Below, piece after piece: positions 1 to 64,000 of a stretch of 64,000 nt of DNA; positions within the stretch are counted from its first letter, which is position 1; every line of letters starts with the position of its first letter. The stretch lies in contig CALSSE010000016.1 in NCBI GenBank assembly GCA_943788935.1, positions 1,759 to 65,758 of the forward strand. Reading direction: 5' to 3'. Origin of the DNA: an uncultured bacterium. Lineage in GTDB: Bacteria; Myxococcota_A; Bradymonadia; UBA7976; VGTA01. The notes below the pieces were generated by a model. That model did no database searches. It saw nothing but the letters and a program-made list of their open reading frames with translations, and was not told where the DNA came from. A program made the position numbers and the translations under genes.

Positions 1-3000
1 GGGCCAGGTCGTTGTCATCATCAGGATCCCCTGCGTCACAAAGACCATCGGTATCGAAGTCTACCCCGTCGTTGGCGACATCAAAGGTGCCGTTGGCGCA
101 ATCATCACAGGTATCGGCATCAGTGTCAGAGCAGACATTTGGATCATTGTCGTCGCTGTCATCGGCATCTAGCGCATTATCGTTGTCGTCATCAGGGTCA
201 CCGGCATCACAGAGGCCATCGGTGTCGAAATCTACTCCGTCATTGGCAGGATCAAAACTACCGTTAGTGCAGTCATCACAGGTGTCAGCGTCAGTATCAG
301 AGCAGACATTAGGATCATTACTATCGCTGTCGTCTCCGTCTAATGAGCCATCATTATCGTCATCAGGGTCACCTGCATCGCAGAGACCATCGCCTTCGAA
401 GTCTACCCCGTCGTTAGCTGGGTCAAAGGTGCCATTGACACAGTCATCACAGGTGTCGGCGTCGGTGTCAGAGCAGACGTTGGGATCATTATCATCGCTG
501 TCATCGGCGTCCAATGAACCATCATTGTCATCATCAGGGTCGCCGGCATCACAGAGGCCATCGCCTTCGAAGTCGGCACCATCATTGGCAGGATCAAAGG
601 TACCATTGATGCAGTCATCACAGGTATCAGCGTCGGTGTCAGAGCAGACATTTGGATCATTGTCGTCGCTGTCATCAGCGTCGAGAGCGCCGTCATTGTC
701 ATCGTCGGGGTCGCCGTCGTCACAGAGGCCATCGGTATCGAAGTCCACACCATCGTTGGCTGGGTCGAAGGTCCCGTTGGCGCAGTCATCACAAGCATCT
801 GTATCGGTGTCAGAGCAGACATTTGGATCATTGTCGTCGCTGTCATCGGCATCTAGCGCGTTGTCGTTGTCATCATCAGGATCCCCTGCGTCACAAAGAC
901 CATCGGTATCGAAGTCTACCCCGTCGTTGGCAGGATCGAATGTCCCGTTACTACAATCATCACAGGTATCGGCATCAGTGTCAGAGCAGACATTTGGATC
1001 ATTGTCGTCGCTGTCATCGGCATCTAGCGCGTTGTCGTTGTCATCATCAGGGTCCCCAGCATCACAGAGGCCATCGGTGTCGAAATCTACTCCGTCATTG
1101 GCAGGATCAAAGCTACCGTTAGTGCAGTCATCACAGGTGTCAGCGTCGGTATCAGAGCAGACATTTGGATCATTATCATCGCTGTCATCTCCGTCTAATG
1201 AACCGTCGTTGTCATCATCAGGGTCACCTGCATCGCAGAGACCATCGCCTTCGAAGTCTACCCCGTCGTTCGCTGGATCAAAGGTGCCATTGACACAGTC
1301 ATCACAGGTGTCGGCGTCGGTGTCAGAGCAGACGTTCGGGTCATTGTCATCGCTGTCATCAGCGTCTAGAGCGCCGTCATTGTCATCGTCGGGATCGCCA
1401 TTGTCACAGAGTCCATCGGTATCGAAGTCCACACCGTCGTTGGCAGGATCAAAGGTACCATTGATGCAGTCGTCACAGCTGTCAGCGTCAGTGTCAGAGC
1501 AGACGTTGGGATTATTGTCATCGCTGTCATCAGCGTCGAGAGCGCCGTCATTATCATCGTCAGGATCACCGTCGTCACAGAGGCCATCGGTATCGAAGTC
1601 TACCCCGTCGTTAGCAGGGTCGAAGGTGCCGTTAGCGCAGTCATCACAGCTGTCCGTATCGGTGTCAGAGCAGACGTTGGGGTTATTATCATCGCTGTCG
1701 TCAGCATCTAAAGCGAGGTCGTTGTCATCATCAGCGTCGCCATCATCACAAGCACCATCACCATCGAAGTCTACCCCGTCATTGGCAGGATCGAATGTCC
1801 CGTTACTACAATCATCACAGGTATCGGCATCAGTGTCAGAGCAGACATTTGGATCATTGTCGTCGCTGTCATCGGCATCTAGCGCGTTGTCGTTGTCATC
1901 ATCAGGGTCCCCAGCATCACAGAGGCCATCGGTGTCGAAATCTACTCCGTCATTGGCAGGATCAAAGCTACCGTTAGTGCAGTCATCACAGGTGTCAGCG
2001 TCGGTATCAGAGCAGACATTTGGATCATTATCATCGCTGTCATCTCCGTCTAATGAACCGTCGTTGTCGTCATCTGGATCGCCTGCATCGCAGAGACCAT
2101 CGCCTTCGAAGTCTACACCGTCATTGGCAGGATCAAAGGTGCCATTGACACAGTCATCACAGGTGTCGGCGTCGGTGTCAGAGCAGACGTTCGGGTCATT
2201 GTCATCGCTGTCATCAGCGTCTAGAGCGCCGTCATTGTCATCGTCGGGATCGCCATTGTCACAGAGTCCATCGGTATCGAAGTCCACACCGTCGTTGGCA
2301 GGATCAAAGGTACCATTGATGCAGTCGTCACAGGTGTCAGCGTCAGTGTCAGAGCAGACGTTGGGATTATTGTCATCGCTGTCATCAGCGTCGAGAGCGC
2401 CGTCATTATCATCGTCAGGATCACCGTCGTCACAGAGGCCATCGGTATCGAAGTCTACCCCGTCGTTAGCAGGGTCGAAGGTGCCGTTAGCGCAGTCATC
2501 ACAGCTGTCCGTATCGGTGTCAGAGCAGACGTTGGGGTTATTATCATCGCTGTCGTCAGCATCTAAAGCGAGGTCGTTGTCATCATCAGCGTCGCCATCA
2601 TCACAAGCACCATCACCATCGAAGTCTACCCCGTCATTGGCAGGATCGAATGTCCCATTACTACAATCATCGCAGGTATCACTATCAGTGTCAGAGCAGA
2701 CATTTGGATCATTGTCATCGCTGTCATCGGCATCAAGCGCGTTGTCGTTGTCATCATCAGGGTCTCCGGCATCACAGAGGCCATCGGTGTCGAAATCTAC
2801 TCCGTCATTGGCAGGATCAAAACTACCGTTAGTGCAGTCATCACAAGTGTCAGCGTCGGTATCAGAGCAGACATTTGGATCATTATCATCGCTATCATCT
2901 GCGTCTAATGAACCGTCGTTGTCATCATCTGGATCACCTGCATCGCAGAGACCATCGCCTTCGAAGTCTACCCCGTCGTTCGCTGGGTCAAAGGTGCCAT

Positions 3001-5650
3001 TGACACAGTCATCACAGGTGTCAGCGTCGGTGTCAGAGCAGACGTTCGGATCATTGTCATCGCTGTCGTCAGCGTCTAGAGCGCCGTCATTGTCATCATC
3101 AGGATCACCGGCATCACAGAGCCCATCCCCCTCGAAATCCACACCGTCGTTGGCGGGATCAAAGGTACCGTTGACGCAGTCATCACAGGTGTCGGCGTCG
3201 GTATCAGAGCAGATATTTGGATCGTTGTCATCGCTGTCATCAGCGTCTAGAGCGCCGTCATTATCATCGTCAGGGTCACCGTTGTCACAGAGCCCATCGG
3301 TATCGAAGTCTACTCCGTCGTTAGCGGGATCAAAGGTCCCGTTGGCGCAGTCATCACAGGTATCCGTATCGGTGTCAGAGCAGACGTTGGGGTTATTATC
3401 ATCGCTGTCATCAGCATCGAGAGCGAGGTCATTGTCATCATCAGGATCCCCTGCATCACAAAGACCATCGGTATCGAAGTCTACCCCGTCGTTGGCAGGA
3501 TCGAAGGTCCCGTTACTACAATCATCACAGGTGTCAGTATCGGTGTCAGAGCAGACATTTGGATCATTGTCATCGCTGTCATCGGCATCTAACGCGTTGT
3601 CGTTGTCATCATCAGGGTCCCCAGCATCACAGAGGCCATCGGTATCGAAATCAAACCCATCATTGGCGAGGTCGAAGCTGCCATTAGTGCAGTCATCACA
3701 GGTGTCAGCGTCATTGTCAGAGCAAACAGTCGAATCATTATCATCGCTGTCATCGGCGTCCAATGAACCATCATTGTCGTCATCAGGGTCACCTGCATCG
3801 CAGAGGCCATCGCCTTCGAAGTCTACCCCGTCGTTAGCTGGGTCAAAAGTGCCATTGACACAATCATCACAGGTGTCAGCGTCGGTGTCAGAGCAGACGT
3901 TCGGGTCGTTATCATCGCTGTCATCAGCGTCCAATGAACCGTCGTTGTCATCATCAGGGTCACCGGCATCACAGAGACCATCTCCCTCGAAGTCCACACC
4001 GTCGTTAGCGGGATCAAAAGTACCGTTAACACAATCGTCACAGGTGTCAGCGTCGGTGTCAGAACAGACATTTGGATCATTGTCATCGCTGTCATCAGCG
4101 TCGAGAGCGCCGTCATTGTCATCGTCGGGGTCGCCGTCATCACAGAGCCCATCGGTATCGAAGTCTACGCCGTCGTTGGCAGGATCAAAGGTGCCATTAG
4201 CGCAGTCATCACAAGAGTCTGTATCGGTGTCAGAGCAGACATTTGGATCATTATCATCGCTGTCATCAGCGTCGAGGGCTAGGTCGTTGTCATCATCAGG
4301 ATCCCCTGCATCACAAAGACCGTCAGTATCGAAGTCTACCCCGTCGTTGGCAGGATCGAATGTCCCATTACTACAATCATCGCAGGAATCAGTATCGGTG
4401 TCAGAGCAGACATTCGGGTTGTTATCGTCACTATCATCCGTATCGAGAGAACCATCGTTATCATCATCGGTGTCGCCCGCATCACAAATTCCATCACTGT
4501 CAAAGTCGGCGCCATCGTTCGCTATATCGAAAGTACCGTTAGAGCAGTCATCACAGGTGTCGCCGTCGTTATCAGAGCAAACATTTGGATTATTACCATC
4601 GCTGTCATCAGCATCGAGAGACCCATCATTGTCATCATCGGGATCACCGGCATCACATAAGCCATCTCCTTCGAAATCGACTCCGTCATTAGCCGGGTCA
4701 AAGGTACCATTGACACAGTCTTCACAGGTGTCAGCGTCGGTGTCAGAGCAGACGTTCGGGTCATTATCATCGCTGTCATCGGCGTCCAATGAACCGTCAT
4801 TGTCATCATCGGGATCACCGGCATCACATAAGCCATCTCCCTCGAAATCTGCTCCATCGTTAGCTGGGTCAAAGGTGCCGTTGACACAGTCATCACAGGT
4901 GTCAGCATCGGTGTCAGAGCAGATGTTTATATTATTGTCATCGCTGTCATCGGCATCGAGAGCGCCGTCATTGTCATCATCGGGGTCACCATCGTCACAG
5001 AGACCATCAGTATCGAAGTCTACTCCATCGTTAGCAGGGTCGAAGGTACCGTTGGCGCAGTCATCACAAGCATCTGTATCGGTATCTGAGCAGACATTGG
5101 GGTTATTATCATCGCTGTCGTCAGCGTCGAGGGCATTATCATTGTCATCATCTGGATCACCGGCATCACAGAGACCATCGGTGTCGAAATCAGCCCCGTC
5201 GTTGGCAGGATCGAATGACCCGTTACTACAATCATCGCAGGTGTCAGCATCGGTGTCAGAGCAGATGTTTGGATCATTGTCATCGCTGTCATCGGCATCG
5301 AGAGAACCATCGTTGTCATCATCGGTATCGCCCGCATCACAGATTCCATCATTGTCGAAGTCTGCGCCATCATTCGCTATATCGAAGGTGCCATTAGCGC
5401 AGTCATCACAGGTATCGCCGTCGTTATCAGAGCAGACATTTGGATCATTATCATCGCTGTCATCAGCATCGAGAGACTCATCATTGTCGTCATCGGGATC
5501 ACCGGCATCACAGAGGCCATCGGTATCGAAATCAGCTCCGTCGTTAGCGGGGTCAAATGTGCCACTGGTACAGTCATCACAGGTATCTGCATCACTATCT
5601 GAACAGGTGTTTGGATCATTGTCATCGCTGTCATCAACATCGAGAGAGCC
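1..5650 (-). repeat. Near-perfect tandem array of a 171-bp (57-aa) unit, ~33 copies, with 855-bp (5-unit) higher-order periodicity; encodes Asp-rich TSP3-like Ca-binding modules
   Basis: Spurious track ORFs 1366..1587 and 2221..2442 are virtually identical and lie 855 nt apart. Likewise 1795..1977 vs 2650..2832 and the tail of 652..1122 (at 940) are spaced 855 nt. The plus-frame translation shows a 57-aa period (SSSGSPASQRPSVSKSTPSLAGSK...). Confidence 0.85.
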
Positions 5651-8600
5651 ATCATTGTCATCATCGAGATCTTCGACGGCGTCTTGGCATCCATCACCGT
5701 CAAAGTCTGTATTTGCTGCAGATGGGCCCCATGCTAGATCTCCCTTGGCACAGTCGTCATTGCCATTGGTCACCCCATCATTGTCATCATCATTATCTTC
5801 GGTAGAGTCACGGCAACCATCGGTGTCATAATCTTCAGCGGCGTCTGAGATCCATCCAGTCTCACCGGTCGCACATTGGTCAGCGGTGTCACTGATACCA
5901 TCATTGTCATCATCTAGATCTTCGGGGTCGCTGTCCCGGCAACCATCTTGATCATGATCTTCAGCAATATCTGATGAGTCCCAGCCGGTGACACCTGAAG
6001 GACACTGGTCTACGGTATCAAGAGAGCCATCATTGTCATCATCAAGGTCCTCTGTTGCGTCTTCACAACCATCGGCATCATTATCATTGGCGAGCGCTGA
6101 GGGCCCCCAACCGAGGTTTCCTTTACGACAAAGGTCATCGGTATCTAGAACGCCATCGTTATCATCATCGGTCTCCTCGGGATGATCATCTTTACACCCG
6201 TCGCTATCGTAGTCAGTCACTCCGTTGGAGGTCCAACCTGTCTCTCCATTGGGACAGAGGTCGTTAATATCAACAATACCATCAGCGTCAGCATCTTCGA
6301 CACAGACTGACGGTTCACCGGTACAGACCGAACCAGGCTCAACAGCGCATCCCGCAGAGCAACCATCTCCAAAGGCCGTGTTTCCATCATCACAGGTCTC
6401 AAAGCCTGGGTCGCCGAGGTTAAGCCCAACACGGATGATCCCGTCGCCACAAACGGCAGCGATGCAGCCGGCCTTACAGCCATCTTTATCACTGGCGTTT
6501 CCGTCATCACACTCCTCGAAGAGTAGATCACCGATGTTAAGGTCTGTTCGCTGTACACCATCGCCGCAGGTGGCGAATAAACAGTTGTTGAGGCAAGCAT
6601 CATCATCTTGACCATTGGCGTCATCACACTGTTCATTGGAGTCGACAACGTTATCTCCACAGCCAGACGCTTCACAATTAGAGCGACAAGCGTCAGGGAG
6701 GAAGTCACTGTTATTGAAGCTATCATCACAAGTCTCATTAGCGGTGAGATTTAAGATTCCATCTCCACACACGCTAGAGCTACAGTCTGCGTTACAGACG
6801 GCGCTCTCTCCACTGTCATCACAATCTTCACTCGCGGATGCATTTGTGATCCCATCACCACAAATAGAGGGGCTACAGTCAGCGTTACAGGTGGCGCTCT
6901 CCCCTCCATCATCACAAGACTCACCAGAAGCGGTGTTGACGATACTATCTCCGCAGGAGGAGAAGGAGCAATTAGCGTTACAGGTGAGCGTATTTACTCC
7001 ACCTTCGTCGCAATCTTCACCAAACTGAACGACTCCATTGCCACAGAACTCGATGCCACAGGCAGAGTCACAGCCATCTCCGTCAGCAGTGTTTCCATCA
7101 TCACATTCTTCTGCTCCTTGTTGTACGCCATTACCGCAGACCTCAGGGGTACAGGTAGAGTCACAGCCATCACCAGCGACAGTATTTCCATCATCGCAGG
7201 TCTCGTAGGCGCCAGGTGTAGGTGTGCCTTGTCCAAAGGAGTTGTCACCCCAGCAGACGATTTGGTTATTAAAGTCAACTGCACATGAATGGGTAAACCC
7301 AACATCGACGCTGATGAATGGACCGGCGGGAGCGTTGAGTTGACCATCAAAGTTATCACCCCAGCAGATGACGTCATCATTGGTGTCACGAGCACAAGTG
7401 TGGGAGAAGTGAGAGGCGACCTCTACATAGTTACCTGCAGGCGCATCACATTGCCCAAAGTCATTGTTACCCCAGCAATCGATCGCGCCTGTTGTTGAGA
7501 GCGCACAGGTGAAGTTACCGCCAGCGCTGAGGTCTGTATATGTTCCAGCTGGAGCGTTGAGCTGGCCTTGATCATTGTCACCCCAGCATTCAATGGTGCC
7601 ATTGTCTGTGACCGCGCACCCATGGAGCGATACGAAGTCCCCACCGATTGCCACTCGAGAGAAGGCACCTACAGGAGGGTCAGGGAAGATTCCAAAACCA
7701 TAATCCATCTCACCCCAACAGATGAGATCTCCATTTAATTGAACACCACAAGTTTGGTCCATCAGTCCTGGGCTGACATCCACCATGAGAACGTTAGGAG
7801 GCTCTGCTTGATTGAGGTCATTCGCTCCCCAACACTCTACTTCGTTAAGGGTGCCGATCGCGCAGGCATGAGCGCTACCAATCTCCATATGGCTGAATTG
7901 GCCCTCTGGTTTGCTCTTGGTGGCGTTAACCCCGACGAGGGTTTCACCCCAACAATTGATATAGTCGTCAGTCATGATACCGCAGCTCTGAGCCGAGCCA
8001 CCAGAGACGTTAAGGTAACGTCGTTCATAGGTCTGAATAACCCCATTACCGCACTCTTCGATGACGCATAAGTCATCACAGCCATCAGAGATACCTACGT
8101 TCCCATCATCACACTGCTCACCGGTGTCGATGACGCTATCTCCGCATGCGGGGACTTGGCAACTGATGCGACATGCATCGGGGGCAGTATCGCTGTTGTT
8201 AGCTCCATTATCACAGAACTCACCGGAGTCTTGTACACCGTCACCACAAAAAGCGACTTGGCAGCTCGTACGACAACCATCTACAGCGTTATCATCGTTA
8301 CCTGCGCCTAAATCACAGCCCTCACTACTGTCTTGAATACCGTCTCCACAAGAGGCGATTTGACAGCTTGTGCGGCAAGCATCGGCGAGAGTGTCGGAAT
8401 TATTGAGTCCATCATCACACCCCTCGCCGGGATCTGTGACCCCGTCACCGCAGCCGGGGAGCTGACAATTCGTGCGGCAAGCGCCAGGGTTGAGGTCGTT
8501 ATTATTGATACCATCGTCACAGCTCTCAGTTCCCTGAATGACGCCATCACCACAGATTTGCTCTTCACAGTTGTTATTACAGCCATTGTTGTCATCTTGA

Positions 8601-9943
8601 TCACCATCATCACAATCTTCTCCGAGGTGGGCTTGAATTACACCATTCCCACACTCTTCCACGAAGCAGTTCTCATCACAGCCATCATTGTTCGTGGTAT
8701 TTCCATCATCACAGGTCTCACCAATTGAGCCTTGAAGCACTCCATTGCCACAGATCTCTTCGTTGCAGTTGAGATCACAGCCGTCACCGTTCAGAGCATT
8801 CCCATCATCACAAGACTCACCGAATTGTAGCACTCCATTCTGACAAACCTCGTCAATACAAGACTCATCGCAGCCGTCACCGACATCTAGGTTGCCATCA
8901 TCGCACTCTTCAGAGCCTTGGAGTAGTCCGTTGCCACATTCGAGCAAACAAGAGGCACCGCAACCATCATTATCTTGACGGTTCCCGTCGTCACACTGCT
9001 CATAATCATCAAGTACCCCATCACCGCAGGTTAAACGAGAGGCGATACGGAAGCCGACATAGACCTCTTCCTGCCTGAAGTTTAATCGCTGACGATATAG
9101 AGCAGTGGAGCGACTCGGAGCTAACGACCAACCACCACCTCTCACCACGCGGAAACGATTACCTGTCGAGCCGATATAGGGAGTCCCATCAGTGGGCTGA
9201 ACGTTATATCCCTGTTGATACCAGTCGGCGGTCCACTCAGCGGCGTTACCGATGAGGTCGCATATCCCCTGATCACTATCACCGTCTAGGAAGGTTGGGA
9301 GGTTAACCTGATCGGTGTGACTTCGAGAACAGACTGGTGAGGTCGAGAGCTGACCACATCCAAAAGAGCCATCTTTGAGAATCGCTCGATCACAGCTGCT
9401 CGCCTCATCTCCCCATGGGTAAAGCTGATCTTGGCCTTGACTTCGAGCAGCATATTCCCATTGAGCTTCACTGGGGAGAGAGAGTGTGTTTACGGTGTCT
9501 TTTTGGTTGAGCCAATCGCCGAATTCTACCGCTTGAGACCAACTCAAACAGTTGACTGGGTGAGTCTCCCGTCCGGCTCTTCCCCAGTTACAGAATGTAC
9601 CAACTTTAGGCTCTGAACAGACACCCTCATCAACACACGCTTGGTATTGATAAATGGTAATCTCAGCCCTTGAGAGACTAAAGTTTTCTATGGTCACTAA
9701 TTTGAGAGGTCTCGCTGCACTATCAGAGCTATCTCCGCGAAGATAGACGCCTCCCGATAGTGGGACGAGCTCGATTGTACTGTCGAGCTCGCAGGTGCTT
9801 GAACAACCATCTCCTTCTCTGGTGTTTCTATCATCACAAGTCTCGGGTGGTGTGATGACCCCATCTCCGCACAGAGGTGCTTGTGCATAGACACTGAATG
9901 GGCTTAAGAGAAGGGTAAGCGCGATCAACGGTGAGTAGCGCAT
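1..9943 (-). CDS. Giant secreted multidomain repeat protein, 3'-partial (>3,300 aa in window; C-terminus lies beyond position 1). Order: signal peptide, FGE/SUMF1-like domain, Myxococcus-type Cys-rich repeats, RCC1-like repeats, more Cys-rich repeats, TSP3-like Ca-binding repeats, then a ~33x 57-aa D-rich tandem array
   Basis: Hand translation of the minus strand from ATG (rc of cat at 9941-9943) gives MRYSPLIALTLLLSPFSVYAQAPLCGDGVITPPETCDD... An SD-like GGGAGA sits 4 nt upstream. The FGE-like block carries the RVVRGGGWSLAPSRS motif. About 23 units of the CGDGx(5-8)ExCDDGNx(3-6)DGCx(3)C form follow, plus ~7 repeats of the ..C.......G.I.CWGDNxxGQ (RCC1) form. The frame then stays open through DxDxDGxxDxxDxC repeats to position 1 (...SLDADDSDDNDPNVCSDTDADTCDDCANGTFDVANDGVDFDTDGLCDAGDPDDDND...). 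The track omits this ORF because it has no stop inside the window. Confidence 0.85.
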   Translation of the reverse strand, partial: MRYSPLIALTLLLSPFSVYAQAPLCGDGVITPPETCDDRNTREGDGCSSTCELDSTIELVPLSGGVYLRGDSSDSAARPLKLVTIENFSLSRAEITIYQYQACVDEGVCSEPKVGTFCNWGRAGRETHPVNCLSWSQAVEFGDWLNQKDTVNTLSLPSEAQWEYAARSQGQDQLYPWGDEASSCDRAILKDGSFGCGQLSTSPVCSRSHTDQVNLPTFLDGDSDQGICDLIGNAAEWTADWYQQGYNVQPTDGTPYIGSTGNRFRVVRGGGWSLAPSRSTALYRQRLNFRQEEVYVGFRIASRLTCGDGVLDDYEQCDDGNRQDNDGCGASCLLECGNGLLQGSEECDDGNLDVGDGCDESCIDEVCQNGVLQFGESCDDGNALNGDGCDLNCNEEICGNGVLQGSIGETCDDGNTTNNDGCDENCFVEECGNGVIQAHLGEDCDDGDQDDNNGCNNNCEEQICGDGVIQGTESCDDGINNNDLNPGACRTNCQLPGCGDGVTDPGEGCDDGLNNSDTLADACRTSCQIASCGDGIQDSSEGCDLGAGNDDNAVDGCRTSCQVAFCGDGVQDSGEFCDNGANNSDTAPDACRISCQVPACGDSVIDTGEQCDDGNVGISDGCDDLCVIEECGNGVIQTYERRYLNVSGGSAQSCGIMTDDYINCWGETLVGVNATKSKPEGQFSHMEIGSAHACAIGTLNEVECWGANDLNQAEPPNVLMVDVSPGLMDQTCGVQLNGDLICWGEMDYGFGIFPDPPVGAFSRVAIGGDFVSLHGCAVTDNGTIECWGDNDQGQLNAPAGTYTDLSAGGNFTCALSTTGAIDCWGNNDFGQCDAPAGNYVEVASHFSHTCARDTNDDVICWGDNFDGQLNAPAGPFISVDVGFTHSCAVDFNNQIVCWGDNSFGQGTPTPGAYETCDDGNTVAGDGCDSTCTPEVCGNGVQQGAEECDDGNTADGDGCDSACGIEFCGNGVVQFGEDCDEGGVNTLTCNANCSFSSCGDSIVNTASGESCDDGGESATCNADCSPSICGDGITNASASEDCDDSGESAVCNADCSSSVCGDGILNLTANETCDDSFNNSDFLPDACRSNCEASGCGDNVVDSNEQCDDANGQDDDACLNNCLFATCGDGVQRTDLNIGDLLFEECDDGNASDKDGCKAGCIAAVCGDGIIRVGLNLGDPGFETCDDGNTAFGDGCSAGCAVEPGSVCTGEPSVCVEDADADGIVDINDLCPNGETGWTSNGVTDYDSDGCKDDHPEETDDDNDGVLDTDDLCRKGNLGWGPSALANDNDADGCEDATEDLDDDNDGSLDTVDQCPSGVTGWDSSDIAEDHDQDGCRDSDPEDLDDDNDGISDTADQCATGETGWISDAAEDYDTDGCRDSTEDNDDDNDGVTNGNDDCAKGDLAWGPSAANTDFDGDGCQDAVEDLDDDNDGSLDVDDSDDNDPNTCSDSDADTCDDCTSGTFDPANDGADFDTDGLCDAGDPDDDNDESLDADDSDDNDPNVCSDNDGDTCDDCANGTFDIANDGADFDNDGICDAGDTDDDNDGSLDADDSDDNDPNICSDTDADTCDDCSNGSFDPANDGADFDTDGLCDAGDPDDDNDNALDADDSDDNNPNVCSDTDTDACDDCANGTFDPANDGVDFDTDGLCDDGDPDDDNDGALDADDSDDNNINICSDTDADTCDDCVNGTFDPANDGADFEGDGLCDAGDPDDDNDGSLDADDSDDNDPNVCSDTDADTCEDCVNGTFDPANDGVDFEGDGLCDAGDPDDDNDGSLDADDSDGNNPNVCSDNDGDTCDDCSNGTFDIANDGADFDSDGICDAGDTDDDNDGSLDTDDSDDNNPNVCSDTDTDSCDDCSNGTFDPANDGVDFDTDGLCDAGDPDDDNDLALDADDSDDNDPNVCSDTDTDSCDDCANGTFDPANDGVDFDTDGLCDDGDPDDDNDGALDADDSDDNDPNVCSDTDADTCDDCVNGTFDPANDGVDFEGDGLCDAGDPDDDNDGSLDADDSDDNDPNVCSDTDADTCDDCVNGTFDPANDGVDFEGDGLCDAGDPDDDNDGSLDADDSDDNDSTVCSDNDADTCDDCTNGSFDLANDGFDFDTDGLCDAGDPDDDNDNALDADDSDDNDPNVCSDTDTDTCDDCSNGTFDPANDGVDFDTDGLCDAGDPDDDNDLALDADDSDDNNPNVCSDTDTDTCDDCANGTFDPANDGVDFDTDGLCDNGDPDDDNDGALDADDSDDNDPNICSDTDADTCDDCVNGTFDPANDGVDFEGDGLCDAGDPDDDNDGALDADDSDDNDPNVCSDTDADTCDDCVNGTFDPANDGVDFEGDGLCDAGDPDDDNDGSLDADDSDDNDPNVCSDTDADTCDDCTNGSFDPANDGVDFDTDGLCDAGDPDDDNDNALDADDSDDNDPNVCSDTDSDTCDDCSNGTFDPANDGVDFDGDGACDDGDADDDNDLALDADDSDDNNPNVCSDTDTDSCDDCANGTFDPANDGVDFDTDGLCDDGDPDDDNDGALDADDSDDNNPNVCSDTDADTCDDCINGTFDPANDGVDFDTDGLCDNGDPDDDNDGALDADDSDDNDPNVCSDTDADTCDDCVNGTFDPANDGVDFEGDGLCDAGDPDDDNDGSLDGDDSDDNDPNVCSDTDADTCDDCTNGSFDPANDGVDFDTDGLCDAGDPDDDNDNALDADDSDDNDPNVCSDTDADTCDDCSNGTFDPANDGVDFDGDGACDDGDADDDNDLALDADDSDDNNPNVCSDTDTDSCDDCANGTFDPANDGVDFDTDGLCDDGDPDDDNDGALDADDSDDNNPNVCSDTDADSCDDCINGTFDPANDGVDFDTDGLCDNGDPDDDNDGALDADDSDDNDPNVCSDTDADTCDDCVNGTFDPANDGVDFEGDGLCDAGDPDDDNDGSLDGDDSDDNDPNVCSDTDADTCDDCTNGSFDPANDGVDFDTDGLCDAGDPDDDNDNALDADDSDDNDPNVCSDTDADTCDDCSNGTFDPANDGVDFDTDGLCDAGDPDDDNDNALDADDSDDNDPNVCSDTDTDACDDCANGTFDPANDGVDFDTDGLCDDGDPDDDNDGALDADDSDDNDPNVCSDTDADTCDDCINGTFDPANDGADFEGDGLCDAGDPDDDNDGSLDADDSDDNDPNVCSDTDADTCDDCVNGTFDPANDGVDFEGDGLCDAGDPDDDNDGSLDGDDSDSNDPNVCSDTDADTCDDCTNGSFDPANDGVDFDTDGLCDAGDPDDDNDNALDADDSDDNDPNVCSDTDADTCDDCANGTFDVANDGVDFDTDGLCDAGDPDDDNDLA
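7213..8023 (-). other. RCC1-like (regulator of chromosome condensation / beta-propeller blade) repeat region, ~7 repeats
   Basis: Repeated blocks such as HACAIGTLNEVECWGANDLNQAEPP, CAVTDNGTIECWGDNDQGQLNAPAG and CALSTTGAIDCWGNNDFGQCDAPAG in the translated minus strand. Confidence 0.6.
9031..9781 (-). other. FGE/sulfatase-modifying-factor-like (formylglycine-generating-enzyme fold) domain of the giant protein
   Basis: Motifs YLRGDS, GTFCNWGR, NLPTFLDGD and RVVRGGGWSLAPSRSTALYRQR lie at aa ~55-305 of the translated minus strand. Family assignment is by motif recall only. Confidence 0.6.
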
Positions 9944-10104
9944 GGAGTCTCCCTAATAGATGTGCGTACTAGCTTACTCCGTTAATTTCTAAAGATGGAT
10001 CATGGAGCGCTAGCAGTTATGATTGAGCTTACGTGTCGAAGCACGTATTGATACTTAGTACATACGGTAAACCCTTTTGGGGGCATGAATCAATCATCTA
10101 TTAT

Positions 10105-10165
10105 CTTTGATTACATGATAGTTTACGCACATTAGCTTACGTTGTATTACGTTTGCTTACATAAT
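10105..10165. promoter_or_regulatory. Cluster of five TTAC(G/A)T direct repeats (spacings 13,13,10,10 bp) in the divergent intergenic region between the giant gene and the USP-like gene; possible operator/iteron array
   Basis: ttacatgatagtttacgcacattagcttacgttgtattacgtttgcttacataat. A nearby inverted repeat ACGTGtcgaagCACGT sits at ~10030-10046. A GGAAGGAG RBS precedes the ATG at 10183. Confidence 0.2.
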
Positions 10166-10182
10166 ATTTTGGAAGGAGCATT

Positions 10183-11034
10183 ATGAGTACCATCGATCAA
10201 TTTGAGAGCGTTTTCCGTTCAGCGATCAAGCCATCCTACGACCCTCAACCTCTCTCTATCTCAAAAATTTTGTGGGTGAGCGATTTGGATGAACAAGACG
10301 CTGAACCCTACGCTCGGGCCTGCCAAGAGTATTTAACGGACGCTGGCTCAGATCTTATCGGCGAGGTATCTATCCTACCGAAAGAGCTGAGTCATGACTT
10401 AAATACTCTGATCGAAGAGATCTCTAAGCGTTCGCCAGACCTTATAGTCACCCATAGAAATTTACACTCAGATGCCTCTTTTGGGTACACTCTTGGTGAT
10501 CACATAGAGGTTCTTACTCAAGTCACTCATGTGCCTATCCTGTTGTGTCCTCATCACAGCCATTGGCGAGCAGAGCTGCTAGGGGCACCGAAAAAGGTGA
10601 TGGTATTAACAGACCAGTTGAGCGCTAACCCTGTCCTTATAGATGCTGCGCTCTCGCTAGTGAGAGATCAAGGACAGATCACTCTCGCCCATATTGAAGA
10701 TGAGTCTCAATTTAATCGATTCATCGACAGCATTTCAAAGATCCCTGAGCTCGATACAGAGATCGCTCGCAGCTCAATTCAAGCTCAGCTATTTAAGGAG
10801 ACAGAAGATTTTGTTGAGGCGATCAAGACCGCGCTCCTAGAGAAACAGAGAGAGGTTACAGTTCACTCCGAGATCCAAATGGGTCACACATTACGCACTT
10901 ATGTTTCCATGGTAGAGGTTCATCAAATCGACATGGTCGTGATGCAGAGTAAAGTAGAAGATCAGGTCGCTATTCATGGTCTCTCATATCCGCTCGCTGT
11001 TGAGTTAAATCAACTCCCCATGCTGATATTATAA
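10183..11034 (+). CDS. Hypothetical protein, possibly tandem universal-stress-protein-like (USP-like) fold
   Basis: 283-aa ORF with a strong RBS (GGAAGGAG). Weak resemblance to the USP C-terminal pattern (…VHQIDMVVMQSK…LSYPLAVELNQLPMLIL). Confidence 0.4.
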   Translation: MSTIDQFESVFRSAIKPSYDPQPLSISKILWVSDLDEQDAEPYARACQEYLTDAGSDLIGEVSILPKELSHDLNTLIEEISKRSPDLIVTHRNLHSDASFGYTLGDHIEVLTQVTHVPILLCPHHSHWRAELLGAPKKVMVLTDQLSANPVLIDAALSLVRDQGQITLAHIEDESQFNRFIDSISKIPELDTEIARSSIQAQLFKETEDFVEAIKTALLEKQREVTVHSEIQMGHTLRTYVSMVEVHQIDMVVMQSKVEDQVAIHGLSYPLAVELNQLPMLIL

Positions 11035-11073
11035 TTTTTGGTCTTCCCCCCCTATTAGGATTACAGAGGAGAC

Positions 11074-12588
11074 ATGAGTGATCATCGCGCTCAGTCATTC
11101 CAAAGAACACTAGGATATTACTTTATGATCAATCTCATCTCTATTCTAAATCCAAGCGCAGCGCAGGCTGTCCATAAGGTAGTAGAGCATCACGTTGCCC
11201 ACCACCCTCCCGAGGCTTGGGTGACATACCTCTTTACAGCCCTCTTAGTAGGGCTCATTTTCTGTCTCGCCTTCGAAGAGAAAATCCACGCCCAAAAGTC
11301 GGTGATCGCTAGCTCCTTTGCCTTAATGGGGCTCGCTTTAGGAACCTTCTTTGACATACTCCCTTTTGGTCCGGAAGCGGCATCAAAGGGAGCAGCGCCG
11401 ATGATCAATCACTTTGGAGAGACCCTCTTCCATCCGGTCTTTATTCAGGGGGTCGACTGGGGAGTGATCGCGATTATCTTTGGAGCGAGTCTATTTGTCG
11501 ATATCACCTCCAAGTCAGGACTCTTTACTTGGATCGCTTTGAAGCTCACTAAGTCTTCGGGCGGTAATCCTCTTAAACTACTGTGGGCTTATGGGGTGAT
11601 GACCGTCGTCTTTAGCGCAGTATTAAACAATGTGACAGCGATGATTATCGTTGGCTCATTGTCTGTGGTCTCTCTAGAGAAGCTCAGCCGACGAGACCTA
11701 TTACTTGGGTTTTTACTCATCGAAGGTCTCTTAACCAATGTGGGTGGATTGCTTACCCTCATCAGCTCTGTCCCGAACATTATCGTCGGGACTGCTGCCG
11801 GGATCTCTTTTGGTCGATTCTTTGTGATCGCCGCTCCTTTTGTCCTTGTCACGACAGCGGTGACTCTGTGGCTAGGAGCAAAGATGTTCAAGATCACTGG
11901 ATTTGAATCAGAGCACCAAGAAGTAGAGGGTCGGAGACTCGTGGCCCAATTTGATGAGTCAGAGGGTATCGAGAGCCGTGGGTTCTTCATTTTTTCTTCG
12001 GTAATGACGATCTGTTTCGTGTTTACCATCGCACTCGCTTCTATGATTCCCGGTCTCAATAAATTAGGGATGGCCTATGTGGCGCTACTGTTTGCGGGGA
12101 TTATGATGCTCAAGTTTAAGTCGAGCGCGAGTGAGTTTTATAAGTCAATCGACTGGGACTTACTCGGTTTCTTTGTAGCGCTCTTCGCCTTTATTAACGT
12201 TTTGGAGCATGCTCACGTACTCGCTTTAATCGGTCAAGGTTTAAGTCACATCATAAACTTAGGGGAGACCCTTGGTGGGGCATCACTGCTGGTCAGCGCT
12301 TCGGTGTTTAGCTCGGTGACCGACAACATTCCATTGGCAGCGATGCTAGCGAAGATCCTCAACGCCCAACAGACTGCCGGAGATAGCTCTTTGTGGTGGT
12401 CGGTGATCTTTGGCGCTAACCTTGGGGGGAATATTACTCCTATTGGTTCAGCATCTACTTTGGTAGCGGTCACTATGATGCATAAACATAAGCTCCCCAT
12501 GAGCTTCTCTGGTTTTGTGATAAGAGCTGTTCCCTTTGCGATCGTTCAAATTATTTTAGCGATTATTTATGTATCGCTCTTTGTTTGA
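11074..12588 (+). CDS. ArsB/NhaD/CitMHS-superfamily anion/cation permease
   Basis: 504-aa polytopic membrane protein. Contains the ANLGGNITPIGSASTLVAV motif typical of the ArsB/NhaD permease superfamily. The internal duplication fits the two-repeat topology. Confidence 0.65.
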   Translation: MSDHRAQSFQRTLGYYFMINLISILNPSAAQAVHKVVEHHVAHHPPEAWVTYLFTALLVGLIFCLAFEEKIHAQKSVIASSFALMGLALGTFFDILPFGPEAASKGAAPMINHFGETLFHPVFIQGVDWGVIAIIFGASLFVDITSKSGLFTWIALKLTKSSGGNPLKLLWAYGVMTVVFSAVLNNVTAMIIVGSLSVVSLEKLSRRDLLLGFLLIEGLLTNVGGLLTLISSVPNIIVGTAAGISFGRFFVIAAPFVLVTTAVTLWLGAKMFKITGFESEHQEVEGRRLVAQFDESEGIESRGFFIFSSVMTICFVFTIALASMIPGLNKLGMAYVALLFAGIMMLKFKSSASEFYKSIDWDLLGFFVALFAFINVLEHAHVLALIGQGLSHIINLGETLGGASLLVSASVFSSVTDNIPLAAMLAKILNAQQTAGDSSLWWSVIFGANLGGNITPIGSASTLVAVTMMHKHKLPMSFSGFVIRAVPFAIVQIILAIIYVSLFV

Positions 12589-12640
12589 ATCGCGCTCTGT
12601 TTGAATCGCGCTCTGTTTGAATCGCGCTCTGTTTGAGTGT
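12579..12640. repeat. Intergenic 17-nt direct repeat x3 (gaatcgcgctctgtttg) between convergent genes; the first copy overlaps the permease stop codon
   Basis: tttgaatcgcgctctgtttgaatcgcgctctgtttgaatcgcgctctgtttgagtg read directly. Confidence 0.8.
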
Positions 12641-12643
12641 AAC

Positions 12644-13573
12644 TCATTCATTGATGACTAATTCAGTCCCTACCCCTTGATCAGTAAAGAGCTCTAGTAA
12701 TAGCGCGTGTTTTACACAGCCGTTGAGGATGTGTACTTTCTCTACACCGGAGCGTAAGGCCTCAAAAGCACATTGAAGTTTCGGGATCATGCCCCCATTG
12801 ATAACGCCTCTCTCTATCCATCGCTCTGCTTCTTGAACAGTTAAAGAAGACGCGACCTCCCCGTCAGGCCCTTTAATCCCCTCTACATCAGTCATGAGGA
12901 CTAGTTTTCTCGCTAAAATATGCTCGGCGATAGAGCTCGCCGCGTAATCAGCGTTGATGTTTAGCGTCTCGCGTTGCTGTATATCAACACCAATCGGGGC
13001 GATCACCGGAATGAACCCGGCCTCTCCGAGTAGTTTGAGTTCACTATCGTCTACTCTAGTGACTTGACCTACCCTACCGATGTCTGCTCCTCGGGGTTGA
13101 TAGCGAGTCGCTTGCAAAAGTTGACCATCAACACCTGAGAGGCCTACAGATCTCCCCCCGGCGTCATTGATCATCTGTACAAGCATTGGATTAACTTGAC
13201 CCATTAATGCCATCTGAACGGCGCGCATAGTCTCGTCATCGGTGACTCTCATTCCCTCAATAAACGAGCTCTTGATCGACATTTGCTCTAAAAGGGCGCT
13301 GATTTGAGGTCCCCCACCATGGACGACCGTTATATTGATCCCAATCGATCTTAGCAGGGTCACATCTCTAGCGAAACTAGCCTGGATCTGAGGGCTCTTC
13401 ATAGCGTGCCCACCGAACTTAACCACGATCCGCTCACCAGCGAAACGTTGGATATAGGGGAGCGCTTCGACCAGCAGTGAGGCTTTCTCTTGAACCCTGA
13501 GTAGTTGGTGTGAGGCAGGCCTTGAGAACCCCTCTTGCAGTGCCATATTCGAGTCATCTGAGATGTCAGTCAT
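12644..13573 (-). CDS. argB: Acetylglutamate kinase
   Basis: IVVKFGGHAM...NITVVHGGGPQI...GGMIPKL are the classic amino-acid-kinase/ArgB motifs. 309 aa. Confidence 0.9.
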   Translation of the reverse strand: MTDISDDSNMALQEGFSRPASHQLLRVQEKASLLVEALPYIQRFAGERIVVKFGGHAMKSPQIQASFARDVTLLRSIGINITVVHGGGPQISALLEQMSIKSSFIEGMRVTDDETMRAVQMALMGQVNPMLVQMINDAGGRSVGLSGVDGQLLQATRYQPRGADIGRVGQVTRVDDSELKLLGEAGFIPVIAPIGVDIQQRETLNINADYAASSIAEHILARKLVLMTDVEGIKGPDGEVASSLTVQEAERWIERGVINGGMIPKLQCAFEALRSGVEKVHILNGCVKHALLLELFTDQGVGTELVINE

Positions 13574-13604
13574 GTGTATCGCTTTCTGTCTGATCGGTCT
13601 CTCT

Positions 13605-13652
13605 CTAGTTAGTCTCTGTGTTAGTCAGTCTCTGTCTAGTCAGTCTCTGTCT
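13605..13652. repeat. Intergenic tandem repeat (~16 nt, tagtcagtctctgtc x3) immediately upstream of argB
   Basis: tagttagtctctgtgttagtcagtctctgtctagtcagtctctgtctta. Confidence 0.75.
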
Positions 13653-13759
13653 TATCGACAGGACTTGGATATCAATCTTGACAGATGACTTGTCAATCAT
13701 TTCACTAGATCGAGAGAGGCTTATTTAGCGCTCAAAAGTCATAATAAAGATAAAACTCA

Positions 13760-14827
13760 TTGAGGGAAATAGTAGAGAGCCTTGGAGGGACAGTAATGAT
13801 GACTAAAGTAAATAGAGTCTCGTCGCTGAGAATTTTTTTAAGAGAGAGACATTTGATGCAGTGGCGATCTATCTGTCTCTTACTGACCTGTGCCTTAGGC
13901 GCTTTCTCTTGTGCTGAGCCCCCTCCTAAACCCCCTGAGGACCTTGAAGCCTTACTTGGGTTTCTTTTTGAACACACAGCCGATGAAGATCCAAGCGCCT
14001 TAGCGCTAGGGATTGAAGAGCTCCACGCTTGGTTTCAAGATGAAGCTCAGCTTGAGGCTGCACGAGAGGGGTTCTTGATCAACACTCTTGATCTAAGTCG
14101 AGTCACGCCTTCAGACTTTCCTTTACCAGAGATGTCTAATAGTAACTTACAAGGGGTGAGCGTCGTCACCAAGAGCCCTTATTGCGTGAAGAGCATCGTA
14201 GGCTTACTCACTTGGGAGAAGTTTGGCGAGCTTCTAGATAGCTTTGAAACTTATAAAAGAGTGTTTGATCTCGACAGCACCTGCATGGTGACTCGTGATT
14301 GTCTTATGGTTACTGCGGAGAGTGAGACTCGCTCATCATGGGCTGGGCTGATCGGGATCACAACCAGTTACCACATTGACTTCCGCTGGGTATACACTGA
14401 GGTTGGGTGGGCTCTCGTCCATCGATTTTGGCTCAAACAACCTGCGCTCGGTGACTCTTTTGGGGTGAAGATGAACGCTAACTATTATGTTGGGGTGACT
14501 CTGCCTGACAGCGAGAGAGAGGTGAATGAACCGTCTCCTGCGCTTATCTCTGCAGCAAATGGGGCTTTTGGTCTCAGCGGAGATGAAATCGAGAGGCTAC
14601 AGCAGACGCTCAGTCAACCCGGCTCTCTCCGCATTCATGCTAATTGGTTTGATGTGGACACCGGAGATATTCCCTTGGAGGATTCGATGATCGCCAACCT
14701 CTTGGTTCAACAACAAAAAAATGATTCAGAGAGCCATGATTCAATGATAACAAGTCACTCCTCACCAGGACGCTGCGCTACGACGGAGAGCTCATCTAGC
14801 TCTTCTATGGAGGTGCTCAGTCAATGA
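13760..14827 (+). CDS. Hypothetical secreted protein/lipoprotein (start uncertain; internal Met at MQWRSICLLLTCALGAFSCAEPP gives a lipoprotein-like signal)
   Basis: ORF with a hydrophobic N-terminal segment followed by Cys. I recognise no family. Confidence 0.5.
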   Translation: MREIVESLGGTVMMTKVNRVSSLRIFLRERHLMQWRSICLLLTCALGAFSCAEPPPKPPEDLEALLGFLFEHTADEDPSALALGIEELHAWFQDEAQLEAAREGFLINTLDLSRVTPSDFPLPEMSNSNLQGVSVVTKSPYCVKSIVGLLTWEKFGELLDSFETYKRVFDLDSTCMVTRDCLMVTAESETRSSWAGLIGITTSYHIDFRWVYTEVGWALVHRFWLKQPALGDSFGVKMNANYYVGVTLPDSEREVNEPSPALISAANGAFGLSGDEIERLQQTLSQPGSLRIHANWFDVDTGDIPLEDSMIANLLVQQQKNDSESHDSMITSHSSPGRCATTESSSSSSMEVLSQ

Positions 14828-15468
14828 GCAGCCACGGGAAGCGATTACATAAAACCAGTGGAGCCTCTTCAGTGGTGGTTTATGCGCTCTGCGGACTCAT
14901 ACTGTTGGCTACTGTTTTTTGGTGGAGTTGGCCTGATGAAGTGAAGCCTGTTGTGAGCGCTCCCCCTCCTAGAGAGTTCGCGGAGTCTAAGACGTCAGAG
15001 GAGCCAATAGAGAGTGTAAGAGAGAGTATTAGGGATATGAATATGCCTTCGACCCTACGTCCCACCAAAGAGTCGGTCGCTCGTGTCGGATTGGGGGCCA
15101 GTCTCGCTCAAGCTCCCTTGCCTAAGCCTGCTTCTCGTCAAGATCTCCCCAAAGATTTGAGTCTCGGAGAGCACACCATCTCTCTAAAGGGGGGTGAGTG
15201 GCGCTTACGTCTTACCCTCACCCTCAGCTCTGAAGGTGAGGAGTTTATTAGATATGCAGCGCCGTTGAGGCGACGTCTAATTCAGATGATCTATTTTTTG
15301 GTGAGTCACCGAGTACCTGAAGGAATGAGGACGGCGAGCGGAGAGGAGCGTCTCCGCTCGGACCTCAAGGAGCGCTTTCAGAACGTCCTCCGCGGTCAAG
15401 AATTTGAACTCTACATCGATGGCTACTCCTTGGAACGTGTGGAAGACCTAGAGGAGTTTGAAGAGTGA
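14824..15468 (+). CDS. Membrane protein with FliL-like C-terminal domain (possible orphan FliL homologue)
   Basis: N-terminal TM helix (VVVYALCGLILLATVFWW). The C-terminal block HTISLKGGEWRLRLTLTLSSEGEEFIRYAAPLRRRLIQMIYFLVSHR...GEERLRSDLKERFQNVL follows the FliL pattern (FTVNL..RYLKV.I.LE...L...P.IRD.L..LS...). Start overlaps the upstream ORF (ATGA). Confidence 0.35.
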   Translation: MSSHGKRLHKTSGASSVVVYALCGLILLATVFWWSWPDEVKPVVSAPPPREFAESKTSEEPIESVRESIRDMNMPSTLRPTKESVARVGLGASLAQAPLPKPASRQDLPKDLSLGEHTISLKGGEWRLRLTLTLSSEGEEFIRYAAPLRRRLIQMIYFLVSHRVPEGMRTASGEERLRSDLKERFQNVLRGQEFELYIDGYSLERVEDLEEFEE

Positions 15469-15490
15469 CAAGACGGGGACCTGAGCGATC

Positions 15491-15895
15491 ATGAGCGACT
15501 TACCCAAGAACCCCTACAATCCACAGGCATGGATTGTCGGTGAGCCGAAGATCGGCGATGATGTGTGGATCGGGGCTTTCACTCTCATCGATGGGAGCGG
15601 TGGACTAGAGATCGGGCGAGGGGTGAACGTTTCTTGTGGTGTCCAGATCTTGACACATTCAAGCGCTCGACGTACGGTGAGCGCTCGCCAATATCCCGAT
15701 GTTGATCGGGCGCCTACTGTGATCGGTGATCATGTGTTTATTGGCGCTAATGCGGTCATTCTTATGGGCAGTACGATCGGCGCTCATTCGATCGTAGGGG
15801 CAGGCGCAGTAGTCACTGAGGGGAGTACTTTTCCACCTCACAGTCTCATCGTTGGCGTCCCCGCTAAAAGAAAAGGGGACGTTCGGTGGACTTGA
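15491..15895 (+). CDS. Left-handed beta-helix (hexapeptide-repeat) acyl/acetyltransferase family protein
   Basis: Hexapeptide-like repeats IGDDVWIGAFTLI / IGDHVFIGANAVI / IGAHSIVGAGAVV. Confidence 0.7.
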   Translation: MSDLPKNPYNPQAWIVGEPKIGDDVWIGAFTLIDGSGGLEIGRGVNVSCGVQILTHSSARRTVSARQYPDVDRAPTVIGDHVFIGANAVILMGSTIGAHSIVGAGAVVTEGSTFPPHSLIVGVPAKRKGDVRWT

Positions 15896-15941
15896 CTCGA
15901 ACCCAATGGGGTTTAATGTATAGATAAACTTACTTGTTAGT

Positions 15942-16844
15942 TTGAAAACTCTTTTTTACGGAGCAATTATGATTAAGAGAATATCCCTGTTTGTGTTGAC
16001 GAATATCCTCGTACTCACACTCATCAGCTTCATTATGAACCTCACAGGGTTAGATCCTAATATCCATAATGGATATGGTGGACTAGCGGTCTTCTGCCTA
16101 GCATGGGGTGGCCTTGGCTCGTTTATCTCCTTGCTCTTATCAAAGTGGGTCGCGAAGAGAGGAATGAGTCTCGAGCTGATCGACCCCCATGGGCCTCATG
16201 GATATGTGGTCAAGGCTGTCAAAGAGTTCGCTCATAAAGAGGGCATCACCGCGCCAGAGGTTTACTACTACAACAGCGAAGAGCTCAATGCTTTCGCTAC
16301 GGGACCCTCAAGAAATAACTCCCTCGTCGCCTTCTCGAGCGGTCTGCTCAGAGATATGAATGAGGATGAGGTGGTCGGGGTCGCAGCGCATGAGGTCGCT
16401 CATATCACTAATGGTGACATGGTGACTATGGCCCTAGTGCAAGGCGTGGTTAACGCCTTTGTGATGTTTATCGCTCGAGTCGTCGCTTTTGCCATCGACA
16501 ACGCCCTGAGGGGCGATGATGATGACGGCGAGGGTTTAGGTTATTTCGCTTATATGTTCTTAGTTATCGGACTGCAGGCCTTATTCGGGCTCCTCACCGC
16601 TCCGGTAGTGGCTGGCTTCTCTCGGTATCGCGAGTTTAGAGCTGACGCTGGTGGTGCAGCGCTCGCCGGTCGTGACAAGATGGTCGCCGCGCTCAAAGCG
16701 CTCGATGAGCAATTTAGCGTTGACCGGCTTGACAATAGTCAACCTGCGCTCAAAGCGATGAAGATCTCTGGCGGCGGAATGATGGCTCTTCTCTCTACTC
16801 ACCCTCCAATCAAGAAGCGTATCGAAGCCTTAGAGAAGAAATAG
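15942..16844 (+). CDS. htpX: M48-family zinc metalloprotease HtpX
   Basis: Two N-terminal TM segments, an HEVAHITNGD (HExxH) motif and a C-terminal STHPPIKKRIEAL. ~290 aa is typical HtpX size. Confidence 0.85.
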   Translation: MKTLFYGAIMIKRISLFVLTNILVLTLISFIMNLTGLDPNIHNGYGGLAVFCLAWGGLGSFISLLLSKWVAKRGMSLELIDPHGPHGYVVKAVKEFAHKEGITAPEVYYYNSEELNAFATGPSRNNSLVAFSSGLLRDMNEDEVVGVAAHEVAHITNGDMVTMALVQGVVNAFVMFIARVVAFAIDNALRGDDDDGEGLGYFAYMFLVIGLQALFGLLTAPVVAGFSRYREFRADAGGAALAGRDKMVAALKALDEQFSVDRLDNSQPALKAMKISGGGMMALLSTHPPIKKRIEALEKK

Positions 16845-16848
16845 AACT

Positions 16849-17988
16849 CTAGCGAGTGGGCTCTCGTCTCCCCCAATCATCAGGGACGATCATGAGCCAA
16901 CCCCTAAAGGAGAGGTCAGCGCTGGCGACGTACCAAAGCGTAGACCCCCTCTCCCCACGACTATTCATGGCCCCCTCTTTCAGTAGAGCTTGAGTATGTG
17001 TCGGTGTAGCCCTCAACTCAGCTAGCGTCGGGGGAGCTAACCATTGGGGCTTGGGTCGGAGAGATGCTCTCACCTCGCTCACAGAGGCCGAGGTCAGCTT
17101 TTGATAGAGATTAAAGAGCTGGTCAAGCTCACCTTGACGACACCATAAGGCAGGTAAGCCTCGCCCACTATTATTCTTTAGTGGCTCCAGAGAGTCCGGA
17201 GAGCTGAGCGCAGAGAGGTGAAAAAATAATCGTCCTTTAAGCCACAATGATCGAAGGTTGATGTGATAGCCCCTTGACCGAAGCGCAGAGATCGCTTCCG
17301 GCGTCTTACTCAGCGAGAGTTGGTGGGTATAGAGTCGATGTAGCTTTCCACCAAAGCTGTCTCGCTCATTAGGACCGATCCAAGTAAACAGCGGCTGAGG
17401 CATCCCATCGAGCGGTTCATGGCTCTCATCAGAGGGCACTTGTAAATAAAACTTTGAAGCCAGCTCTAGGTGCAATGATGAAGAGCTCTCGCTTTGAGTC
17501 AGGTGAGGCCTACAGAGCGTGTTGAGCTGGGCCTTAGAGAGACGAGCGATCATATCGAGGGCGCCAAGGGTACGTCGACCTTTTGAATCATTCTTAGCGG
17601 GGTCACTATATACCTGCAGCTCCCTTAAGAGCTCATCGACCTGTATAATATGATTGAGCCAATAGTAAACTAAGTGCTCATAATAAACCCCTAGTCTAAC
17701 CCTAGTGAAGACTTGGGCAGAGCGCTCTAAACTGTTGAGGAGAGGGACAGGGTTAAGCTCTAGAGACCGTAAATGTGGAATAGCTTCCTTGAGGGCTTCC
17801 CTAGGAGACAACTCAACGATGCAAAGCGCTGACTCAAAATCCTTCGCCCATGAGGCTGGTAAGCTCTCTAGAGGCAGTTGATCTAATAACTTGGGAGAGC
17901 CGATCACCCAAGCGAGGTCTCTTACTTGAGGGTGAGTAAGCTCTTGGAGAACTCCCTGTAGATCCTCAGTGGATGCTAAGTTTATCAT
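16849..17988 (-). CDS. Hypothetical protein (family not confidently recognised; possibly DUF1853-like)
   Basis: 379-aa ORF, no TM segment or signal peptide. First of three consecutive minus-strand genes, followed by the phosphoesterase and the NUDIX gene. Confidence 0.45.
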   Translation of the reverse strand: MINLASTEDLQGVLQELTHPQVRDLAWVIGSPKLLDQLPLESLPASWAKDFESALCIVELSPREALKEAIPHLRSLELNPVPLLNSLERSAQVFTRVRLGVYYEHLVYYWLNHIIQVDELLRELQVYSDPAKNDSKGRRTLGALDMIARLSKAQLNTLCRPHLTQSESSSSLHLELASKFYLQVPSDESHEPLDGMPQPLFTWIGPNERDSFGGKLHRLYTHQLSLSKTPEAISALRSRGYHINLRSLWLKGRLFFHLSALSSPDSLEPLKNNSGRGLPALWCRQGELDQLFNLYQKLTSASVSEVRASLRPKPQWLAPPTLAELRATPTHTQALLKEGAMNSRGERGSTLWYVASADLSFRGWLMIVPDDWGRREPTR

Positions 17989-18003
17989 CTTAAGACTCTC
18001 AAT

Positions 18004-19059
18004 TTAGAACTTTGAGATATCTTCTGAGACATCTTCTGAGACATCTTCTGAGACATCTTCTGAGACATCTTCTGAGACATCTTCTGAGACATCTTCTGAG
18101 ACAGAGACAAACTTATCCATACTCAGCGTCTGCTCTCCATCCCACCGGTAAGCGGCAAGCTCTCCACCTTTAGCGATACTCCAGTCTGTACATGCTACCT
18201 TATGGGTAGGGAGACATGAGCTTCTACTCCGCCAATAATGACCAAAGAAAACCGGAGGAGAGTCTTTGTAGAGGATCGTTTGACCTTCTGTAATCGTGTC
18301 CTCAAGGTCAAGTCCATAAATATCACGGCTCCCAAAGATGCCTACCTCAGCCCATGTTTCGCCTTCTGTCCACCAAGCGACTCGACATTGGGTCCGCTTG
18401 ATCCCTGATTTATCTTTAAAGTGTGTCCCCTCTGGCATCTTGAGCTCTGGACCTTTTAATAATAACTCAACGGTCTTAAAGGCCTCGTGCTCGGGCGTAA
18501 ACAATTCATGACTGAATTCATTTCCCAGGATCATCCCTTGGGGGGAGGGATAGAGATACTGTGAGACTCTCTCTATGGACTCTTGATCCCAACAAGCATG
18601 GATGACTCGCGCGGTCCCACCGCCCTCTAGCTGAAGTTCAAGCCAAAGAGGGAGCGTTTTGAACCAAGCGATCATCTCCTCATGTGCTGAACTACCGAGG
18701 GGTAGCTCCTCAAGGAATGAGGCGTGTTGGTGTTGATTTTTGCGGGAATGAGGACGTAGATAGGCACCTGATTCTGTCTGTGTTGAGTAGGCGACCGCGT
18801 TGAGCTCATGATTTCCCATACAGATATCTGCGCAATCTGCCTCGACCATCTCTCTCACGATTTGACAGGTCTCTCGTTGCTTTGGACCTCGGTCTATAAG
18901 ATCGCCAACGAAGATCGCTCGGCGTGTGGGGTGAGACCAATGGCCATGGTCTCGGTGATAACCTAACCTCTTCAAGAGGAGGATGAGGGCGTCAGCATGT
19001 CCATGGATATCTCCGATGATATCAAAGCCTTTGGCGATGGAGATGTTATTGTGCGACAT
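18004..19059 (-). CDS. Calcineurin-like metallophosphoesterase (ApaH/PrpE-like Ser/Thr or diadenosine-polyphosphate phosphatase) with C-terminal (SEDV)x7 repeat tail
   Basis: GDIHGH...VGDLIDRGP...GNHE metallophosphoesterase motifs. C-terminus is VSEDVSEDVSEDVSEDVSEDVSEDVSEDISKF, encoded by a perfect 12-nt x7 repeat at ~18016-18102. Confidence 0.8.
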   Translation of the reverse strand: MSHNNISIAKGFDIIGDIHGHADALILLLKRLGYHRDHGHWSHPTRRAIFVGDLIDRGPKQRETCQIVREMVEADCADICMGNHELNAVAYSTQTESGAYLRPHSRKNQHQHASFLEELPLGSSAHEEMIAWFKTLPLWLELQLEGGGTARVIHACWDQESIERVSQYLYPSPQGMILGNEFSHELFTPEHEAFKTVELLLKGPELKMPEGTHFKDKSGIKRTQCRVAWWTEGETWAEVGIFGSRDIYGLDLEDTITEGQTILYKDSPPVFFGHYWRSRSSCLPTHKVACTDWSIAKGGELAAYRWDGEQTLSMDKFVSVSEDVSEDVSEDVSEDVSEDVSEDVSEDISKF

Positions 19060-19136
19060 GTTTTATGAACCTCTCTTGGAGAACACACCTAAGTGTATGA
19101 TTGCTTATATATGACATCGGACATTCTACTTTTGAT

Positions 19137-20018
19137 TCACTCTTCATCGATCACTCGCCGCCATCGTTTACAGGTCGCCTTATCTGTGGTCGAGGAATCA
19201 GAGCGATTGATCTTGACCTTCTCTTGAATGAGATGGTGTCTCCGTTGTCGCCAAAAAGATCTTTGAGGGCAGGCTTCCTGTTCTCCTTGGGTCGCTAGAG
19301 ATTGGTAACTTGGATCACCAGGTAAGTATAACCTTACTTGTTCTCCCTTCATAATAATGGGCTGAATCGCTCTCGGTCGAGGCGTAGAATAGAGTGAGTG
19401 AAGAGCCTCTTGAGCGATCGAAGATTTTTCTCCTGTTCGGGGTGAGCGAAAGATCTCGTCTAGTTCACACAAGGTGATAAGGGTAGGGACAGGGAGCTCT
19501 AATGTACCACTATAATAAGCGCGTAAGGCCTCCGCAGGATTCCACCATTGAGCTTCACTGACCTCGACGGTGTCAACTGTGAGCGGGGAGACGGGAGGAC
19601 GGATCATAATACCCCAAAAATAGGTATCAAAGCGACGCTTTAGCGCAAAAGGAGTAAGCCAATGGGCAACACAACGAGGCGCGTCAAAGGAGAGCTCTGA
19701 GTCTGTCATAATCCGGAGTCCACACTCTTCATAGGTCTCGCGCAAGGCTGTACCTAATGAGCGTTGAGCAGCCTCCGCTGTTGGAAAGCCCCACTCTAAC
19801 CAGTTATCAGTTGACCGCTGCAGAGTGGGCTGACTCAAGTATTGACGCGCGTAGTCGAGATCGGAGTCCTCAGCACCTCCGCCGGGGAAGACCAGCGCAT
19901 TGGGGAGAAACCTAGAGTGTGCTGATCGTTTGAGCAGCAGGACTTTCATCTGATTGGTGGCGCTCGGGTCATCGAGTAGTATAAGCAGGGTCGCTGATTG
20001 TTTCGCGCCTTGTGTCAT
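19137..20018 (-). CDS. NUDIX hydrolase family protein
   Basis: Nudix-box-like FPGGGAEDSD...RETYEECGL (REuxEExGu). Confidence 0.65.
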   Translation of the reverse strand: MTQGAKQSATLLILLDDPSATNQMKVLLLKRSAHSRFLPNALVFPGGGAEDSDLDYARQYLSQPTLQRSTDNWLEWGFPTAEAAQRSLGTALRETYEECGLRIMTDSELSFDAPRCVAHWLTPFALKRRFDTYFWGIMIRPPVSPLTVDTVEVSEAQWWNPAEALRAYYSGTLELPVPTLITLCELDEIFRSPRTGEKSSIAQEALHSLYSTPRPRAIQPIIMKGEQVRLYLPGDPSYQSLATQGEQEACPQRSFWRQRRHHLIQEKVKINRSDSSTTDKATCKRWRRVIDEE

Positions 20019-20110
20019 ATTGTTTATCCCTATAGATGGAGAGGTGTAAAGAGTCGGTCACAAATCAGAGTTAGCGGCTCTGAATCAGAGTGAGGGGCGC
20101 TGAATCAGAG

Positions 20111-21598
20111 TCAGGGGAGTGGGTGAGGCGAGGCGCGGAGAGCTGACTCCACACCACCGGTTTTGACCCAGAGCTCTCGCCACTCTTCTTGGGGGTCAGA
20201 ATCGGCTACGATCCCTCCACCGGCGTGATAAATTAAGTCTTGACGATCACGAAGAAGGGTACGAATGGGGAGATTGAGGTCTCCACCTCCGCAGGGGTCA
20301 AGATAGCCGAGAGCTCCACAGTATATCCCACGGGCTCCACTCTCCAAATGGCGGATGAGTTCCATAGACCTCATCTTTGGCGCACCAGTGACGCTGCCTC
20401 CAGGAAAGATGGCGGCTAAGATCTCTAAGAGACCATTGTGAGGGGAGAGCTCACCTCTGATGACGCTCACTAAGTGATGAACTGTAGCATAGCGTCGAGC
20501 CTCTCTATCCACGATGACCTCTACGCTACCGCTCTCACAGATTTGGCCAAGGTCATTACGCTCTAAATCTAAGATCATCACATGCTCGGCGGCGTCTTTT
20601 TCTGAGCTGATAAGCTCTTGACGCTCTGATTCATCAGCGCATGGGTCAGATCGGCGTGGCCGAGTCCCCTTGATGGGAGCGGTCTCTATGATTCGCTTTT
20701 GATGACAAAGGTCACCTAAACGACCGCTCCATTTGGCGAGTCTCTCAGGGCTGAGAGAGAGGATCGACCGATTCTCATCAATTATACATAAAGCGCTGAA
20801 CTGACCACCGTTCACTGAGCAGAGGTGTTGGAATAAGTAGGTCGAAGGAATCTCCCTCTGAAGCGTCGCTTTGAGGGGTATCGTCAGGTTCATTTGATAC
20901 ACATCACCACTCAAAACAGACTCTTGTAAACGGTTGAATCGCTCTAAATATTCTGTATAGCCGAGAGAGGGGCTGAACGCTTCTCTAATCCAAGTGACTT
21001 TCTCAGCGCCTGAGTCTTCACAAGTGAGGGGGTCATCACTGAGCTTGTGATGAGCGGTCAACAAGCGGTCTCTCAGTCGACCGAGCTTATCGAGTGAACA
21101 AGCGACCAACCAGCCTCGTTCGGAAGATCTATGATAAGCATAAATAGAGTGATAGCGTGCTGCCCAGAGACTCGGAGCGTTGTGATGTTGATCATGAGGC
21201 TCAATTCCCTTTGCCTGCGCTCCTAGCTCGTAGCTGAGACCACAATGAATCATCGGTGGGATGATCTGTAAGGTCTGGCCTAAGGAGAACCAAGCGGTAT
21301 CGGAGTACACCTGGCCAGTGTCACTACGCCATGGTTGATTGACGAAAGAATCAAAGCGAGCGAGCGCCTCTTCCTCTCGACCCTGGCTTTCATGAGGCTC
21401 TAATAGCATGACATCTTGTGGCTCTAGAGCGATAAAATCCCAATCACAATATTCTCCTGCCCCTTCTCGACCACTGTATAAGACGGAGTCCCCCTGAGAG
21501 AGAGAGAGGTGATGAAGCCATAAAATCGGAGAGCCTATGTCGAGAGCTTCGTAATAAGGGGCTCGGTCAGTGCTATCTAGATCAGCCAAGTTATCCAA
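20111..21598 (-). CDS. pabB: Chorismate-binding enzyme, aminodeoxychorismate/anthranilate synthase component I family
   Basis: C-terminal PGGSVTGAPKMRSMELI and the GxxxG..A.G.YCGA.GY pattern typical of TrpE/PabB. 495 aa. Cannot tell pabB from trpE without a partner gene. Confidence 0.75.
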   Translation of the reverse strand: MDNLADLDSTDRAPYYEALDIGSPILWLHHLSLSQGDSVLYSGREGAGEYCDWDFIALEPQDVMLLEPHESQGREEEALARFDSFVNQPWRSDTGQVYSDTAWFSLGQTLQIIPPMIHCGLSYELGAQAKGIEPHDQHHNAPSLWAARYHSIYAYHRSSERGWLVACSLDKLGRLRDRLLTAHHKLSDDPLTCEDSGAEKVTWIREAFSPSLGYTEYLERFNRLQESVLSGDVYQMNLTIPLKATLQREIPSTYLFQHLCSVNGGQFSALCIIDENRSILSLSPERLAKWSGRLGDLCHQKRIIETAPIKGTRPRRSDPCADESERQELISSEKDAAEHVMILDLERNDLGQICESGSVEVIVDREARRYATVHHLVSVIRGELSPHNGLLEILAAIFPGGSVTGAPKMRSMELIRHLESGARGIYCGALGYLDPCGGGDLNLPIRTLLRDRQDLIYHAGGGIVADSDPQEEWRELWVKTGGVESALRASPHPLP

Positions 21599-21725
21599 GA
21601 GGGTAAGACTCCTCTGAGCGCAGATTGTTTGTGAATAAACATTATTAAACTTTAGACTCGATACAATACAAACGATATTGTTTGAGTAGAGATTGGCATT
21701 GATTAAATTCTTTAACTAGGAGCAG

Positions 21726-24569
21726 GTGATGATTATGAACCGATCGATCGGTACATCTCACTATTTTTATGAGTTACGGTCATTCACATCGGGAGTATTC
21801 GCCTGTATTTGCTTGATAATAGGTATCGCGCTCAGTGGCTGTATTGAAGCTAGCGCTCCACAAATAGAGATGGACCCCATGGACGCCGATGGGGGGACCA
21901 GCGATATAGAGCTCATGATTGACCGTGGAGAAGAGGATATGGCCCCTCTCCTTGATCTATCACAGGAGAGAGACGCTGAGGTGGTCGATTTCCCCGATGC
22001 TCGACTCGTAGTTGAGCCACCAGTGATGCCCGCTGAGGTGGTTGTAAAGATGGGGGCTGAGCGAACGCTCGCCGGAGATAGCAATCGACTCTCCTGTCTA
22101 ATTTATGGCGATAACGGACTGATTATCCCTAGCGATCCTAGCTGGGGAGCCCCACGGTTTGATATTCGGCCTCTCGATGGTTGGACATGGGAAGATGAGG
22201 GGGAGGGTCTTATCACTGCAGAGCGAGCGGGGATATATGATGTAAAGTGCTTTATCCCGAGTCTCGGACTGCGGTCAGAGGAGAAGCGATGGGTGGTGAG
22301 TCCGGCAGCGCCTGATCAAGTCGTGACGCGCCTTGATAGAGATCAATCAGTCGCAGGTGAGGAGCTTAACGCGAGATGTGAGGTCTTTGATCGATTTGGT
22401 AACGAAGTCACTGAACATAGCGACCCGGCGTGGAGTATTGACCCGCCGATCGCTGAGCTTGTGGTCACCACACCAGGAGAAGTGACGAGCTCTCCTACAG
22501 TCGCTGGAGAATATCTCTTAACATGCTCGCTGACTGATGAGATGGGAGCTGATCTTCAACCGGCTACTCTAGAAGTATCACCGGATCTTCCTGCACAGCT
22601 CCTCATCTACTTCGCTAGTGGCCGACAAGTTTTTCGAGAGGGTGATATCATTCGCGTCAGATATGAACTGAGCGATCAATACGATAATCGGGTCATTGGA
22701 CTCCCTGTAGAGATAGAGGTTTCACCGTCTTTATCTAGCTTTGGAGAGGGTAATTATGAGGCGCTTGATCCCGGTCTCTATGAAGCGACCGTCAACTTAA
22801 ATGAAGGGACGGCTTCGGGAGAGCCTTTAAGTCAATCTAAGCCTTTTCGCATAGAAGATGGTGCGCCTAATATCACCTGTGATCGCCCTCTCTTGGGGGC
22901 GATGACGAGTTTAGCCCCACAAGAAGTCCGTGGCCGAGTGACCGATCTCTCAGAGATCACGACATTTACGGTAAATGGACGTCCGTCGACTCTTGAGGTG
23001 GGAGGGCGCTTCACTGAGATAGTGAGGCCGACATGGGGACTGAATGTGATCGAGTTACTCGCCATAGATCAATTCGGAGCAGAGAGCGTCTCCCACTGTA
23101 TGTTCTTTGCCTCTGACAGCTATCTCTCAGAGTATATCTCGATCACCAACTCAGCGCTCTTGCACCTCGATCAAGAGGCGATTGATGATGGCTCGCCGAG
23201 GTCACCGATCAACAGCCTCGGAGATCTATTAGGGGAGATGTTAAATTCAAGTGAGCTGATCGATACAATCGATCAAAGTTTGAGCGCGCTCAACCCCATC
23301 GTCCCTACCCAATGTCGATTTAGCGTATTTGGAAGGTGTTTATTCTCTGCGGGTGTGAGGTACGACTCTACAAGTGTCAATGGACCGAACAGCATCTCAC
23401 TCACCTTACGGGATGGAGGGTTGAGGGTTGACGCGACAATCCGCTCTGCAGTTTTAGGGATCAGCACACGAGGAACTATCCAAACGAGTGGAACAGTGAG
23501 TGTGAGCAGTATTCGAGTGGTCGCTGATCTGAGCGTATCCTTAGTGGGGAGCACTCCTAGTATTCAAGTAACGGGCACTCCACAGGTAACGATCGGTAAT
23601 ATCTCTCTGAGCCTCAATATCAATTTATCGATTGCACAGAGCATCATTAACGCTTTTCTTAATTTAGTTTTAGACGCTTTTGAGGGGTTAGTTCGTGACC
23701 AAATATCAGCAGTGGTCGAATCTTATATCACCAATGAGGTAGACGCTCTTTTATCGACAGCGCTCGGCAGCCTTGATCTCGATGCTTTGGGCCTTAGTCT
23801 GAATTTACCTAGACCCCTAGGGAGCGGAAGTTATGCCTTAGGTCTGAATTTCTCGCTTAGCAGAATAAATGTTGACCAAGACCGGATGCAGATTGGCTTA
23901 AAGAGCGCTGTGATAGGACAACGACTAGGGCAATTACCCTCTGCAGGGATAGCGGTGACCGACTCGAATCGTCTCGTTGAACTCTCTCCGGGCTTTAACC
24001 GTGACGCCGCGGGGGCTGCTCATATCGGCTTATTTAACAGCATTTTACATCGTCTATGGCGAGGTGACTACTTTGACATATCCACCGAGTCTGAAGGGGT
24101 GAGTGTTGACTTCAGCTTAAAGACTCCACCGGCGCTAGAGCTTACTGGCAATCGCCAAAGTGTGATCCTTCATTTAGGACCTGCGAACGCTCAGATCAAC
24201 GCCCCCTCACTGCTCGCAGAACCAATAGAGGTTGTCGTCGGTGGTTGGGCTTCTTCATCGGTGAGTCTAAACGGCGCTAATGAGCTCATATTCGATGCGG
24301 TGGAGATAGATGATCTCGTGATCAGCTCACCGCTAGTCAACTTAGACGGTGCCTCCCTAGAAGCTATCGCTGCAGTGATGACTACGCTCATTCAAGACCT
24401 CCTCGATGACACTCTTAACAGCGCTCTCCCTTCTTTCCCTATTCCGTCCTTCACCCTCCCCGACTCATTGAGCGCTTATGGTGTTCCGAGAGGAACTACT
24501 TTAGGGGTGGAGAGATTAACTTTGAGTAGTGATAACGCTCGTTTGATCGTACGAGGAGACTTCCAATGA
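21726..24569 (+). CDS. Large hypothetical lipoprotein (947 aa); paralogous to the next gene over its C-terminal ~500 aa
   Basis: Lipoprotein-type N-terminus (...IIGIALSGCIEA). Ig-like beta-rich N-terminal part, then a long Ser/Leu/Ile-rich region (LGISTRGTIQTSGTVSVSSIRVVADLSVSL...). The last residues RGDFQ resemble the downstream gene's FLFDFQ. Confidence 0.7.
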   Translation: MMIMNRSIGTSHYFYELRSFTSGVFACICLIIGIALSGCIEASAPQIEMDPMDADGGTSDIELMIDRGEEDMAPLLDLSQERDAEVVDFPDARLVVEPPVMPAEVVVKMGAERTLAGDSNRLSCLIYGDNGLIIPSDPSWGAPRFDIRPLDGWTWEDEGEGLITAERAGIYDVKCFIPSLGLRSEEKRWVVSPAAPDQVVTRLDRDQSVAGEELNARCEVFDRFGNEVTEHSDPAWSIDPPIAELVVTTPGEVTSSPTVAGEYLLTCSLTDEMGADLQPATLEVSPDLPAQLLIYFASGRQVFREGDIIRVRYELSDQYDNRVIGLPVEIEVSPSLSSFGEGNYEALDPGLYEATVNLNEGTASGEPLSQSKPFRIEDGAPNITCDRPLLGAMTSLAPQEVRGRVTDLSEITTFTVNGRPSTLEVGGRFTEIVRPTWGLNVIELLAIDQFGAESVSHCMFFASDSYLSEYISITNSALLHLDQEAIDDGSPRSPINSLGDLLGEMLNSSELIDTIDQSLSALNPIVPTQCRFSVFGRCLFSAGVRYDSTSVNGPNSISLTLRDGGLRVDATIRSAVLGISTRGTIQTSGTVSVSSIRVVADLSVSLVGSTPSIQVTGTPQVTIGNISLSLNINLSIAQSIINAFLNLVLDAFEGLVRDQISAVVESYITNEVDALLSTALGSLDLDALGLSLNLPRPLGSGSYALGLNFSLSRINVDQDRMQIGLKSAVIGQRLGQLPSAGIAVTDSNRLVELSPGFNRDAAGAAHIGLFNSILHRLWRGDYFDISTESEGVSVDFSLKTPPALELTGNRQSVILHLGPANAQINAPSLLAEPIEVVVGGWASSSVSLNGANELIFDAVEIDDLVISSPLVNLDGASLEAIAAVMTTLIQDLLDDTLNSALPSFPIPSFTLPDSLSAYGVPRGTTLGVERLTLSSDNARLIVRGDFQ

Positions 24570-26950
24570 GTGTTCAAGTCAAAATGATTCAGCCAATGTG
24601 GAGAGCGCTTTGGACTCCCATGTATACTCTCTTTATTATCTCCGCTGCGAGCATCATAAGTCTAGGATGTGATGATCCACTTCCACCTCCGGTCAAGGCT
24701 GTAGACATGGCCCTCCCCGAGATAGATCAAGAAGTCGTTGAGGTTGATCAAGAGGTCATTGAAGTCGATCAAGAGATCGTTGAGGTCGATCAGGAGATCA
24801 TCGAGCCACAGATCGGATGGATTGAACTCAACCTCGCTCCGGTTCGATCGTTTTATACGCTCTCAGATGAGCCGGAAGTCACTGTTGAGGTCTATAATGA
24901 ATTCGGTGACCCGTTTCCTAGCGCGCCGCTGAGATATAGCTTGAGTTCACCAGTGGCGACTCTTAGCGATCGCGGTGAAGCGGTCCCACTAGAGACAGAA
25001 ACCTCCTCTCATCAAGTACAGATGCAATTGCTCGGAGAAGGCTTTGTAGACTTGGTCGTTTGCTCAGCAGAAGAGGAGACTGCAAGTGTTTGCGCTACAC
25101 GCCCTCTACTCATCGATGACTCAGCGCCTACGATTGAAGTCTTTTGGCCTCCGCGAGGGGTCGCCTTATCAATGGAAGACCCATGGGTGTCGTGGAGTGA
25201 GTTGGCCCTTGATGCTGAGCCACCCGCTCTCTCTAGAGATGGCGTAGTGCTCGAAGAGAACCTAGAACAACTTAAGGACTATATGCCGGTCTATGGACAG
25301 GTTTCAGGTCTCGGTGACCGAGGAGAGATTACTCTCAATGGGATGTTGCTTAGCCCTAATGAACAAGGGTATTTTGCCACCTATATTGACTCGAGTCCCG
25401 AGTATAAAGAGCTGACTCTCGTCGCTGATGACGCGGTGAGGTTTTCTCAAGTGACCGATCGTAGATGGGTACTGCTTGCCGCTGATTACTTGCCCCATGC
25501 AGAGAGTGATAGCCTCATTAGCGATGGGATAGAGTTCTCTTTACAACAGAGCTTTATTGATGGTGACTCTCCTCCGGTGAGCGATGGGCCCTTAGTGAGT
25601 GATGAGATCGCTCAGCTCCTCGACTTATTTTTAGGTCTTATTGATCCCAATGAACTCATCATTCAGTCTTCACTCGTCAACACGCCTGAGCTTCAGCTAT
25701 CGATTAACGACCTCTCTCTCGGACGACCTGATATTGATCTACAGATCACAGACGAGGGTCTCTCTCTGTTGTTGAGCCTTAATCAAGTGACTGTAGAGGT
25801 GAGCGGGGCTATAAACATTGGCTCGAGTGAGATTGATCTCAGTGGTTCTCTACAGATTAGTCTCAGCGCTTTCTCTGATTACTCTCTAGCCATCAGTGAT
25901 GCACCGCTAGAGGTACAGTATGAAGAGGGGGCGGTGGTGATCACTCGGATCACACCAGACCTCAACGAAGAGTCAGCGAATGCTGTCCTCTCAGTTGTTG
26001 AATCCACTGCGCGGTCACTCATCATTGAGCAAATAGAGGGTCAAGTGCTCACTCTCATCGAGCGCGATATCCCTCTTCTTCTAGAGAGCGCGGTGGGAGA
26101 CGTTTATCGAGAGCTTGAAGAGATCCCCCTTATGTTAAGTACAGGGCTAGAGGGCGCTCCAGATCTATCACTCTTGATCCAAGTTGAGCCCGCAACGGTC
26201 ACCTCGAGGCCGTTACAGATGATCAGCCTCTCGGCGAATGTGAAGATTCGTAACAACAGTGACCCTGCGTCTTTACGACACCTTGATTCTAGGGGGATTC
26301 CACAGCTCAGCATCTCTTCAACACCCAATGTAGACCTCTCTCCGGTGAGCTTTAGGCTTAGACCAGAGTTTGTGAATGGAATCCTTACCGAGATTTGGAG
26401 GAGTGGATTGTTGGAGCTCAGCCCTCCTCTGCCCGCGAGCGCGAGTATCTTCTTCAGTGATGTTAAAGCGAGCGCCCTCACCCCACCTTTGCTCACGATG
26501 ACTGGTAGTCGTGAAGCGTATCCACTCTACTTAGAGCTTGGTGCTCTTCGCTTAGAACTTACTCAAACGATGACTGGAGCGGTGGATACATATGAGGCTT
26601 TCCTCAAGGTCGGCGCTGAGCTAGTCGTCGACGGAGGTACCTTTACGGTTCGGCTTGAAGATGAGCCTCTAGCAGAGGTGTCTCTAGTCAGCTTAGGAGG
26701 GGATCGGGCGGTCGTGACTGAAGATCTTATCTCCACGCTCTTGATCCAACAAGTCTGGCCAACGCTCAGCGCTGAGCTTCTCAGTCGGCTCTCTTTAGGT
26801 ATTCCTGACTCATTCCTCGATTTATCTCAGCTCTCTTACCTAGGGGTTGATGTGACGCGAGGTCAGCTTCGGCCAAGGTTTAGTTCTGAAGTAAGTTATC
26901 GTGAGGACTGGATCACGATGAGTGGTCGGTTCCTCTTCGACTTTCAGTGA
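24566..26950 (+). CDS. Large hypothetical lipoprotein (794 aa), paralogue of the upstream gene; translationally coupled (ATGA overlap)
   Basis: N-terminal signal with LGC lipobox (IISLGCDDP). Contains an in-frame 21-nt x4 repeat (VDQEVIEVDQEIVEVDQEII). The C-terminal region aligns in character with 21726..24569. Confidence 0.7.
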   Translation: MSVQVKMIQPMWRALWTPMYTLFIISAASIISLGCDDPLPPPVKAVDMALPEIDQEVVEVDQEVIEVDQEIVEVDQEIIEPQIGWIELNLAPVRSFYTLSDEPEVTVEVYNEFGDPFPSAPLRYSLSSPVATLSDRGEAVPLETETSSHQVQMQLLGEGFVDLVVCSAEEETASVCATRPLLIDDSAPTIEVFWPPRGVALSMEDPWVSWSELALDAEPPALSRDGVVLEENLEQLKDYMPVYGQVSGLGDRGEITLNGMLLSPNEQGYFATYIDSSPEYKELTLVADDAVRFSQVTDRRWVLLAADYLPHAESDSLISDGIEFSLQQSFIDGDSPPVSDGPLVSDEIAQLLDLFLGLIDPNELIIQSSLVNTPELQLSINDLSLGRPDIDLQITDEGLSLLLSLNQVTVEVSGAINIGSSEIDLSGSLQISLSAFSDYSLAISDAPLEVQYEEGAVVITRITPDLNEESANAVLSVVESTARSLIIEQIEGQVLTLIERDIPLLLESAVGDVYRELEEIPLMLSTGLEGAPDLSLLIQVEPATVTSRPLQMISLSANVKIRNNSDPASLRHLDSRGIPQLSISSTPNVDLSPVSFRLRPEFVNGILTEIWRSGLLELSPPLPASASIFFSDVKASALTPPLLTMTGSREAYPLYLELGALRLELTQTMTGAVDTYEAFLKVGAELVVDGGTFTVRLEDEPLAEVSLVSLGGDRAVVTEDLISTLLIQQVWPTLSAELLSRLSLGIPDSFLDLSQLSYLGVDVTRGQLRPRFSSEVSYREDWITMSGRFLFDFQ

Positions 26951-26985
26951 GTAATGACCTGTCAGAAGAGATAAATAGGCGTAGG

Positions 26986-27885
26986 TTATCTAACCACCTT
27001 CTTGGCTCTTTTGCCCTTCTTGACTCGTTTGCCTTTAGCGGACTTATGAGCTCGCTTGGTCGCTCTTTTCCCTTTGCGAGAACCTTTTTTCACCGCTCGC
27101 TTGCCTGACTTTCCACTAAATCGAAAGACACGAGAGATCTTACGACGAGCTTTCATCTTGCCCTTCACTGTCTTGGTTTGTCCTCCACTCTTAAGAGTGA
27201 CTTTATATGGCCCAGCGGGGATTATGAAGGGTTTAGCCTGCTTGGCCTTAATCGAGCCGCGTTTCTTACCATTGATGATGACTGTCGCTGCCTTATTGGA
27301 CATAGCGACAAAGACCCCAAGGTTCTTTTTCTTTTGAGACGTCTCGGTAGGCTTAGCCGTGGGCTTTGGAGCGGGCTTTGGAGCGGGCTTAACCGTGGGC
27401 TCAGCGACGGGCTCAGCGACGACGGGTTTAGCGACAGGCTCAGCGACGGGTTTAGCGACAGGCTCAGCGACGGGTTTAGCGACAGGCTCAGCGACGACGG
27501 GTTTAGCGACAGGCTCAGCGACGACGGGTTTAGCGACAGGCTCAGCGACGACGGGTTTAGCGACGGGCTCAGCGACGGGCTCAGCGACGGGCTCAGCGAC
27601 GGGCTCAGCGACGGGCTCAGCGACGGGCTCAGCGACGACGGGTTTAGCGACAGGCTCAGCGACGGGTTCAGGCTCAATATCAATACCCTCTTGGGCTAAG
27701 ATCTTCGCTAATTCTTCTTCGGAGAGCGCTGTCTCTTCACCTTCGACAACATTGGCCTCGGTGGTGTCATCATCAAATGTAAACTCATCTGCGAAGGCAG
27801 TTGAGGATAAACTGAGCAGTAATATAAATGATAGACAACCGCTGAAGAACGGTCGACATTGAATGTTGGGTATTAGGCGCATCAA
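26986..27885 (-). CDS. Secreted protein with (PVAE/PVAK)n Pro-Val-Ala-rich tandem repeats, a PEGA-like beta domain and a Lys/Arg-rich C-terminal tail
   Basis: Signal peptide (MMRLIPNIQCRPFFSGCLSFILLLSLSSTAFA). ~30 copies of PVAEPVAKPVVAE. ATVIINGKKRGSIKAKQAKPFIIPAGPYKVTLKSGG resembles a PEGA domain. Tail is KKGSRKGKRATKRAHKSAKGKRVKKGKRAKKVVR. Overlapping ORFs on both strands in this region are repeat artefacts. Confidence 0.65.
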   Translation of the reverse strand: MMRLIPNIQCRPFFSGCLSFILLLSLSSTAFADEFTFDDDTTEANVVEGEETALSEEELAKILAQEGIDIEPEPVAEPVAKPVVAEPVAEPVAEPVAEPVAEPVAEPVAKPVVAEPVAKPVVAEPVAKPVVAEPVAKPVAEPVAKPVAEPVAKPVVAEPVAEPTVKPAPKPAPKPTAKPTETSQKKKNLGVFVAMSNKAATVIINGKKRGSIKAKQAKPFIIPAGPYKVTLKSGGQTKTVKGKMKARRKISRVFRFSGKSGKRAVKKGSRKGKRATKRAHKSAKGKRVKKGKRAKKVVR

Positions 27886-28114
27886 CGGACTCCTTATTAT
27901 GAGTAGTAAACAGCACTCACAGCTATCGTGATCTAAATGATTAACTTTGAGGCAATATAGTCATTGTTAAAGTATGCGAAAGAGCGAGAGCGTGAAACAC
28001 AAATATGATAAGGATTTGATGCTTGAAGAGAGCTCAATACAATCTAATCGCTCATAGAGGGTATGATAGACCCTCATCCTTGAACTAATCAGCTTCTCCG
28101 CGAGTTAATCACGA

Positions 28115-29296
28115 CTATCGTGGTGCACAGACTTCAGCACTGCTCATTCTTGATGAGGAGTTACCGACAAACCGATCTCTCTCATCATCAATGGTCTTGG
28201 GGAGGTCAGCACAGTGGCCATTAAACTCTGATGCTTTAGGGACACATATGCCTGCCTGACTTTGAAGGGGATCCGCAATACAGAAGGTCTGCGCTTTATT
28301 GAGGACGTCAGGACAACCTCCTTCACAGCTTAATGAACAGAAGCCTGCGGGATGACAAAATCCCTGCTGTGAGCCAGCATAAAAGTCGCAGTCTCTCTGA
28401 CAGCCACAACGATCTCCGACGAAGGCTCTCCCGCTGTTATATAGACAAGCGCTAAGCTCTTCGATGCTCCACTCCTCTTGGTCGAGTTGACTTAACTCAG
28501 CAGCGTTAGCGACCTCTGTGCCGTCGAACTCACTGAGCATCCCCTGATCCTTCATAAAGCGAGTAAATTTTCGCATAATATTCCACGCCAACCAATTCCC
28601 TCCTTGGCCTCTTAATACCCACGGAGTGTAGGCGTACATCGCCGCAGTCGCATGATTGACAGGTCTCACCCACACAGGGTCAAGGGTTTGTCTTGATCGA
28701 CCTGCTCGCCATAAACCTGTGTCTCGTCGTGATTTATTAAAAAGACCGCGCAGAGCATTTCCTCCACAACGGAGCTGGTTTCCAAAACCTTTGAAGTAGC
28801 TAGAGCAAGTCTCACCATCATGGCATCCGCAGCCTAAGGCAGCGTCCGATACCCTTTGGCTAGGCTTTGATTGACGACTGATCAAGCTCTGCTCTACTTG
28901 CATTCTCGTGAGTAACAGCAGTGGGTTCACACCGCTGTCGTGGGCTTGCTCTATAATGATTTGAGAGGCTTGTTTGCCCCCGTAGGTAAAGTCAGCGAGC
29001 CAGCTGCGTTGTCCATAGGGAGGATTTTCCAAGAAGTCTTGCAGCGCTGATACGCTTAAGGCGCCGGTGTTGAGAAAGAATAGATCGCTCATGAGCCAAT
29101 CTTGATCAAATTTGTCGAGGAGACCGTCACTCTTTCCATTCTCACCAGTGATGGGCGCTAAGTCATAGGCCACTGGATGTATAGAGGGCGTCTCATCTTC
29201 ACCAGAGGCGCACGCTGTAAGAGATAATAAGAAGAGAGAAACCAATAAAAGATAGAGCAGCGGTTTCTTAGCAACTGATATATATCTTTGAGTCAC
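28115..29296 (-). CDS. Hypothetical Cys-rich lipoprotein
   Basis: N-terminus LLLVSLFLLSLTACASGE (lipobox LTAC). C-terminal region carries many paired Cys (CGCHDGETC..., CGCQRDCDFY..., CSLSCEGGCPD). Confidence 0.6.
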   Translation of the reverse strand: MTQRYISVAKKPLLYLLLVSLFLLSLTACASGEDETPSIHPVAYDLAPITGENGKSDGLLDKFDQDWLMSDLFFLNTGALSVSALQDFLENPPYGQRSWLADFTYGGKQASQIIIEQAHDSGVNPLLLLTRMQVEQSLISRQSKPSQRVSDAALGCGCHDGETCSSYFKGFGNQLRCGGNALRGLFNKSRRDTGLWRAGRSRQTLDPVWVRPVNHATAAMYAYTPWVLRGQGGNWLAWNIMRKFTRFMKDQGMLSEFDGTEVANAAELSQLDQEEWSIEELSACLYNSGRAFVGDRCGCQRDCDFYAGSQQGFCHPAGFCSLSCEGGCPDVLNKAQTFCIADPLQSQAGICVPKASEFNGHCADLPKTIDDERDRFVGNSSSRMSSAEVCAPR

Positions 29297-29413
29297 AGTG
29301 TTACCTCCCTGTAGTAGCGATCTCTAGTATAGACTTGATCGAGACTGCTTGACAAGGGAGGATAACTTTGAGGCCGGCTTGTTAGCCCGCATTACCCTGT
29401 GTTATCGGTGTGC

Positions 29414-31486
29414 CTATCGGTGCTTACGCGCTTCTGTAGCGGAGATTTTCACCATGTATTCCCCCGAGCTTTCAGGGAAACGAGCTTGATAATCACTCAG
29501 TGCTGCTCTCGCTCGAGGCTTTCCTTGATATGGCCCAATTCTCACTCGATGAACCATCTGTCCATTATCTTGCTTGACGCTCAAGATATAGGCGGGGAAA
29601 CGCTCTTTACTGATCTGATCTCGTACCTTCTCAGCGTCTGTTAATCGATATGATGCTTTGACTTGAATCGCGTAGGGTTTAGCTGAACTATCGCTTGTTT
29701 CAACAGGGGCTTCGGTCTCTGGGGTTGACTGAGGAGTCGCCAGGCGTGGAGAGGGGACATCTTGTGCTCTGTGATTAGAAGGTGATTCTACCGGTGGAGC
29801 GCTCTCAACTTTAAAAATCTCTTGAGGACCTTTGATGATCCTAAAATCTACTCGACGGTTGAGGGCTCGACCTTCATCTGTATCGTTGGAGGCTATGGGT
29901 CGTTGATCTCCATAACCAGCGGCTTCTAGACGAGTGATCTCTACACCTAAGCCTACTAAGTGTAACTTCACAGCTTCCGCTCGCTCTTGAGAGAGTTTTA
30001 GGTTGAATTGAACCCCACCCGTGTCATCGGTGTGACCTTCGATACGAACGGAGGTGATCTGTGGATGTGTCTTCATCAGACTGGCGACTTGAGCTAACAC
30101 TGGAAAGCTCTTAGTTAAAATGATCGATTCATTATGCTTAAAGAAGATCTTCTCACTTAAACCGATCAGCTGTCCCTCGGGTGAAGGTGCCTCATTGTCA
30201 GGACAGCCGTCGAGGTCATCAACTTGATTATAGGTCTCCGCTTGAAGAGGGCATCGATCGACTGTATCAGGGATACGATCACCATCATTATCAGGATCAG
30301 GGCAGCCATCGCTGTCCTCGAACTGATCACGATCCTCAGCTTGTCGTGGACATCGGTCTTGAGCGTCGCTGATACCGTCTTGGTCTATATCGTCTTCTGG
30401 GCATCCATCATGATCATCGTGGCCATCTTGATCTTCCGGCTGAGTGGGACACCGATCAACAATATCGATGAGACCGTCACCATCTTGATCAGTGAGGGGA
30501 AGCCCTCCACCTTGAGACGGCTGTGGTGTCCAAGTGAGTCCACCGAGCATGCGTAATCCGACGCTGCTAAAATCGCCTCCAATCCCAGCACCCATTCCAA
30601 AATGGACATTAAATGCTCCTTGTCGAGTAGAACGAAGTGCCATCAGGCCTTCTAATGGTGCTCGACTATAGTCCATGAATCGCTGGAAGATCTCGGCGGT
30701 AATCTCTAGATCCTCATCTACTTTGTAGCCACCGGCGATCGACCATGTGGGACCGCTACTGACGTCGAGATCGGTGACACGGTCAAAGTCTCCTCGGAGT
30801 GGACGGAGACGATAACCGAGGTTGAGGGCTACTCGTCCGGTCTCGAAGAGATACTCTCCAAATAGATTAAAGAAAGTAGAGAAGTTTCTCCTCACGAAGA
30901 GCAGCTCTTCATCTGATCGGTCATAGTCCCCAGTGGGTAGGATGCTGAGGAGATTGGCTCCGAGGCCCAAACCTCTTTGATCTTTCGGTTTAATGAAGAT
31001 CACCTTTGGGTTGAGGCGTAAGTCTCCTAAACCTTGGGCGTCGTCTACCGGAAAATTGCCATTCACTCCAGAGCTAAAGCTATAGGGTATAGCGATACCT
31101 AGCTCTACTCGATCATGAACACCAAAGGCAGCGACGAGCTCAGTTGTGGTGATGTAGCGAACAAGCACCTCTTCTACTTGACCATCGACCATGAGCAAGA
31201 GGGGGTCTCGACCATAGTGAGTATAGCCGCTGAGGTTCCATTTTCCTGGCTTGACGATTCGTGATCCCTCTACTTGAACATAGCTAAGCTGGCCATGAGT
31301 AGGGAGGAGGAATTGTAAGTCTTGAGCGCTTGACTGAGTAGATGAGGTAAGACTCATGATAACCATAAGCAAGAGAGCGAATGACAGAGTAGACACAGTG
31401 TGAGACACAGTGTGAGACACAGCGTGAACCCCTCTCTTCCCTCGAACTAATAATCTTTTGATCTCCTTAGAGGATGTCATTCTCAA
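29414..31486 (-). CDS. Outer-membrane protein: N-terminal beta-barrel-like region + TSP3 repeats + OmpA C-terminal peptidoglycan-binding domain + C-terminal SPOR domain
   Basis: TSP3 repeats DQDGDGLIDIVDRCP...DQDGHDDHDGCPEDDIDQDGISDAQDRCP...DSDGCPDPDNDGDRIPDTVDRCP. OmpA-C motif IEGHTDDTGGVQFNLKLSQERAEAV...ALNRRVDF. SPOR-like tail KPYAIQVKASYRLTDAEKVRDQISKERFPAYILSVKQDNGQMVHRVRIGPYQGKPRARAA. A (VSHT)n 12-nt repeat lies near the N-terminus. Confidence 0.8.
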   Translation of the reverse strand: MRMTSSKEIKRLLVRGKRGVHAVSHTVSHTVSTLSFALLLMVIMSLTSSTQSSAQDLQFLLPTHGQLSYVQVEGSRIVKPGKWNLSGYTHYGRDPLLLMVDGQVEEVLVRYITTTELVAAFGVHDRVELGIAIPYSFSSGVNGNFPVDDAQGLGDLRLNPKVIFIKPKDQRGLGLGANLLSILPTGDYDRSDEELLFVRRNFSTFFNLFGEYLFETGRVALNLGYRLRPLRGDFDRVTDLDVSSGPTWSIAGGYKVDEDLEITAEIFQRFMDYSRAPLEGLMALRSTRQGAFNVHFGMGAGIGGDFSSVGLRMLGGLTWTPQPSQGGGLPLTDQDGDGLIDIVDRCPTQPEDQDGHDDHDGCPEDDIDQDGISDAQDRCPRQAEDRDQFEDSDGCPDPDNDGDRIPDTVDRCPLQAETYNQVDDLDGCPDNEAPSPEGQLIGLSEKIFFKHNESIILTKSFPVLAQVASLMKTHPQITSVRIEGHTDDTGGVQFNLKLSQERAEAVKLHLVGLGVEITRLEAAGYGDQRPIASNDTDEGRALNRRVDFRIIKGPQEIFKVESAPPVESPSNHRAQDVPSPRLATPQSTPETEAPVETSDSSAKPYAIQVKASYRLTDAEKVRDQISKERFPAYILSVKQDNGQMVHRVRIGPYQGKPRARAALSDYQARFPESSGEYMVKISATEARKHR

Positions 31487-31490
31487 GGCT

Positions 31491-34400
31491 CTATACTCCC
31501 TCAGTTCGACGTCTAAGTATCAAGCTGAGGAGCCCGAGAAGCAGGAGTAAACCTGAAAGTTGCCCTCTCCAGTGACCCCCTTGATCACAACTCGCAGTGG
31601 CGTAGCTACCACCTGCAAAATTTCGGTCTTCAGAAGGAGTGTACTCTCCATCAAGGTCTACATTATCGCCATCAGCATTATTTGAGCCATCAGTATTGTT
31701 TGAGCCATCATCGTTATTTGAGCCATCTGCAGCGCCACCGATCCTGACAGTTAACCAATACCGTTGCTCGGTAAGCCCTCCATCACCGACCCATGTTGAT
31801 TCGTCACTCGCTGCGCTATTATAATGTCCATCTTCGGCGACCAAAGTGATGCGGATAGGTCCTTCAGGTTGATCTTGTGGGACCTCCCAAACAACATGCC
31901 AAATACGGTCAGAGGGTTGAGCAACGATCTCCATACCAGCCGGTGCTCCTTCACCGATAGTAAGTGTCAGTGCATCAGATATTCCAGCGTCATCGAGACG
32001 AACTTCGTACACATAAGACTCACCGGGCGCGACTACTTCTACAGGGTCAGAGATGAAGGTAGGCGCAAGGTTTGAGATATGTGCCTGGATTTGTGAGACT
32101 CGAGGGGTTCTCTCATCTTGATTACTGACGGTCACTAAGTAAATGCCGTCATCGACATAGCGATGTCCAGCTTCGGCGCCCCAACGAGTAAATCCATCGC
32201 CAAAGTCCCACAACCAATCCATCGCTTGTTCTTCAACGTCATCACAAGCGGTGGGGTCTACCTTGGCTTCGAGGGTGACCAGCGCAGGGTCTACTCTGAA
32301 GACGACGCATCGTCCCTCCTCGCCAAGCACATGATCATCAGCGATCGCTGACTGATTCCAAGGACTTAAATCATAGGTGACGGTTTCTTCGGTAGAGAGG
32401 CCTGACCAAGGATCAGTGACCCTAATGGTGATCTCATAAGTGTTGGCTTCGGGGTAGGTATTGAAGGCGAGTGGGTCGAGTTGAGTTTCTATTTCCCATG
32501 TGCCATCACTCTCAAAGTCAAAGTCATAAGTGAGACCATCGGGGGAGTCGGCGTCTTCAGCGGTAACGCTAACTAGAATTTCTCCTCCCACCGTTTGAGA
32601 GATAGAGACCTCTTCTATATCGGTCGCGTTATCTTGGATGATCGCCTCGAAGCTCTGCTCAGTCATGAGGCCACGTTGGTCTGTCACGCGAACTTTACCG
32701 GGATAAGGGGTGAGCTCATTATATTCATAAGTACGATTACCTTCACCACCGGCGAGAGGACTGAAGTCAGGCTCTTCACCCATCTCGAACTCTAGTTCAT
32801 TCCCCCAGATCACTTCGTAGGAGAGAGGGCCTCCCTCGGGGTCATGAGCCTCGACCAAAAGATGAGCGCGACCTCGGGGGGTATAGGTGAGGTCTACGGC
32901 AGTGATCACCGGCGGTAACTCTTGAGCGACGACTACCGTGATCTCCTCCATGACGCCAGACCATGGATCTAGCACTCCGATCCGGACAGTATACTCATCA
33001 GCGGTAGGGAAGATATGAGACGCGGAGTTGTCAATATTGTCAGTGCTATCCCACTGAGCGTCATTATCAAAGTCCCAATAGTATCTCAGACTAGGAGAGT
33101 CTAGATCGAGTGCTTGGACAGTGAACAGTCGAGCTCCATCAGCGAGACGATTCTGTTGTACTCTAGAGATCACAGTAGGCTCGTCGATAAGATCGATCTG
33201 CGAGAAAGCGATGGTTTCTTGTCCACTCGGGTCGGTAGCTGTTACCTGTAGTGGGTAATTGATCGGTCCGAAGGGGAGAGATCGGGAGGCTGTTCCACCA
33301 AAGACTTGAGTTACGGGAGTGCCATCGCCCCAATTAAGAGTGATCGTGAGCGGTTGTCCTTCGGGGTCACGAGCTTCGATCGCGACTGTTGATTGACCAC
33401 CGGAGCGAACTGTCGGCGTGACGCTATCGATGATAGGGGGTAGGTTCTCTTCGGGCTCAAAGACGATCTCAAAGGTGTGACTTGTCTCTCCTCCTCGACC
33501 ATCAGAAGCGGTGACTGTCGCGCTATATGTCGTAAATACATCAGCTGGATAACTATGGATAAATATACCGCCACCATTGCTCTGACTCACTGAGTCATCG
33601 CCCGCTTCGAAGGTGTATCGAACAGTGTCATCATCAGGGTCAACCGCTGAGGTCACGAAGGTGATGAGCCATTCATCTCTCAAGGTGGCGAGCTGCTCAA
33701 ATTGGGGGGCGCGATTAGCGACGACGACATCTACCTCAACGGTAGTAGAAGCTCCACTCTCATCGATCACTGTGATATGAGCGGGGATGTTGTCAGCATC
33801 TGGTCCTGAATAACTGAAGCTATAGCTGTTCTGCGCAGAGCGATCGGCCTCAGGGATTCCATCAGCTCCGACATCAAAGGTGTAAACGAGCCGATCTGAC
33901 TTGAAGGGGATCGAGATGTCTAAAGGAGCGCGCGGGGCAGACTCTCCATTGTCGTCATCAACCGCCCAAGTATAGGCTGTCGCCTCATAGCCGTCAGGGA
34001 GTTCAAATGGCACTGTACCATTGGCGAGCTCAGCCTCGGTGAGGCTGAAATCCCATCCGTCGGGGCCATCTAGACTTATATAAGTGGTGAACTCATCGGC
34101 GACATCACTAGCGATGGGGTGAGCGGTAGCGCTGACACCATGCTCCGCTCGGGCGATGACAGTGATACGATAGCGTCCGTTCCCTTCAGAGATCGCTTCA
34201 GCGCTGATAATCACTGGCGGACGCTCTGTGATATCGATTCGACCCCAAGTAGCCAGCGGTGGTATATTAGGGATTAAGAACTCGATAAACTCTTCTGAGG
34301 ACAAACCGCCGCTATCGGTAGCGATGACTCTAATGACATCAACGCGAGTCCCCTCTCCATTTGGCTTATAGGTGAATGAAGGGCCCATATCATCTGGCTT

Positions 34401-35276
34401 ATCATCATAAGCGGGATCGGTGACAATCACGCCGTCTCCCTCGATTAAAGTATATTCATAAGTGATCCCGAGCGCTCCTTCAGGGTCTTCGGTTCCGCCA
34501 AGGTCAACAAATACGTCGCTGAGGCCATTTCCTCCTCCGTTGCCACCACCACCATCACCATCACCATCATCCGTGCCGACAGTAATGGTACCACAGTCCT
34601 CTCCTTCAGGAGGGGTCTCGCCAGCGCAGAGGTCGATATCAGGTGGCTCACTGTTAAGGAGGAGCTGGATACTGGCGCTGCCTTCAGCGCAGCGAGAACA
34701 GTCATCTTGATCTAGACCATCGAGACACTCGTTGGTCCACTGACCGTCATCGCACACTCTCATGGGGATAGAGATGAGCTCACCGATCGCGAGGCTAGGG
34801 TTAACTACGAAAGAGACTGTACTCTCTGTTCCATCTTCTCCCTCGTCATCATAATCACCATCGAGGTTAAGGTCGAAGTGAATGGAGACCACTCGGTCAG
34901 GAATACCGGGGGGACGAGTGTTATCGCCGGGGAATGGTGCCTGGGTAGCGTCTACATCATAGGATGCTCTACCATCAAGAGTGATGGTGCTCTCGGCATA
35001 TCCAGAATAAATGACTGTTGAACCTAGAGGGTGAGGGACTACTGTAGGTGGGTTGTTCTGCTTAGAGACCACTACTTTTACGGAGTCTACGTCATCTACA
35101 TATCGGCCGCGAGTATCGGTCACTCTTAGTCGAACACCATATTGTTCTTCCTCACCCCAATCAATATCAGGGCTGTACGAGAACGAGAATTGCTCATATG
35201 GGTCAATCGTCACAAAATCCCAGCGGATCTCAGATTGGTCAACAACCCCATCACCGTTGGTATCTTCATTACACAT
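31491..35276 (-). CDS. PKD-domain-rich cell-surface protein with MYXO-CTERM-like tail (Cys + hydrophobic helix + RRR). Lacks its own signal peptide and is probably the C-terminal part of a frameshift-split gene with 35539..37140
   Basis: Multiple PKD signatures (WDFDNDAQWD, WDFGDGFTRWG..., YDFDFESDGTWE). Tail ...GGSYATASCDQGGHWRGQLSGLLLLLGLLSLILRRRTEGV. The same reading frame stays open and protein-like for ~80 codons upstream of the annotated Met (…FPEFISPGGEVTFDHSWSYTLDPSVNIFNYQWNVIDYVDASLPNCAPEVNGCTDQNDDGDCDDAGE-M). Confidence 0.7.
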   Translation of the reverse strand: MCNEDTNGDGVVDQSEIRWDFVTIDPYEQFSFSYSPDIDWGEEEQYGVRLRVTDTRGRYVDDVDSVKVVVSKQNNPPTVVPHPLGSTVIYSGYAESTITLDGRASYDVDATQAPFPGDNTRPPGIPDRVVSIHFDLNLDGDYDDEGEDGTESTVSFVVNPSLAIGELISIPMRVCDDGQWTNECLDGLDQDDCSRCAEGSASIQLLLNSEPPDIDLCAGETPPEGEDCGTITVGTDDGDGDGGGGNGGGNGLSDVFVDLGGTEDPEGALGITYEYTLIEGDGVIVTDPAYDDKPDDMGPSFTYKPNGEGTRVDVIRVIATDSGGLSSEEFIEFLIPNIPPLATWGRIDITERPPVIISAEAISEGNGRYRITVIARAEHGVSATAHPIASDVADEFTTYISLDGPDGWDFSLTEAELANGTVPFELPDGYEATAYTWAVDDDNGESAPRAPLDISIPFKSDRLVYTFDVGADGIPEADRSAQNSYSFSYSGPDADNIPAHITVIDESGASTTVEVDVVVANRAPQFEQLATLRDEWLITFVTSAVDPDDDTVRYTFEAGDDSVSQSNGGGIFIHSYPADVFTTYSATVTASDGRGGETSHTFEIVFEPEENLPPIIDSVTPTVRSGGQSTVAIEARDPEGQPLTITLNWGDGTPVTQVFGGTASRSLPFGPINYPLQVTATDPSGQETIAFSQIDLIDEPTVISRVQQNRLADGARLFTVQALDLDSPSLRYYWDFDNDAQWDSTDNIDNSASHIFPTADEYTVRIGVLDPWSGVMEEITVVVAQELPPVITAVDLTYTPRGRAHLLVEAHDPEGGPLSYEVIWGNELEFEMGEEPDFSPLAGGEGNRTYEYNELTPYPGKVRVTDQRGLMTEQSFEAIIQDNATDIEEVSISQTVGGEILVSVTAEDADSPDGLTYDFDFESDGTWEIETQLDPLAFNTYPEANTYEITIRVTDPWSGLSTEETVTYDLSPWNQSAIADDHVLGEEGRCVVFRVDPALVTLEAKVDPTACDDVEEQAMDWLWDFGDGFTRWGAEAGHRYVDDGIYLVTVSNQDERTPRVSQIQAHISNLAPTFISDPVEVVAPGESYVYEVRLDDAGISDALTLTIGEGAPAGMEIVAQPSDRIWHVVWEVPQDQPEGPIRITLVAEDGHYNSAASDESTWVGDGGLTEQRYWLTVRIGGAADGSNNDDGSNNTDGSNNADGDNVDLDGEYTPSEDRNFAGGSYATASCDQGGHWRGQLSGLLLLLGLLSLILRRRTEGV

Positions 35277-35538
35277 TTCCCCCGCATCATCACAGTCGCC
35301 ATCATCGTTTTGGTCGGTACAGCCATTGACCTCTGGTGCACAATTCGGAAGAGAGGCATCAACATAGTCGATGACATTCCATTGATAGTTAAAGATATTG
35401 ACCGAAGGGTCTAGAGTGTAAGACCAACTATGATCAAAGGTGACCTCACCGCCTGGGCTAATAAACTCTGGGAAGGCTCTGGCATACGCCCATACTTCAA
35501 GCCAAGTCTGTATGACTTGGATGATAAGACCGGTGCGC

Positions 35539-37140
35539 TCATTGGTACCAATATAGCTCCCCCATCCCCAGCCTCCTACCCAATTCCATGAGCCATTCGC
35601 TTGTTGACGAGCGCTTCACGTCATTTGTGCGGGTAGAATAGCCTGAGACAAAGAAATCGACCATTACTTTGCTCCAGTCAGTACCGTTAGGCAATAATTT
35701 TACCTCGGGGACAAAAGAGCGTAAACCTTTGGTAGTCGCGTAAATAAAGTATAATCCCCAATGAGCGTCGTCATTCATAAACCAATCTTGAGCGGCGTTG
35801 ATCGAGGCTTGTGTTTGGCCTGCTCCGCTATTGACTTGGTTCTCTGTCCAGCCATAGCCAACGAGAGCGTTACCTGAGAGCTTTGGCCCTCCACCATGAT
35901 ACGAACAGTATCCGTTACTGCAGTAGGAACTTAACCAGCTGCGATGGTTATTTTTGGCAAAGTCATAGGTTTCAATGCCATATTTTCTCTCTAGGATGCG
36001 CAGCGCCTCTGGAGCCCAACCAGTGGTAGAGGCGTCAGTTGTGGAGCCACCTCCACAAGAGTAGTACCAGCCCCCATTTGAGGTCATGCAGCGAACGAGG
36101 CCATCAGCGAGGTCTTGACCGATATCCTTGAGTGTCCGGTTATGAGTAGCCTCTCCACCGGCTTGAGAGACATAATTGGGGTCACCAAAATTAGCGAGCG
36201 GCTCAACCCATGCTGTTGACTCATAACTAGACCAATGGCTAGAGAGGATCCCATGAGCGGAAGTGAAAGCGATCGCGAACCCATCCCGACCAGCGGTGTC
36301 TGTGTCATTAAACCCTGAGCTGACATAGGTCATGGTATCCATCATGGCGTGAAGACCACATTGGGTGAAGTTACGATAATAGGGGTCGCTCTCTCGTCCT
36401 GCACCATGACCGTGGCCGCGGCGTAAAAAAGCGTTCATCGCATGACCAGTCGCGTATAGTTTCTTCGAACCAGGGACAGTACAAGTATGAATGTTATGCC
36501 CCGCAGCATCAGTAGAGCTGTGCAGTGTTCTCGTGAATAAATACCACAGGCCGCGATCTACGGTTCGATCGGAGTACACTTGCCGACTTAGGTCGAGGTT
36601 GTCCCCGACGTCACAGCCTGCATTCGTAGCGTTATTAGCGTAGTTGCTACAGATTCGATTCACTCGAATCAGTACCGGCATAGTTGAAGTCGCGACCTCT
36701 TCTCCACACTGCACTTGTACCTTAGGGTAATAAATTCTATCCCCTTCAGCATCAGGGAATGTGACCTCTAGGGGGAGGGGTGCGAAATAATTGGAGTAAG
36801 CAGCGCTGCTCGCCTGTTGGAACTCCTCATTAGCATCGTCATAATCACCGTCACCATTCCAATCCCATCGATAACTATAATTGGGAGAGCAGGTGCCATG
36901 TTCAGCGATCGCTTGGAGCATTGTTGGTAGCCCATTGACCGCTATATGTGGGATCTCAGGTTTACCTTGTACCCATTGTATCGAGGTGACCTTAAGAGGT
37001 TCTGCAGACGCTGTGGAGCTTGTTGCCGAATAACAGCCTATAACCACAATAGCGGAGAGTAAGGATAAATAGCCGTCCAGATAAGGGACAAATCTATTAT
37101 ATTTTGTGCCCTTAGGTATGTCTGTGCTTGATGTGCTCAT
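35539..37140 (-). CDS. Secreted protein with PKD-like segment and alpha/alpha-toroid (terpene-cyclase/prenyltransferase-like repeat) region; probable N-terminal portion of the split surface protein
   Basis: Signal peptide (MSTSST...LSLLSAIVVIGCYSATSSTASA), YRWDWNGDGDYDD, GGWYYSCGGG and QDWFMNDDAHWGLYFIYATTKGL. Its stop lies inside the open upstream extension of the 31491..35276 frame. My hand count of the stop position differs by 1 nt from the track, so the exact junction is unverified. Confidence 0.6.
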   Translation of the reverse strand: MSTSSTDIPKGTKYNRFVPYLDGYLSLLSAIVVIGCYSATSSTASAEPLKVTSIQWVQGKPEIPHIAVNGLPTMLQAIAEHGTCSPNYSYRWDWNGDGDYDDANEEFQQASSAAYSNYFAPLPLEVTFPDAEGDRIYYPKVQVQCGEEVATSTMPVLIRVNRICSNYANNATNAGCDVGDNLDLSRQVYSDRTVDRGLWYLFTRTLHSSTDAAGHNIHTCTVPGSKKLYATGHAMNAFLRRGHGHGAGRESDPYYRNFTQCGLHAMMDTMTYVSSGFNDTDTAGRDGFAIAFTSAHGILSSHWSSYESTAWVEPLANFGDPNYVSQAGGEATHNRTLKDIGQDLADGLVRCMTSNGGWYYSCGGGSTTDASTTGWAPEALRILERKYGIETYDFAKNNHRSWLSSYCSNGYCSYHGGGPKLSGNALVGYGWTENQVNSGAGQTQASINAAQDWFMNDDAHWGLYFIYATTKGLRSFVPEVKLLPNGTDWSKVMVDFFVSGYSTRTNDVKRSSTSEWLMELGRRLGMGELYWYQ

Positions 37141-37327
37141 ATTTGCCTCATGAATATATGATTTCGTGATTAAACAAAATCTTGAGATCAGCAGCGTATA
37201 TCTAGTGAGTACCTCGCCACTGAGCTTATTACCTTTAAGATAGGTATTTCTACTTAATTACCTTTCATAATCTTGGCTGTTACGCAAAAGATCTGCAAGG
37301 TCTAAATATATGATCAAGAAAGAAAGA

Positions 37328-39241
37328 CTAGTTCATCTCGAGACCCTTTTCTGTTAAGGATTCAGAATGATTAAGTTTGTCACTCAGGCTGCGGGGGATA
37401 AGAGGTGATGTCTCAAGTACTGAGAGGATACCCTCAGCGATCTGCTCTCCAAGTTGACGATATCCTGTAGGGCTGAGATGGACTAAATCGAGCTGACTCC
37501 ACCGATCTGGTTTAGCACAAGCCCAAGATCTCATAGAGCCGGTTCCCCCCATGTCTGCTAGGGTATCATAAACGATACAACCTTCAGCGAGACCGACTCT
37601 TTTCTGAAGATCAACGATTGATTCAAGGTATAAGGGGGCTCGATAAGCGCAGCTTGACCTGTAGGTCTCCCATTGTTTGTCTGTTTTCACCTCGGGGACA
37701 GGGAAGCGATGGCGACCACGTTTACGATGGTTTACCAGTTCATCAGGAGCACAGACACGGGACCATCGCGTGCGATTAAGCTCCTCTAAGAAATCAGGGC
37801 GCTTACTCTTTCGCTTTAAATATCTACGTTGGCGCTTGGTGAGATAGCAGTTACGGTCTCGTCGACCAAAATCGGGGGGAGTGATTATGAGACAGGAGGC
37901 TTGAGGCGCTTGGGCTTTGAGGCGTTGGATGAGTCCTCTGAAGCGATCTTCGTATATTTTCAGACTTCCTGATTCTCTAGCAGCAGTATTCGTACCGAAC
38001 CATAGGGCGATCAGCTGCGGAGATTCTGATTGAATCCACTGGTTCAAGGTCTCATCTGCTTGAGTGTAAGGACTCCAGATCGTCGCTCCTCGAACTCCCA
38101 TAGAGTACAGTTGAACAGCCTTCTTATGGCTAGCATTTAGTGGTTCGGCTTTGAAGCCGAGGAGCTGTAGATAAGGCTTTTTGGGAAATATTAGCCGAGA
38201 ATCAGTGGCATAGCTCGGCGCTTTGATTCGCTTGTAAAATGCGTCTCTCTTGTGACGAGGATACCTCTTTCTAACCCTCGCTCTCTGTCTTTTAATGGAT
38301 CTCCTGCTCCGCTCACGTTTCTTCAACAACTGACGCCCAACCTTGAAACCGCGACTCAGCGAGAGCGTCAAACTATGACCGGCGAGTAACTCGATCTCAA
38401 TGGAGCCGAGCTTTTGTTCTCCCTCGATGAGCTCCCCAGCAAGGTGACAAGAAGTGACAGAGTGATCTTGATCTGAGGTTAGACAAAAGGGTAACTCCTC
38501 GCCAGTACGCTCGAAGTAAGCGGTGATTTTTAACCCTTGGTGACCTTCACTCTTCAGGGTGACAGTGGCGTCTTTATCTTGAGTCGCGAAAGCGATCCCT
38601 AACGGTCCAAAAGAGCCTTTGTCTCTGCGGTATAACCAGTTTTGCCTCAGCCATACTCCTTGGGTATTTACCTCAAAAGCGCTATGGATAGGATGGTCGA
38701 CTGTCACAAAGCCCGAAGTAGATAGAGTAGATGAATGAGAAGAGCCCTGATGGGCTTCAGGGATGGAGGGATTTAGGCGATCTCTAAGCGTCTGAGCGAT
38801 GGCCTCGCCGATGTAACCTCCCTGGGTATGTGAATCACCGTAGAGTACTGTTTTAAACGGTGTGTTTTTTTTATTCAGGTCTCGATAAAGTTTACCAACA
38901 GCTTCGGAGGGTAGAAGCATAGAGCCCCAGACTCGATCTGAAGGCGTGAACACTTGAGGAGAGATCGATGTCGTCTCATCCAAAGACTCTTTGGGGGAGG
39001 GCGTTGCTGTCAGTAATGGTTTTGAAGACACTTCAATGGCGCGTCTCACCTCTCTACTTTCCAATGCAATCCGTGAGGAGCTCAGCTTCATTGTCTGTTG
39101 CAGAGACTCTTGAGGAGCGATGGGGAAATTACTGGTCGAGGCGCAGCTAGAATGGCAACTAGAAAAGAGGATGGCGATCCCTAGGAGTCCAAACTCACTG
39201 GTGGAGATCGACCTGCGCTTGTCAAGCGTGATACGCCGCAT
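37328..39241 (-). CDS. SGNH/GDSL-hydrolase-family secreted protein (lipoprotein-like N-terminus)
   Basis: VLYGDSHTQGGYIG (GDS-H block I), ALWFGTNTAAR, and DLVHLSPTGYRQLGE (DxxH block V). N-terminal hydrophobic segment with Cys. Confidence 0.6.
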   Translation of the reverse strand: MRRITLDKRRSISTSEFGLLGIAILFSSCHSSCASTSNFPIAPQESLQQTMKLSSSRIALESREVRRAIEVSSKPLLTATPSPKESLDETTSISPQVFTPSDRVWGSMLLPSEAVGKLYRDLNKKNTPFKTVLYGDSHTQGGYIGEAIAQTLRDRLNPSIPEAHQGSSHSSTLSTSGFVTVDHPIHSAFEVNTQGVWLRQNWLYRRDKGSFGPLGIAFATQDKDATVTLKSEGHQGLKITAYFERTGEELPFCLTSDQDHSVTSCHLAGELIEGEQKLGSIEIELLAGHSLTLSLSRGFKVGRQLLKKRERSRRSIKRQRARVRKRYPRHKRDAFYKRIKAPSYATDSRLIFPKKPYLQLLGFKAEPLNASHKKAVQLYSMGVRGATIWSPYTQADETLNQWIQSESPQLIALWFGTNTAARESGSLKIYEDRFRGLIQRLKAQAPQASCLIITPPDFGRRDRNCYLTKRQRRYLKRKSKRPDFLEELNRTRWSRVCAPDELVNHRKRGRHRFPVPEVKTDKQWETYRSSCAYRAPLYLESIVDLQKRVGLAEGCIVYDTLADMGGTGSMRSWACAKPDRWSQLDLVHLSPTGYRQLGEQIAEGILSVLETSPLIPRSLSDKLNHSESLTEKGLEMN

Positions 39242-39439
39242 AGCTCTCCTTCGGAGATGATCGAATATGGAACAGATAAAGATGGTGGGGCAGAGTGAAC
39301 GAAAACATATGGAGGGTCAAGTGCTTGAGCGTCTTAGATGAGGCAATCTCCATGACCATACGTTTCAGAGTTGAGCTTTGACTTCATTCACAGTTAAGAT
39401 ACTCCCACCTCTCAAATAACCGAGCTAAAGTGTTGAGGA

Positions 39440-39472
39440 CAATTGACATGAAAACAATTGACATGAAAACAA
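39440..39472. repeat. 15-nt direct repeat x2 containing two TTGACA hexamers (acaattgacatgaaa) upstream of the liu-like cluster; candidate promoter/operator duplication
   Basis: acaattgacatgaaaacaattgacatgaaaacaacgtgtatgaaa read directly. Confidence 0.3.
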
Positions 39473-39495
39473 CGTGTATGAAAGAGAGTGACTAG

Positions 39496-41175
39496 ATGAG
39501 TCTTGAACAGAGCTCTCATCTCGATCTCATTCGCCGAGTCAGGACACTTGAATCTGCGGTGCGAGAGAGCTCACGGAGGGCAAAAGGTAAATTTGCCAAG
39601 CGCGGGCAGCTCACTCCAAGAGCTAGACTTAACCGACTATTAGATCCCGCGACTCCTCTCCTTGAGCTGTCGACGTTAGCTGGCTTGGGGATGCATGATG
39701 ACAAAGCTATAGCTAGCTTTAAAGTTAATACACATACCGAGAAGGAGGTTGGAAAAGAGACCGGAAAAGAGACCGGAAAAGAGACCGAGATAGAGAAGCC
39801 GTTAGGGGGGAGTGGAATATCAGCGATCGGTTGGGTGAGCGGACTCCGCGTCGTGATCTATGTTCATGATGCCTCCATTAAAGGAGGGGCGATCTCCCCC
39901 ATGGGAGTGAAAAAACTTCTCCGCGCTCAGCAGATCGCGTTAGAGAATGCTCTCCCTATGATCACCCTAGCGGAGAGTGCTGGCGCTAATCTTAGCTACC
40001 AGTCAGAGCTGTTCGTAGAAGGGGGGAAGACTTTCGCTAATCAAGCACGGTTATCAGCGAAAGGGATTCCTCAACTGACCATTGTTCATGGTTCTAGTAC
40101 GGCTGGAGGAGCTTATATTCCTGGTTTATCTGATTTGGTGATCATGGTGAAAGAGCGAGCGAAGGTTTTTCTGGCAGGACCACCACTGGTCGCTGCGGCG
40201 ACCGGTGAAGTCGTCGACGACGAGACCCTTGGCGGAGCTGAAATGCATGGTGAAATTACCGGGTCAGCCGAGTGGGTGGCTGAGGATGACCAAGAGGCGA
40301 TTCTGATGGCTCGACGATGGTTGAGAACGATTTACTCGAGCTTATCTCCTAGGCAGGTTGAGTGTCTCACTCATTCCTTATATTTAGATTCAGCATCCTC
40401 GACGTTAAGCTCTCAAGAGGTTTTAAAGAGGGTACCTGTTGATTTTAGAGTTCCCTATGACCCACGTGCTCTCTTGGAGGTGATCGCAGATCATAGGGAA
40501 ATAGACGAGTTCAAACCCCATTTTGGTCAAGATATGGTGGTCGGCTTAATGAAATGTTATGGCCAACCTGTTGCATTTCTCTGTAATCATGGCCCTATCT
40601 TTCCCCAAGGAGCGAGTAAAGCGGCTCAGTGGATCGCTCTCTCTTGCCAGCGGGGCTGGCCTTTAGTATTTTTTCAAAATACGACTGGATTCATGGTGGG
40701 CTCTCAAGCAGAGCGAGACGGGATCGTAAAGCGTGGTTCAGCTCTGATTCAAGCGGTCACGAACGCCACAGTACCCAAGGTGACCTTTCTTATTGGAGGC
40801 TCATTTGGCGCTGGTCATTATGCGATGTGTGGTCGTCCCTTTGATCCTCGATTTATCTTTGCTTGGCCCAACCAACGCTTGGCGGTCATGGGTGGCGCTC
40901 AAGCGGCGGGAGTCTTTGATCAAATTGCCTCGCGAGCAGGTATGCCCCAAGCTAAAAGAGATGCACAGCGGATTAGAATTGAATCACAATTTGATCGTGA
41001 ATCTACTTCGCTATTCGCTACCGCAAGACTCTGGGATGATGGTATTATCGATCCCAGAGACACTCGGCGTGTTTTAGGTGAGACGCTCTCAATCTTTGAA
41101 TGGGAGCGCTCATGGAGAGCGTCCAAGAAGACTCGCGATCTAGGTGAATTTCCTCTAGGGGTCGCTAGATTGTGA
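39496..41175 (+). CDS. Acyl-CoA carboxylase carboxyltransferase (beta) subunit, methylcrotonyl-CoA carboxylase-like, with an inserted (GKET)3 repeat
   Basis: ARLNRLLDPATPLLELSTLAG, GGAYIPGLSDLVIMV..AKVFLAGPPLV, and two carboxyltransferase halves. Assigned to MCC rather than PCC by operon context (IVD-like ACAD, hydratase, biotin carboxylase). Tandem 12-nt x3 insert at ~39748-39792. Confidence 0.8.
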   Translation: MSLEQSSHLDLIRRVRTLESAVRESSRRAKGKFAKRGQLTPRARLNRLLDPATPLLELSTLAGLGMHDDKAIASFKVNTHTEKEVGKETGKETGKETEIEKPLGGSGISAIGWVSGLRVVIYVHDASIKGGAISPMGVKKLLRAQQIALENALPMITLAESAGANLSYQSELFVEGGKTFANQARLSAKGIPQLTIVHGSSTAGGAYIPGLSDLVIMVKERAKVFLAGPPLVAAATGEVVDDETLGGAEMHGEITGSAEWVAEDDQEAILMARRWLRTIYSSLSPRQVECLTHSLYLDSASSTLSSQEVLKRVPVDFRVPYDPRALLEVIADHREIDEFKPHFGQDMVVGLMKCYGQPVAFLCNHGPIFPQGASKAAQWIALSCQRGWPLVFFQNTTGFMVGSQAERDGIVKRGSALIQAVTNATVPKVTFLIGGSFGAGHYAMCGRPFDPRFIFAWPNQRLAVMGGAQAAGVFDQIASRAGMPQAKRDAQRIRIESQFDRESTSLFATARLWDDGIIDPRDTRRVLGETLSIFEWERSWRASKKTRDLGEFPLGVARL

Positions 41176-41190
41176 TTAAAATATAAGTGC

Positions 41191-42408
41191 TTGGCGCGAG
41201 CCGACACCGCAGAGAGGAATGAACCCATGAGATGGACCGCTGAACATCAAGCGCTACGAGAGAGCGTGCATACTTTTGTCGATCGAGAGATCAATCCTTA
41301 TGCCGATCAATGGGAAGAAGAAGGGATATTTCCGGCTCATCAAGTGTTTAAAGCTGCTGGTAAACAAGGACTATTGGGGATCACGAAGCCTGAGGCATAT
41401 GGAGGGTCAGGACTCGATTTTTCATTTACCGTGGTTATGGCAGAGGCGCTCGCCCGCTCAAAAAGTTCTGGCGTTGCTTTAGCGATTGGGGTGCAAACAG
41501 ATATGTGTACTCCTGCCCTTAGTGTGTATGGGAGCGAGGAGCTTAAACGAGATTTCCTAGCCCCTTCAGTCGCAGGGGACTTGGTAGGGTGCATTGGAGT
41601 GAGTGAAGCGGGAGGAGGATCTGATGTCGCCGCACTGAAGACCTATGCCCGTCGAGTTGGTGATGATTATGTGATCAATGGCCATAAAATGTGGATCACT
41701 AATGGGGTCCAAGCAGACTGGATGTGCGCGTTGGTCAACACCTCTGAAGGGCAACCTCATCGAAATAAATCATTGATTATTATTCCGATGGACACCAAGG
41801 GAGTACAGGTAGAGAAGAAGCTAGACAAGATGGGGATGCGGGCCTCTGACACTGCGGTCATTCATTTTGATGAGGTGAAGGTCCCACAAAGGTTTTTGAT
41901 TGGAGAGCGAGAGGGGGAGGGCTTTAAGCAACAGATGTCTCAATTTCAAGATGAGCGCTTATGGGGGGCGGCTAACGCGGTAGCCATTATGGAGGAGGCG
42001 CTTAGGATGACCGTAGAGTATGCTCAACAGAGATATACTTTCGGCCAACCGCTAATCGCTAATCAAGTGATCCAACATCGACTCGCTGAATTAAGTACTG
42101 AGGTACAAGCGCTCAAAGCGCTCACTTATCGGGCAGTAGAGTTGCATATGGAGCTTGGAGGGATGGATATGAGCGTGGTTCGCTTAGCCTCCATGGCTAA
42201 ACTTAAAGCCGGTCGCTTGAGCCGAGAGTTACTCGATGTTTGTGTGCAGTTTCATGGTGGGATGGGTTACGTCACTGAGAGCTTGATCAATCGGCTGTAC
42301 AGAGATGTGCGAGTCATCTCGATTGGGGGAGGTGCTGATGAGGTCATGTTAGGCTTGATCGCTAAACAAGAGGGTTTTGTTCCTCTTCGTAAAGAAAGAC
42401 ACTCATGA
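41191..42408 (+). CDS. Acyl-CoA dehydrogenase (isovaleryl-CoA dehydrogenase-like)
   Basis: ACAD N-terminal and middle motifs (MRWTAEHQALRESV..., ..GCIGVSEAGGGSDVAALKT.A..., ...WITNG...). 405 aa. Confidence 0.85.
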   Translation: MARADTAERNEPMRWTAEHQALRESVHTFVDREINPYADQWEEEGIFPAHQVFKAAGKQGLLGITKPEAYGGSGLDFSFTVVMAEALARSKSSGVALAIGVQTDMCTPALSVYGSEELKRDFLAPSVAGDLVGCIGVSEAGGGSDVAALKTYARRVGDDYVINGHKMWITNGVQADWMCALVNTSEGQPHRNKSLIIIPMDTKGVQVEKKLDKMGMRASDTAVIHFDEVKVPQRFLIGEREGEGFKQQMSQFQDERLWGAANAVAIMEEALRMTVEYAQQRYTFGQPLIANQVIQHRLAELSTEVQALKALTYRAVELHMELGGMDMSVVRLASMAKLKAGRLSRELLDVCVQFHGGMGYVTESLINRLYRDVRVISIGGGADEVMLGLIAKQEGFVPLRKERHS

Positions 42409-43259
42409 GCCCATCGCTGATCATAAGACAACATGGACCTCTCCTCTCCTTGACTCTCAACCGTCCTCAGTCTCGTAATGCGCTTAATCGTGACCTTCTA
42501 GAGCAACTGATCACTCTCTTTAGAGAACTCGGTGATCAGCCACAAGAGGTAGATGTGGTGGTATTGAGAGGAGCAGGTGGACACTTCTGCGCTGGTGGTG
42601 ATGTAAGGGAGATGAGCTCTATGATCAGCGCGGTGAGGCAGGGTAAAGATCAACTAGATAGTATCCATCAGCTAAATGCTCTGTATGGTAAGCTCCTCTC
42701 TTTAGCAGAAGCTCTCCCTCAAACGCTGATTACCTTGATTGAGGGGGCGGTGAGAGGAGGAGGAATGGGACTCGCTTGTGTCTCTGACTATGCGATCGCT
42801 CACCATGAGAGCAGCTTCGGGCTCCCCGAAGCCCGTCTAGGGTTAGTCCCCGCTCAAGTGGCTCCTTCAGTTATAAAAAGAGTGGGGTTATCTATCACTA
42901 AGCGATTGGCGCTGTGTGGAGATCAGATTAGCGCTCAAGAAGCCTTGAGAGTGGGGTTGATACATGACCTCTTTGAAACTGAAGAGCAGGGGGCTCAGCT
43001 CATCGAGATAATGATCGACAGCATATCCCATCTAGCGCCCCAAGCACGAGCGGAGACTAAGCGGCTCTTGCTCTCCCTCGCCGATGATCTGAGTATCGAT
43101 GATCACATTAATAAGGCTGCAGAGCAGTTTGTACAGGCGATCAACAGCCCAGAGTTTCTAGAGGGGAGCGAGGCGATGAGAGAGCGTCGACTGCCACTAT
43201 GGCGAGCTCGTTGGCATGGTGGTGCAGAGAAGAGTGCAGAGGAGAGCGCAGAGAGATGA
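42405..43259 (+). CDS. Enoyl-CoA hydratase/isomerase (crotonase) family, methylglutaconyl-CoA hydratase-like by context
   Basis: Crotonase motifs (VVVLRGAGGHFCAGGDVREM...; GGGMGLACVSDYAIA). ATGA overlap with both the upstream and downstream genes. Confidence 0.8.
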   Translation: MSPSLIIRQHGPLLSLTLNRPQSRNALNRDLLEQLITLFRELGDQPQEVDVVVLRGAGGHFCAGGDVREMSSMISAVRQGKDQLDSIHQLNALYGKLLSLAEALPQTLITLIEGAVRGGGMGLACVSDYAIAHHESSFGLPEARLGLVPAQVAPSVIKRVGLSITKRLALCGDQISAQEALRVGLIHDLFETEEQGAQLIEIMIDSISHLAPQARAETKRLLLSLADDLSIDDHINKAAEQFVQAINSPEFLEGSEAMRERRLPLWRARWHGGAEKSAEESAER

Positions 43260-45580
43260 AAAACGCAGAATCTGACCGGATATTGGTGATCGTTAATCGA
43301 GGTGAGATCGTCAAGAGGATCGCCAAGAGCGCTAAAAGTCTAGGATTTCAGGTTGTTACTGTTCATGGTCCTCATGACCGAGATGAGCCTCATGTCAAAG
43401 TGGGGGATCAGCGAATCAATTTGCTTCAGTTTGCCCTGTCGGTCAGTGAAGTCGATGAAGAGAGAGCGAGAGACCTGCTCGCTGCTGATGGGCCTCGCCT
43501 TTACCTAGAAGAAGACTTATTGATTAAAGTATGCTTGAGCGTGGGCGCGAGTCATGTTCACCCGGGCTATGGTTTCCTCTCTGAGCGGGCATCTTTCGCT
43601 CAAAAAGTGATCGACGCGGGTATGCGCTGGGTAGGACCCACGCCGCAAACGATGAAGATGCTCGGTGACAAAACCACTGCGCGGGAGGTCGCAGAGCGCG
43701 CCGGAGTATCGGTCGTTCCAGGAGTTGCTCCGAGAGTAGCCAACGACGAGGAACTAATAGAAGCAGCTCAGCAAGTTGGCGTCCCATTAATGATTAAGGC
43801 CGCTGCTGGTGGTGGAGGGAGAGGGATGAGGGTCGTCTCTCAGCTCGATGAGCTAGGTGAAGCGATCAAGAGCGCTCGTCGAGAAGCGCTGTTAGGGTTT
43901 GGCGATGACCGTTTACTGATCGAGAAATATATTCCGATCGCTCGACATGTGGAGGTTCAGCTCTTTGGTGACCAGCTGGGTCAGCTGGTACATCTAGGCG
44001 AGAGAGATTGTACCGTTCAGCGGCGTCAACAGAAGATCATCGAGGAATCTCCCGCGCCTGAGCTACCCGAAGAGCTAGCTCAAGAGCTGTATAATGACGC
44101 CTTGAAAATTGGCGCTCAAGTGTCTTTTGAGAGCGCAGGGACAGTAGAGTTTTTGCTCACTCCTGATGGACAACGATATTTCCTAGAGGTGAACACTCGA
44201 ATACAGGTTGAGCATCTGCTCACTGAGCTGCTCTACGAGGTTGACTTAGTGGAGTGGCAGTTGAGAGTTAGCGATGGTGAGGGGCTATGCTTTTCCCAAG
44301 ATGAGCTCAATAATAGACGAGGACGATCTCTAGGCCATCTCATTGAGCTGAGGCTATGCGCAGAGAGCCCTGATGCTCTGAGCCTCCCTCAGTCAGGTCC
44401 GATTATTTGGTGGCGAGCGCCACAGGGAGCGGAGTGTGTAGAGGAGGCTCTTGGCACAGCTGTGAGTCCTGAATTTGACTCGATGATCGCCAAGCTGATT
44501 TTCTCTGGTAAAGATCGTAATGAGGCGATTCAGCGGGCGCTCTACGGTTTAAAAACCATGCGTTTGATAGGGTTTGAACACAACGGACCACTCCTCGCTT
44601 ATCTGTTACAACATCAAGATTTCTCAGAGTCTCAGCATCACACAAAATGGTTCGAAGAGGTGGTGAGCGTTGCGGTAAATATGGGAGTCCCGGACCGGAG
44701 AGAACAATCGAGCCCTGAGCGAGGAGAACTTTCTATTACCTTAGAGCGAGAGATCGCCCTCTCTGCGCTGCTTCATTCTATACCTCTCAACCAGTTAGAG
44801 CTAGGCTCCTCAGAGTCTTGCAATGACGGCGCTTGGTCATCGAGCGCTGAGAGACAATGGAGCGTGGATCTCCATATCACGCCTGCCCGACCGAGCGGTT
44901 TATCTACTGTCACTCCTACTCTAATAGAACCACAGAGCTTCACGCTCTACATTGAGCCAATGTGGAATGGTCGAGGCTATAAGGTGATTGACTCTGAGGG
45001 ACTGATCGATATCCACTTTGAGGAAGTGAGGATTGATCTAGAGACGTCAAGTGTATGGTGGAGCGACCTCAAGGGAAGGTCAGTCAATATGGGAGTCGTC
45101 TTCACCATAGAGGCAGAACATCACCTCTATAGCTCTGCTTCATCAAACCATCGAGGGGGGATGAGTTGGCGTAGAGTATGGGAGAGGGCGGAGTGGGAGA
45201 ATCTTAATAAGTCCATATGGCTGGTCTCAGGAGGACTAGAGCTAAAAACAGCAATGAACGCTAAGAATATCACTTATCAAACCGCATTGGAGAGGAGGTC
45301 GTTGGATAGTGACTCTAGCCTCACCGATGAAGGACGATTGCAGCGTCTTCACCTCCTCGCTCCTCTATCAGGGCGTATGAGTCGAATCGTAGTAAATGAA
45401 GAGCTCTCTTATCCTCCACACACGACGGTGGCGATTATCGAGTCAATGAAACTTGAGTACCCTATTGTTTTAGAGGAGGCTGGAGAGATTAGGAGTTGGT
45501 TAGTGAGTGAAGGTGAGGTTGTAAAAAAAGATCAAAAACTCGCTTTGGTCCGTCCACATATGATCTTAGATGAGACATGA
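43256..45580 (+). CDS. Biotin carboxylase + biotin-carboxyl-carrier (alpha) subunit of acyl-CoA carboxylase, MCC-alpha-like, with an unusually long linker between the BC and BCCP domains
   Basis: ATP-grasp/biotin carboxylase N-terminus (ILVIVNRGEIV..., HPGYGFLSE..., MIKAAAGGGGRGMRV). C-terminal biotinyl motif AIIESMKLEYPI. I place the start at ATG 43256 (REMKNAESD) rather than the track's 43199, because it couples to the upstream stop (ATGA). Confidence 0.85.
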   Translation: MKNAESDRILVIVNRGEIVKRIAKSAKSLGFQVVTVHGPHDRDEPHVKVGDQRINLLQFALSVSEVDEERARDLLAADGPRLYLEEDLLIKVCLSVGASHVHPGYGFLSERASFAQKVIDAGMRWVGPTPQTMKMLGDKTTAREVAERAGVSVVPGVAPRVANDEELIEAAQQVGVPLMIKAAAGGGGRGMRVVSQLDELGEAIKSARREALLGFGDDRLLIEKYIPIARHVEVQLFGDQLGQLVHLGERDCTVQRRQQKIIEESPAPELPEELAQELYNDALKIGAQVSFESAGTVEFLLTPDGQRYFLEVNTRIQVEHLLTELLYEVDLVEWQLRVSDGEGLCFSQDELNNRRGRSLGHLIELRLCAESPDALSLPQSGPIIWWRAPQGAECVEEALGTAVSPEFDSMIAKLIFSGKDRNEAIQRALYGLKTMRLIGFEHNGPLLAYLLQHQDFSESQHHTKWFEEVVSVAVNMGVPDRREQSSPERGELSITLEREIALSALLHSIPLNQLELGSSESCNDGAWSSSAERQWSVDLHITPARPSGLSTVTPTLIEPQSFTLYIEPMWNGRGYKVIDSEGLIDIHFEEVRIDLETSSVWWSDLKGRSVNMGVVFTIEAEHHLYSSASSNHRGGMSWRRVWERAEWENLNKSIWLVSGGLELKTAMNAKNITYQTALERRSLDSDSSLTDEGRLQRLHLLAPLSGRMSRIVVNEELSYPPHTTVAIIESMKLEYPIVLEEAGEIRSWLVSEGEVVKKDQKLALVRPHMILDET

Positions 45581-45622
45581 CATAGAGACAGTCTTCCCTC
45601 ATGTCTTGACCAAGAGATAAGG

Positions 45623-46591
45623 GTGCTTAAGGTAAACACATCGGTGATGAGGACCGCCACATACTTAAAGGAGTATATGAGAGTGACGATAGATACAGAG
45701 TTAGAGGCCTCTCCCGCTAATAAAGATAAAGTCGTGATTACCTGTGCACTGACAGGAGTTCTTACAGACCCTCGGCAACATCCAGTGCCGGTGACTCCCC
45801 AAGAGATGGCAGCATCAGCGAAGCAGGCTTACGACCAAGGGGCCACGGTGATGCATGTTCACTTTCGGTCTCAAGAACCCAACAAAGGTCATTTACCCTC
45901 ATGGAGCCCCGAAGTCGCTCTAGAAATTACCGAGGCGATTCGTAGAGCATGCAGAGGAGTAATCATCAACATGAGTACGGGTGTGTTTGGAGCTGATATC
46001 TCTGACCCGGTCGCTTGTTTAAATGCGATTAAGCCAGAAATGGCTGCTTGTAATGCAGGGACCCTTAATTACCTAAAGACTCGACGCTCTGGCGAGTGGG
46101 CTTGGCCACCGATGGTTTTCGATAACCCCGTAGAGAAGGTAAAGGCTATGGTTGAGGCGATGGCAGTGACTCATACTTTACCGGAATTTGAGTGTTTTGA
46201 TGTCGGTATTATACGTTCTCTACAAATGTATATCGACAATGGTTGGGCGCCTCAACCACCCCACGCCAACTTGGTGATGGGTGTCTCTTCGGGGATGCCT
46301 GCTGATCCGCGTCTTCTAGAGATCATTATCAACTATCTTCCTCAGGGGAGTCCATGGCAGAGCACAGTGATCGGTCGGGGTGAGGTTTGGGATGTCCATC
46401 GACGAACCGCTGAATTAGGGGGTCATCTGCGTACCGGAGTTGAAGATACCTTTTACCTACCCAATGGCGATAAGTGCTCTGGGAATGGTGAACTCGTAGA
46501 GACCTTAGCGCGTTTCGCTCAGGAGGCCGGGAGGTCAGTCGCCTCAGTCGATGAGGCGCGGGCTATATTTGGTTTCTCTCAAACCGACTAG
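45623..46591 (+). CDS. BKACE-family (DUF849, 3-keto-5-aminohexanoate-cleavage-enzyme-like) beta-keto acid cleavage enzyme
   Basis: VVITCALTGVLTDPRQHPVPVTPQEMAASAKQAYDQGATVMHVHFR matches the BKACE N-terminal signature (..ITxAxTG....P.lP.TP.E.a..a..a..aGAa.vH.H.R). Confidence 0.7.
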   Translation: MLKVNTSVMRTATYLKEYMRVTIDTELEASPANKDKVVITCALTGVLTDPRQHPVPVTPQEMAASAKQAYDQGATVMHVHFRSQEPNKGHLPSWSPEVALEITEAIRRACRGVIINMSTGVFGADISDPVACLNAIKPEMAACNAGTLNYLKTRRSGEWAWPPMVFDNPVEKVKAMVEAMAVTHTLPEFECFDVGIIRSLQMYIDNGWAPQPPHANLVMGVSSGMPADPRLLEIIINYLPQGSPWQSTVIGRGEVWDVHRRTAELGGHLRTGVEDTFYLPNGDKCSGNGELVETLARFAQEAGRSVASVDEARAIFGFSQTD

Positions 46592-46710
46592 CCCTATATT
46601 CTTTCATCGATGACAACTTTAATTGAGATTATTTAGCTTATATCAGCTCACATCTAGCCCACCTCATCTAGGCTTTCATGGTGGGCTAACAACGACAGAA
46701 AAGAGGTTAT

Positions 46711-47850
46711 ATGAAACCTGCTCAACGCGCAGCGAAGATCAGACACACGATTCAACAGCTTCACAATGGTTATCAAGTCGGCTTTGCCGGTCAACCTCGA
46801 CTCAGCCGTTCAGCGGGTCAACTTGACGCTTGGGTTGTACAGCTCAGAGGGTTAGCACCTAAAGTAAAGGCGCTCCCCCCACAATTTCGTCAAGAGCTCA
46901 GCGACCAAATCAAGCAACGTATAGCTCTCTATTCTAAAGAAGCTATAGCGATTAGAGAGGCCCAAGAGATCAATCTCGTCTCTCAAATCGCTTATGGCCA
47001 TATAGAGTGGGCTAATCTACACAGTGATCGTTATCAGCGTCATTTTGCAGGCCAATCTCGGAATACTCGAGATGGAAGTTTACTCTCCGAGCTTATTGTT
47101 GAAGCCCAAGTGTGGTTACAGCAGACTAAAGATCACTTAGAGTCTAATCGTGAAGAGATGGAAGAGTCATCGGTCGCTGACTTAGAGAGCCGTATTGAGC
47201 GCTTGGCAGAGAGTGAGACGATGTATCAAGCAGAGTTGAAAGCGATCACTGAGTCGCAGCGAGAGGCGGGTACCGTTCAAGAGAGAGCAGATCTCTATGC
47301 TTTTCTCGCTAATCAATGCTTTCAACTGTATCGAGCTCATTTCTCAGGGCATAGTCGAAGCTCAAGAAGACTCGCTACGCTCGAGCGATGCAACACTCAA
47401 CTCGATTTGATCGCTTCTCAAATGAGGAGCTTACTCAAGGAGTCAAAGTCGGCGCTTGATCATAAAGAACGAGCAGAGAAGAACCTAGAGATCGTTGAAC
47501 AAAACCTTAAGGGTTATCAAGAAGAAGAGCAGCATATTGATCAAGCTCAGACTCCGCTCGATTACAATGGCTGGGTAAAGGGACTCGGTGAGGCGGCCCA
47601 GAAGGTATATGAAGAGTATGGCGCGAATTTCGCTAATAAGGCGCGCAGCAGCTGCGACCCACAGCTTTTATGTCAGCTCTGCGACCGTCTCTATGATATC
47701 GGGCTACAGCTGAGACCGTTTGTAGAGTATTCTCCAGAGCCTGAAGAGCGTGGAGTACTACTTCTCATGCTCGATCAGCTTAGACTATATCATCGTGAGT
47801 TTGTACTCGTCAGTGAGGCGGTTAAAGCCCAAGAAGAGGTTCGACACTAA
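46711..47850 (+). CDS. Hypothetical coiled-coil protein
   Basis: 379-aa ORF rich in E/Q/R/L heptad-like stretches. No recognisable catalytic motifs. Confidence 0.5.
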   Translation: MKPAQRAAKIRHTIQQLHNGYQVGFAGQPRLSRSAGQLDAWVVQLRGLAPKVKALPPQFRQELSDQIKQRIALYSKEAIAIREAQEINLVSQIAYGHIEWANLHSDRYQRHFAGQSRNTRDGSLLSELIVEAQVWLQQTKDHLESNREEMEESSVADLESRIERLAESETMYQAELKAITESQREAGTVQERADLYAFLANQCFQLYRAHFSGHSRSSRRLATLERCNTQLDLIASQMRSLLKESKSALDHKERAEKNLEIVEQNLKGYQEEEQHIDQAQTPLDYNGWVKGLGEAAQKVYEEYGANFANKARSSCDPQLLCQLCDRLYDIGLQLRPFVEYSPEPEERGVLLLMLDQLRLYHREFVLVSEAVKAQEEVRH

Positions 47851-47862
47851 AAGGAAGAATGA

Positions 47863-48783
47863 GTGATATTGATGGTCCGACTGCACAGCGCTTGCTTGAT
47901 CATATGTCTAGCGGTAGTGAGCTCTCGAGCAGCTCTGTGTTATGCTGAGGTGTCAGGCTTAGTGACCTCACCTTCACCTCAACAGGATATTGTCTCATAT
48001 AAGGACTGGTCTTTGGTTTTAAGCGTGGTGGTCGATAAACAGGGTAAAGTCTATTATCCGCGCTTCTTTGAGCCTAAGGTCAGACAAGCCTTCTCTCGTT
48101 TCTTGACTCTCTTAGAAGAGCCGCTACCAGCGGGCTATAGCAAAGAGGCTGAGATGAGTTATTGGCTCAACGCTTATAACGCACTTACCATGCGTCATGT
48201 CCTACGGTTTCCAGGGCTCGAGAGCGTGGCGATCGCCGTCAAAGGAGAGCCACGATATACTTTTTTTAAGCAGCGAGTTCATCTTGTTGGAGGAGAGAAA
48301 CGCTCTTTGGATGACATAGAGCATCAGCTGATCAGGCCTCGATTTAAGGACCCTAGAGTTCATATGGCGTTGAACTGCGCTTCTAAGTCATGTCCAGTCA
48401 TAACGAATATCCCTTTTATGGCGCAAACGCTCGATCAACAGTTAGACCATCTCGCAAGTAAGTTTGTTAATGATCCCTCACGTAATCAACTTAGATCTAC
48501 GTCAAGTCCAACATTACTGCGGCTCTCTAAACTCTTCTCGTGGTTTGGTGAGGATTTTAAATATCCCCTCAGCGTGGATGCTGTCGGTGATCGTACTGTT
48601 GGTGATCGCACTGTTGGTGATCGCACTGTCGACATTGAGAGAGGAGTCAAAGCATTTTTATGTAAGCATAGTGAGCTCAATATGTCGCTCATTGAAGACA
48701 GTCATATTCAATATCTAGAGTATGATTGGAGACTCAACGGTGTCCCGCCCGGGCACCATTGGACTAAGGACAAGCACGAATAG
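47863..48783 (+). CDS. DUF547-family protein with in-frame (VGDRT)3 repeat
   Basis: Signal-like N-terminus. YWLNAYNALTMRHVL...HMALNCASKSCP...FVNDP match DUF547 conserved blocks. 15-nt x3 repeat at 48583..48630. Confidence 0.6.
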   Translation: MILMVRLHSACLIICLAVVSSRAALCYAEVSGLVTSPSPQQDIVSYKDWSLVLSVVVDKQGKVYYPRFFEPKVRQAFSRFLTLLEEPLPAGYSKEAEMSYWLNAYNALTMRHVLRFPGLESVAIAVKGEPRYTFFKQRVHLVGGEKRSLDDIEHQLIRPRFKDPRVHMALNCASKSCPVITNIPFMAQTLDQQLDHLASKFVNDPSRNQLRSTSSPTLLRLSKLFSWFGEDFKYPLSVDAVGDRTVGDRTVGDRTVDIERGVKAFLCKHSELNMSLIEDSHIQYLEYDWRLNGVPPGHHWTKDKHE

Positions 48784-48846
48784 TTAGTGACTACGAGCTT
48801 ATTCACTATCCCAGATTCCACTACATACCCAAGCCTCTTCAAGTAG

Positions 48847-48919
48847 TGGAGCAGAGGGGGATCGAACCCCTGACCTCTTGACTGCCAGTCAAGTGCTCTC
48901 CCAGCTGAGCTACTGCCCC
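48847..48919 (-). tRNA. tRNA-Ala (anticodon GGC); CCA not encoded
   Basis: rc = GGGGCAGTAGCTCAGCTGGGAGAGCACTTGACTGGCAGTCAAGAGGTCAGGGGTTCGATCCCCCTCTGCTCCA. Canonical D-arm (GCTCAGCTGGGAGAGC), anticodon loop CTGGCAG, T-loop GGTTCGATCC, 7-bp acceptor stem with the G3:U70 Ala identity pair, discriminator A. Confidence 0.9.
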
Positions 48920-49132
48920 AAGACGGTTATCTTATAGACTTGCAGAAGAATCATGTCAAGTAGTAGTTGAGAGAGTATGGCGGAGTCAGCTGTGTTTGAA
49001 CGATATTTAAGGGGCTTGGTCAGATTTTCTGTAACTCTTACCCTAACCGATCAGTGACTCATGGGCTGAAGCTAGAGTGTTTTCGGATAAGTAAGCTCGG
49101 ACAAGTCAGAGATACACTCAAGTGGGATAGCT

Positions 49133-49200
49133 ACTCATGTTGTAGAGAGTTTGCTCATGTCGCAGAGAGTTCGCTCATGTCGCAGAGAGTTCGTTCAAGG
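49133..49200. repeat. Intergenic 20-nt tandem repeat x~3 (agagagttcgctcatgtcgc) downstream of tRNA-Ala / upstream of the PilZ-MTase gene
   Basis: agagagtttgctcatgtcgcagagagttcgctcatgtcgcagagagttcgttcaagg. Confidence 0.75.
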
Positions 49201-49316
49201 AGCGAAGGAAGACTATAAAAATGCTCTCTTTACTAATTAGGTATTTGACTCTTCGTAAATAAGCAGGTATTCAAGTGTAGGATAAAGTAATAATATAGAG
49301 CACAGGATCTTACAGT

Positions 49317-50900
49317 GTGCCCGCATGGAGGTCTATTATGGGAACAGTCACATCCGAACAAGTCGCGATTCCACATCCTCCTTCTGAGAGGATTCAAGCG
49401 AGAATCAAACTCTATGAAGAGCTTGAAGGTGGTCAAGGTCGAGAAATCTTCTTCCGTCCTCAACGATATACTCCGGATCAGTTCGAGCCGCTGAACATAT
49501 GGGCAGAGCTTAACTTGAGTGGGATTCATTACCGCTGTGAGCTAAGGGATTTATCCCAAGGTGGGCTCGGAGTCGTTTGGCCTCTGCCCGTAATGCCTCA
49601 AATCGGTGATATGATCGATGAAATTACTGTCTGTTTTGATCATCAGTACGCCTATGTCGGTCAAGCAGTGGTGAGCGTGATGCGATCTGAAGAAGAAGGT
49701 CAGTTGGTCGGTCTCGACTTGCGAGATTCGCTGATCAAGGTGGACGCTCTCCTACAAACACGAGACCTTAAACGATTCCACCTGCGTGGTGAGGCGCCCT
49801 TCGGAGGTCGCTTTCAACCCTGGCAAGCAGAGGGTCATCACGAGTTTAAAGGGAGGGTGGCAGAGCTTAAGTTGTTCTTGGAAGACTGGGAGAATCACTT
49901 TGATCGTGTAGAGGCTCAGGCTTCATGGGACTTACTGCGCTTCGAAGAAGATCACCCAACGCGAAGAGCGTTGACGGAGCTCGTTCATCGGGACTTTATG
50001 GCTCCTTTCTTAGAGCAAACTGAACGAGTGTTTGAATCTCTTAGTGGTCTCTCTAAAGCTGAACAAGAGCCGCTGAAGGCTTACTCTCAGAGATACTTAG
50101 ACGCTTACTTCATGAAAGCACCATGGATGCACCGCGCGCGCACCAAGCCCCTCGGCTATCCTGGTGATTATGAGGTGATGAACCACATCTATGGAAGGAG
50201 GCTGCAAGGTCGAACATTGATCGGTCAAGCGATCAATTACGCTACGCTTCACTCTCCAGCTGCTCGAGCGGTGAGAAACCGGAAAGATATGCTCAAGTTT
50301 GAGATGAAGAGAGCCTGTGAGAGGTTAAGCGCTCAAGGTGACATAGAGACGCCAATCAAGATCCTCTCTGTGGCAGCGGGACCTGCTCAAGAGACTTTTG
50401 AATTGCTCTCTGAGATGAAGATGATTACCCGTCCAATAGATATTGTTCTCTTCGACCAAGACGCCGCTGCGCTTGCGTTTGCGTACGGTCGACTTAAGCG
50501 TTTAGTAGACGAGAGATGGCCAGAGCAAGTCCGATTAGTTTATCTACACGACTCGATTCGTCGTCTACTCGAAGACGCAGATATCTTTAGAGGTTTTGGT
50601 CCCTTTGATTCGGTCATCTGTAGCGGGCTCTATGATTACTTACGTCATACCACAGCGGTTAAGCTCACCTCTCACATGCACAATTATTGTGCAGTAAACG
50701 GCTCAGTATATATTGGAAACATGGTACCCAATAATCCGAGCCGATGGCTTATGGAGCATCATCTTGAGTGGGACTTACTCTATCGTGAGCACTCTGAGAT
50801 TATGCGTTTTGCCAATGAGGCAGCGCCCACTGCGAGACATGAGCTGCTCACTGAACCCTCAGGCGTTAACCCTTTTGTACGTATTACTCGACTAGAGTAG
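49317..50900 (+). CDS. Fusion protein: N-terminal PilZ-like (c-di-GMP-binding-type) domain + C-terminal class-I SAM-dependent methyltransferase-like domain
   Basis: PilZ-like FFRPQRY...(25 aa)...ELRDLSQGGLGV (DxSxGG). C-terminal ILSVAAGPAQETFELL ... IVLFDQDAAAL ... VICSGLYDYL resemble Rossmann MTase motifs I, II and post-II. Confidence 0.5.
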   Translation: MPAWRSIMGTVTSEQVAIPHPPSERIQARIKLYEELEGGQGREIFFRPQRYTPDQFEPLNIWAELNLSGIHYRCELRDLSQGGLGVVWPLPVMPQIGDMIDEITVCFDHQYAYVGQAVVSVMRSEEEGQLVGLDLRDSLIKVDALLQTRDLKRFHLRGEAPFGGRFQPWQAEGHHEFKGRVAELKLFLEDWENHFDRVEAQASWDLLRFEEDHPTRRALTELVHRDFMAPFLEQTERVFESLSGLSKAEQEPLKAYSQRYLDAYFMKAPWMHRARTKPLGYPGDYEVMNHIYGRRLQGRTLIGQAINYATLHSPAARAVRNRKDMLKFEMKRACERLSAQGDIETPIKILSVAAGPAQETFELLSEMKMITRPIDIVLFDQDAAALAFAYGRLKRLVDERWPEQVRLVYLHDSIRRLLEDADIFRGFGPFDSVICSGLYDYLRHTTAVKLTSHMHNYCAVNGSVYIGNMVPNNPSRWLMEHHLEWDLLYREHSEIMRFANEAAPTARHELLTEPSGVNPFVRITRLE

Positions 50901-50966
50901 CGTCATAAATGGAGAAACTACTAGTTTAACCGAGCGGATTAAAGAGCGTAGTGACGAGGTGAGGTT

Positions 50967-52853
50967 ATGGAGACACTGAATACCCAATCGATCCTCGCGA
51001 CTAGCCCATGGGAGGTTGAGCTCTCCGAGGTTAATCGAAGAGGGGCTCGAGTCGCGATTTGGCTAGTCCTTATCCTCTATCCTTTATTTGGCTTACTTGA
51101 TTACTTAATTGCCCCAGCTCAATCCCTGCCCTATCTCTTTAGTGGAAGAGCGATGGTGATTATCATCTCTCTGATTATGCTCCGTAGTCTTAACAATGTA
51201 AGGCTTATGGAGAATATTGAAGTCATCAGCGCTCTCTATATGTTCTTAGTGGGGGCGGGGATCACGTTTATGATCTGCTTTATGGGAGGTTTATCTTCCC
51301 CCTATTATGCGGGGCTGAATTTGGTGATGCTCGGCTGTGGCTTACTGTTCGTCTGGCCTCCAAATATCTGTATTTTAACTCATGGGGCGACCTTCACGCT
51401 TTGGTTGCTGCCTAACCTGATTTTTGTGGAGGTCAGTGAGCCTCTAGCGGCGGTCTCGAATGGTTTATTCTTATTCGCGACAGCTTTTATAGTCTCTGCG
51501 GGGCAAATCTTTAATCATCAAAGGCTCTATCAGCAACATAGCACCCAAAGTGATCTCTCAGTCACTCAGCATAATCTCTATCGAGCTCATAAAAAACTGC
51601 AGCAGTTGGATTCTTTTAAGAGTCGATTCTTCGCTAATATCACCCATGAACTAAAGACCCCGCTCGCTCTGATACTCTCCTCAACAGAATTGTTACTCAG
51701 GGATGAATTCGGTTCGATCAGTACTAGCCAACGCTCTCCAGTAGAGCACATGCAGCGACATGGTGTTAAGCTACTAAAGTTAATCAACGACCTCTTGGAC
51801 CTCACAAAAATAGAGGAGTCTCGTCTCAACTTAAGAGTGGCAAACTCTGATATAAGCTCATGGGCATCAGGGCTCATTAAGGAAATTAAACCTCTGGCGG
51901 AGCGTAAGGGAGTCGAGGTGTCTTTTGAATCTCGACTGAGCGAATCGTTCCTTTATTTTGATGCTGAGAGGATGGAGAGAGTGTTGGTGAATCTGCTATC
52001 CAACGCGACCAAATTCACTGATTCTGGGGGGGGAATTAAGATATCGGTTTGGGGTGACGATCATAGGGTGCAACTCTCTGTGGCTGATACAGGTCGGGGA
52101 TTTACCCCCGAGCAGGGCGAGAAGATCTTTGATCGATTCTATCAAACAGATATGGGGTCCAACCGAAAGTATGGAGGGACAGGGATTGGTTTAGCGCTCT
52201 CTCAAGAGCTTGTTGAGCTTCATGGTGGTCAAATTTTTGCGACCGGTGAAGAGGGGGTAGGAGCCACTTTTACGATTTCGTTGCTAAGAGGAGTACACCA
52301 TTTTGACCAAGAGCGAGTCACAGTGAGTGAAGCAGGAGATCCTCGATCTACAGATCAGTGGAGTGAGCCGGTTAGCGATGATATTACCGAAGTCGTTAAT
52401 CTAAGCGCTGAGAGCGAGCTTCGATTTGTGGAGCTTGAGAATGCTTCTGAGCGGCGGGTAGTGGAGAGAGATCCTGATGAGAACCAACGTAAGGCAACAG
52501 TGTTAATCGCTGAAGATAACCCTGATATTACTCGATTACTACACTTAGGGCTACGGAGGCACTTTAAGGTAGTGACCGCTGATAATGGCAAGAAAGCGCT
52601 AGAGCTAATGTCTAGGTTCTCACCATCACTGGTGATCACGGATCTTATGATGCCTGAAATGGATGGTTCAGAGCTCACTCAGAGGATTAAAACTCATCAA
52701 GATTATGCCCATGTTCCTGTTTTGATGCTCAGCGCGAGGGACGGGATTGCAGAAGATATGGCCGAGGCGGGTTTTAGTGCTGATGCTTACATGGCTAAGC
52801 CTTTCTCTACACGAGAGCTCTGTAAGGTGGCTAAACGGATGGCTCTTAAGTGA
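50967..52853 (+). CDS. Hybrid sensor histidine kinase: multi-TM sensor domain + HisKA/HATPase_c + C-terminal receiver domain
   Basis: ~5-6 TM helices, H-box FFANITHELKTPLALIL, N/G boxes (LLSNATKFT, DTGRGF, GGTGIGLAL). Receiver: VLIAEDNPDI...DLMMPEMDG...K. Confidence 0.85.
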   Translation: METLNTQSILATSPWEVELSEVNRRGARVAIWLVLILYPLFGLLDYLIAPAQSLPYLFSGRAMVIIISLIMLRSLNNVRLMENIEVISALYMFLVGAGITFMICFMGGLSSPYYAGLNLVMLGCGLLFVWPPNICILTHGATFTLWLLPNLIFVEVSEPLAAVSNGLFLFATAFIVSAGQIFNHQRLYQQHSTQSDLSVTQHNLYRAHKKLQQLDSFKSRFFANITHELKTPLALILSSTELLLRDEFGSISTSQRSPVEHMQRHGVKLLKLINDLLDLTKIEESRLNLRVANSDISSWASGLIKEIKPLAERKGVEVSFESRLSESFLYFDAERMERVLVNLLSNATKFTDSGGGIKISVWGDDHRVQLSVADTGRGFTPEQGEKIFDRFYQTDMGSNRKYGGTGIGLALSQELVELHGGQIFATGEEGVGATFTISLLRGVHHFDQERVTVSEAGDPRSTDQWSEPVSDDITEVVNLSAESELRFVELENASERRVVERDPDENQRKATVLIAEDNPDITRLLHLGLRRHFKVVTADNGKKALELMSRFSPSLVITDLMMPEMDGSELTQRIKTHQDYAHVPVLMLSARDGIAEDMAEAGFSADAYMAKPFSTRELCKVAKRMALK

Positions 52854-52916
52854 CAATGAATCGCTGATCGACTATGATCTTTCGGTTAATCCATCAGGTT
52901 TTAATGAGCAGAGTCA

Positions 52917-53987
52917 TTGTGGAGCATTATTATGAGAGAGCATCACATCCAAGGCAAGTATTGGGCTGTCACGGTAGAGGAGGAGTTTGGTCTAGACTCA
53001 CTCGTCATGAGAGAGCAAAGTCATGAGGCGATAAGAGCAGGAGAGGCGCGAGTTCAGCTCAGTCATTCAGCGCTCAATTATCGAGACCTAATGATGATTG
53101 AGGGGCGATATAATCCTCGCCAATCATTACCTCTCATCCCTTGCTCTGATGGTGTAGGCGTCGTTTCAGAGGTGACAGACTCTACTTCATGGAGTGTCGG
53201 AGACCGAGTGATCCCTATCTTTTCTCAGGATTGGCGAGATGGAGAGCCGAGCAGACGAGTCACCGAGAGCACTTTGGGAGGACCTCTCCCTGGTACTCTA
53301 AGGCAGAGCGCAGTCTTTACAACAGGAGGCCTAGTCGCTGTCCCTGACTATCTCACTGATGCAGAGGCTTCAACGATGGGCTGTGCCGCCCTGACCGCAT
53401 GGAGCGCACTCATCGAGCTAGGCAAGATCAAAGCAGGTGATCATGTTCTGTGTATCGGTACGGGAGGAGTGTCACTGTTTGCCGCTCAGATCGCAGCGAT
53501 GAGTGGTGCTCGGGTGACGCTTCTCTCCCGTTCTGAAGAGAAGCTCGCTCGGGTGTTGAGCCATCCTCATTTAAGCCCATACACATCATATATCACTCCG
53601 ATTTTTACCCCCGCTGATCAACCTTGGGGAAAGCGAGTGAGGGAAGAGCGAGGAGAGGTCGATCACGTGGTCGAAGTTGGTGGTGCGGGAACGCTCAGCC
53701 AATCGTTACGGGTCGTGAGAGCGGGAGGAGTGATCAGCTTGATCGGTGTTTTGTCTGGGGGTGGAGGAGAGCTTAATCTAACGCCGGTTCTTATGAGACA
53801 AGTGAGGATTCAGGGGGTAATCGTCGGGCATAAAGCCGGCTTAATGCGTATGCTTAAGGCCTTCTCGACTCATGAACTTCGTCCTGTATTAGACGAGAGG
53901 GCCTTTCATCTATCAGAAGCTAGACAAGCATTTGAATACCTCAAGGCAGCACAACATACCGGTAAAGTCGTTATTCAACACTCTTAA
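52917..53987 (+). CDS. Medium-chain dehydrogenase/reductase (quinone-oxidoreductase/zinc-ADH-like) NAD(P)-dependent oxidoreductase
   Basis: GxGxxG-type nucleotide fold (VLCIGTGGVSLFAAQIA) and MDR N-terminal GroES-like region (ALNYRDLMMIEGRY). Start may be the internal Met (MREHHIQ). Confidence 0.75.
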   Translation: MWSIIMREHHIQGKYWAVTVEEEFGLDSLVMREQSHEAIRAGEARVQLSHSALNYRDLMMIEGRYNPRQSLPLIPCSDGVGVVSEVTDSTSWSVGDRVIPIFSQDWRDGEPSRRVTESTLGGPLPGTLRQSAVFTTGGLVAVPDYLTDAEASTMGCAALTAWSALIELGKIKAGDHVLCIGTGGVSLFAAQIAAMSGARVTLLSRSEEKLARVLSHPHLSPYTSYITPIFTPADQPWGKRVREERGEVDHVVEVGGAGTLSQSLRVVRAGGVISLIGVLSGGGGELNLTPVLMRQVRIQGVIVGHKAGLMRMLKAFSTHELRPVLDERAFHLSEARQAFEYLKAAQHTGKVVIQHS

Positions 53988-54216
53988 TGATTCACTCCTT
54001 TTCAAGGTAAGAGGGCTTTAAACAACAATCTATTGGCGATCAAAGAGATAATATATTACATCTCTGATCGACATACAGTATATGGACGCTGAGTTGGCTA
54101 TGTAGTGTGAAGGCTCAATACACACCACAGTCGAGATTGATTAATGATCGACGGGTAGATACAGAGCGCAAGATAGACTGAGCTTTTACCAACGGCAGAG
54201 AGATAAGGCAGACAGC

Positions 54217-56016
54217 ATGAGCGAGAAAAAGATAAGAAACTTTGCGATCATCGCCCACATCGATCATGGGAAGTCAACCCTCGCAGATCGAATCCTAGGA
54301 CTCACCGGCGCGGTGAGTGAGCGTGAGCGGATGGATCAACAGTTAGACTCAATGGATCTCGAACGTGAGCGAGGGATCACCATCAAGTCACAAGCGGTTC
54401 GTTTGCCTTATGTAGCGGCCAATGGTGATCGTTATGAGTTCAATCTGATCGACACGCCTGGACACGTCGACTTCACATATGAAGTTTCTCGAAGTTTGGC
54501 GGCATGTGATGGCGCGATTTTAGTCGTTGACGCCTCACAGGGCGTCGAGGCTCAGACTCTCGCTAATGTCTATTTGGCACTCGATAATGATTTAGAGATC
54601 CTACCGGTACTCAATAAAATAGATCTCCCTGCCGCTGATACTGAGCGGGTGAGCGACGAAATAGAAGATATTATCGGTCTCGATGCGAGTGAAGCGGTTC
54701 ACATCTCGGCGAAGAGTGGTCTTGGAGTGGCTGATGTACTCGAGGCTATTGTCCGAAAACTGCCAGCACCTGAAGATAATCTTGATAAACCATTACGGGC
54801 GCTCCTGTTTGACTCTTGGTATGACACTTATCGAGGGGTGATCATCTTAATCCGCGTTGTCGATGGTGAGATCAAGAAGGGGAGTAAGATCTTTCTTAAA
54901 GGCGTGGGAGAGGCTTATGATGTCTTGGAAGTAGGTGCTTTTACACCGAAAGCGGTTCAGCTTGATACGCTCACCGCAGGAGATGTGGGCTTCGTGATCG
55001 CCAATATCAAAGAGGTGCGGCATGCGCAGGTTGGTGATACGATCGTTGACTATAAACTCAGAGAAGAATTAAACCCATTACCCGGGTTCAAGCCTATTAT
55101 TCCGGTGGTCTTCAGTGGTTTATTTCCTGTCATTTCATCTGATTATGATGATCTACGTGACGCTCTAGAGAAGCTGCGTCTCAATGATGCAGCCTTTCAG
55201 TTTGAGCCAGAGACTTCGGCAGCTTTAGGTTTTGGGTTCAGATGTGGATTCCTCGGCTTATTACACCTCGAGATTATTCAAGAGCGCCTGGAGAGAGAGT
55301 TCAATATGGACCTCATCACCACCGCGCCTACTGTCGTTTATAATGTTTACACTACTGAGGGCGGGTTCTTGAACGTCGATAACCCCTCACTGCTCCCCGA
55401 TCCAGCAGAGATTAAATACATCGATGAGCCGATCATTAAGGCGACCATTCATATCCCAGAGAAATTTTGCGGGCAGGTACTTAAGCTCTGTGAAGAGAGA
55501 CGCGGGAGTCAGATCGAGTTAAAATACGTTGGTCGTGATCGAATGATGGTCGTTTATCATCTCCCCCTCGCTGAGGTGGTCTTTGACTTCTTCGATAGAC
55601 TTAAGAGCGTCACCAGAGGCTATGGGAGTTTTGAGTATGAGGTTGATGGATATCAAACATCCAATCTCGTTAAACTCGATATTAAACTTAATGGTGATAA
55701 CGTAGACGCGCTCTCGATTATTGTTCACCGTGAGAAAGCCTATGAGAGAGGGAAGGTGCTCTGCGAGCGCTTGCGAAAGGTGATCGACCGACAACAGTTT
55801 GATGTCGCCATTCAATCAGCGATCGGTAATAAGATTATCTCTCGAGAGACGGTGAAAGCCCTCCGTAAAGACGTTACCGCTAAATGTTATGGCGGAGACA
55901 TCTCTCGTAAAAGAAAGTTACTCGAGAAGCAGAAGGCGGGTAAAAAGCGCATGAAGCAGGTCGGTAATGTCGAGGTCTCACAAGAAGCCTTCTTGGCCAT
56001 ACTAAAGGTGGATTAA
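54217..56016 (+). CDS. lepA: Elongation factor 4 (translational GTPase LepA)
   Basis: [32 protein letters not shown] GTPase motifs. 599 aa with the characteristic C-terminal domain. Confidence 0.95.
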
Positions 56017-56019
56017 TAC

Positions 56020-56994
56020 GTGTCAAAGTCGGATAAACAAAGCGCAAGTCAGTCTAAAGAGGCGTCTCAGTCAGAGGAGCGTGAATCTAGAGAAGAGAAG
56101 GAACAAAGCGCTTCGATCTCAAGCGAAGATGAGCTCATCTATAAAGAGACCCCAGGAGAAGTATTTCGATCTTTTCTCACTGCGATCGGTCTCGCGATCT
56201 TACTGCGAATCTTTATTTTTGAGGCTTACACGATCCCTTCTGGCTCTATGATCCCTACTTTAGCGGTCGGTGATTATATATTTATCAACAAGCTCGCTTA
56301 TGGATTGTGGAACCCCTTCTCTGGTCGACAAGGAGTTAATTGGGGAGGCCCCACTCGGGGAGATGTGATCGTCTTTGACTATCCCTGTGATGAAAAAGAC
56401 TATATTAAGCGAGTCGTGGCGGTGTCAGGAGACACAGTAGAGGTCTCACCTGAGGGATTCCTTCGTCTTAATGGTCAGTGGGTGAGAGAAGAGAATAAGG
56501 GTCTCTTCGAGGAGTATATGCACTTTGAGCCGAGTGTTGACTATCGCTTAAATAAATACGATGTACAGTTACCCATTTCGGACTCAGCTTCGGTTTCTTT
56601 CTCGGTGCTTCATCGAGCGCCGTTTCTGGGTGCGGAGACCGCGAGTGAAGGTTCTTTTGATTGGAATCAACGCGCTCCCGTATATGGAGAGGTGAGCGCT
56701 AAACAGCAGCCTCATTACATCTGTCTAGAGCGAGGGAAGATGGTCTCGATCCCTCAATATTCTTTCCCTTGGAAGGTGCCTGAGGGCCACGTCTTCGTTA
56801 TGGGAGATAATCGAGACCACTCTTATGATTCTCGTTTTTGGGGCTTTGTGCCCATAGAGAACATAAAGGGGAGAGCGAGCTTCATTTGGCTCAGTATCCA
56901 TCATGAAAAGAGTCTATTTAACGGTAAGGTAAGGACAGAACGTCTCTTCGAAGGACTCAACCCTGAGGACGTTGAAGAGGAGGTGAATCAATGA
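56020..56994 (+). CDS. lepB: Signal peptidase I
   Basis: IPSGSMIPTL (Ser box), GDNRDHSYDSRFWGFVP (box E). Classic lepA-lepB adjacency. Acidic Ser/Glu-rich N-terminal extension. Confidence 0.9.
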   Translation: MSKSDKQSASQSKEASQSEERESREEKEQSASISSEDELIYKETPGEVFRSFLTAIGLAILLRIFIFEAYTIPSGSMIPTLAVGDYIFINKLAYGLWNPFSGRQGVNWGGPTRGDVIVFDYPCDEKDYIKRVVAVSGDTVEVSPEGFLRLNGQWVREENKGLFEEYMHFEPSVDYRLNKYDVQLPISDSASVSFSVLHRAPFLGAETASEGSFDWNQRAPVYGEVSAKQQPHYICLERGKMVSIPQYSFPWKVPEGHVFVMGDNRDHSYDSRFWGFVPIENIKGRASFIWLSIHHEKSLFNGKVRTERLFEGLNPEDVEEEVNQ

Positions 56995-58199
56995 GATTTC
57001 AGCTTTATAAACGCCCTCAACTACGTGGTATGAGACAGAGCAATATTGAATTGAGAGCTACCCAGCCTAATATTATGGGAGCGCTCTCTCTACCACTCGC
57101 TTTACTGTTAAGCTTATATACTGCTGTGGAGAGCTTTGCTGACCCGCTACCTCCCTCTCGACGCGTTTTCTCCGCGGACCTCGATCTTGATGGTTCAGAT
57201 GAGCTATTGATCGCTCATAACGCTCAGCTCAGCGCTTGGCGTTGGCTCAATAAAGACGAAGGTTGGACAAAGCTGTGGAAGATTGACGGTCCCGGAGTCG
57301 CTCAAAAGGTATTACGCTCTCCTCAATATCCATCTCTTCTTGTGGCGTGGGGTATGGGGAAGGGGAAGATGGTCGCCCCGATCACAGTGTCCAAAGTAGA
57401 CCCTCTCACCGGCCAAAATAAAGCGCTTTGGGAGTTTAAGGGAGGACGTTCACAGATCGTCTCCTTACAGTTACTTCAGGCTGATGAAGACCCTGACTTA
57501 GAGCTATTGGTCGCTCACTTTGTTAGTAAGTACCACACTCGAAGAGTCATACTTGATAAGCTCGAAGGAGCAAAGCCTGAAGAGCACCTCAGCAGCCAAA
57601 TACGTATGGCAACCTCTTGGTTGATCGCTGATATCGATGGTAAGCCTGGTCTAGAAGAGGTCATCGGTAGAGTCTACGGTGAAGAGAGAGGAGAATATGG
57701 AGATCTATCGGTTCACCCATTTACCCTAGACGCAGCAAAGCTATCTATCACTGAAGTCATCCCCACCGCACGAGGGGTCAAGGGAATCTACGCTTGGCCA
57801 TCGTTGTCTGCTAAAGAGAGTGGATCACAGCTCTTCTTCTCCGATGGTTGGGTCGCCGCCTATGGGAAGAGAGCTAAGGCAGGGTTAAAGCGACTGTTTT
57901 GGCGTGATGGACGGATTAATGTGGAGAGCTTAGCGAGCTCTCCGAAAGAATTTACTTTCTTTGACATGTGGCGGAGAGTTGACCCTGTAACATCGCTCCC
58001 ACTCCTCTTTGCTCAAGGGAACCAGGGCATCAACTTACTTAGTCCTCGATTGAGGGGACCATGGCGATCAGTACAGCTCCTCAAGACACCACCCATCGTG
58101 AACGCTGCGATCGCCTATAGCGGTTCTTCATGGTGGGCGTTTATTCCTTCGGAGAGCGGTACGCAAGCCAATCGGCTCTCTCTCCCACCTGCTCTTTAA
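56991..58199 (+). CDS. Hypothetical secreted protein with FG-GAP/VCBS-like repeats
   Basis: Signal peptide, then repeated ADLDLDGSDELL / ADIDGKPGLEEV motifs. Confidence 0.5.
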   Translation: MRFQLYKRPQLRGMRQSNIELRATQPNIMGALSLPLALLLSLYTAVESFADPLPPSRRVFSADLDLDGSDELLIAHNAQLSAWRWLNKDEGWTKLWKIDGPGVAQKVLRSPQYPSLLVAWGMGKGKMVAPITVSKVDPLTGQNKALWEFKGGRSQIVSLQLLQADEDPDLELLVAHFVSKYHTRRVILDKLEGAKPEEHLSSQIRMATSWLIADIDGKPGLEEVIGRVYGEERGEYGDLSVHPFTLDAAKLSITEVIPTARGVKGIYAWPSLSAKESGSQLFFSDGWVAAYGKRAKAGLKRLFWRDGRINVESLASSPKEFTFFDMWRRVDPVTSLPLLFAQGNQGINLLSPRLRGPWRSVQLLKTPPIVNAAIAYSGSSWWAFIPSESGTQANRLSLPPAL

Positions 58200-58206
58200 C
58201 GTCGCT

Positions 58207-58692
58207 TTGAGTCTTCAAGAGTCTCTGGTGGTTGACCATAAGTATGACCTCAGTGATCAGCGCTCAGGCAGAGTGTTAGGGGTTGACTATGGTGAGCGCC
58301 GAATAGGGGTAGCGCTCAGCGACGAGAGACATATTTTCGCTCAAGCGCTTACTACTCTTCAGCGTCGACGGGGGGGAGATGAGTCAGCGGCCGAGCAGAT
58401 TAAAACCTTAGTTACTGAGCACAGCGTCACTCAAATCGTCATTGGGTGGCCCCTGCGGTTGAATGGTAAAGAGGGGATTCAGACCCAAAAGGTGGGCCGC
58501 TTCATAGAGTGTCTTCAGCCATTAGGTTTAATCATTCATAAGTGGGATGAGCGTCTCTCTACGGTGAGCGCAGAGCGAGCGCTAAGAGATAGCGGGGTCA
58601 AGGGAAGCTCTCGTCGAGCTGTCATTGACCAAGTCGCGGCAGCGGTGATATTACAGGCTTGGCTTGACGCGCAGAGCGCTATGCGGTCATGA
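58207..58692 (+). CDS. ruvX: Putative pre-16S rRNA nuclease / Holliday-junction-resolvase-like YqgF (RuvX)
   Basis: RVLGVDYGERRIGVALSD (RNase H-like YqgF N-terminal motif). ~140-160 aa. Confidence 0.8.
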   Translation: MSLQESLVVDHKYDLSDQRSGRVLGVDYGERRIGVALSDERHIFAQALTTLQRRRGGDESAAEQIKTLVTEHSVTQIVIGWPLRLNGKEGIQTQKVGRFIECLQPLGLIIHKWDERLSTVSAERALRDSGVKGSSRRAVIDQVAAAVILQAWLDAQSAMRS

Positions 58693-59371
58693 TCACGGTC
58701 AGCTAGAATCATTGATATGCGGAGAGAATATGAGCAACAAAAAGGACGCTGACCTCGACTCTGACCTCGACTCTGACCTTAATCCTCAGCCGACCACTGA
58801 GCTCGCCCCCGCTTCTTCAGAGATAGAGGGAGAAAGGGCAGAGAGGCCACCGCGGGTCGTGATTGAGTTTCAAGGGGTCTCGAAGCAAGTGATGGCTCAG
58901 GTTTGGGAACAGCTCAAGGAGGGGGGGATTCCAGAGGGGCCAGCTTACACGCTTGCACGATCCATGCTCGATCATCCGCACTGGGTAGCTTTTTATGAGA
59001 CGATAGGAATTTTTGAAACCGGAGAAGATCATTATCCAGGCGATGTAGACCCCTTTCTACATGTCAATCTTCACTTCTTGATCGGGTTACAAATCCTAAA
59101 CGCTTCTCCTCTCGGGGCCCAGAGCTTTTATATATACCGTGAAGAAGAGGGCGATCAACCACATGAAATCATCCACATCATGATGGAGGCCTTTCAGAGG
59201 CACTTAGTGTGGACCGCGCTTAATGCAGGCCCTGAGGGAAAATTCGATATGGCAGCTTATGAAGCGACTTTAAAAACTTTAGAAGCTCTACCGATCAGTG
59301 AAATTTGGGAACGACTCGATCATGATGAGAGGCCAACCCTCCATCCGGAGGCCTATGAGCAGCAATTTTAG
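58664..59371 (+). CDS. Hypothetical protein with (DLDS)3 in-frame repeat near the N-terminus (true start probably the internal MSNKKD)
   Basis: ORF. 12-nt x3 repeat gacctcgactct at 58747..58780. No family recognised. Confidence 0.45.
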   Translation: MTRRALCGHDHGQLESLICGENMSNKKDADLDSDLDSDLNPQPTTELAPASSEIEGERAERPPRVVIEFQGVSKQVMAQVWEQLKEGGIPEGPAYTLARSMLDHPHWVAFYETIGIFETGEDHYPGDVDPFLHVNLHFLIGLQILNASPLGAQSFYIYREEEGDQPHEIIHIMMEAFQRHLVWTALNAGPEGKFDMAAYEATLKTLEALPISEIWERLDHDERPTLHPEAYEQQF

Positions 59372-59548
59372 TTTAAAATCGTTACTACCCACCAAGAGTG
59401 GCTGTCTCTTTCTCCTCTTGTTAGGTGTGATCACTAGTGGGCTCGCTTACGGTATTTTTTGGATCTTAATGAATATGCCTCAAGGTTCCTAGGTGCGCCT
59501 CTTCACTCTATCTCTATTCTCGGATAAAGCTCTACGGAGCATATAGGT

Positions 59549-60367
59549 TTGGCCATGAGCGAAGCACCTCTCTCCTTAATACAAGCAGCTATATTAGGCT
59601 TGATTCAAGCTCTCACCGAGTTTTTGCCAGTCTCTTCTAGCGGTCATTTAGTGATCGGTCAGGCCCTCCTCGAGATCGACTCTGGAGGAGGGGCGAGCTT
59701 TGAGGTCGCGGTACACATGGGAACTCTTCTCAGCATTCTCGTCGTTCTACGTGATGAGGTATTAAGCCTCTTAAGAGGATGTGTCTTAAGTCAGCATCGT
59801 ACGTCTGCTTGGCGAGAAGAGACCACTTTTATTATTTTAAGCGCTGTCCCCGCTGGTTTGATCGGGGTCTTCTTCAAAGATCTCTTAGAGAGCGCCTTTA
59901 ATCACTTATGGCTAGTGGGGGCCACTTTAACCTTCACAGGAGTGATCCTCCTCAGCACCAAGAGTCGTCAAGGAGCAAGGGAGAGGTTGACCCTCATCGA
60001 CAGTCTCTTGATCGGTCTCGCACAAGCGATCGCTATCCTCCCCGGGGTTTCTCGATCAGGGGCGACCATCTCTGCCGCATTATGGTTAGGCATTGAGCGA
60101 GATCGAGCGGCTCGACTCAGCTTCTTGATGTCACTCCCTGTGGTCGGAGGTGCCGGTTTACTAAAAGCTCTAGACTTATCCACTCAGGCTCTATCGAGTG
60201 AACTCGTTTACGCCATGTCGGTTGGGGCGATCATCTCATTCATAATTGGCATATTCGCCCTCAAGGCGATGCTTAAGTGGATCATTAAGCCCTCTTTCGC
60301 CTATTTCGGGGTCTACTGTCTGCTGATGGGTCTAATAATATTGAGTTACAGCTGTCATCTATTTTAA
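59549..60367 (+). CDS. uppP: Undecaprenyl-diphosphate phosphatase
   Basis: LPVSSSGHL and SRSGATI (BacA/UppP motifs), 8 TM-like segments, 272 aa. Confidence 0.9.
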   Translation: MAMSEAPLSLIQAAILGLIQALTEFLPVSSSGHLVIGQALLEIDSGGGASFEVAVHMGTLLSILVVLRDEVLSLLRGCVLSQHRTSAWREETTFIILSAVPAGLIGVFFKDLLESAFNHLWLVGATLTFTGVILLSTKSRQGARERLTLIDSLLIGLAQAIAILPGVSRSGATISAALWLGIERDRAARLSFLMSLPVVGGAGLLKALDLSTQALSSELVYAMSVGAIISFIIGIFALKAMLKWIIKPSFAYFGVYCLLMGLIILSYSCHLF

Positions 60368-60424
60368 TCGCTAGATATTTGAAGAGGGAATAGAGAGGTG
60401 AGATCTTGGTTAACTCATGGCCAA

Positions 60425-60462
60425 CTCTTGACGAATCCTTGACGAATCCTTGACGAATCCTT
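60425..60462. repeat. Intergenic 12-nt tandem repeat x3 (ccttgacgaatc) downstream of uppP
   Basis: ccttgacgaatccttgacgaatccttgacgaatccttgattg. Confidence 0.8.
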
Positions 60463-60585
60463 GATTGTATGCCCTCCAAACATACCATGACTTCTCCTTT
60501 GACTCATACGTTGGCCTGTAGTACCCTCACTCCATCTTCACATTGGAAAAAACTCTAAATATAAAACAAGTAAAGGCTTAAAATA

Positions 60586-61014
60586 ATGAGATATTTATCA
60601 AAGATACCTCTATGGGGATGGCTCATCATCTTAACAGTGTTGTCTTATGCGGCTTGGAACCCTTTTAAGGCATCAGTTTTTCATATGTGGGCAGATAATC
60701 CACAGCCGACCGCAGGTAAACTCTTAGTGACGCTTTTACTCGGTGGCGCTCTCTTTTTCTTTGCTAGAGAGACGAAAAAAGCGATTGGGGCAGGTGGCAT
60801 CGCCTTTCTCACGATCATTATCGGGCTAGTCTTGTGGTTATTTAAGGGAGTATTTGTAGAGAAACCTGGGATTCTCGCGAACCTCTTCCCTTTCATTATC
60901 GCTGTGTTTTTGACCATTGGATCTCAGTTCAATAAGGTCCGTCGTCGCATCAGCGGCACCGTGTCTGTGGATCACACAGAGGATGATATTGTAGACATGC
61001 ATGGTCACGACTGA
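60586..61014 (+). CDS. Small hypothetical membrane protein (4 predicted TM helices)
   Basis: Hydrophobic segments WGWLIILTVLSYAAW, LLVTLLLGGALFFFA, IAFLTIIIGLVLWLF, LFPFIIAVFLTIG. Confidence 0.5.
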   Translation: MRYLSKIPLWGWLIILTVLSYAAWNPFKASVFHMWADNPQPTAGKLLVTLLLGGALFFFARETKKAIGAGGIAFLTIIIGLVLWLFKGVFVEKPGILANLFPFIIAVFLTIGSQFNKVRRRISGTVSVDHTEDDIVDMHGHD

Positions 61015-61141
61015 GGTGATCAAGAAGATCGGGCAAGGCTATTGCCCAGTCAGTCGATAAGGGGTATGACCTAAGACTCTAAAGCGAAGTTGTTTTAAGC
61101 TCCGCTTATCTTCACTCAGCTCTATCAGAAGCTAGGTTGAC

Positions 61142-62563
61142 ATGTCTCAGGGTACTCAAGACGACCATCATGGCGCCGAGCCCCCACAGCGCTTAGAGAG
61201 GCAGTTAGGGCTGAGCGCCTCGTTCTCGATGATCACTGGATCAATGTTGGGCATTGGGATATTTCTCGCTCCTTGTCTAGCGGCGCGACATATCCCGACG
61301 AGTGGTCTCTTCTTTGGGGCGTGGATATTTACAGGGATAATCGCCCTGGCTGGTGCTTGGATTTACTCTAAGTTAGGGGTGATGCTCCCTCGGAGCGGTG
61401 GTGACTATGTCTTTCATCGTGAGGCCTTAGGATCATCAGTCGCTTTTTCCTATGGGTGGGGTATGCTCAGCGCTGCTTTCGCCGGGTCCTTGGCGGCGAT
61501 GTCGGTGGCTCTATGCTCTTATCAGCTCCTCCCTTTATTGGGTTTACCCACCGGTGAGCTGTGGGTCATCACTCTATGGGGGTTGACGGTCAGCGTGACT
61601 TGGGCACAAGTAAGCGCGGTGCTCTTAATCGTCCTTATCACTTTGAGTAACTCCTTTGGTTTAGCGATCTCGGCGAGACTCCAAGAGGTGATCGCTTTTT
61701 TACCGCTAGTAGCCCTATTTATTATCTGTGGATACTTATTTACCGCAGACCCCATTAATCCTGAAGAGCTCACTGTAGTGAGTCATCGCGTAGATGAATG
61801 GAGTTACTCGGGGATCTCTAACGCTTTCTTGGAGATCTATTTCGCCTATTCGGGGTGGAACGCGATCATCTATGTCGCTGGAGAGATTAAAGAGCCGAAG
61901 CGAACCATCCCCATAGCACTGATCGGAGGGACGATCACCGTCATGTGCTTATATTTGTTCTTTTGTGCGGCGTCTCTTCACTATGTTGGTTTAGAGGGCC
62001 TCAGAGCTTTTTATTACTCTCAGATTGATCTTGGGAGCGGGATCGCCCAACAGCTGGGTGGAGGATGGATATCCCACGGTATGACAGTCTTAGTTACAGT
62101 GGCGCTGCTCGCCTCCATTAATGCGACGGTAATCGGAGGGGGTCGACTCGCTTACATGATGGCCAATGATGGGTGTTTTTGGAGCGCGGCCGGTCAGATA
62201 GATGAGAGATATGGTACACCCAATCAAGCGCTGTGGATCCTCGCTTGCCTCTCAGGGATTATCACGCTCTGCGTCCCCTATGACTTGATCTTTAGGTTGA
62301 TCAGCTTAGTGATGGTGCTCGGTGGGGTATTGACCGCATTGTCATATTATATACTAAAGTTGAGAACGGTAAAACTCAGCGAGCTCTCCCCTACAGATTG
62401 GCTCCTGCCACCTCTCTTTATCTTGTCGAGCTTAAGCATCATGTCGGTTAAGATCTATGATGCCGTTCAAGGAGAACCGGGTGCGCTTCCCCCTTTGGTA
62501 GGGCTCATTGTTATCCTCTTCGCCTTCTTGAGTCATCGAGTATATCGAGGTATTCAGAGGTAG
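61142..62563 (+). CDS. APC-superfamily amino-acid/polyamine permease
   Basis: N-terminal LGLSASFSMITGSMLGIGIFLAP (APC consensus-like) and ~12 TM segments. Confidence 0.8.
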   Translation: MSQGTQDDHHGAEPPQRLERQLGLSASFSMITGSMLGIGIFLAPCLAARHIPTSGLFFGAWIFTGIIALAGAWIYSKLGVMLPRSGGDYVFHREALGSSVAFSYGWGMLSAAFAGSLAAMSVALCSYQLLPLLGLPTGELWVITLWGLTVSVTWAQVSAVLLIVLITLSNSFGLAISARLQEVIAFLPLVALFIICGYLFTADPINPEELTVVSHRVDEWSYSGISNAFLEIYFAYSGWNAIIYVAGEIKEPKRTIPIALIGGTITVMCLYLFFCAASLHYVGLEGLRAFYYSQIDLGSGIAQQLGGGWISHGMTVLVTVALLASINATVIGGGRLAYMMANDGCFWSAAGQIDERYGTPNQALWILACLSGIITLCVPYDLIFRLISLVMVLGGVLTALSYYILKLRTVKLSELSPTDWLLPPLFILSSLSIMSVKIYDAVQGEPGALPPLVGLIVILFAFLSHRVYRGIQR

Positions 62564-62933
62564 AGACTCCGCTTCGCTTTCTAGACGGAGACGTCTGACC
62601 ATTTCTTTAAGTTCTACCTTAAAACAGCAATAATTATATTTGAGCTCATTTTGAACAAGGTCAAGTTTATACTGTAAATCCTCTAGAACAAACTCAGCGA
62701 CTCAGGTCGGTTATAAACAGTGAACACTGACAAGAGAGCGATGAGATGAGTGATGATGAGTTAGCTTGAGGTGAGCCAGTCGAATCGATGCTGAAGAACA
62801 GAACAAACCTGACTTAATGAGTCTAACTTCTGCCCTTGATGTGGTTTGAACTCGTTTTGAGTAATGCTCATGACCCTCTCCATCTCAGCTATATTCTTAA
62901 GTTTAGACAGCATCAATGTGGGCGCAAGAATAG

Positions 62934-63980
62934 CTACATCTCAGGGATATAAGCCTTAGCTTTGATCGCTGCCTTACCTCTCTTATTAGTATAGATGGTA
63001 AAACGGACATCAGGGCATCCCTTTTTCTCAATATATTTTTTGCGAGCGTCATTGAGCTGATTTACGAACTCTGAAAAGTTTGGCACTTTGGCGCTCTCTT
63101 CTAAGTCTCGTTTCAATGAGCAATAGCTCTGAAAGGTGTCTTTATAGTGTTCAAGTCGCTCTTGACGCCGTACACGAGCTCTCTCGTCCCAGTCGATTTG
63201 AGGTTGAGGTGCGTGGGTCGCGATCGCTTCGACGAGCTCATCATCGGTGGATCTTAAAGGCTCCATTTCTTGAACATTCTGTCTAGATTCGGGATGTTCA
63301 TTGGAAGAGCTCTCGTCTTCTGAGCTTGCTTCATCGGCAGAAGACTGATTGAGCTCATCGAGCTTTTGAGCTTCCATATAGCTCTTCAAAGTCTCTGTTG
63401 CAGGCTCTAGGGCATCTATAGATTTAAGATCATTGTTTTCTCTGATTAACTCAGGAGGATTAGAGAGCTCTGTCTCTTCATCCTGTAAGTATTCTACAGG
63501 AGGTGGAATCGTGACTTGTAGATCATCAAATGAGGGGTCAGCCTCATAGTGCATATCTTGATAGTGCATATCTTGTTGACGAGATGGAGATGAAACCTCA
63601 GTTGGTTCGGTGCCTAATCGCTCTCTTCTTGATCGTTGTTCTTGAAGGTCACTCGGTATCTCTGCAGATGACTCGTTGGAGAGGAGTTGATTCGTTGAGG
63701 TCATGATACTGGGGTCATCGACCCCAAAGATGTTCATTAGGTCATCAACCGGAGCTAGCTGACTCTCAGGAGCACTTTGCTGAGGATCTTTCTTCTCCAC
63801 TTCAGCTTGGATCATTTGTGGAGCAGATGAGGGAAGATCTTCCCATTTATCACCGTATTCGGCTTGAAAGAAGTTCTGAAGTGCATCCATCTCTTCTTGA
63901 CTAGGGCTTGCCTCTTGGTCGTCTGCTAAGGGATTCTCTTCTTCTTGGCTCAAGAGGTTTGGTGCGGTGACGATAGACAT
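62934..63980 (-). CDS. Hypothetical acidic (E/D/S-rich) protein with basic C-terminal ~45-aa module
   Basis: 348-aa ORF. Low-complexity acidic N-terminal 2/3 with a 15-nt x2 repeat (QDMHYQDMHY). C-terminal KKGCPDVRFTIYTNKRGKAAIKAKAYIPEM. Confidence 0.4.
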   Translation of the reverse strand: MSIVTAPNLLSQEEENPLADDQEASPSQEEMDALQNFFQAEYGDKWEDLPSSAPQMIQAEVEKKDPQQSAPESQLAPVDDLMNIFGVDDPSIMTSTNQLLSNESSAEIPSDLQEQRSRRERLGTEPTEVSSPSRQQDMHYQDMHYEADPSFDDLQVTIPPPVEYLQDEETELSNPPELIRENNDLKSIDALEPATETLKSYMEAQKLDELNQSSADEASSEDESSSNEHPESRQNVQEMEPLRSTDDELVEAIATHAPQPQIDWDERARVRRQERLEHYKDTFQSYCSLKRDLEESAKVPNFSEFVNQLNDARKKYIEKKGCPDVRFTIYTNKRGKAAIKAKAYIPEM

Positions 63981-64000
63981 GACTGTTGTTGGTTTAGCAG

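Follow-up and report, generated by a model that had tools for sequence, protein, structure and literature searches.

The window analysed here comprises 64,000 nucleotides of an uncultured bacterium (GCA_943788935.1, CALSSE010000016.1:1759-65758), with positions counted from its first letter. The bacterial genes argB, htpX, pabB and lepA are located nearby. For LepA, identities of 74-79% were obtained with MAGs bearing the names Myxococcota or Bradymonadia, which suggests an uncultured marine Myxococcota bacterium as host. The beginning of the window is occupied by a giant gene on the minus strand. Its frame is open from 9952 to 2 (3,317 codons) and no stop was found before the window start; the C-terminus of the protein, with any anchor, lies beyond the window. 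The following features were assigned to this gene:

2..9943, minus strand, giant open reading frame of at least 3,314 codons from the ATG at 9943 (open frame, translation, domains)
9878..9943, minus strand, predicted Sec signal peptide MRYSPLIALTLLLSPFSVYAQA (judged by eye from the translation)
9041..9772, minus strand, FGE-sulfatase (SUMF1-like), aa 58-301 (PF03781, E=6.4e-35, 121.5 bits)
7226..7900, minus strand, RCC1-like beta-propeller repeats, aa 682-906 (RCC1_2, E=2.8e-31)
5648..6295, minus strand, about five shorter Asp-rich units of 42-44 aa leading into the main array (translation)
5..5647, minus strand, 33 complete units of 171 bp (57 aa) without any shift of phase (TRF, unit list)

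Cysteine-rich acidic repeats (TIGR02232, DUF4215) were detected on both sides of the RCC1 propeller. With 149 bits in 11 stretches (cut-off 20.8) for TIGR02232 they belong to the Myxococcus cysteine-rich repeats, and PF13948 (DUF4215) was matched in 7 stretches with 49.1 bits (cut-off 27). The shorter units leading into the array have the form 'DYDSDGCKD..DDDNDG..D.C..G..GW'. Signal peptide, FGE-sulfatase-like domain, cysteine-rich acidic repeats and RCC1 propeller together form an N-terminal head, homologues of which were found by the thousands in Myxococcota and marine MAGs. The giant protein of the window itself and its C-terminal continuation were absent from the searches of homologous proteins and of the representative library. 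A scan of genome contigs with the head region yielded no orthologue; all 74 loci obtained matched only the Asp-rich residues 1217-1439, in the segment of the shorter units. These loci belong mostly to Poseidoniales archaea and also to Myxococcota MAGs. Their arrays had periods of 126, 171 and 180 bp according to TRF and contained indels, and their ungapped lag profiles were uninformative, save for a weak rise at lags 5 and 10 in one locus (L045).

The main array was recognized by TRF as one array at 8..5665 with a period of 171 bp, 33.1 copies and 0% indels. It forms the 3' part of the minus-strand ORF 9943..2 and is cut by the window start, and 33 units are thus a lower bound. In the translation 'CSD' recurs every 57 aa (33 occurrences), and the consensus of the unit is [AS]LDADDSDDNDPNVCSDTDADTCDDCxNGTFDPANDGVDFDxDGLCDAGDPDDDNDG with four invariant Cys. 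The encoded sequence contains 37.8% Asp and 132 Cys, but neither Lys, Arg nor His. The G+C content of the region is 0.51-0.53. A general repeat search of the array resulted in 20 redundant families, without gain over TRF.

Variation among the units is concentrated at the third codon position of the minus frame (diversity 0.088/0.074/0.431 by position). The pS/pN values were 0.736/0.070 for neighbouring units and 0.401/0.032 for units five apart. An open frame of 1,939 codons on the plus strand (12..5831) was rejected as an artefact of the repeat composition, since pN/pS was higher in this frame (0.126-0.143) than in the minus frame (0.024-0.057) and recognized domains and homologues were found for the minus strand only. 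The third-position bias and the open frame continuous with known domains identify the array as coding sequence and not as a satellite. It codes for the repeat part of a secreted giant protein of extreme acidity, which is subject to strong purifying selection. The recurring ORFs that the original prediction had called spurious are indeed off-frame or antisense to the true reading frame:

1366..1587 and 2221..2442, minus strand, spurious ORFs of 73 aa each, 855 nt apart
1795..1977 and 2650..2832, plus strand, spurious ORFs of 60 aa each, 855 nt apart

A further copy at 940 is located inside the plus-strand ORF 652..1122. The coding nature of the array had been overlooked by the earlier reader.

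A higher-order structure of 5 x 171 = 855 bp had been claimed as well, and autocorrelation, unit matrix and permutation all agree with it. Ungapped self-identity within 1..5665 was 0.800, 0.788, 0.784 and 0.800 at lags of 171, 342, 513 and 684 bp, rose clearly to 0.896 at 855 bp and returned to 0.799 at 1026 bp; the array does not have a 171-bp period only. At the further multiples of 855 bp the identity decayed to 0.864 (1710), 0.847 (2565), 0.839 (3420) and 0.822 (4275), and the five multiples, 855 bp included, ranked highest when every lag between 1 and 4499 was compared. For 30 of the 33 units the nearest relative lay five units away or a multiple of five. Mean identity was 0.861 within and 0.790 between unit classes. 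In a permutation test, the observed excess of 0.103 was reached by none of 20,000 shuffles of the unit order (sd 0.0086). At the DNA level, adjacent units are about 80% identical and units five apart 74-100%. The array can be divided into the following blocks, and the order of unit types is constant through all six complete ones:

347..5476, minus strand, six complete 855-bp blocks (block identity matrix)
5476..4622, minus strand, block 1, units 2-6
4621..3767, minus strand, block 2, units 7-11
3766..2912, minus strand, block 3, units 12-16
2911..2057, minus strand, block 4, units 17-21
2056..1202, minus strand, block 5, units 22-26
1201..347, minus strand, block 6, units 27-31
346..5, minus strand, partial seventh block

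The signal differs between codon positions. At the third position, identity was 0.76 at lag 5 and 0.54-0.56 at other lags, compared with 0.963 and about 0.91 for first and second positions and with 0.944 and 0.86-0.88 for amino acids. The period of five is therefore strongest at synonymous sites, which points to block duplication and common descent and not to five selected protein types. Exact runs of at least 30 bp were found 24 times at lag 5, 19 times at lag 10 and 10 times at lag 15, but for each of the remaining lags only 0-3 times; they extended up to 322 bp at lag 5 and up to 74 bp at lag 1.

Blocks 4 and 5 are 0.974 identical, whereas every other pair of blocks showed 0.82-0.91. The youngest event and a patch within it are the following:

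927..2636, minus strand, duplication in tandem of a single block of exactly 855 bp (copies 927-1781 and 1782-2636)
2069..2129, minus strand, 60-bp patch that differs between assemblies (partner 1214-1274)

At lag 855 within 927-1801, 866 of 875 positions are identical (about 99%), and uninterrupted matches extend over 287, 204 and 322 bp. Together with the synonymous-site excess at lag 5, this block pair bears out the duplication of whole five-unit blocks. The predicted recent expansion holds for this one event; the other higher-order copies are 82-91% identical with a mean synonymous difference of about 0.40 and are not recent. The young duplicate is also present in contig_23412, which stems from another ENA assembly. 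Eight of the nine differences between the young copies fall in the 60-bp patch 2069..2129. At six of these eight sites contig_23412 carries the nucleotide found in the partner copy at a distance of 855 bp, which raises the identity to 872/875. The patch is conversion-like, but the differences between the assemblies could be polishing errors and not biology: either short conversion tracts are still exchanged, or they are ambiguous to assemblers.

Other assemblies were compared over the same region. Contig_23412 is colinear with window 667-18067 (99.8%) and showed zero gain or loss of units over 29 array units; it comes from a different ENA analysis, the reads of which are not necessarily independent of those of the window. 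Thus, this assembly, the only one besides the window to cross the array, lends no support to the expected polymorphism in copy number. A gene of 3,130 aa called on contig_23412 was considered as a shorter allele and rejected. The call stops where an out-of-frame TGA occurs at window 242, and since single-base indels are found elsewhere in this contig, a frameshift is the more probable cause. The array was also predicted to be an assembly hazard, and this applies: ENA contig_15444 terminates within it at window 3921, where its units 9-11 diverge by 7% from those of the window, a short-read Logan contig stops 160 nt into it at 5505, and the window itself begins inside. The distal end of the array was not reached in any of the assemblies compared. 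Most higher-order copies are 9-18% diverged, which indicates a largely stable array.

In our opinion these data are very probably explained by minus-strand coding repeats of a giant myxobacterial secreted protein which were amplified as 855-bp blocks. A period of five could also result from a selected protein super-repeat of the titin or nebulin type. In this case five distinct unit types would each be maintained by selection, since five units would build one structural turn or binding surface, and the period would not stem from block duplication. Lag 5 is also the peak of identity for codon positions one and two and for amino acids, and the unit order is constant across six blocks, as expected for such a protein. 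However, the excess is far larger at third positions (0.76 vs 0.55), which protein selection cannot give, the decay from 0.896 to 0.822 and the pair of about 99% identity reflect a duplication history, and relatives with the 57-aa unit lack the period of five. We therefore regard a selected super-repeat as improbable.

Even less probable, with only a slight chance, is that the pattern or at least its youngest duplicate is an assembly artefact caused by false duplication or by mis-joined reads that stem from a simpler array or from several strains. The breaks of other assemblies, the window start inside the array, the patch differing between assemblies exactly at paralogous sites and the divergent end of contig_15444 would fit an artefact. 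In contrast, a second assembly (from a different analysis, perhaps with shared reads) agrees with the window unit by unit over 29 units, the young duplicate among them, the frame is intact through 5.6 kb with 0% indels, and the differences between blocks are overwhelmingly synonymous, unlike errors or chimeras. A non-coding satellite-like array has next to no probability and is already refuted by the tests performed. The 171-bp period with its multimeric higher-order period mimics alpha satellite, and many short ORFs in other frames are truly spurious. But the 3,317-codon frame is joined to recognized protein domains, variation is strongly biased to third positions, a G+C content of 0.51-0.53 and no CENP-B-box-like match were found in the array, its neighbours argB, htpX, pabB and lepA are bacterial, and the 57-aa unit occurs in thousands of proteins.

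For the amplification as coding blocks we propose the following course. Five old unit variants, which are saturated at synonymous sites relative to each other, were copied jointly in blocks of 855 bp, and the mechanism would be homologous recombination in register or slippage between sister copies. The register may be self-reinforcing: long exact matches, the substrate of recombination, are available at lags of 5, 10 and 15 units and hardly at any others. From this distribution of exact matches, changes by five units at a time would be predicted, and gains, losses and conversion are expected in 855-bp (285-aa) steps that keep the frame. One block duplication is recent; the remaining array is old and held by purifying selection.

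Regarding the function of the unit, no Pfam or NCBIfam model covers its 57 aa. A D-x-D-x-D-G-x-x-D-x-x-D motif (DFDTDGLCDAGD) is present in every unit, and the 'C..C-D-D-C-x-x-G-x-F' half gave a weak match to Ephrin_rec_like. In the PDB the unit profile matched only the type-3 repeats of COMP (3fby, E=0.052), and this match is heavily biased by composition; phmmer of the five-unit block against the PDB gave no match. With Pfam TSP_3 no match was obtained on the whole protein or the five-unit block, even with E up to 10, and one of 27 aligned unit segments was matched (E=0.0057), which originates from another protein. When the unit profile was aligned by hhalign to the OmpA-TSP_3 protein encoded in the window, the probability was 0.1%. 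Profile methods therefore gave no support for membership in the thrombospondin-type-3 family (PF02412, PF18884). An AlphaFold2 model of three units from a 27-row alignment was unusable (mean pLDDT 48, pTM 0.24).

Judged by its motif, the polyaspartate unit, with its predicted disulfides, may nevertheless be a calcium-binding, thrombospondin-type-3-like module of an extended extracellular stalk. The stalk reading is derived from the orthologue P0001, which shares the head (62% identity) but carries cadherin/VCBS-like repeats as a different stalk instead, and from the varied architectures in which the unit was found (2,763 representative clusters). Calcium-dependent adhesion or surface spacing would be likely roles of the repeat module in Myxococcota. 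It appears rather unlikely that the four-Cys unit represents an uncatalogued extracellular repeat family which was amplified in this marine myxobacterium into a stalk of more than 33 units, with a length changing only in quanta of 285 residues because synonymous divergence of neighbouring units restricts recombination to the five-unit register. If true, a giant surface protein binding calcium or mineral would have a built-in means to keep its repeats stable and yet vary in length step by step.

For annotation it is relevant that a 5.6-kb 'satellite' at a contig edge makes up two thirds of a giant gene. Its antisense false ORF of 1,939 codons illustrates that gene callers and repeat maskers can both err, and MAG assemblies stop here. 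The array is a clean bacterial case of higher-order repeats within coding sequence, in which synonymous sites tell duplication history apart from selection at the protein level, and its unnamed acidic repeat module is widespread in marine metagenomes. In general, it is a well-documented but fairly ordinary expansion of a repeat gene, and current understanding is not overturned.

Comparable arrays are known from periscope proteins, bacterial surface proteins of variable length whose tandem repeats closely resemble each other (for example SasG, Rib, Sgo_0707 and CdrA; PMC8201768). High DNA identity of their repeats was proposed to drive in-frame length change by whole repeats through intragenic recombination, and their genes are difficult to assemble without long reads (PMC8201768). 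Like these, the protein described here carries a functional head at its N-terminus and a long tandem array behind it, and it is secreted according to its predicted signal peptide. In contrast, its adjacent units share only about 80% DNA identity and near-identical copies lie five units apart, the small acidic Cys-containing unit is not a known globular stalk domain, no length variation was found between the two assemblies crossing the array, and the host is an uncultured marine member of the Myxococcota.

Calcium-binding thrombospondin type 3 repeats, as in bacterial OmpA-TSP3 proteins and in the 'Dockerin-type' giant proteins of Omnitrophota (bioRxiv 10.1101/2023.11.21.568195), can also be compared. 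Long tandem runs in very large genes that fragment assemblies are common to these systems and to the array. With TSP_3 (PF02412; TSP3_bac, PF18884) the unit shares Asp-rich D-x-D-x-D-G-x-x-D-x-x-D motifs, paired Cys and the occurrence in extracellular proteins, but the Pfam models miss the units of the window, and the half matching Ephrin_rec_like is additional. The N-terminal 1,200 residues belong to the TIGR02232/DUF4215 (PF13948) group; however, these families describe the head and not the array, and the repeat stalk of the nearest orthologue differs.

The array consists of head-to-tail monomers in fixed order with multimer copies that are more alike, and it is thus a higher-order repeat. 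Alpha satellite also consists of 171-bp monomers in n-mer higher-order repeats; it is non-coding, A+T-rich and centromeric and often contains a CENP-B box. Both have monomers diverged to about 80% identity in fixed order, multimer copies which are much more alike (up to 97-100%), and local homogenisation that fades with distance. In contrast to alpha satellite, the array is coding, bacterial, under purifying selection, has a G+C content of about 0.52 and extends over at least 5.6 kb compared with megabases. It shows no sequence relationship and is not an alpha satellite of the primate type; the shared length of 171 bp is a coincidence.

Tandem Repeats Finder (TRF) detected one array at 8..5665 with a period of 171 bp (33.1 copies, 80% matches, no indels). 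An ungapped self-comparison of window positions 1..5665 yielded the following values:

Identity of the array to itself, by lag
171 bp: 0.800
342 bp: 0.788
513 bp: 0.784
684 bp: 0.800
855 bp: 0.896
1026 bp: 0.799
1710 bp: 0.864
2565 bp: 0.847
3420 bp: 0.839
4275 bp: 0.822

The top five lags among 1-4499 were the five multiples of 855, and the 855-bp signal exceeded that at 171 bp, as the original prediction had implied. Its short ORFs were found where it had placed them, spaced 855 nt. After splitting of the array into 33 in-phase units, the closest partner lay at a multiple of five units for 30 of the 33. The excess of lag-5 over lag-1-4 identity (lags in units) was 0.103, compared to a standard deviation of 0.0086, and was reached by none of 20,000 shuffles of the unit order. 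Thus, the predicted higher-order structure of 5 x 171 bp is real and far above chance.

On the minus strand, one frame stays open from 9952 to 2 (3,317 codons) and runs past the window start. The encoded giant protein is arranged as follows, from its N-terminus:

start codon, ATG 9943, minus strand
typical signal peptide MRYSPLIALTLLLSPFSVYAQA, minus strand, judged by eye
FGE-sulfatase domain (PF03781, E=6e-35)
many cysteine-rich acidic repeats (TIGR02232, 149 bits, 11 stretches; DUF4215)
four RCC1 repeats
further cysteine-rich repeats
about five Asp-rich units of 42-44 aa
33 perfectly phased 57-aa units, with 'CSD' every 57 residues

Unit-to-unit variation at codon positions 1, 2 and 3 of the minus frame was 0.088, 0.074 and 0.431, and neighbouring units showed pS/pN of 0.736/0.070 (Nei-Gojobori). 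Hence, the minus frame is under strong purifying selection and, as it is also open, a non-coding reading of the array is wrong. The earlier description of the array's ORFs as spurious applies to the short ORFs quoted, but not to this one minus-strand frame. The array contains 37.8% Asp, no Lys, Arg or His, and four invariant Cys per unit. The plus-strand ORF 12..5831 (1,939 codons) was rejected as an antisense by-product of composition; its translation is Ser/Leu/Pro-rich, and gene callers could choose it over the minus-strand gene.

A period of five might also be explained by five protein unit types, each maintained by selection. However, third-position identity reached 0.76 at lag 5 compared to 0.54-0.56 at other lags, and similarity at synonymous sites cannot arise from selection on the protein. 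Over lags 10-25 it decayed to 0.70, 0.67, 0.65 and 0.60. The five-unit period is therefore due to common descent of whole blocks, decaying with distance, which confirms that five-unit blocks were duplicated as a whole. Pairwise identity among the six complete blocks is 82-91%, except for blocks 4 and 5 (units 17-21 and 22-26) with 97.4%. Across 927-1801, 866 of 875 positions agree with those 855 bp away, including uninterrupted matches of 287, 204 and 322 bp. The length of this youngest event is that expected if exactly one 855-bp block was duplicated in tandem (927-1781 and 1782-2636). Outside its footprint the lag-855 identity is about 96%, then about 85%, and these steps mark older nested events. 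Between neighbouring unit types synonymous sites are saturated. The proposed recent expansion thus holds for this one block, but the rest of the array is old.

RecA-dependent homologous recombination requires a minimal length of exact identity. Within the array, exact matches of at least 30 bp numbered 24 at lag 5, 19 at lag 10 and 10 at lag 15, and 0-3 at each remaining lag; the longest exact run was 322 bp at lag 5 versus 74 bp at lag 1. Given this requirement, we infer a five-unit recombination register as the mechanism acting on the array. Misaligned exchange, slippage and gene conversion would be confined almost wholly to it, and each in-register event would gain or lose 285 residues and refresh the higher-order pattern. 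The same logic of intragenic recombination was proposed for variable-length 'Periscope' surface proteins (PMC8201768). In contrast to these, near-identical copies in the array lie five units apart and not adjacent.

Further contigs of the population were found in ENA and Logan via exact look-ups of neighbouring proteins:

window 667-18067, contig_23412 (32 kb, ENA ERZ10646689), colinear at 99.8%, array gap-free
window 3921, contig_15444 (ENA ERZ10646634), terminates here within the array
window 5505, Logan contig of short reads (ERR9769289), 100% identical to the window, stops here, 160 nt into the array
window 6030, SPAdes contig (ENA ERZ10646140), aligned to this position upstream of the array, terminal 110 nt unaligned

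In this overlap, contig_23412 carries the same 29 units, with order and young duplication as in the window. It differs at six clustered positions (2069, 2081, 2117, 2123, 2126, 2129), at all of which it has the base from 855 bp away; its young copies are identical at 872/875 positions versus 866/875 in the window. This patch reflects either gene conversion along a polymorphic tract or ambiguous polishing of paralogous copies. Over its final 430 nt, contig_15444 matches the colinear window sequence at only 92.8% identity, and 21 of 25 substitutions fall on third codon positions. Hence, this end represents another coding copy, which comes either from a variant strain or from outside the window. 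Contigs breaking in the array, the patch and this divergent end bear out the anticipated assembly hazard. Copy-number polymorphism between strains was not demonstrated, because no assembly was seen with a different unit number and contig_23412 was colinear over 29 units.

A 3,130-aa gene call on contig_23412, ending at an off-frame TGA near window 242, was discarded as probably a frameshift artefact; the contig has further single-base indels. Nine single-base insertions relative to the window (9568-11205; L075/L080) cut a Usp-like gene (window 10183..11034, plus strand) to a 124-aa call. Thus, contig_23412 is a noisy assembly with unreliable gene lengths. For the proteins of the window, the longest contig on record measures 67,791 bp, so that the source contig extends at most 3.8 kb outside the window.

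The nearest orthologue of the giant protein (P0001) shows 62% identity across the whole N-terminal head. After the first Asp-rich units it has cadherin/VCBS-like repeats of about 100 aa and no 57-aa units. The same head with other repeats suggests, with moderate confidence, that the repetitive part behaves as an exchangeable stalk following a conserved head. With a unit profile built from 27 three-unit segments, matches were obtained in 2,763 representative clusters (E<=1e-3), 298 of them at E<=1e-30; the proteins have many architectures, including OmpA-type and other C-terminal domains. The relatives inspected (five repeat-search matches and the five best representative-library matches) had fewer units, with identities of about 55-86%, and a five-unit period was absent from them.

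Every unit contains D-x-D-x-D-G-x-x-D-x-x-D, the motif known from calcium sites of thrombospondin type-3 repeats. The sole PDB match of the profile was the COMP type-3 region, strongly composition-biased (E=0.052). Pfam does not assign the unit to TSP_3; its only match, a weak one, was Ephrin_rec_like on the 'C..CDDCxxGxF' half. The AlphaFold2 model was unusable (pLDDT 48). As internal control served the first of two adjoining genes:

29414..31486, minus strand, 690-aa protein with Pfam TSP_3 repeat (29.3 bits), OmpA domain and SPOR domain
31491..35276, minus strand, 1,261-aa protein with PKD and Big_9 domains

By its domains the former is a canonical bacterial OmpA-thrombospondin-type-3 protein; the latter may be another surface protein. 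Comparison of the unit profile with the control by hhalign gave 0.1%. As profile methods fail to place the unit in TSP_3, it is described here as thrombospondin-type-3-like by motif only. Calcium binding and a rod-like stalk are the most likely putative functions, held with moderate confidence.

For the Asp-rich segment (aa 1217-1439) the top matches of the contig scan (L001-L074) lay in marine group II archaea (Poseidoniales), in long genes with at most 60% identity; this repeat type is thus common to marine archaea and Myxococcota. Other MAGs have coding arrays of related Asp-rich units with 13-38 copies:

L045 10408..14338 (Deltaproteobacteria/Myxococcota MAG JACKFA010000001.1), period 180 bp
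L033 9980..14801, period 126 bp
L006 2865..5979, period 126 bp
L031 10307..12512, period 171 bp

TRF also gave multi-unit periods of 381, 765 and 336 for these arrays. In L045, identity rose weakly at lags 5 and 10; indels in the MAG arrays blur higher-order comparison.

Neighbouring genes are of ordinary bacterial types (argB, htpX, pabB, lepA, tRNA-Ala), with LepA 74-79% identical to proteins of MAGs named Myxococcota or Bradymonadia. Other repeats in the window are:

18013..18103, 12-bp tandem repeat (7.6 copies, 98% matches), 3' end of ORF 18004..19059, minus strand
27361..27671, 12/24-bp tandem repeat (at most 21.7 copies) within ORF 26986..27885, minus strand (299 aa, weak PT-repeat match), several overlapping frames open
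12573..12636, 13585..13652, 20063..20117, 39439..39472, 48581..48629, 49134..49197 and 60427..60464, short tandem repeats (11-20 bp, 2-4.5 copies) in several intergenic gaps, the flanking genes being convergent or divergent

Relative to the first of these repeats, contig_15444 is exactly one 12-bp copy short (window 18019-18030); thus, the length of this small in-frame coding repeat is polymorphic between assemblies.

In its formal organisation, the array matches the higher-order repeats of satellite DNA. The monomer of alpha satellite is also 171 bp, by coincidence; in contrast to it, the array is coding, bacterial, G+C-balanced and without CENP-B box. As to function, the giant protein is comparable to the Periscope proteins and to other giant adhesins with repeats. 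Assembly-fragmenting giant genes rich in thrombospondin type-3 repeats were reported for Omnitrophota (bioRxiv 10.1101/2023.11.21.568195). The array described here is a well-resolved coding higher-order repeat of an unnamed module in an uncultured marine myxobacterium.

What the first reader, a model, noticed from the sequence alone, without database searches (positions are those of the whole stretch)
31491..37140. PKD-rich MYXO-CTERM-like surface protein appears split from its signal-peptide-bearing N-terminal half by a frameshift
ORF 35539..37140 has a signal peptide but no anchor. ORF 31491..35276 has a C-terminal Cys + hydrophobic helix + RRR sorting tail (MYXO-CTERM-like) but begins abruptly (MCNEDTNGDG) with no signal peptide. 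By my hand translation, the downstream frame stays open and protein-like for ~80 codons upstream of its first Met (…VIQTWLEVWAYARAFPEFISPGGEVTFDHSWSYTLDPSVNIFNYQWNVIDYVDASLPNCAPEVNGCTDQNDDGDCDDAGE) and overlaps the end of the upstream ORF. This is the signature of a +/-1 frameshift, which could be a sequencing error, a genuine pseudogene, or a slippage-prone site. My manual coordinate count near 35540 disagrees with the track by 1 nt, so the exact junction needs recomputation.
Basis: partly seen in the sequence, partly recalled or inferred. Interest (0 to 1): 0.6.

Follow-up and report, generated by a model that had tools for sequence, protein, structure and literature searches.

The report
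Surface-protein gene split by assembly error
One extra base splits a 1,882-residue myxobacterial surface-protein gene in this assembly, but three other assemblies of the same population carry it intact, so the split is most likely a consensus error at a strain-variable site, not biology.

Summary
ORF A (35539..37140, minus strand) and ORF B (31491..35276, minus strand) are two pieces of one gene. B's frame stays open for 113 start-less codons upstream and overlaps A, and one extra base (G on the coding strand, 35614) separates the frames.

All 32 other homologous loci that cover this point, except one, read through it in a single frame. The closest relative (79% identity) has a single 1,860-aa ORF.

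The decisive evidence comes from three independent assemblies of the same population (99.6-99.8% DNA identity). All three have the gene intact: one encodes 1,882 aa, and two read through until their contigs end. The extra G sits exactly on an A/G difference between two co-occurring haplotypes (AAC vs AGC), and the window carries both alleles in tandem (AAGC). The window is also a mosaic of those haplotypes over about 400 nt. The best explanation is therefore a consensus or polishing artefact of a strain-mixed assembly (about 0.72). A rare real null allele is the main rival (about 0.22).

The intact protein has a signal peptide, an Ig-like domain, a conserved (α/α)6 toroid, PKD-type repeats and a MYXO-CTERM-like tail. 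It is followed at a 4-nt distance by a TraB-like β-barrel/OmpA/SPOR gene. This is a TraAB/MXAN_5598-like arrangement with a different head domain. The frameshift is of low interest; the gene family is modestly interesting.

The parts
31491..37140 (-). The whole gene as it should read: 1,882 codons plus stop once one base is removed
   Evidence: Removing one base at 35614-35616 gives a stop-free product of 1,882 aa. It differs at 4 residues, including the repaired codon 509, from the intact 1,882-aa gene of L043.
35539..37140 (-). ORF A: 533 aa covering the signal peptide, the Ig-like domain and most of the toroid. The last 24 residues (RSSTSEWLMELGRRLGMGELYWYQ) are out-of-frame sequence
   Evidence: It aligns to residues 20-496 of the L001 ORF.
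35277..35615 (-). Start-less open extension of B's frame (113 codons). It encodes the conserved QxxNGSWxW motif and the last toroid helix
   Evidence: It is 79% identical to L001 with dN 0.17 and dS 1.9. Alignments.
35614..35614 (-). The extra base: G on the coding strand, C on the + strand. Its placement is ambiguous within 35614-35617
   Evidence: Window reads GTGAAGCGCT, L043 and L046 read GTGAACGCT, and L047 reads ACAAGCGCT.
35505..35890 (-). Strain-variable patch (codons 417-545). The window is a mosaic of two co-occurring haplotypes here
   Evidence: Variable-site table. L043 vs L047 in codons 417-545 differ by 26 synonymous and 7 non-synonymous codons. Logan contigs end at 35702 and start at 35504.
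37003..37140 (-). Signal peptide (residues 1-46, ...STASA|EPLKV)
   Evidence: It aligns with the N-terminal hydrophobic leaders of all full-length homologues. No signal-peptide predictor was available.
36661..36993 (-). Ig-like beta-sandwich (about residues 50-160)
   Evidence: AlphaFold2 model, strands 50-159, pLDDT about 80-90.
35490..36603 (-). (alpha/alpha)6 toroid head domain (about residues 180-550), interrupted by the frameshift at residue 509
   Evidence: Models (pTM 0.81). Foldseek hits include squalene-hopene cyclase at E 6e-4, epimerases, GH76 and C3d/TED. Many invariant residues.
31594..35276 (-). Stalk region: beta-sandwich, PKD, Big_9 and cadherin-like repeats of ORF B
   Evidence: Pfam: PKD 7.6e-25 (4 stretches), PKD_4 1.6e-24, Big_9 4.8e-8.
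31494..31592 (-). C-terminal sorting tail SCDQGGHWRGQLSGLLLLLGLLSLILRRRTEGV (Cys, TM helix, RRR)
   Evidence: TIGR03901 MYXO-CTERM scores 14.7 bits, below the cut-off of 20. Homologue tails score 21 and 30.3 bits.
29414..31486 (-). TraB-like partner gene: signal peptide, beta-barrel-like N-terminal region, TSP3 repeats, OmpA and SPOR. It starts 4 nt after the stop codon of the large gene
   Evidence: Pfam finds OmpA, SPOR and TSP_3. NCBIfam TraB scores 184 bits for the whole protein and 34.7 bits for the N-terminal 330 aa alone, over profile positions 5-297. Junction sequence.
37328..39241 (-). Upstream GDSL-lipase-like gene. It is syntenic only in the closest relative

Best explanation
The two ORFs are one gene for a 1,882-residue cell-surface protein. 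In this assembly the gene carries one spurious extra base (G at 35614, coding strand). That base was most likely introduced when a consensus was built from reads of at least two co-occurring strains.

The strains differ here by a small multi-base variant (GTG AAC vs ACA AGC). The consensus kept the backbone of one haplotype and added the other haplotype's G as an insertion, giving AAGC. The organism's real gene is therefore intact.

Inferred mechanism of the intact protein:
- It is exported by its signal peptide.
- Its C-terminal Cys/TM/RRR tail is lipidated and cleaved in the myxosortase pathway.
- It is displayed on the outer membrane as a conserved toroid head on a PKD-type stalk.
- It works with the TraB-like beta-barrel/OmpA/SPOR protein encoded 4 nt downstream, which ties the complex to peptidoglycan.

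Shown: the single-gene status, the position of the extra base, the haplotype structure, the domain folds and the gene pairing. Inferred: the artefact mechanism and the surface-display function.
For: 1. Three independent assemblies of the same population have the frame intact. L043 is 99.82% identical over 22 kb and has one 1,882-aa gene. L046 and L047 read through the site for 588 and 748 aa until their contigs end.
2. The extra G falls exactly on the A/G difference of codon 509 between haplotypes (AAC in L043 and L046, AGC in L047). The window contains both alleles in tandem.
3. The window switches haplotype several times within 400 nt. Positions 35680-35890 and 35532 are L047-like. Positions 35559-35665 and 35505 are L043-like. 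This is what per-site consensus of a mixture produces.
4. Two short-read Logan contigs stop at 35702 and 35504, the edges of the variable patch. This shows within-sample heterogeneity there.
5. Private indels that break conserved ORFs occur in the sister assembly too. L043 has four, which split three genes that are intact in the window. Indel discrepancies between these assemblies therefore behave like errors.
6. The 4.1 kb downstream of the shift has no stop, dN of about 0.2 and saturated dS against L001. The two haplotypes differ by 26 synonymous and 7 non-synonymous codons within codons 417-545. The gene is under purifying selection.
7. No product identical to A, to B or to a predicted A-frame fragment is on record in any other assembly.
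Against: - No reads could be inspected, so the artefact is inferred, not seen.
- The site is not a homopolymer.
- The rest of the 64-kb window has no other split gene, including an intact open frame of more than 9.9 kb with 33 tandem repeats. The assembly's indel error rate is therefore low.
- A natural recombination between the two haplotypes, misaligned by one base, would give the identical sequence.
- An unrelated family member (L011) carries a real-looking 22-nt frameshifting deletion in the same loop. Disruptive indels do arise there in nature.
Confidence: 0.72

Rival explanations
1. The extra base is real. It is a recent loss-of-function allele (a young pseudogene) carried by one strain of the population, perhaps created by a recombination event between the two haplotypes that was misaligned by one base. 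The cell would make a 533-aa secreted fragment with an incomplete toroid. It would make no exported stalk or anchor.
For: - The window haplotype upstream of the site (35702-35890) is confirmed base-for-base by an independent short-read contig.
- The window otherwise shows no indel errors in about 58 kb of coding sequence.
- The site is not a homopolymer.
- Large surface proteins are commonly lost, and L011 shows a natural-looking frameshifting deletion in the same loop.
Against: - No other assembly carries the extra base, and three have the intact frame.
- The inserted base duplicates a known SNP allele at exactly that column. That is an improbable coincidence for a spontaneous mutation.
- No secondary decay is seen. 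There are no stops in the 1,374 codons downstream.
Confidence: 0.22
2. Programmed +1 ribosomal frameshifting or a slippage-prone phase-variation site produces the full-length protein from the sequence as written.
For: - Both frames are open over 77 nt.
- A second family member (L011) is also shifted within 3 codons of this point.
Against: - To yield the conserved ARQQANGSWNW sequence, the shift must happen at GTG AAG CGC.
- There is no slippery codon, no in-frame stop or rare codon at that site, and no repeat tract.
- Of the other 33 relatives, 32 need no shift.
- L011 is shifted in the opposite direction, by a 22-nt deletion.
- Near-identical strains encode the protein in one frame.
Confidence: 0.02
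3. A and B are two genuine separate genes: a secreted enzyme and a separately made anchored protein.
For: Each is a long ORF with an ATG.
Against: - The boundary cuts the toroid domain before its last helix.
- B has no signal peptide and 113 start-less conserved codons upstream.
- The A tail is unconserved out-of-frame sequence.
- Every full-length homologue is a single protein.
Confidence: 0.01

Closest known systems
TraA/TraB outer-membrane-exchange pair of Myxococcus xanthus (PMC3325183, PMC12045341)
   Same: Both have a signal peptide, a head domain, a repetitive stalk and a Cys/TM/Arg sorting tail. Both are encoded immediately upstream of, and tightly coupled to, a gene for signal peptide + OM beta-barrel + TSP3 repeats + OmpA. 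The distance is 4 nt here, and the traA and traB ORFs overlap by 4 bases. The neighbour's N-terminal region is detectably homologous to TraB's otherwise orphan N-terminal region.
   Different: - No PA14-like variable domain and no TIGR04201 Cys-rich repeats are found, and no NCBIfam hit at all is found for the large protein.
- The head is a conserved (alpha/alpha)6 toroid, not a polymorphic lectin-like domain.
- The stalk is made of PKD/Ig repeats.
- The protein is 2.7 times longer.
- The partner scores 184 bits against TraB's 700-bit cut-off and carries an extra SPOR domain.
[quoted passage not shown]
   Same: Both combine a large adhesin, a MYXO-CTERM and a TraB-like barrel/OmpA module. Family members L009 and L029 are exactly this kind of fusion: the sorting tail runs without a stop codon into the partner's signal peptide.
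   Different: In the window the two are separate genes. MXAN_5598 lies in a cell-division gene cluster, and this locus does not.
Thioester-containing proteins (alpha2-macroglobulin, complement C3/C5, TEP1) and terpenoid-cyclase-like (alpha/alpha)6 barrels
   Same: The N-terminal module, a beta-sandwich plus an alpha/alpha toroid plus a beta-sandwich, is matched by Foldseek to C5, alpha2M and TEP1 (E 5e-7). The toroid alone matches squalene-hopene cyclase, C3d, GH76 and cellobiose 2-epimerase. Distant relatives give sub-threshold Pfam hits to SQHop_cyclase and TED_complement.
   Different: TM-scores are low (0.2-0.55) and identity is 7-14%. No CxEQ thioester motif was found when I read the alignment. 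No Pfam model reaches its cut-off. No catalytic motif of any of these families was identified.

Membership tests
MYXO-CTERM sorting-tag proteins (TIGR03901) | Tripartite C-terminus: a short motif with an invariant Cys, then a TM helix, then an Arg-rich end (PMC11980579) | tested here: met
   The tail reads ...ASCDQGGHWRGQLSGLLLLLGLLSLILRRRTEGV and shows all three parts. Homologue tails have the same layout.
MYXO-CTERM sorting-tag proteins (TIGR03901) | HMM score at or above the curated cut-off (20 bits) | tested here: not met
   The window tail scores 14.7 bits (E 0.03), and only the TM/RRR part aligns. Homologues L003 (21 bits) and L004 (30.3 bits) pass; L001 and L002 give no hit. The tail is therefore 'MYXO-CTERM-like', with membership shown only at family level.
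MYXO-CTERM sorting-tag proteins (TIGR03901) | A myxosortase (MrtX, CPBP protease) in the same genome, and cleavage that depends on it | not testable with these tools
   Only 64 kb of the genome is available. The proteins scanned include no CPBP protease. No experiment is possible.
TraA (kin-recognition receptor) | PA14-like variable domain and TIGR04201 Cys-rich repeats | tested here: not met
   NCBIfam scans of A, B and the extended B gave no family at E <= 0.01. Pfam finds only PKD, Big_9 and Cadherin. The model shows a toroid head instead.
TraA (kin-recognition receptor) | Encoded directly upstream of a traB-type gene | tested here: met
   There are 4 nt between the stop codon and the TTG of the TraB-like gene. 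The same adjacency is seen in L001, L005, L007, L009 and L029. In L008 and L013 the TraB-like gene lies upstream.
TraB (outer membrane exchange partner, NF033763) | Architecture of signal peptide, N-terminal OM beta-barrel, TSP3 repeats and an OmpA-like domain (PMC12045341) | tested here: met
   Pfam finds TSP_3, OmpA and an extra SPOR. The N-terminal 330 aa alone match TraB profile positions 5-297 at E 4.9e-9. The barrel fold itself was not modelled.
TraB (outer membrane exchange partner, NF033763) | Score at or above the curated cut-off (700 bits) | tested here: not met
   The score is 184.3 bits. This is a distant relative, not an orthologue.
Thioester-containing proteins (alpha2M/C3 family) | CxEQ thioester motif in the TED toroid | tested here: not met
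   I found no CxEQ in the toroid when reading the alignment by eye. The conserved Cys context is TQCGL[NH]. The Pfam A2M/TED models give no hit.
Programmed +1 frameshift genes (prfB type) | Slippery P-site codon with an in-frame stop or hungry codon at the shift site, conserved among relatives | tested here: not met
   The site is GTG AAG CGC with no stop until 25 codons later. Of the other 33 loci, 32 are in one frame.

The most novel reading that the evidence does not exclude
Setting the frameshift aside, the intact gene and its neighbour may define a second kind of TraAB-like surface machine in uncultured marine and freshwater Myxococcota. It would consist of a lipid-anchored receptor or enzyme whose head is a strongly conserved (alpha/alpha)6 toroid rather than a polymorphic PA14 domain, docked on a TraB-like barrel that grips peptidoglycan through OmpA plus SPOR. 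In some lineages the two are made as one polyprotein, in which the sorting tail's Arg/Lys cluster doubles as the n-region of the partner's signal peptide. The locally hyper-variable, recombining patch at the edge of the toroid would then be a site of strain-level diversification.
Probability: 0.35. Interest if true: 0.45.

Novelty: not a real feature. Interest (0 to 1): 0.15.

Why it matters
The value here is mainly data hygiene. Annotation pipelines would report this locus as a pseudogene or as two 'hypothetical proteins', yet the organism almost certainly makes one 1,882-residue surface protein. It is also a clean worked example of how consensus building in a strain-mixed metagenome turns a multi-base variant into a frameshift.

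There is a secondary point. The repaired gene belongs to an uncharacterised family: about 24 clusters at 50% identity are close relatives, and 245 share the toroid domain. The family pairs a MYXO-CTERM adhesin with a TraB-like partner. This extends the TraAB/MXAN_5598 design beyond cultured myxobacteria and to a new head domain.

Tried and rejected
- Exact look-ups of ORF A, ORF B and a predicted 63-aa A-frame fragment in public assemblies found nothing on record. This is uninformative about whether the allele exists.
- The first metagenome scan with exact junction peptides found nothing.
- dN/dS against L001 could not be computed for most segments because dS is saturated. It shows only long-term purifying selection.
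- The promoter and terminator scan of 29000..39600 was at chance level: 12 against 10.8 expected, and 8 against 7.3 expected. It gives no support for an independent promoter for B.
- The homopolymer idea (ccccatcccc/ggggg) was rejected. Those runs lie 40-60 nt downstream of the true site.
- My first reconstructions of the inserted base were wrong: skipping the C at 35613, then an A-to-AA duplication inferred from L029. The near-identical assemblies showed instead that the G at 35614 is the extra base.
- The coincidence with L011, which is shifted within 3 codons of this point, was explained as a separate 22-nt deletion in a loop that varies in length across the family. It is not a shared mechanism.
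- A thioester-protein reading of the head was rejected because there is no CxEQ motif.
- The PDB sequence search found nothing relevant.
Full report
**Observation.** Both ORFs lie on the minus strand: A at 35539..37140 (533 aa) and B at 31491..35276 (1,261 aa). Walking upstream from B's ATG, the frame stays open for 113 codons, up to a TGA at 35618..35616. That stretch holds no ATG, GTG or TTG. Both frames are open over 35539..35615. B is +1 relative to A, so the sequence holds one base too many. Among all open frames of at least 150 codons in the window, B is the only real gene with such a long start-less extension; the one other case is an antisense shadow.

**One gene in relatives.**
- A junction-spanning query (the A frame up to ...NDVKR joined to the B frame from ARQQ...) retrieves single proteins that cover 94-97% of it at 44-51% identity.
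- In nine genome loci from uncultured Myxococcota, Bradymonadia and Nannocystaceae MAGs, the A part and the B part are contiguous in one frame.
- The full-length ORFs are 1,860-3,191 aa. Each has an N-terminal leader and a C-terminal Cys/hydrophobic/Arg tail.
- The closest relative, L001 (79% identity), has one 1,860-aa ORF and the same four-gene synteny.
- A profile of the head domain finds 245 clusters among 1.84 billion representatives, 24 of them at E <= 1e-30. All long close members match the profile as one stretch across the junction.
- A second metagenome scan added 29 loci. In total, 32 of the 33 other loci that cover the junction are in a single frame there.

**Where the shift falls in the protein.** An AlphaFold2 model of residues 1-698 of the repaired protein (pLDDT 74.5, pTM 0.70) shows four parts: a leader, an Ig-like sandwich (about 50-160), an (alpha/alpha)6 toroid (about 180-550) and further beta domains. 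The toroid modelled alone has pTM 0.81. The shift at residue 509 lies in a surface loop just before the last long helix (NERTGLIIQVIQTWLEVWAY). That helix and the conserved QxxNGSWxW motif are therefore encoded in B's frame. A on its own is an incomplete domain with a 24-residue nonsense tail. B on its own has neither a start codon nor a signal peptide. The two-gene reading is excluded.

**The decisive evidence: the same population, assembled independently.** Exact-sequence look-ups of the neighbouring proteins found other assemblies.
- L043 (ENA ERZ10646634, contig_15444) is 99.82% identical to window 19415..41480. It encodes one 1,882-aa gene where the window has A and B.
- Logan contigs L046 (ERR9769304) and L047 (ERR9769288) read through the site for 588 and 748 residues, until the contigs end.
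- Logan contigs from ERR9769289 and ERR9769290 are 100% and 99.99% identical to the window. They stop at 35702 and 35504, on either side of the site.

On the coding strand the three versions read:
- L043 and L046: GAC GTG AAC GCT CGT
- L047: GAC ACA AGC GCT CGA
- window: GAC GTG AAG CGC TCG

The window is the L043 haplotype plus one G, and that G sits exactly at the A/G difference of codon 509. Both alleles are present in tandem.

Around the site the assemblies differ at about 35 positions within 35505..35890, whereas the 8.8 kb from 26160 to 35015 shows none. Within this patch the window alternates between haplotypes. It is L047-like at 35680-35890 and at 35532. It is L043-like at 35559-35665 and at 35505. 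Within codons 417-545 the two in-frame haplotypes differ by 26 synonymous and 7 non-synonymous codons, so both are under purifying selection.

L043 has four private indels of its own. They split three genes that are intact in the window. Indel discrepancies among these assemblies therefore behave as errors in whichever assembly deviates.

**Interpretation of the frameshift.** When reads of the ACAAGC haplotype are aligned to a GTGAAC backbone, the local cluster of differences can be represented as an insertion plus a deletion; MAFFT does exactly this. A per-variant consensus or polishing step that accepts the insertion but rejects the deletion yields precisely the window's sequence. Four observations point to a consensus artefact of a strain-mixed assembly, which I put at about 0.72:
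- the mosaic haplotype in the window;
- the contig breaks at the patch edges;
- three intact sister assemblies;
- the absence of any downstream decay (no stop in 1,374 codons).

A real, recent null allele remains possible, at about 0.22. The site is not a homopolymer, the rest of the window shows no indel error, and the upstream part of the window haplotype is independently confirmed. Programmed frameshifting is very unlikely. The only position that restores the conserved sequence is GTG AAG CGC, which has no slippery or stalling feature, and relatives need no shift.

L011, the only other shifted family member, has a 22-nt deletion relative to its nearest relative L018. The deletion is flanked by CTAAA microhomology and lies in the same loop. 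That loop is present in some clades and absent in others, so it is prone to indels. This is a coincidence of location, not a shared mechanism.

**What the gene is.**
- Pfam finds PKD (four stretches), PKD_4 and Big_9 above their cut-offs, plus a sub-threshold Cadherin match, in the stalk. It finds nothing in the head. NCBIfam finds nothing.
- The whole N-terminal model resembles the MG-TED-MG region of complement C5, alpha2-macroglobulin and TEP1 (E about 5e-7, TM < 0.3).
- The toroid alone gives generic (alpha/alpha)6 hits: squalene-hopene cyclase at 6e-4, cellobiose 2-epimerase, GH76 and C3d.
- Distant relatives give only sub-threshold SQHop_cyclase and TED_complement signals. I saw no CxEQ thioester motif when reading the alignments.
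- The head is more conserved than the stalk: 47-56% against 33-45% identity to most relatives. It has many invariant polar and aromatic residues. This suggests a specific ligand-binding or catalytic role that I cannot name.
- The C-terminal tail has the Cys/TM/RRR layout of MYXO-CTERM (PMC11980579). It scores 14.7 bits against a cut-off of 20, and the tails of two homologues pass.

**The partner.** Four nucleotides after the stop codon begins a 690-aa ORF. It has a leader, TSP3 repeats, OmpA and SPOR.
- It matches NCBIfam TraB at 184 bits against a cut-off of 700.
- Its first 330 residues alone match TraB profile positions 5-297 at E 4.9e-9. This is the part of TraB now described as an OM beta-barrel (PMC12045341).
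- A TraB-like gene is adjacent in L001, L005, L007, L008, L009, L013 and L029. It is not adjacent in the freshwater clade or in L002-L004.
- In L009 and L029 there is no stop codon between the two genes. The sorting tail's K/R cluster runs straight into the partner's signal peptide.
- Guo, Haft and Wall (PMC11980579) describe the same fused layout for M. xanthus MXAN_5598 and compare it with TraA+TraB.

The locus therefore works like a TraAB/MXAN_5598-type pair. The large protein is not TraA, because it lacks the PA14-like domain and the TIGR04201 repeats. The partner is only a distant TraB relative.

**Verdict.** The cause is most likely an assembly artefact. The frameshift is of low interest. 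The underlying gene family and its TraB-like pairing are a modest new instance of a recently described design.

Noticed in passing
window 2..9952 (minus strand); tandem array at 8..5665: One open frame of at least 3,317 codons runs off the window start. It has a signal peptide (MRYSPLIALTLLLSPFSVYAQA), an N-terminal domain that looks FGE-sulfatase-like by eye, and 33 tandem 171-nt (57-aa) Cys/Asp-rich repeats with 80% matches and no indels. The listed + strand ORF 12..5831 (1,939 aa, Ser-rich) is its antisense shadow.
   Followed up: partly
L009 9941..18001; L029 9488..>17251: In two relatives the large surface-protein gene and the TraB-like gene form one open frame with no stop codon. The sequence runs ...GCDQ, hydrophobic helix, K(L)R/KRRK, and then directly into the partner's signal peptide (...AQA|QDLQLF). 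This is a natural fusion like MXAN_5598.
   Followed up: partly
L011 about 2530..2560 (JGI 3300027129): This is the only other family member with a frameshift, and the shift lies within 3 codons of the window's. It is a 22-nt deletion relative to its closest relative L018, flanked by CTAAA microhomology, in a loop that is present or absent among clades.
   Followed up: yes
window 35505..35890: This patch shows about 5-9% divergence between co-occurring haplotypes, mostly at synonymous sites, in a background that is otherwise about 99.9% identical, with no differences over the 8.8 kb from 26160 to 35015. It looks like an imported recombination tract at the edge of the toroid domain.
   Followed up: partly
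L043 vs window 41325, 26157, 24201, 23501: The sister assembly has four private 1-nt indels. They split the acyl-CoA dehydrogenase gene (405 aa into 369 + 41) and two large genes (794 aa into 243 + 540; 947 aa into 259 + 591) that are intact in the window. These are probably long-read errors.
   Followed up: partly
P0002, P0005 (C-terminal ~300 aa); L034, L035 tails: Some family members end in an FGE-sulfatase domain (PF03781) instead of a sorting tail. Two others end in ...RWSCE or ...RWNCD with no TM helix. The same head is therefore deployed with different C-terminal modules.
   Followed up: no
window 29414..31486: The TraB-like partner carries a C-terminal SPOR domain (septal peptidoglycan binding) in addition to OmpA. 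The sources read here do not list SPOR among the domains of M. xanthus TraB.
   Followed up: no
window 28115..29296 and L001 17628..18815: A 393-aa protein with no Pfam or NCBIfam hit follows the TraB-like gene in the window, in L001 (68% identity) and in L043. It may be a fourth member of the cluster.
   Followed up: no
window 26986..27885: A 299-aa ORF has PT-rich repeats whose DNA is internally repeated. Logan contig L044 ends inside it, at 27639.
   Followed up: no
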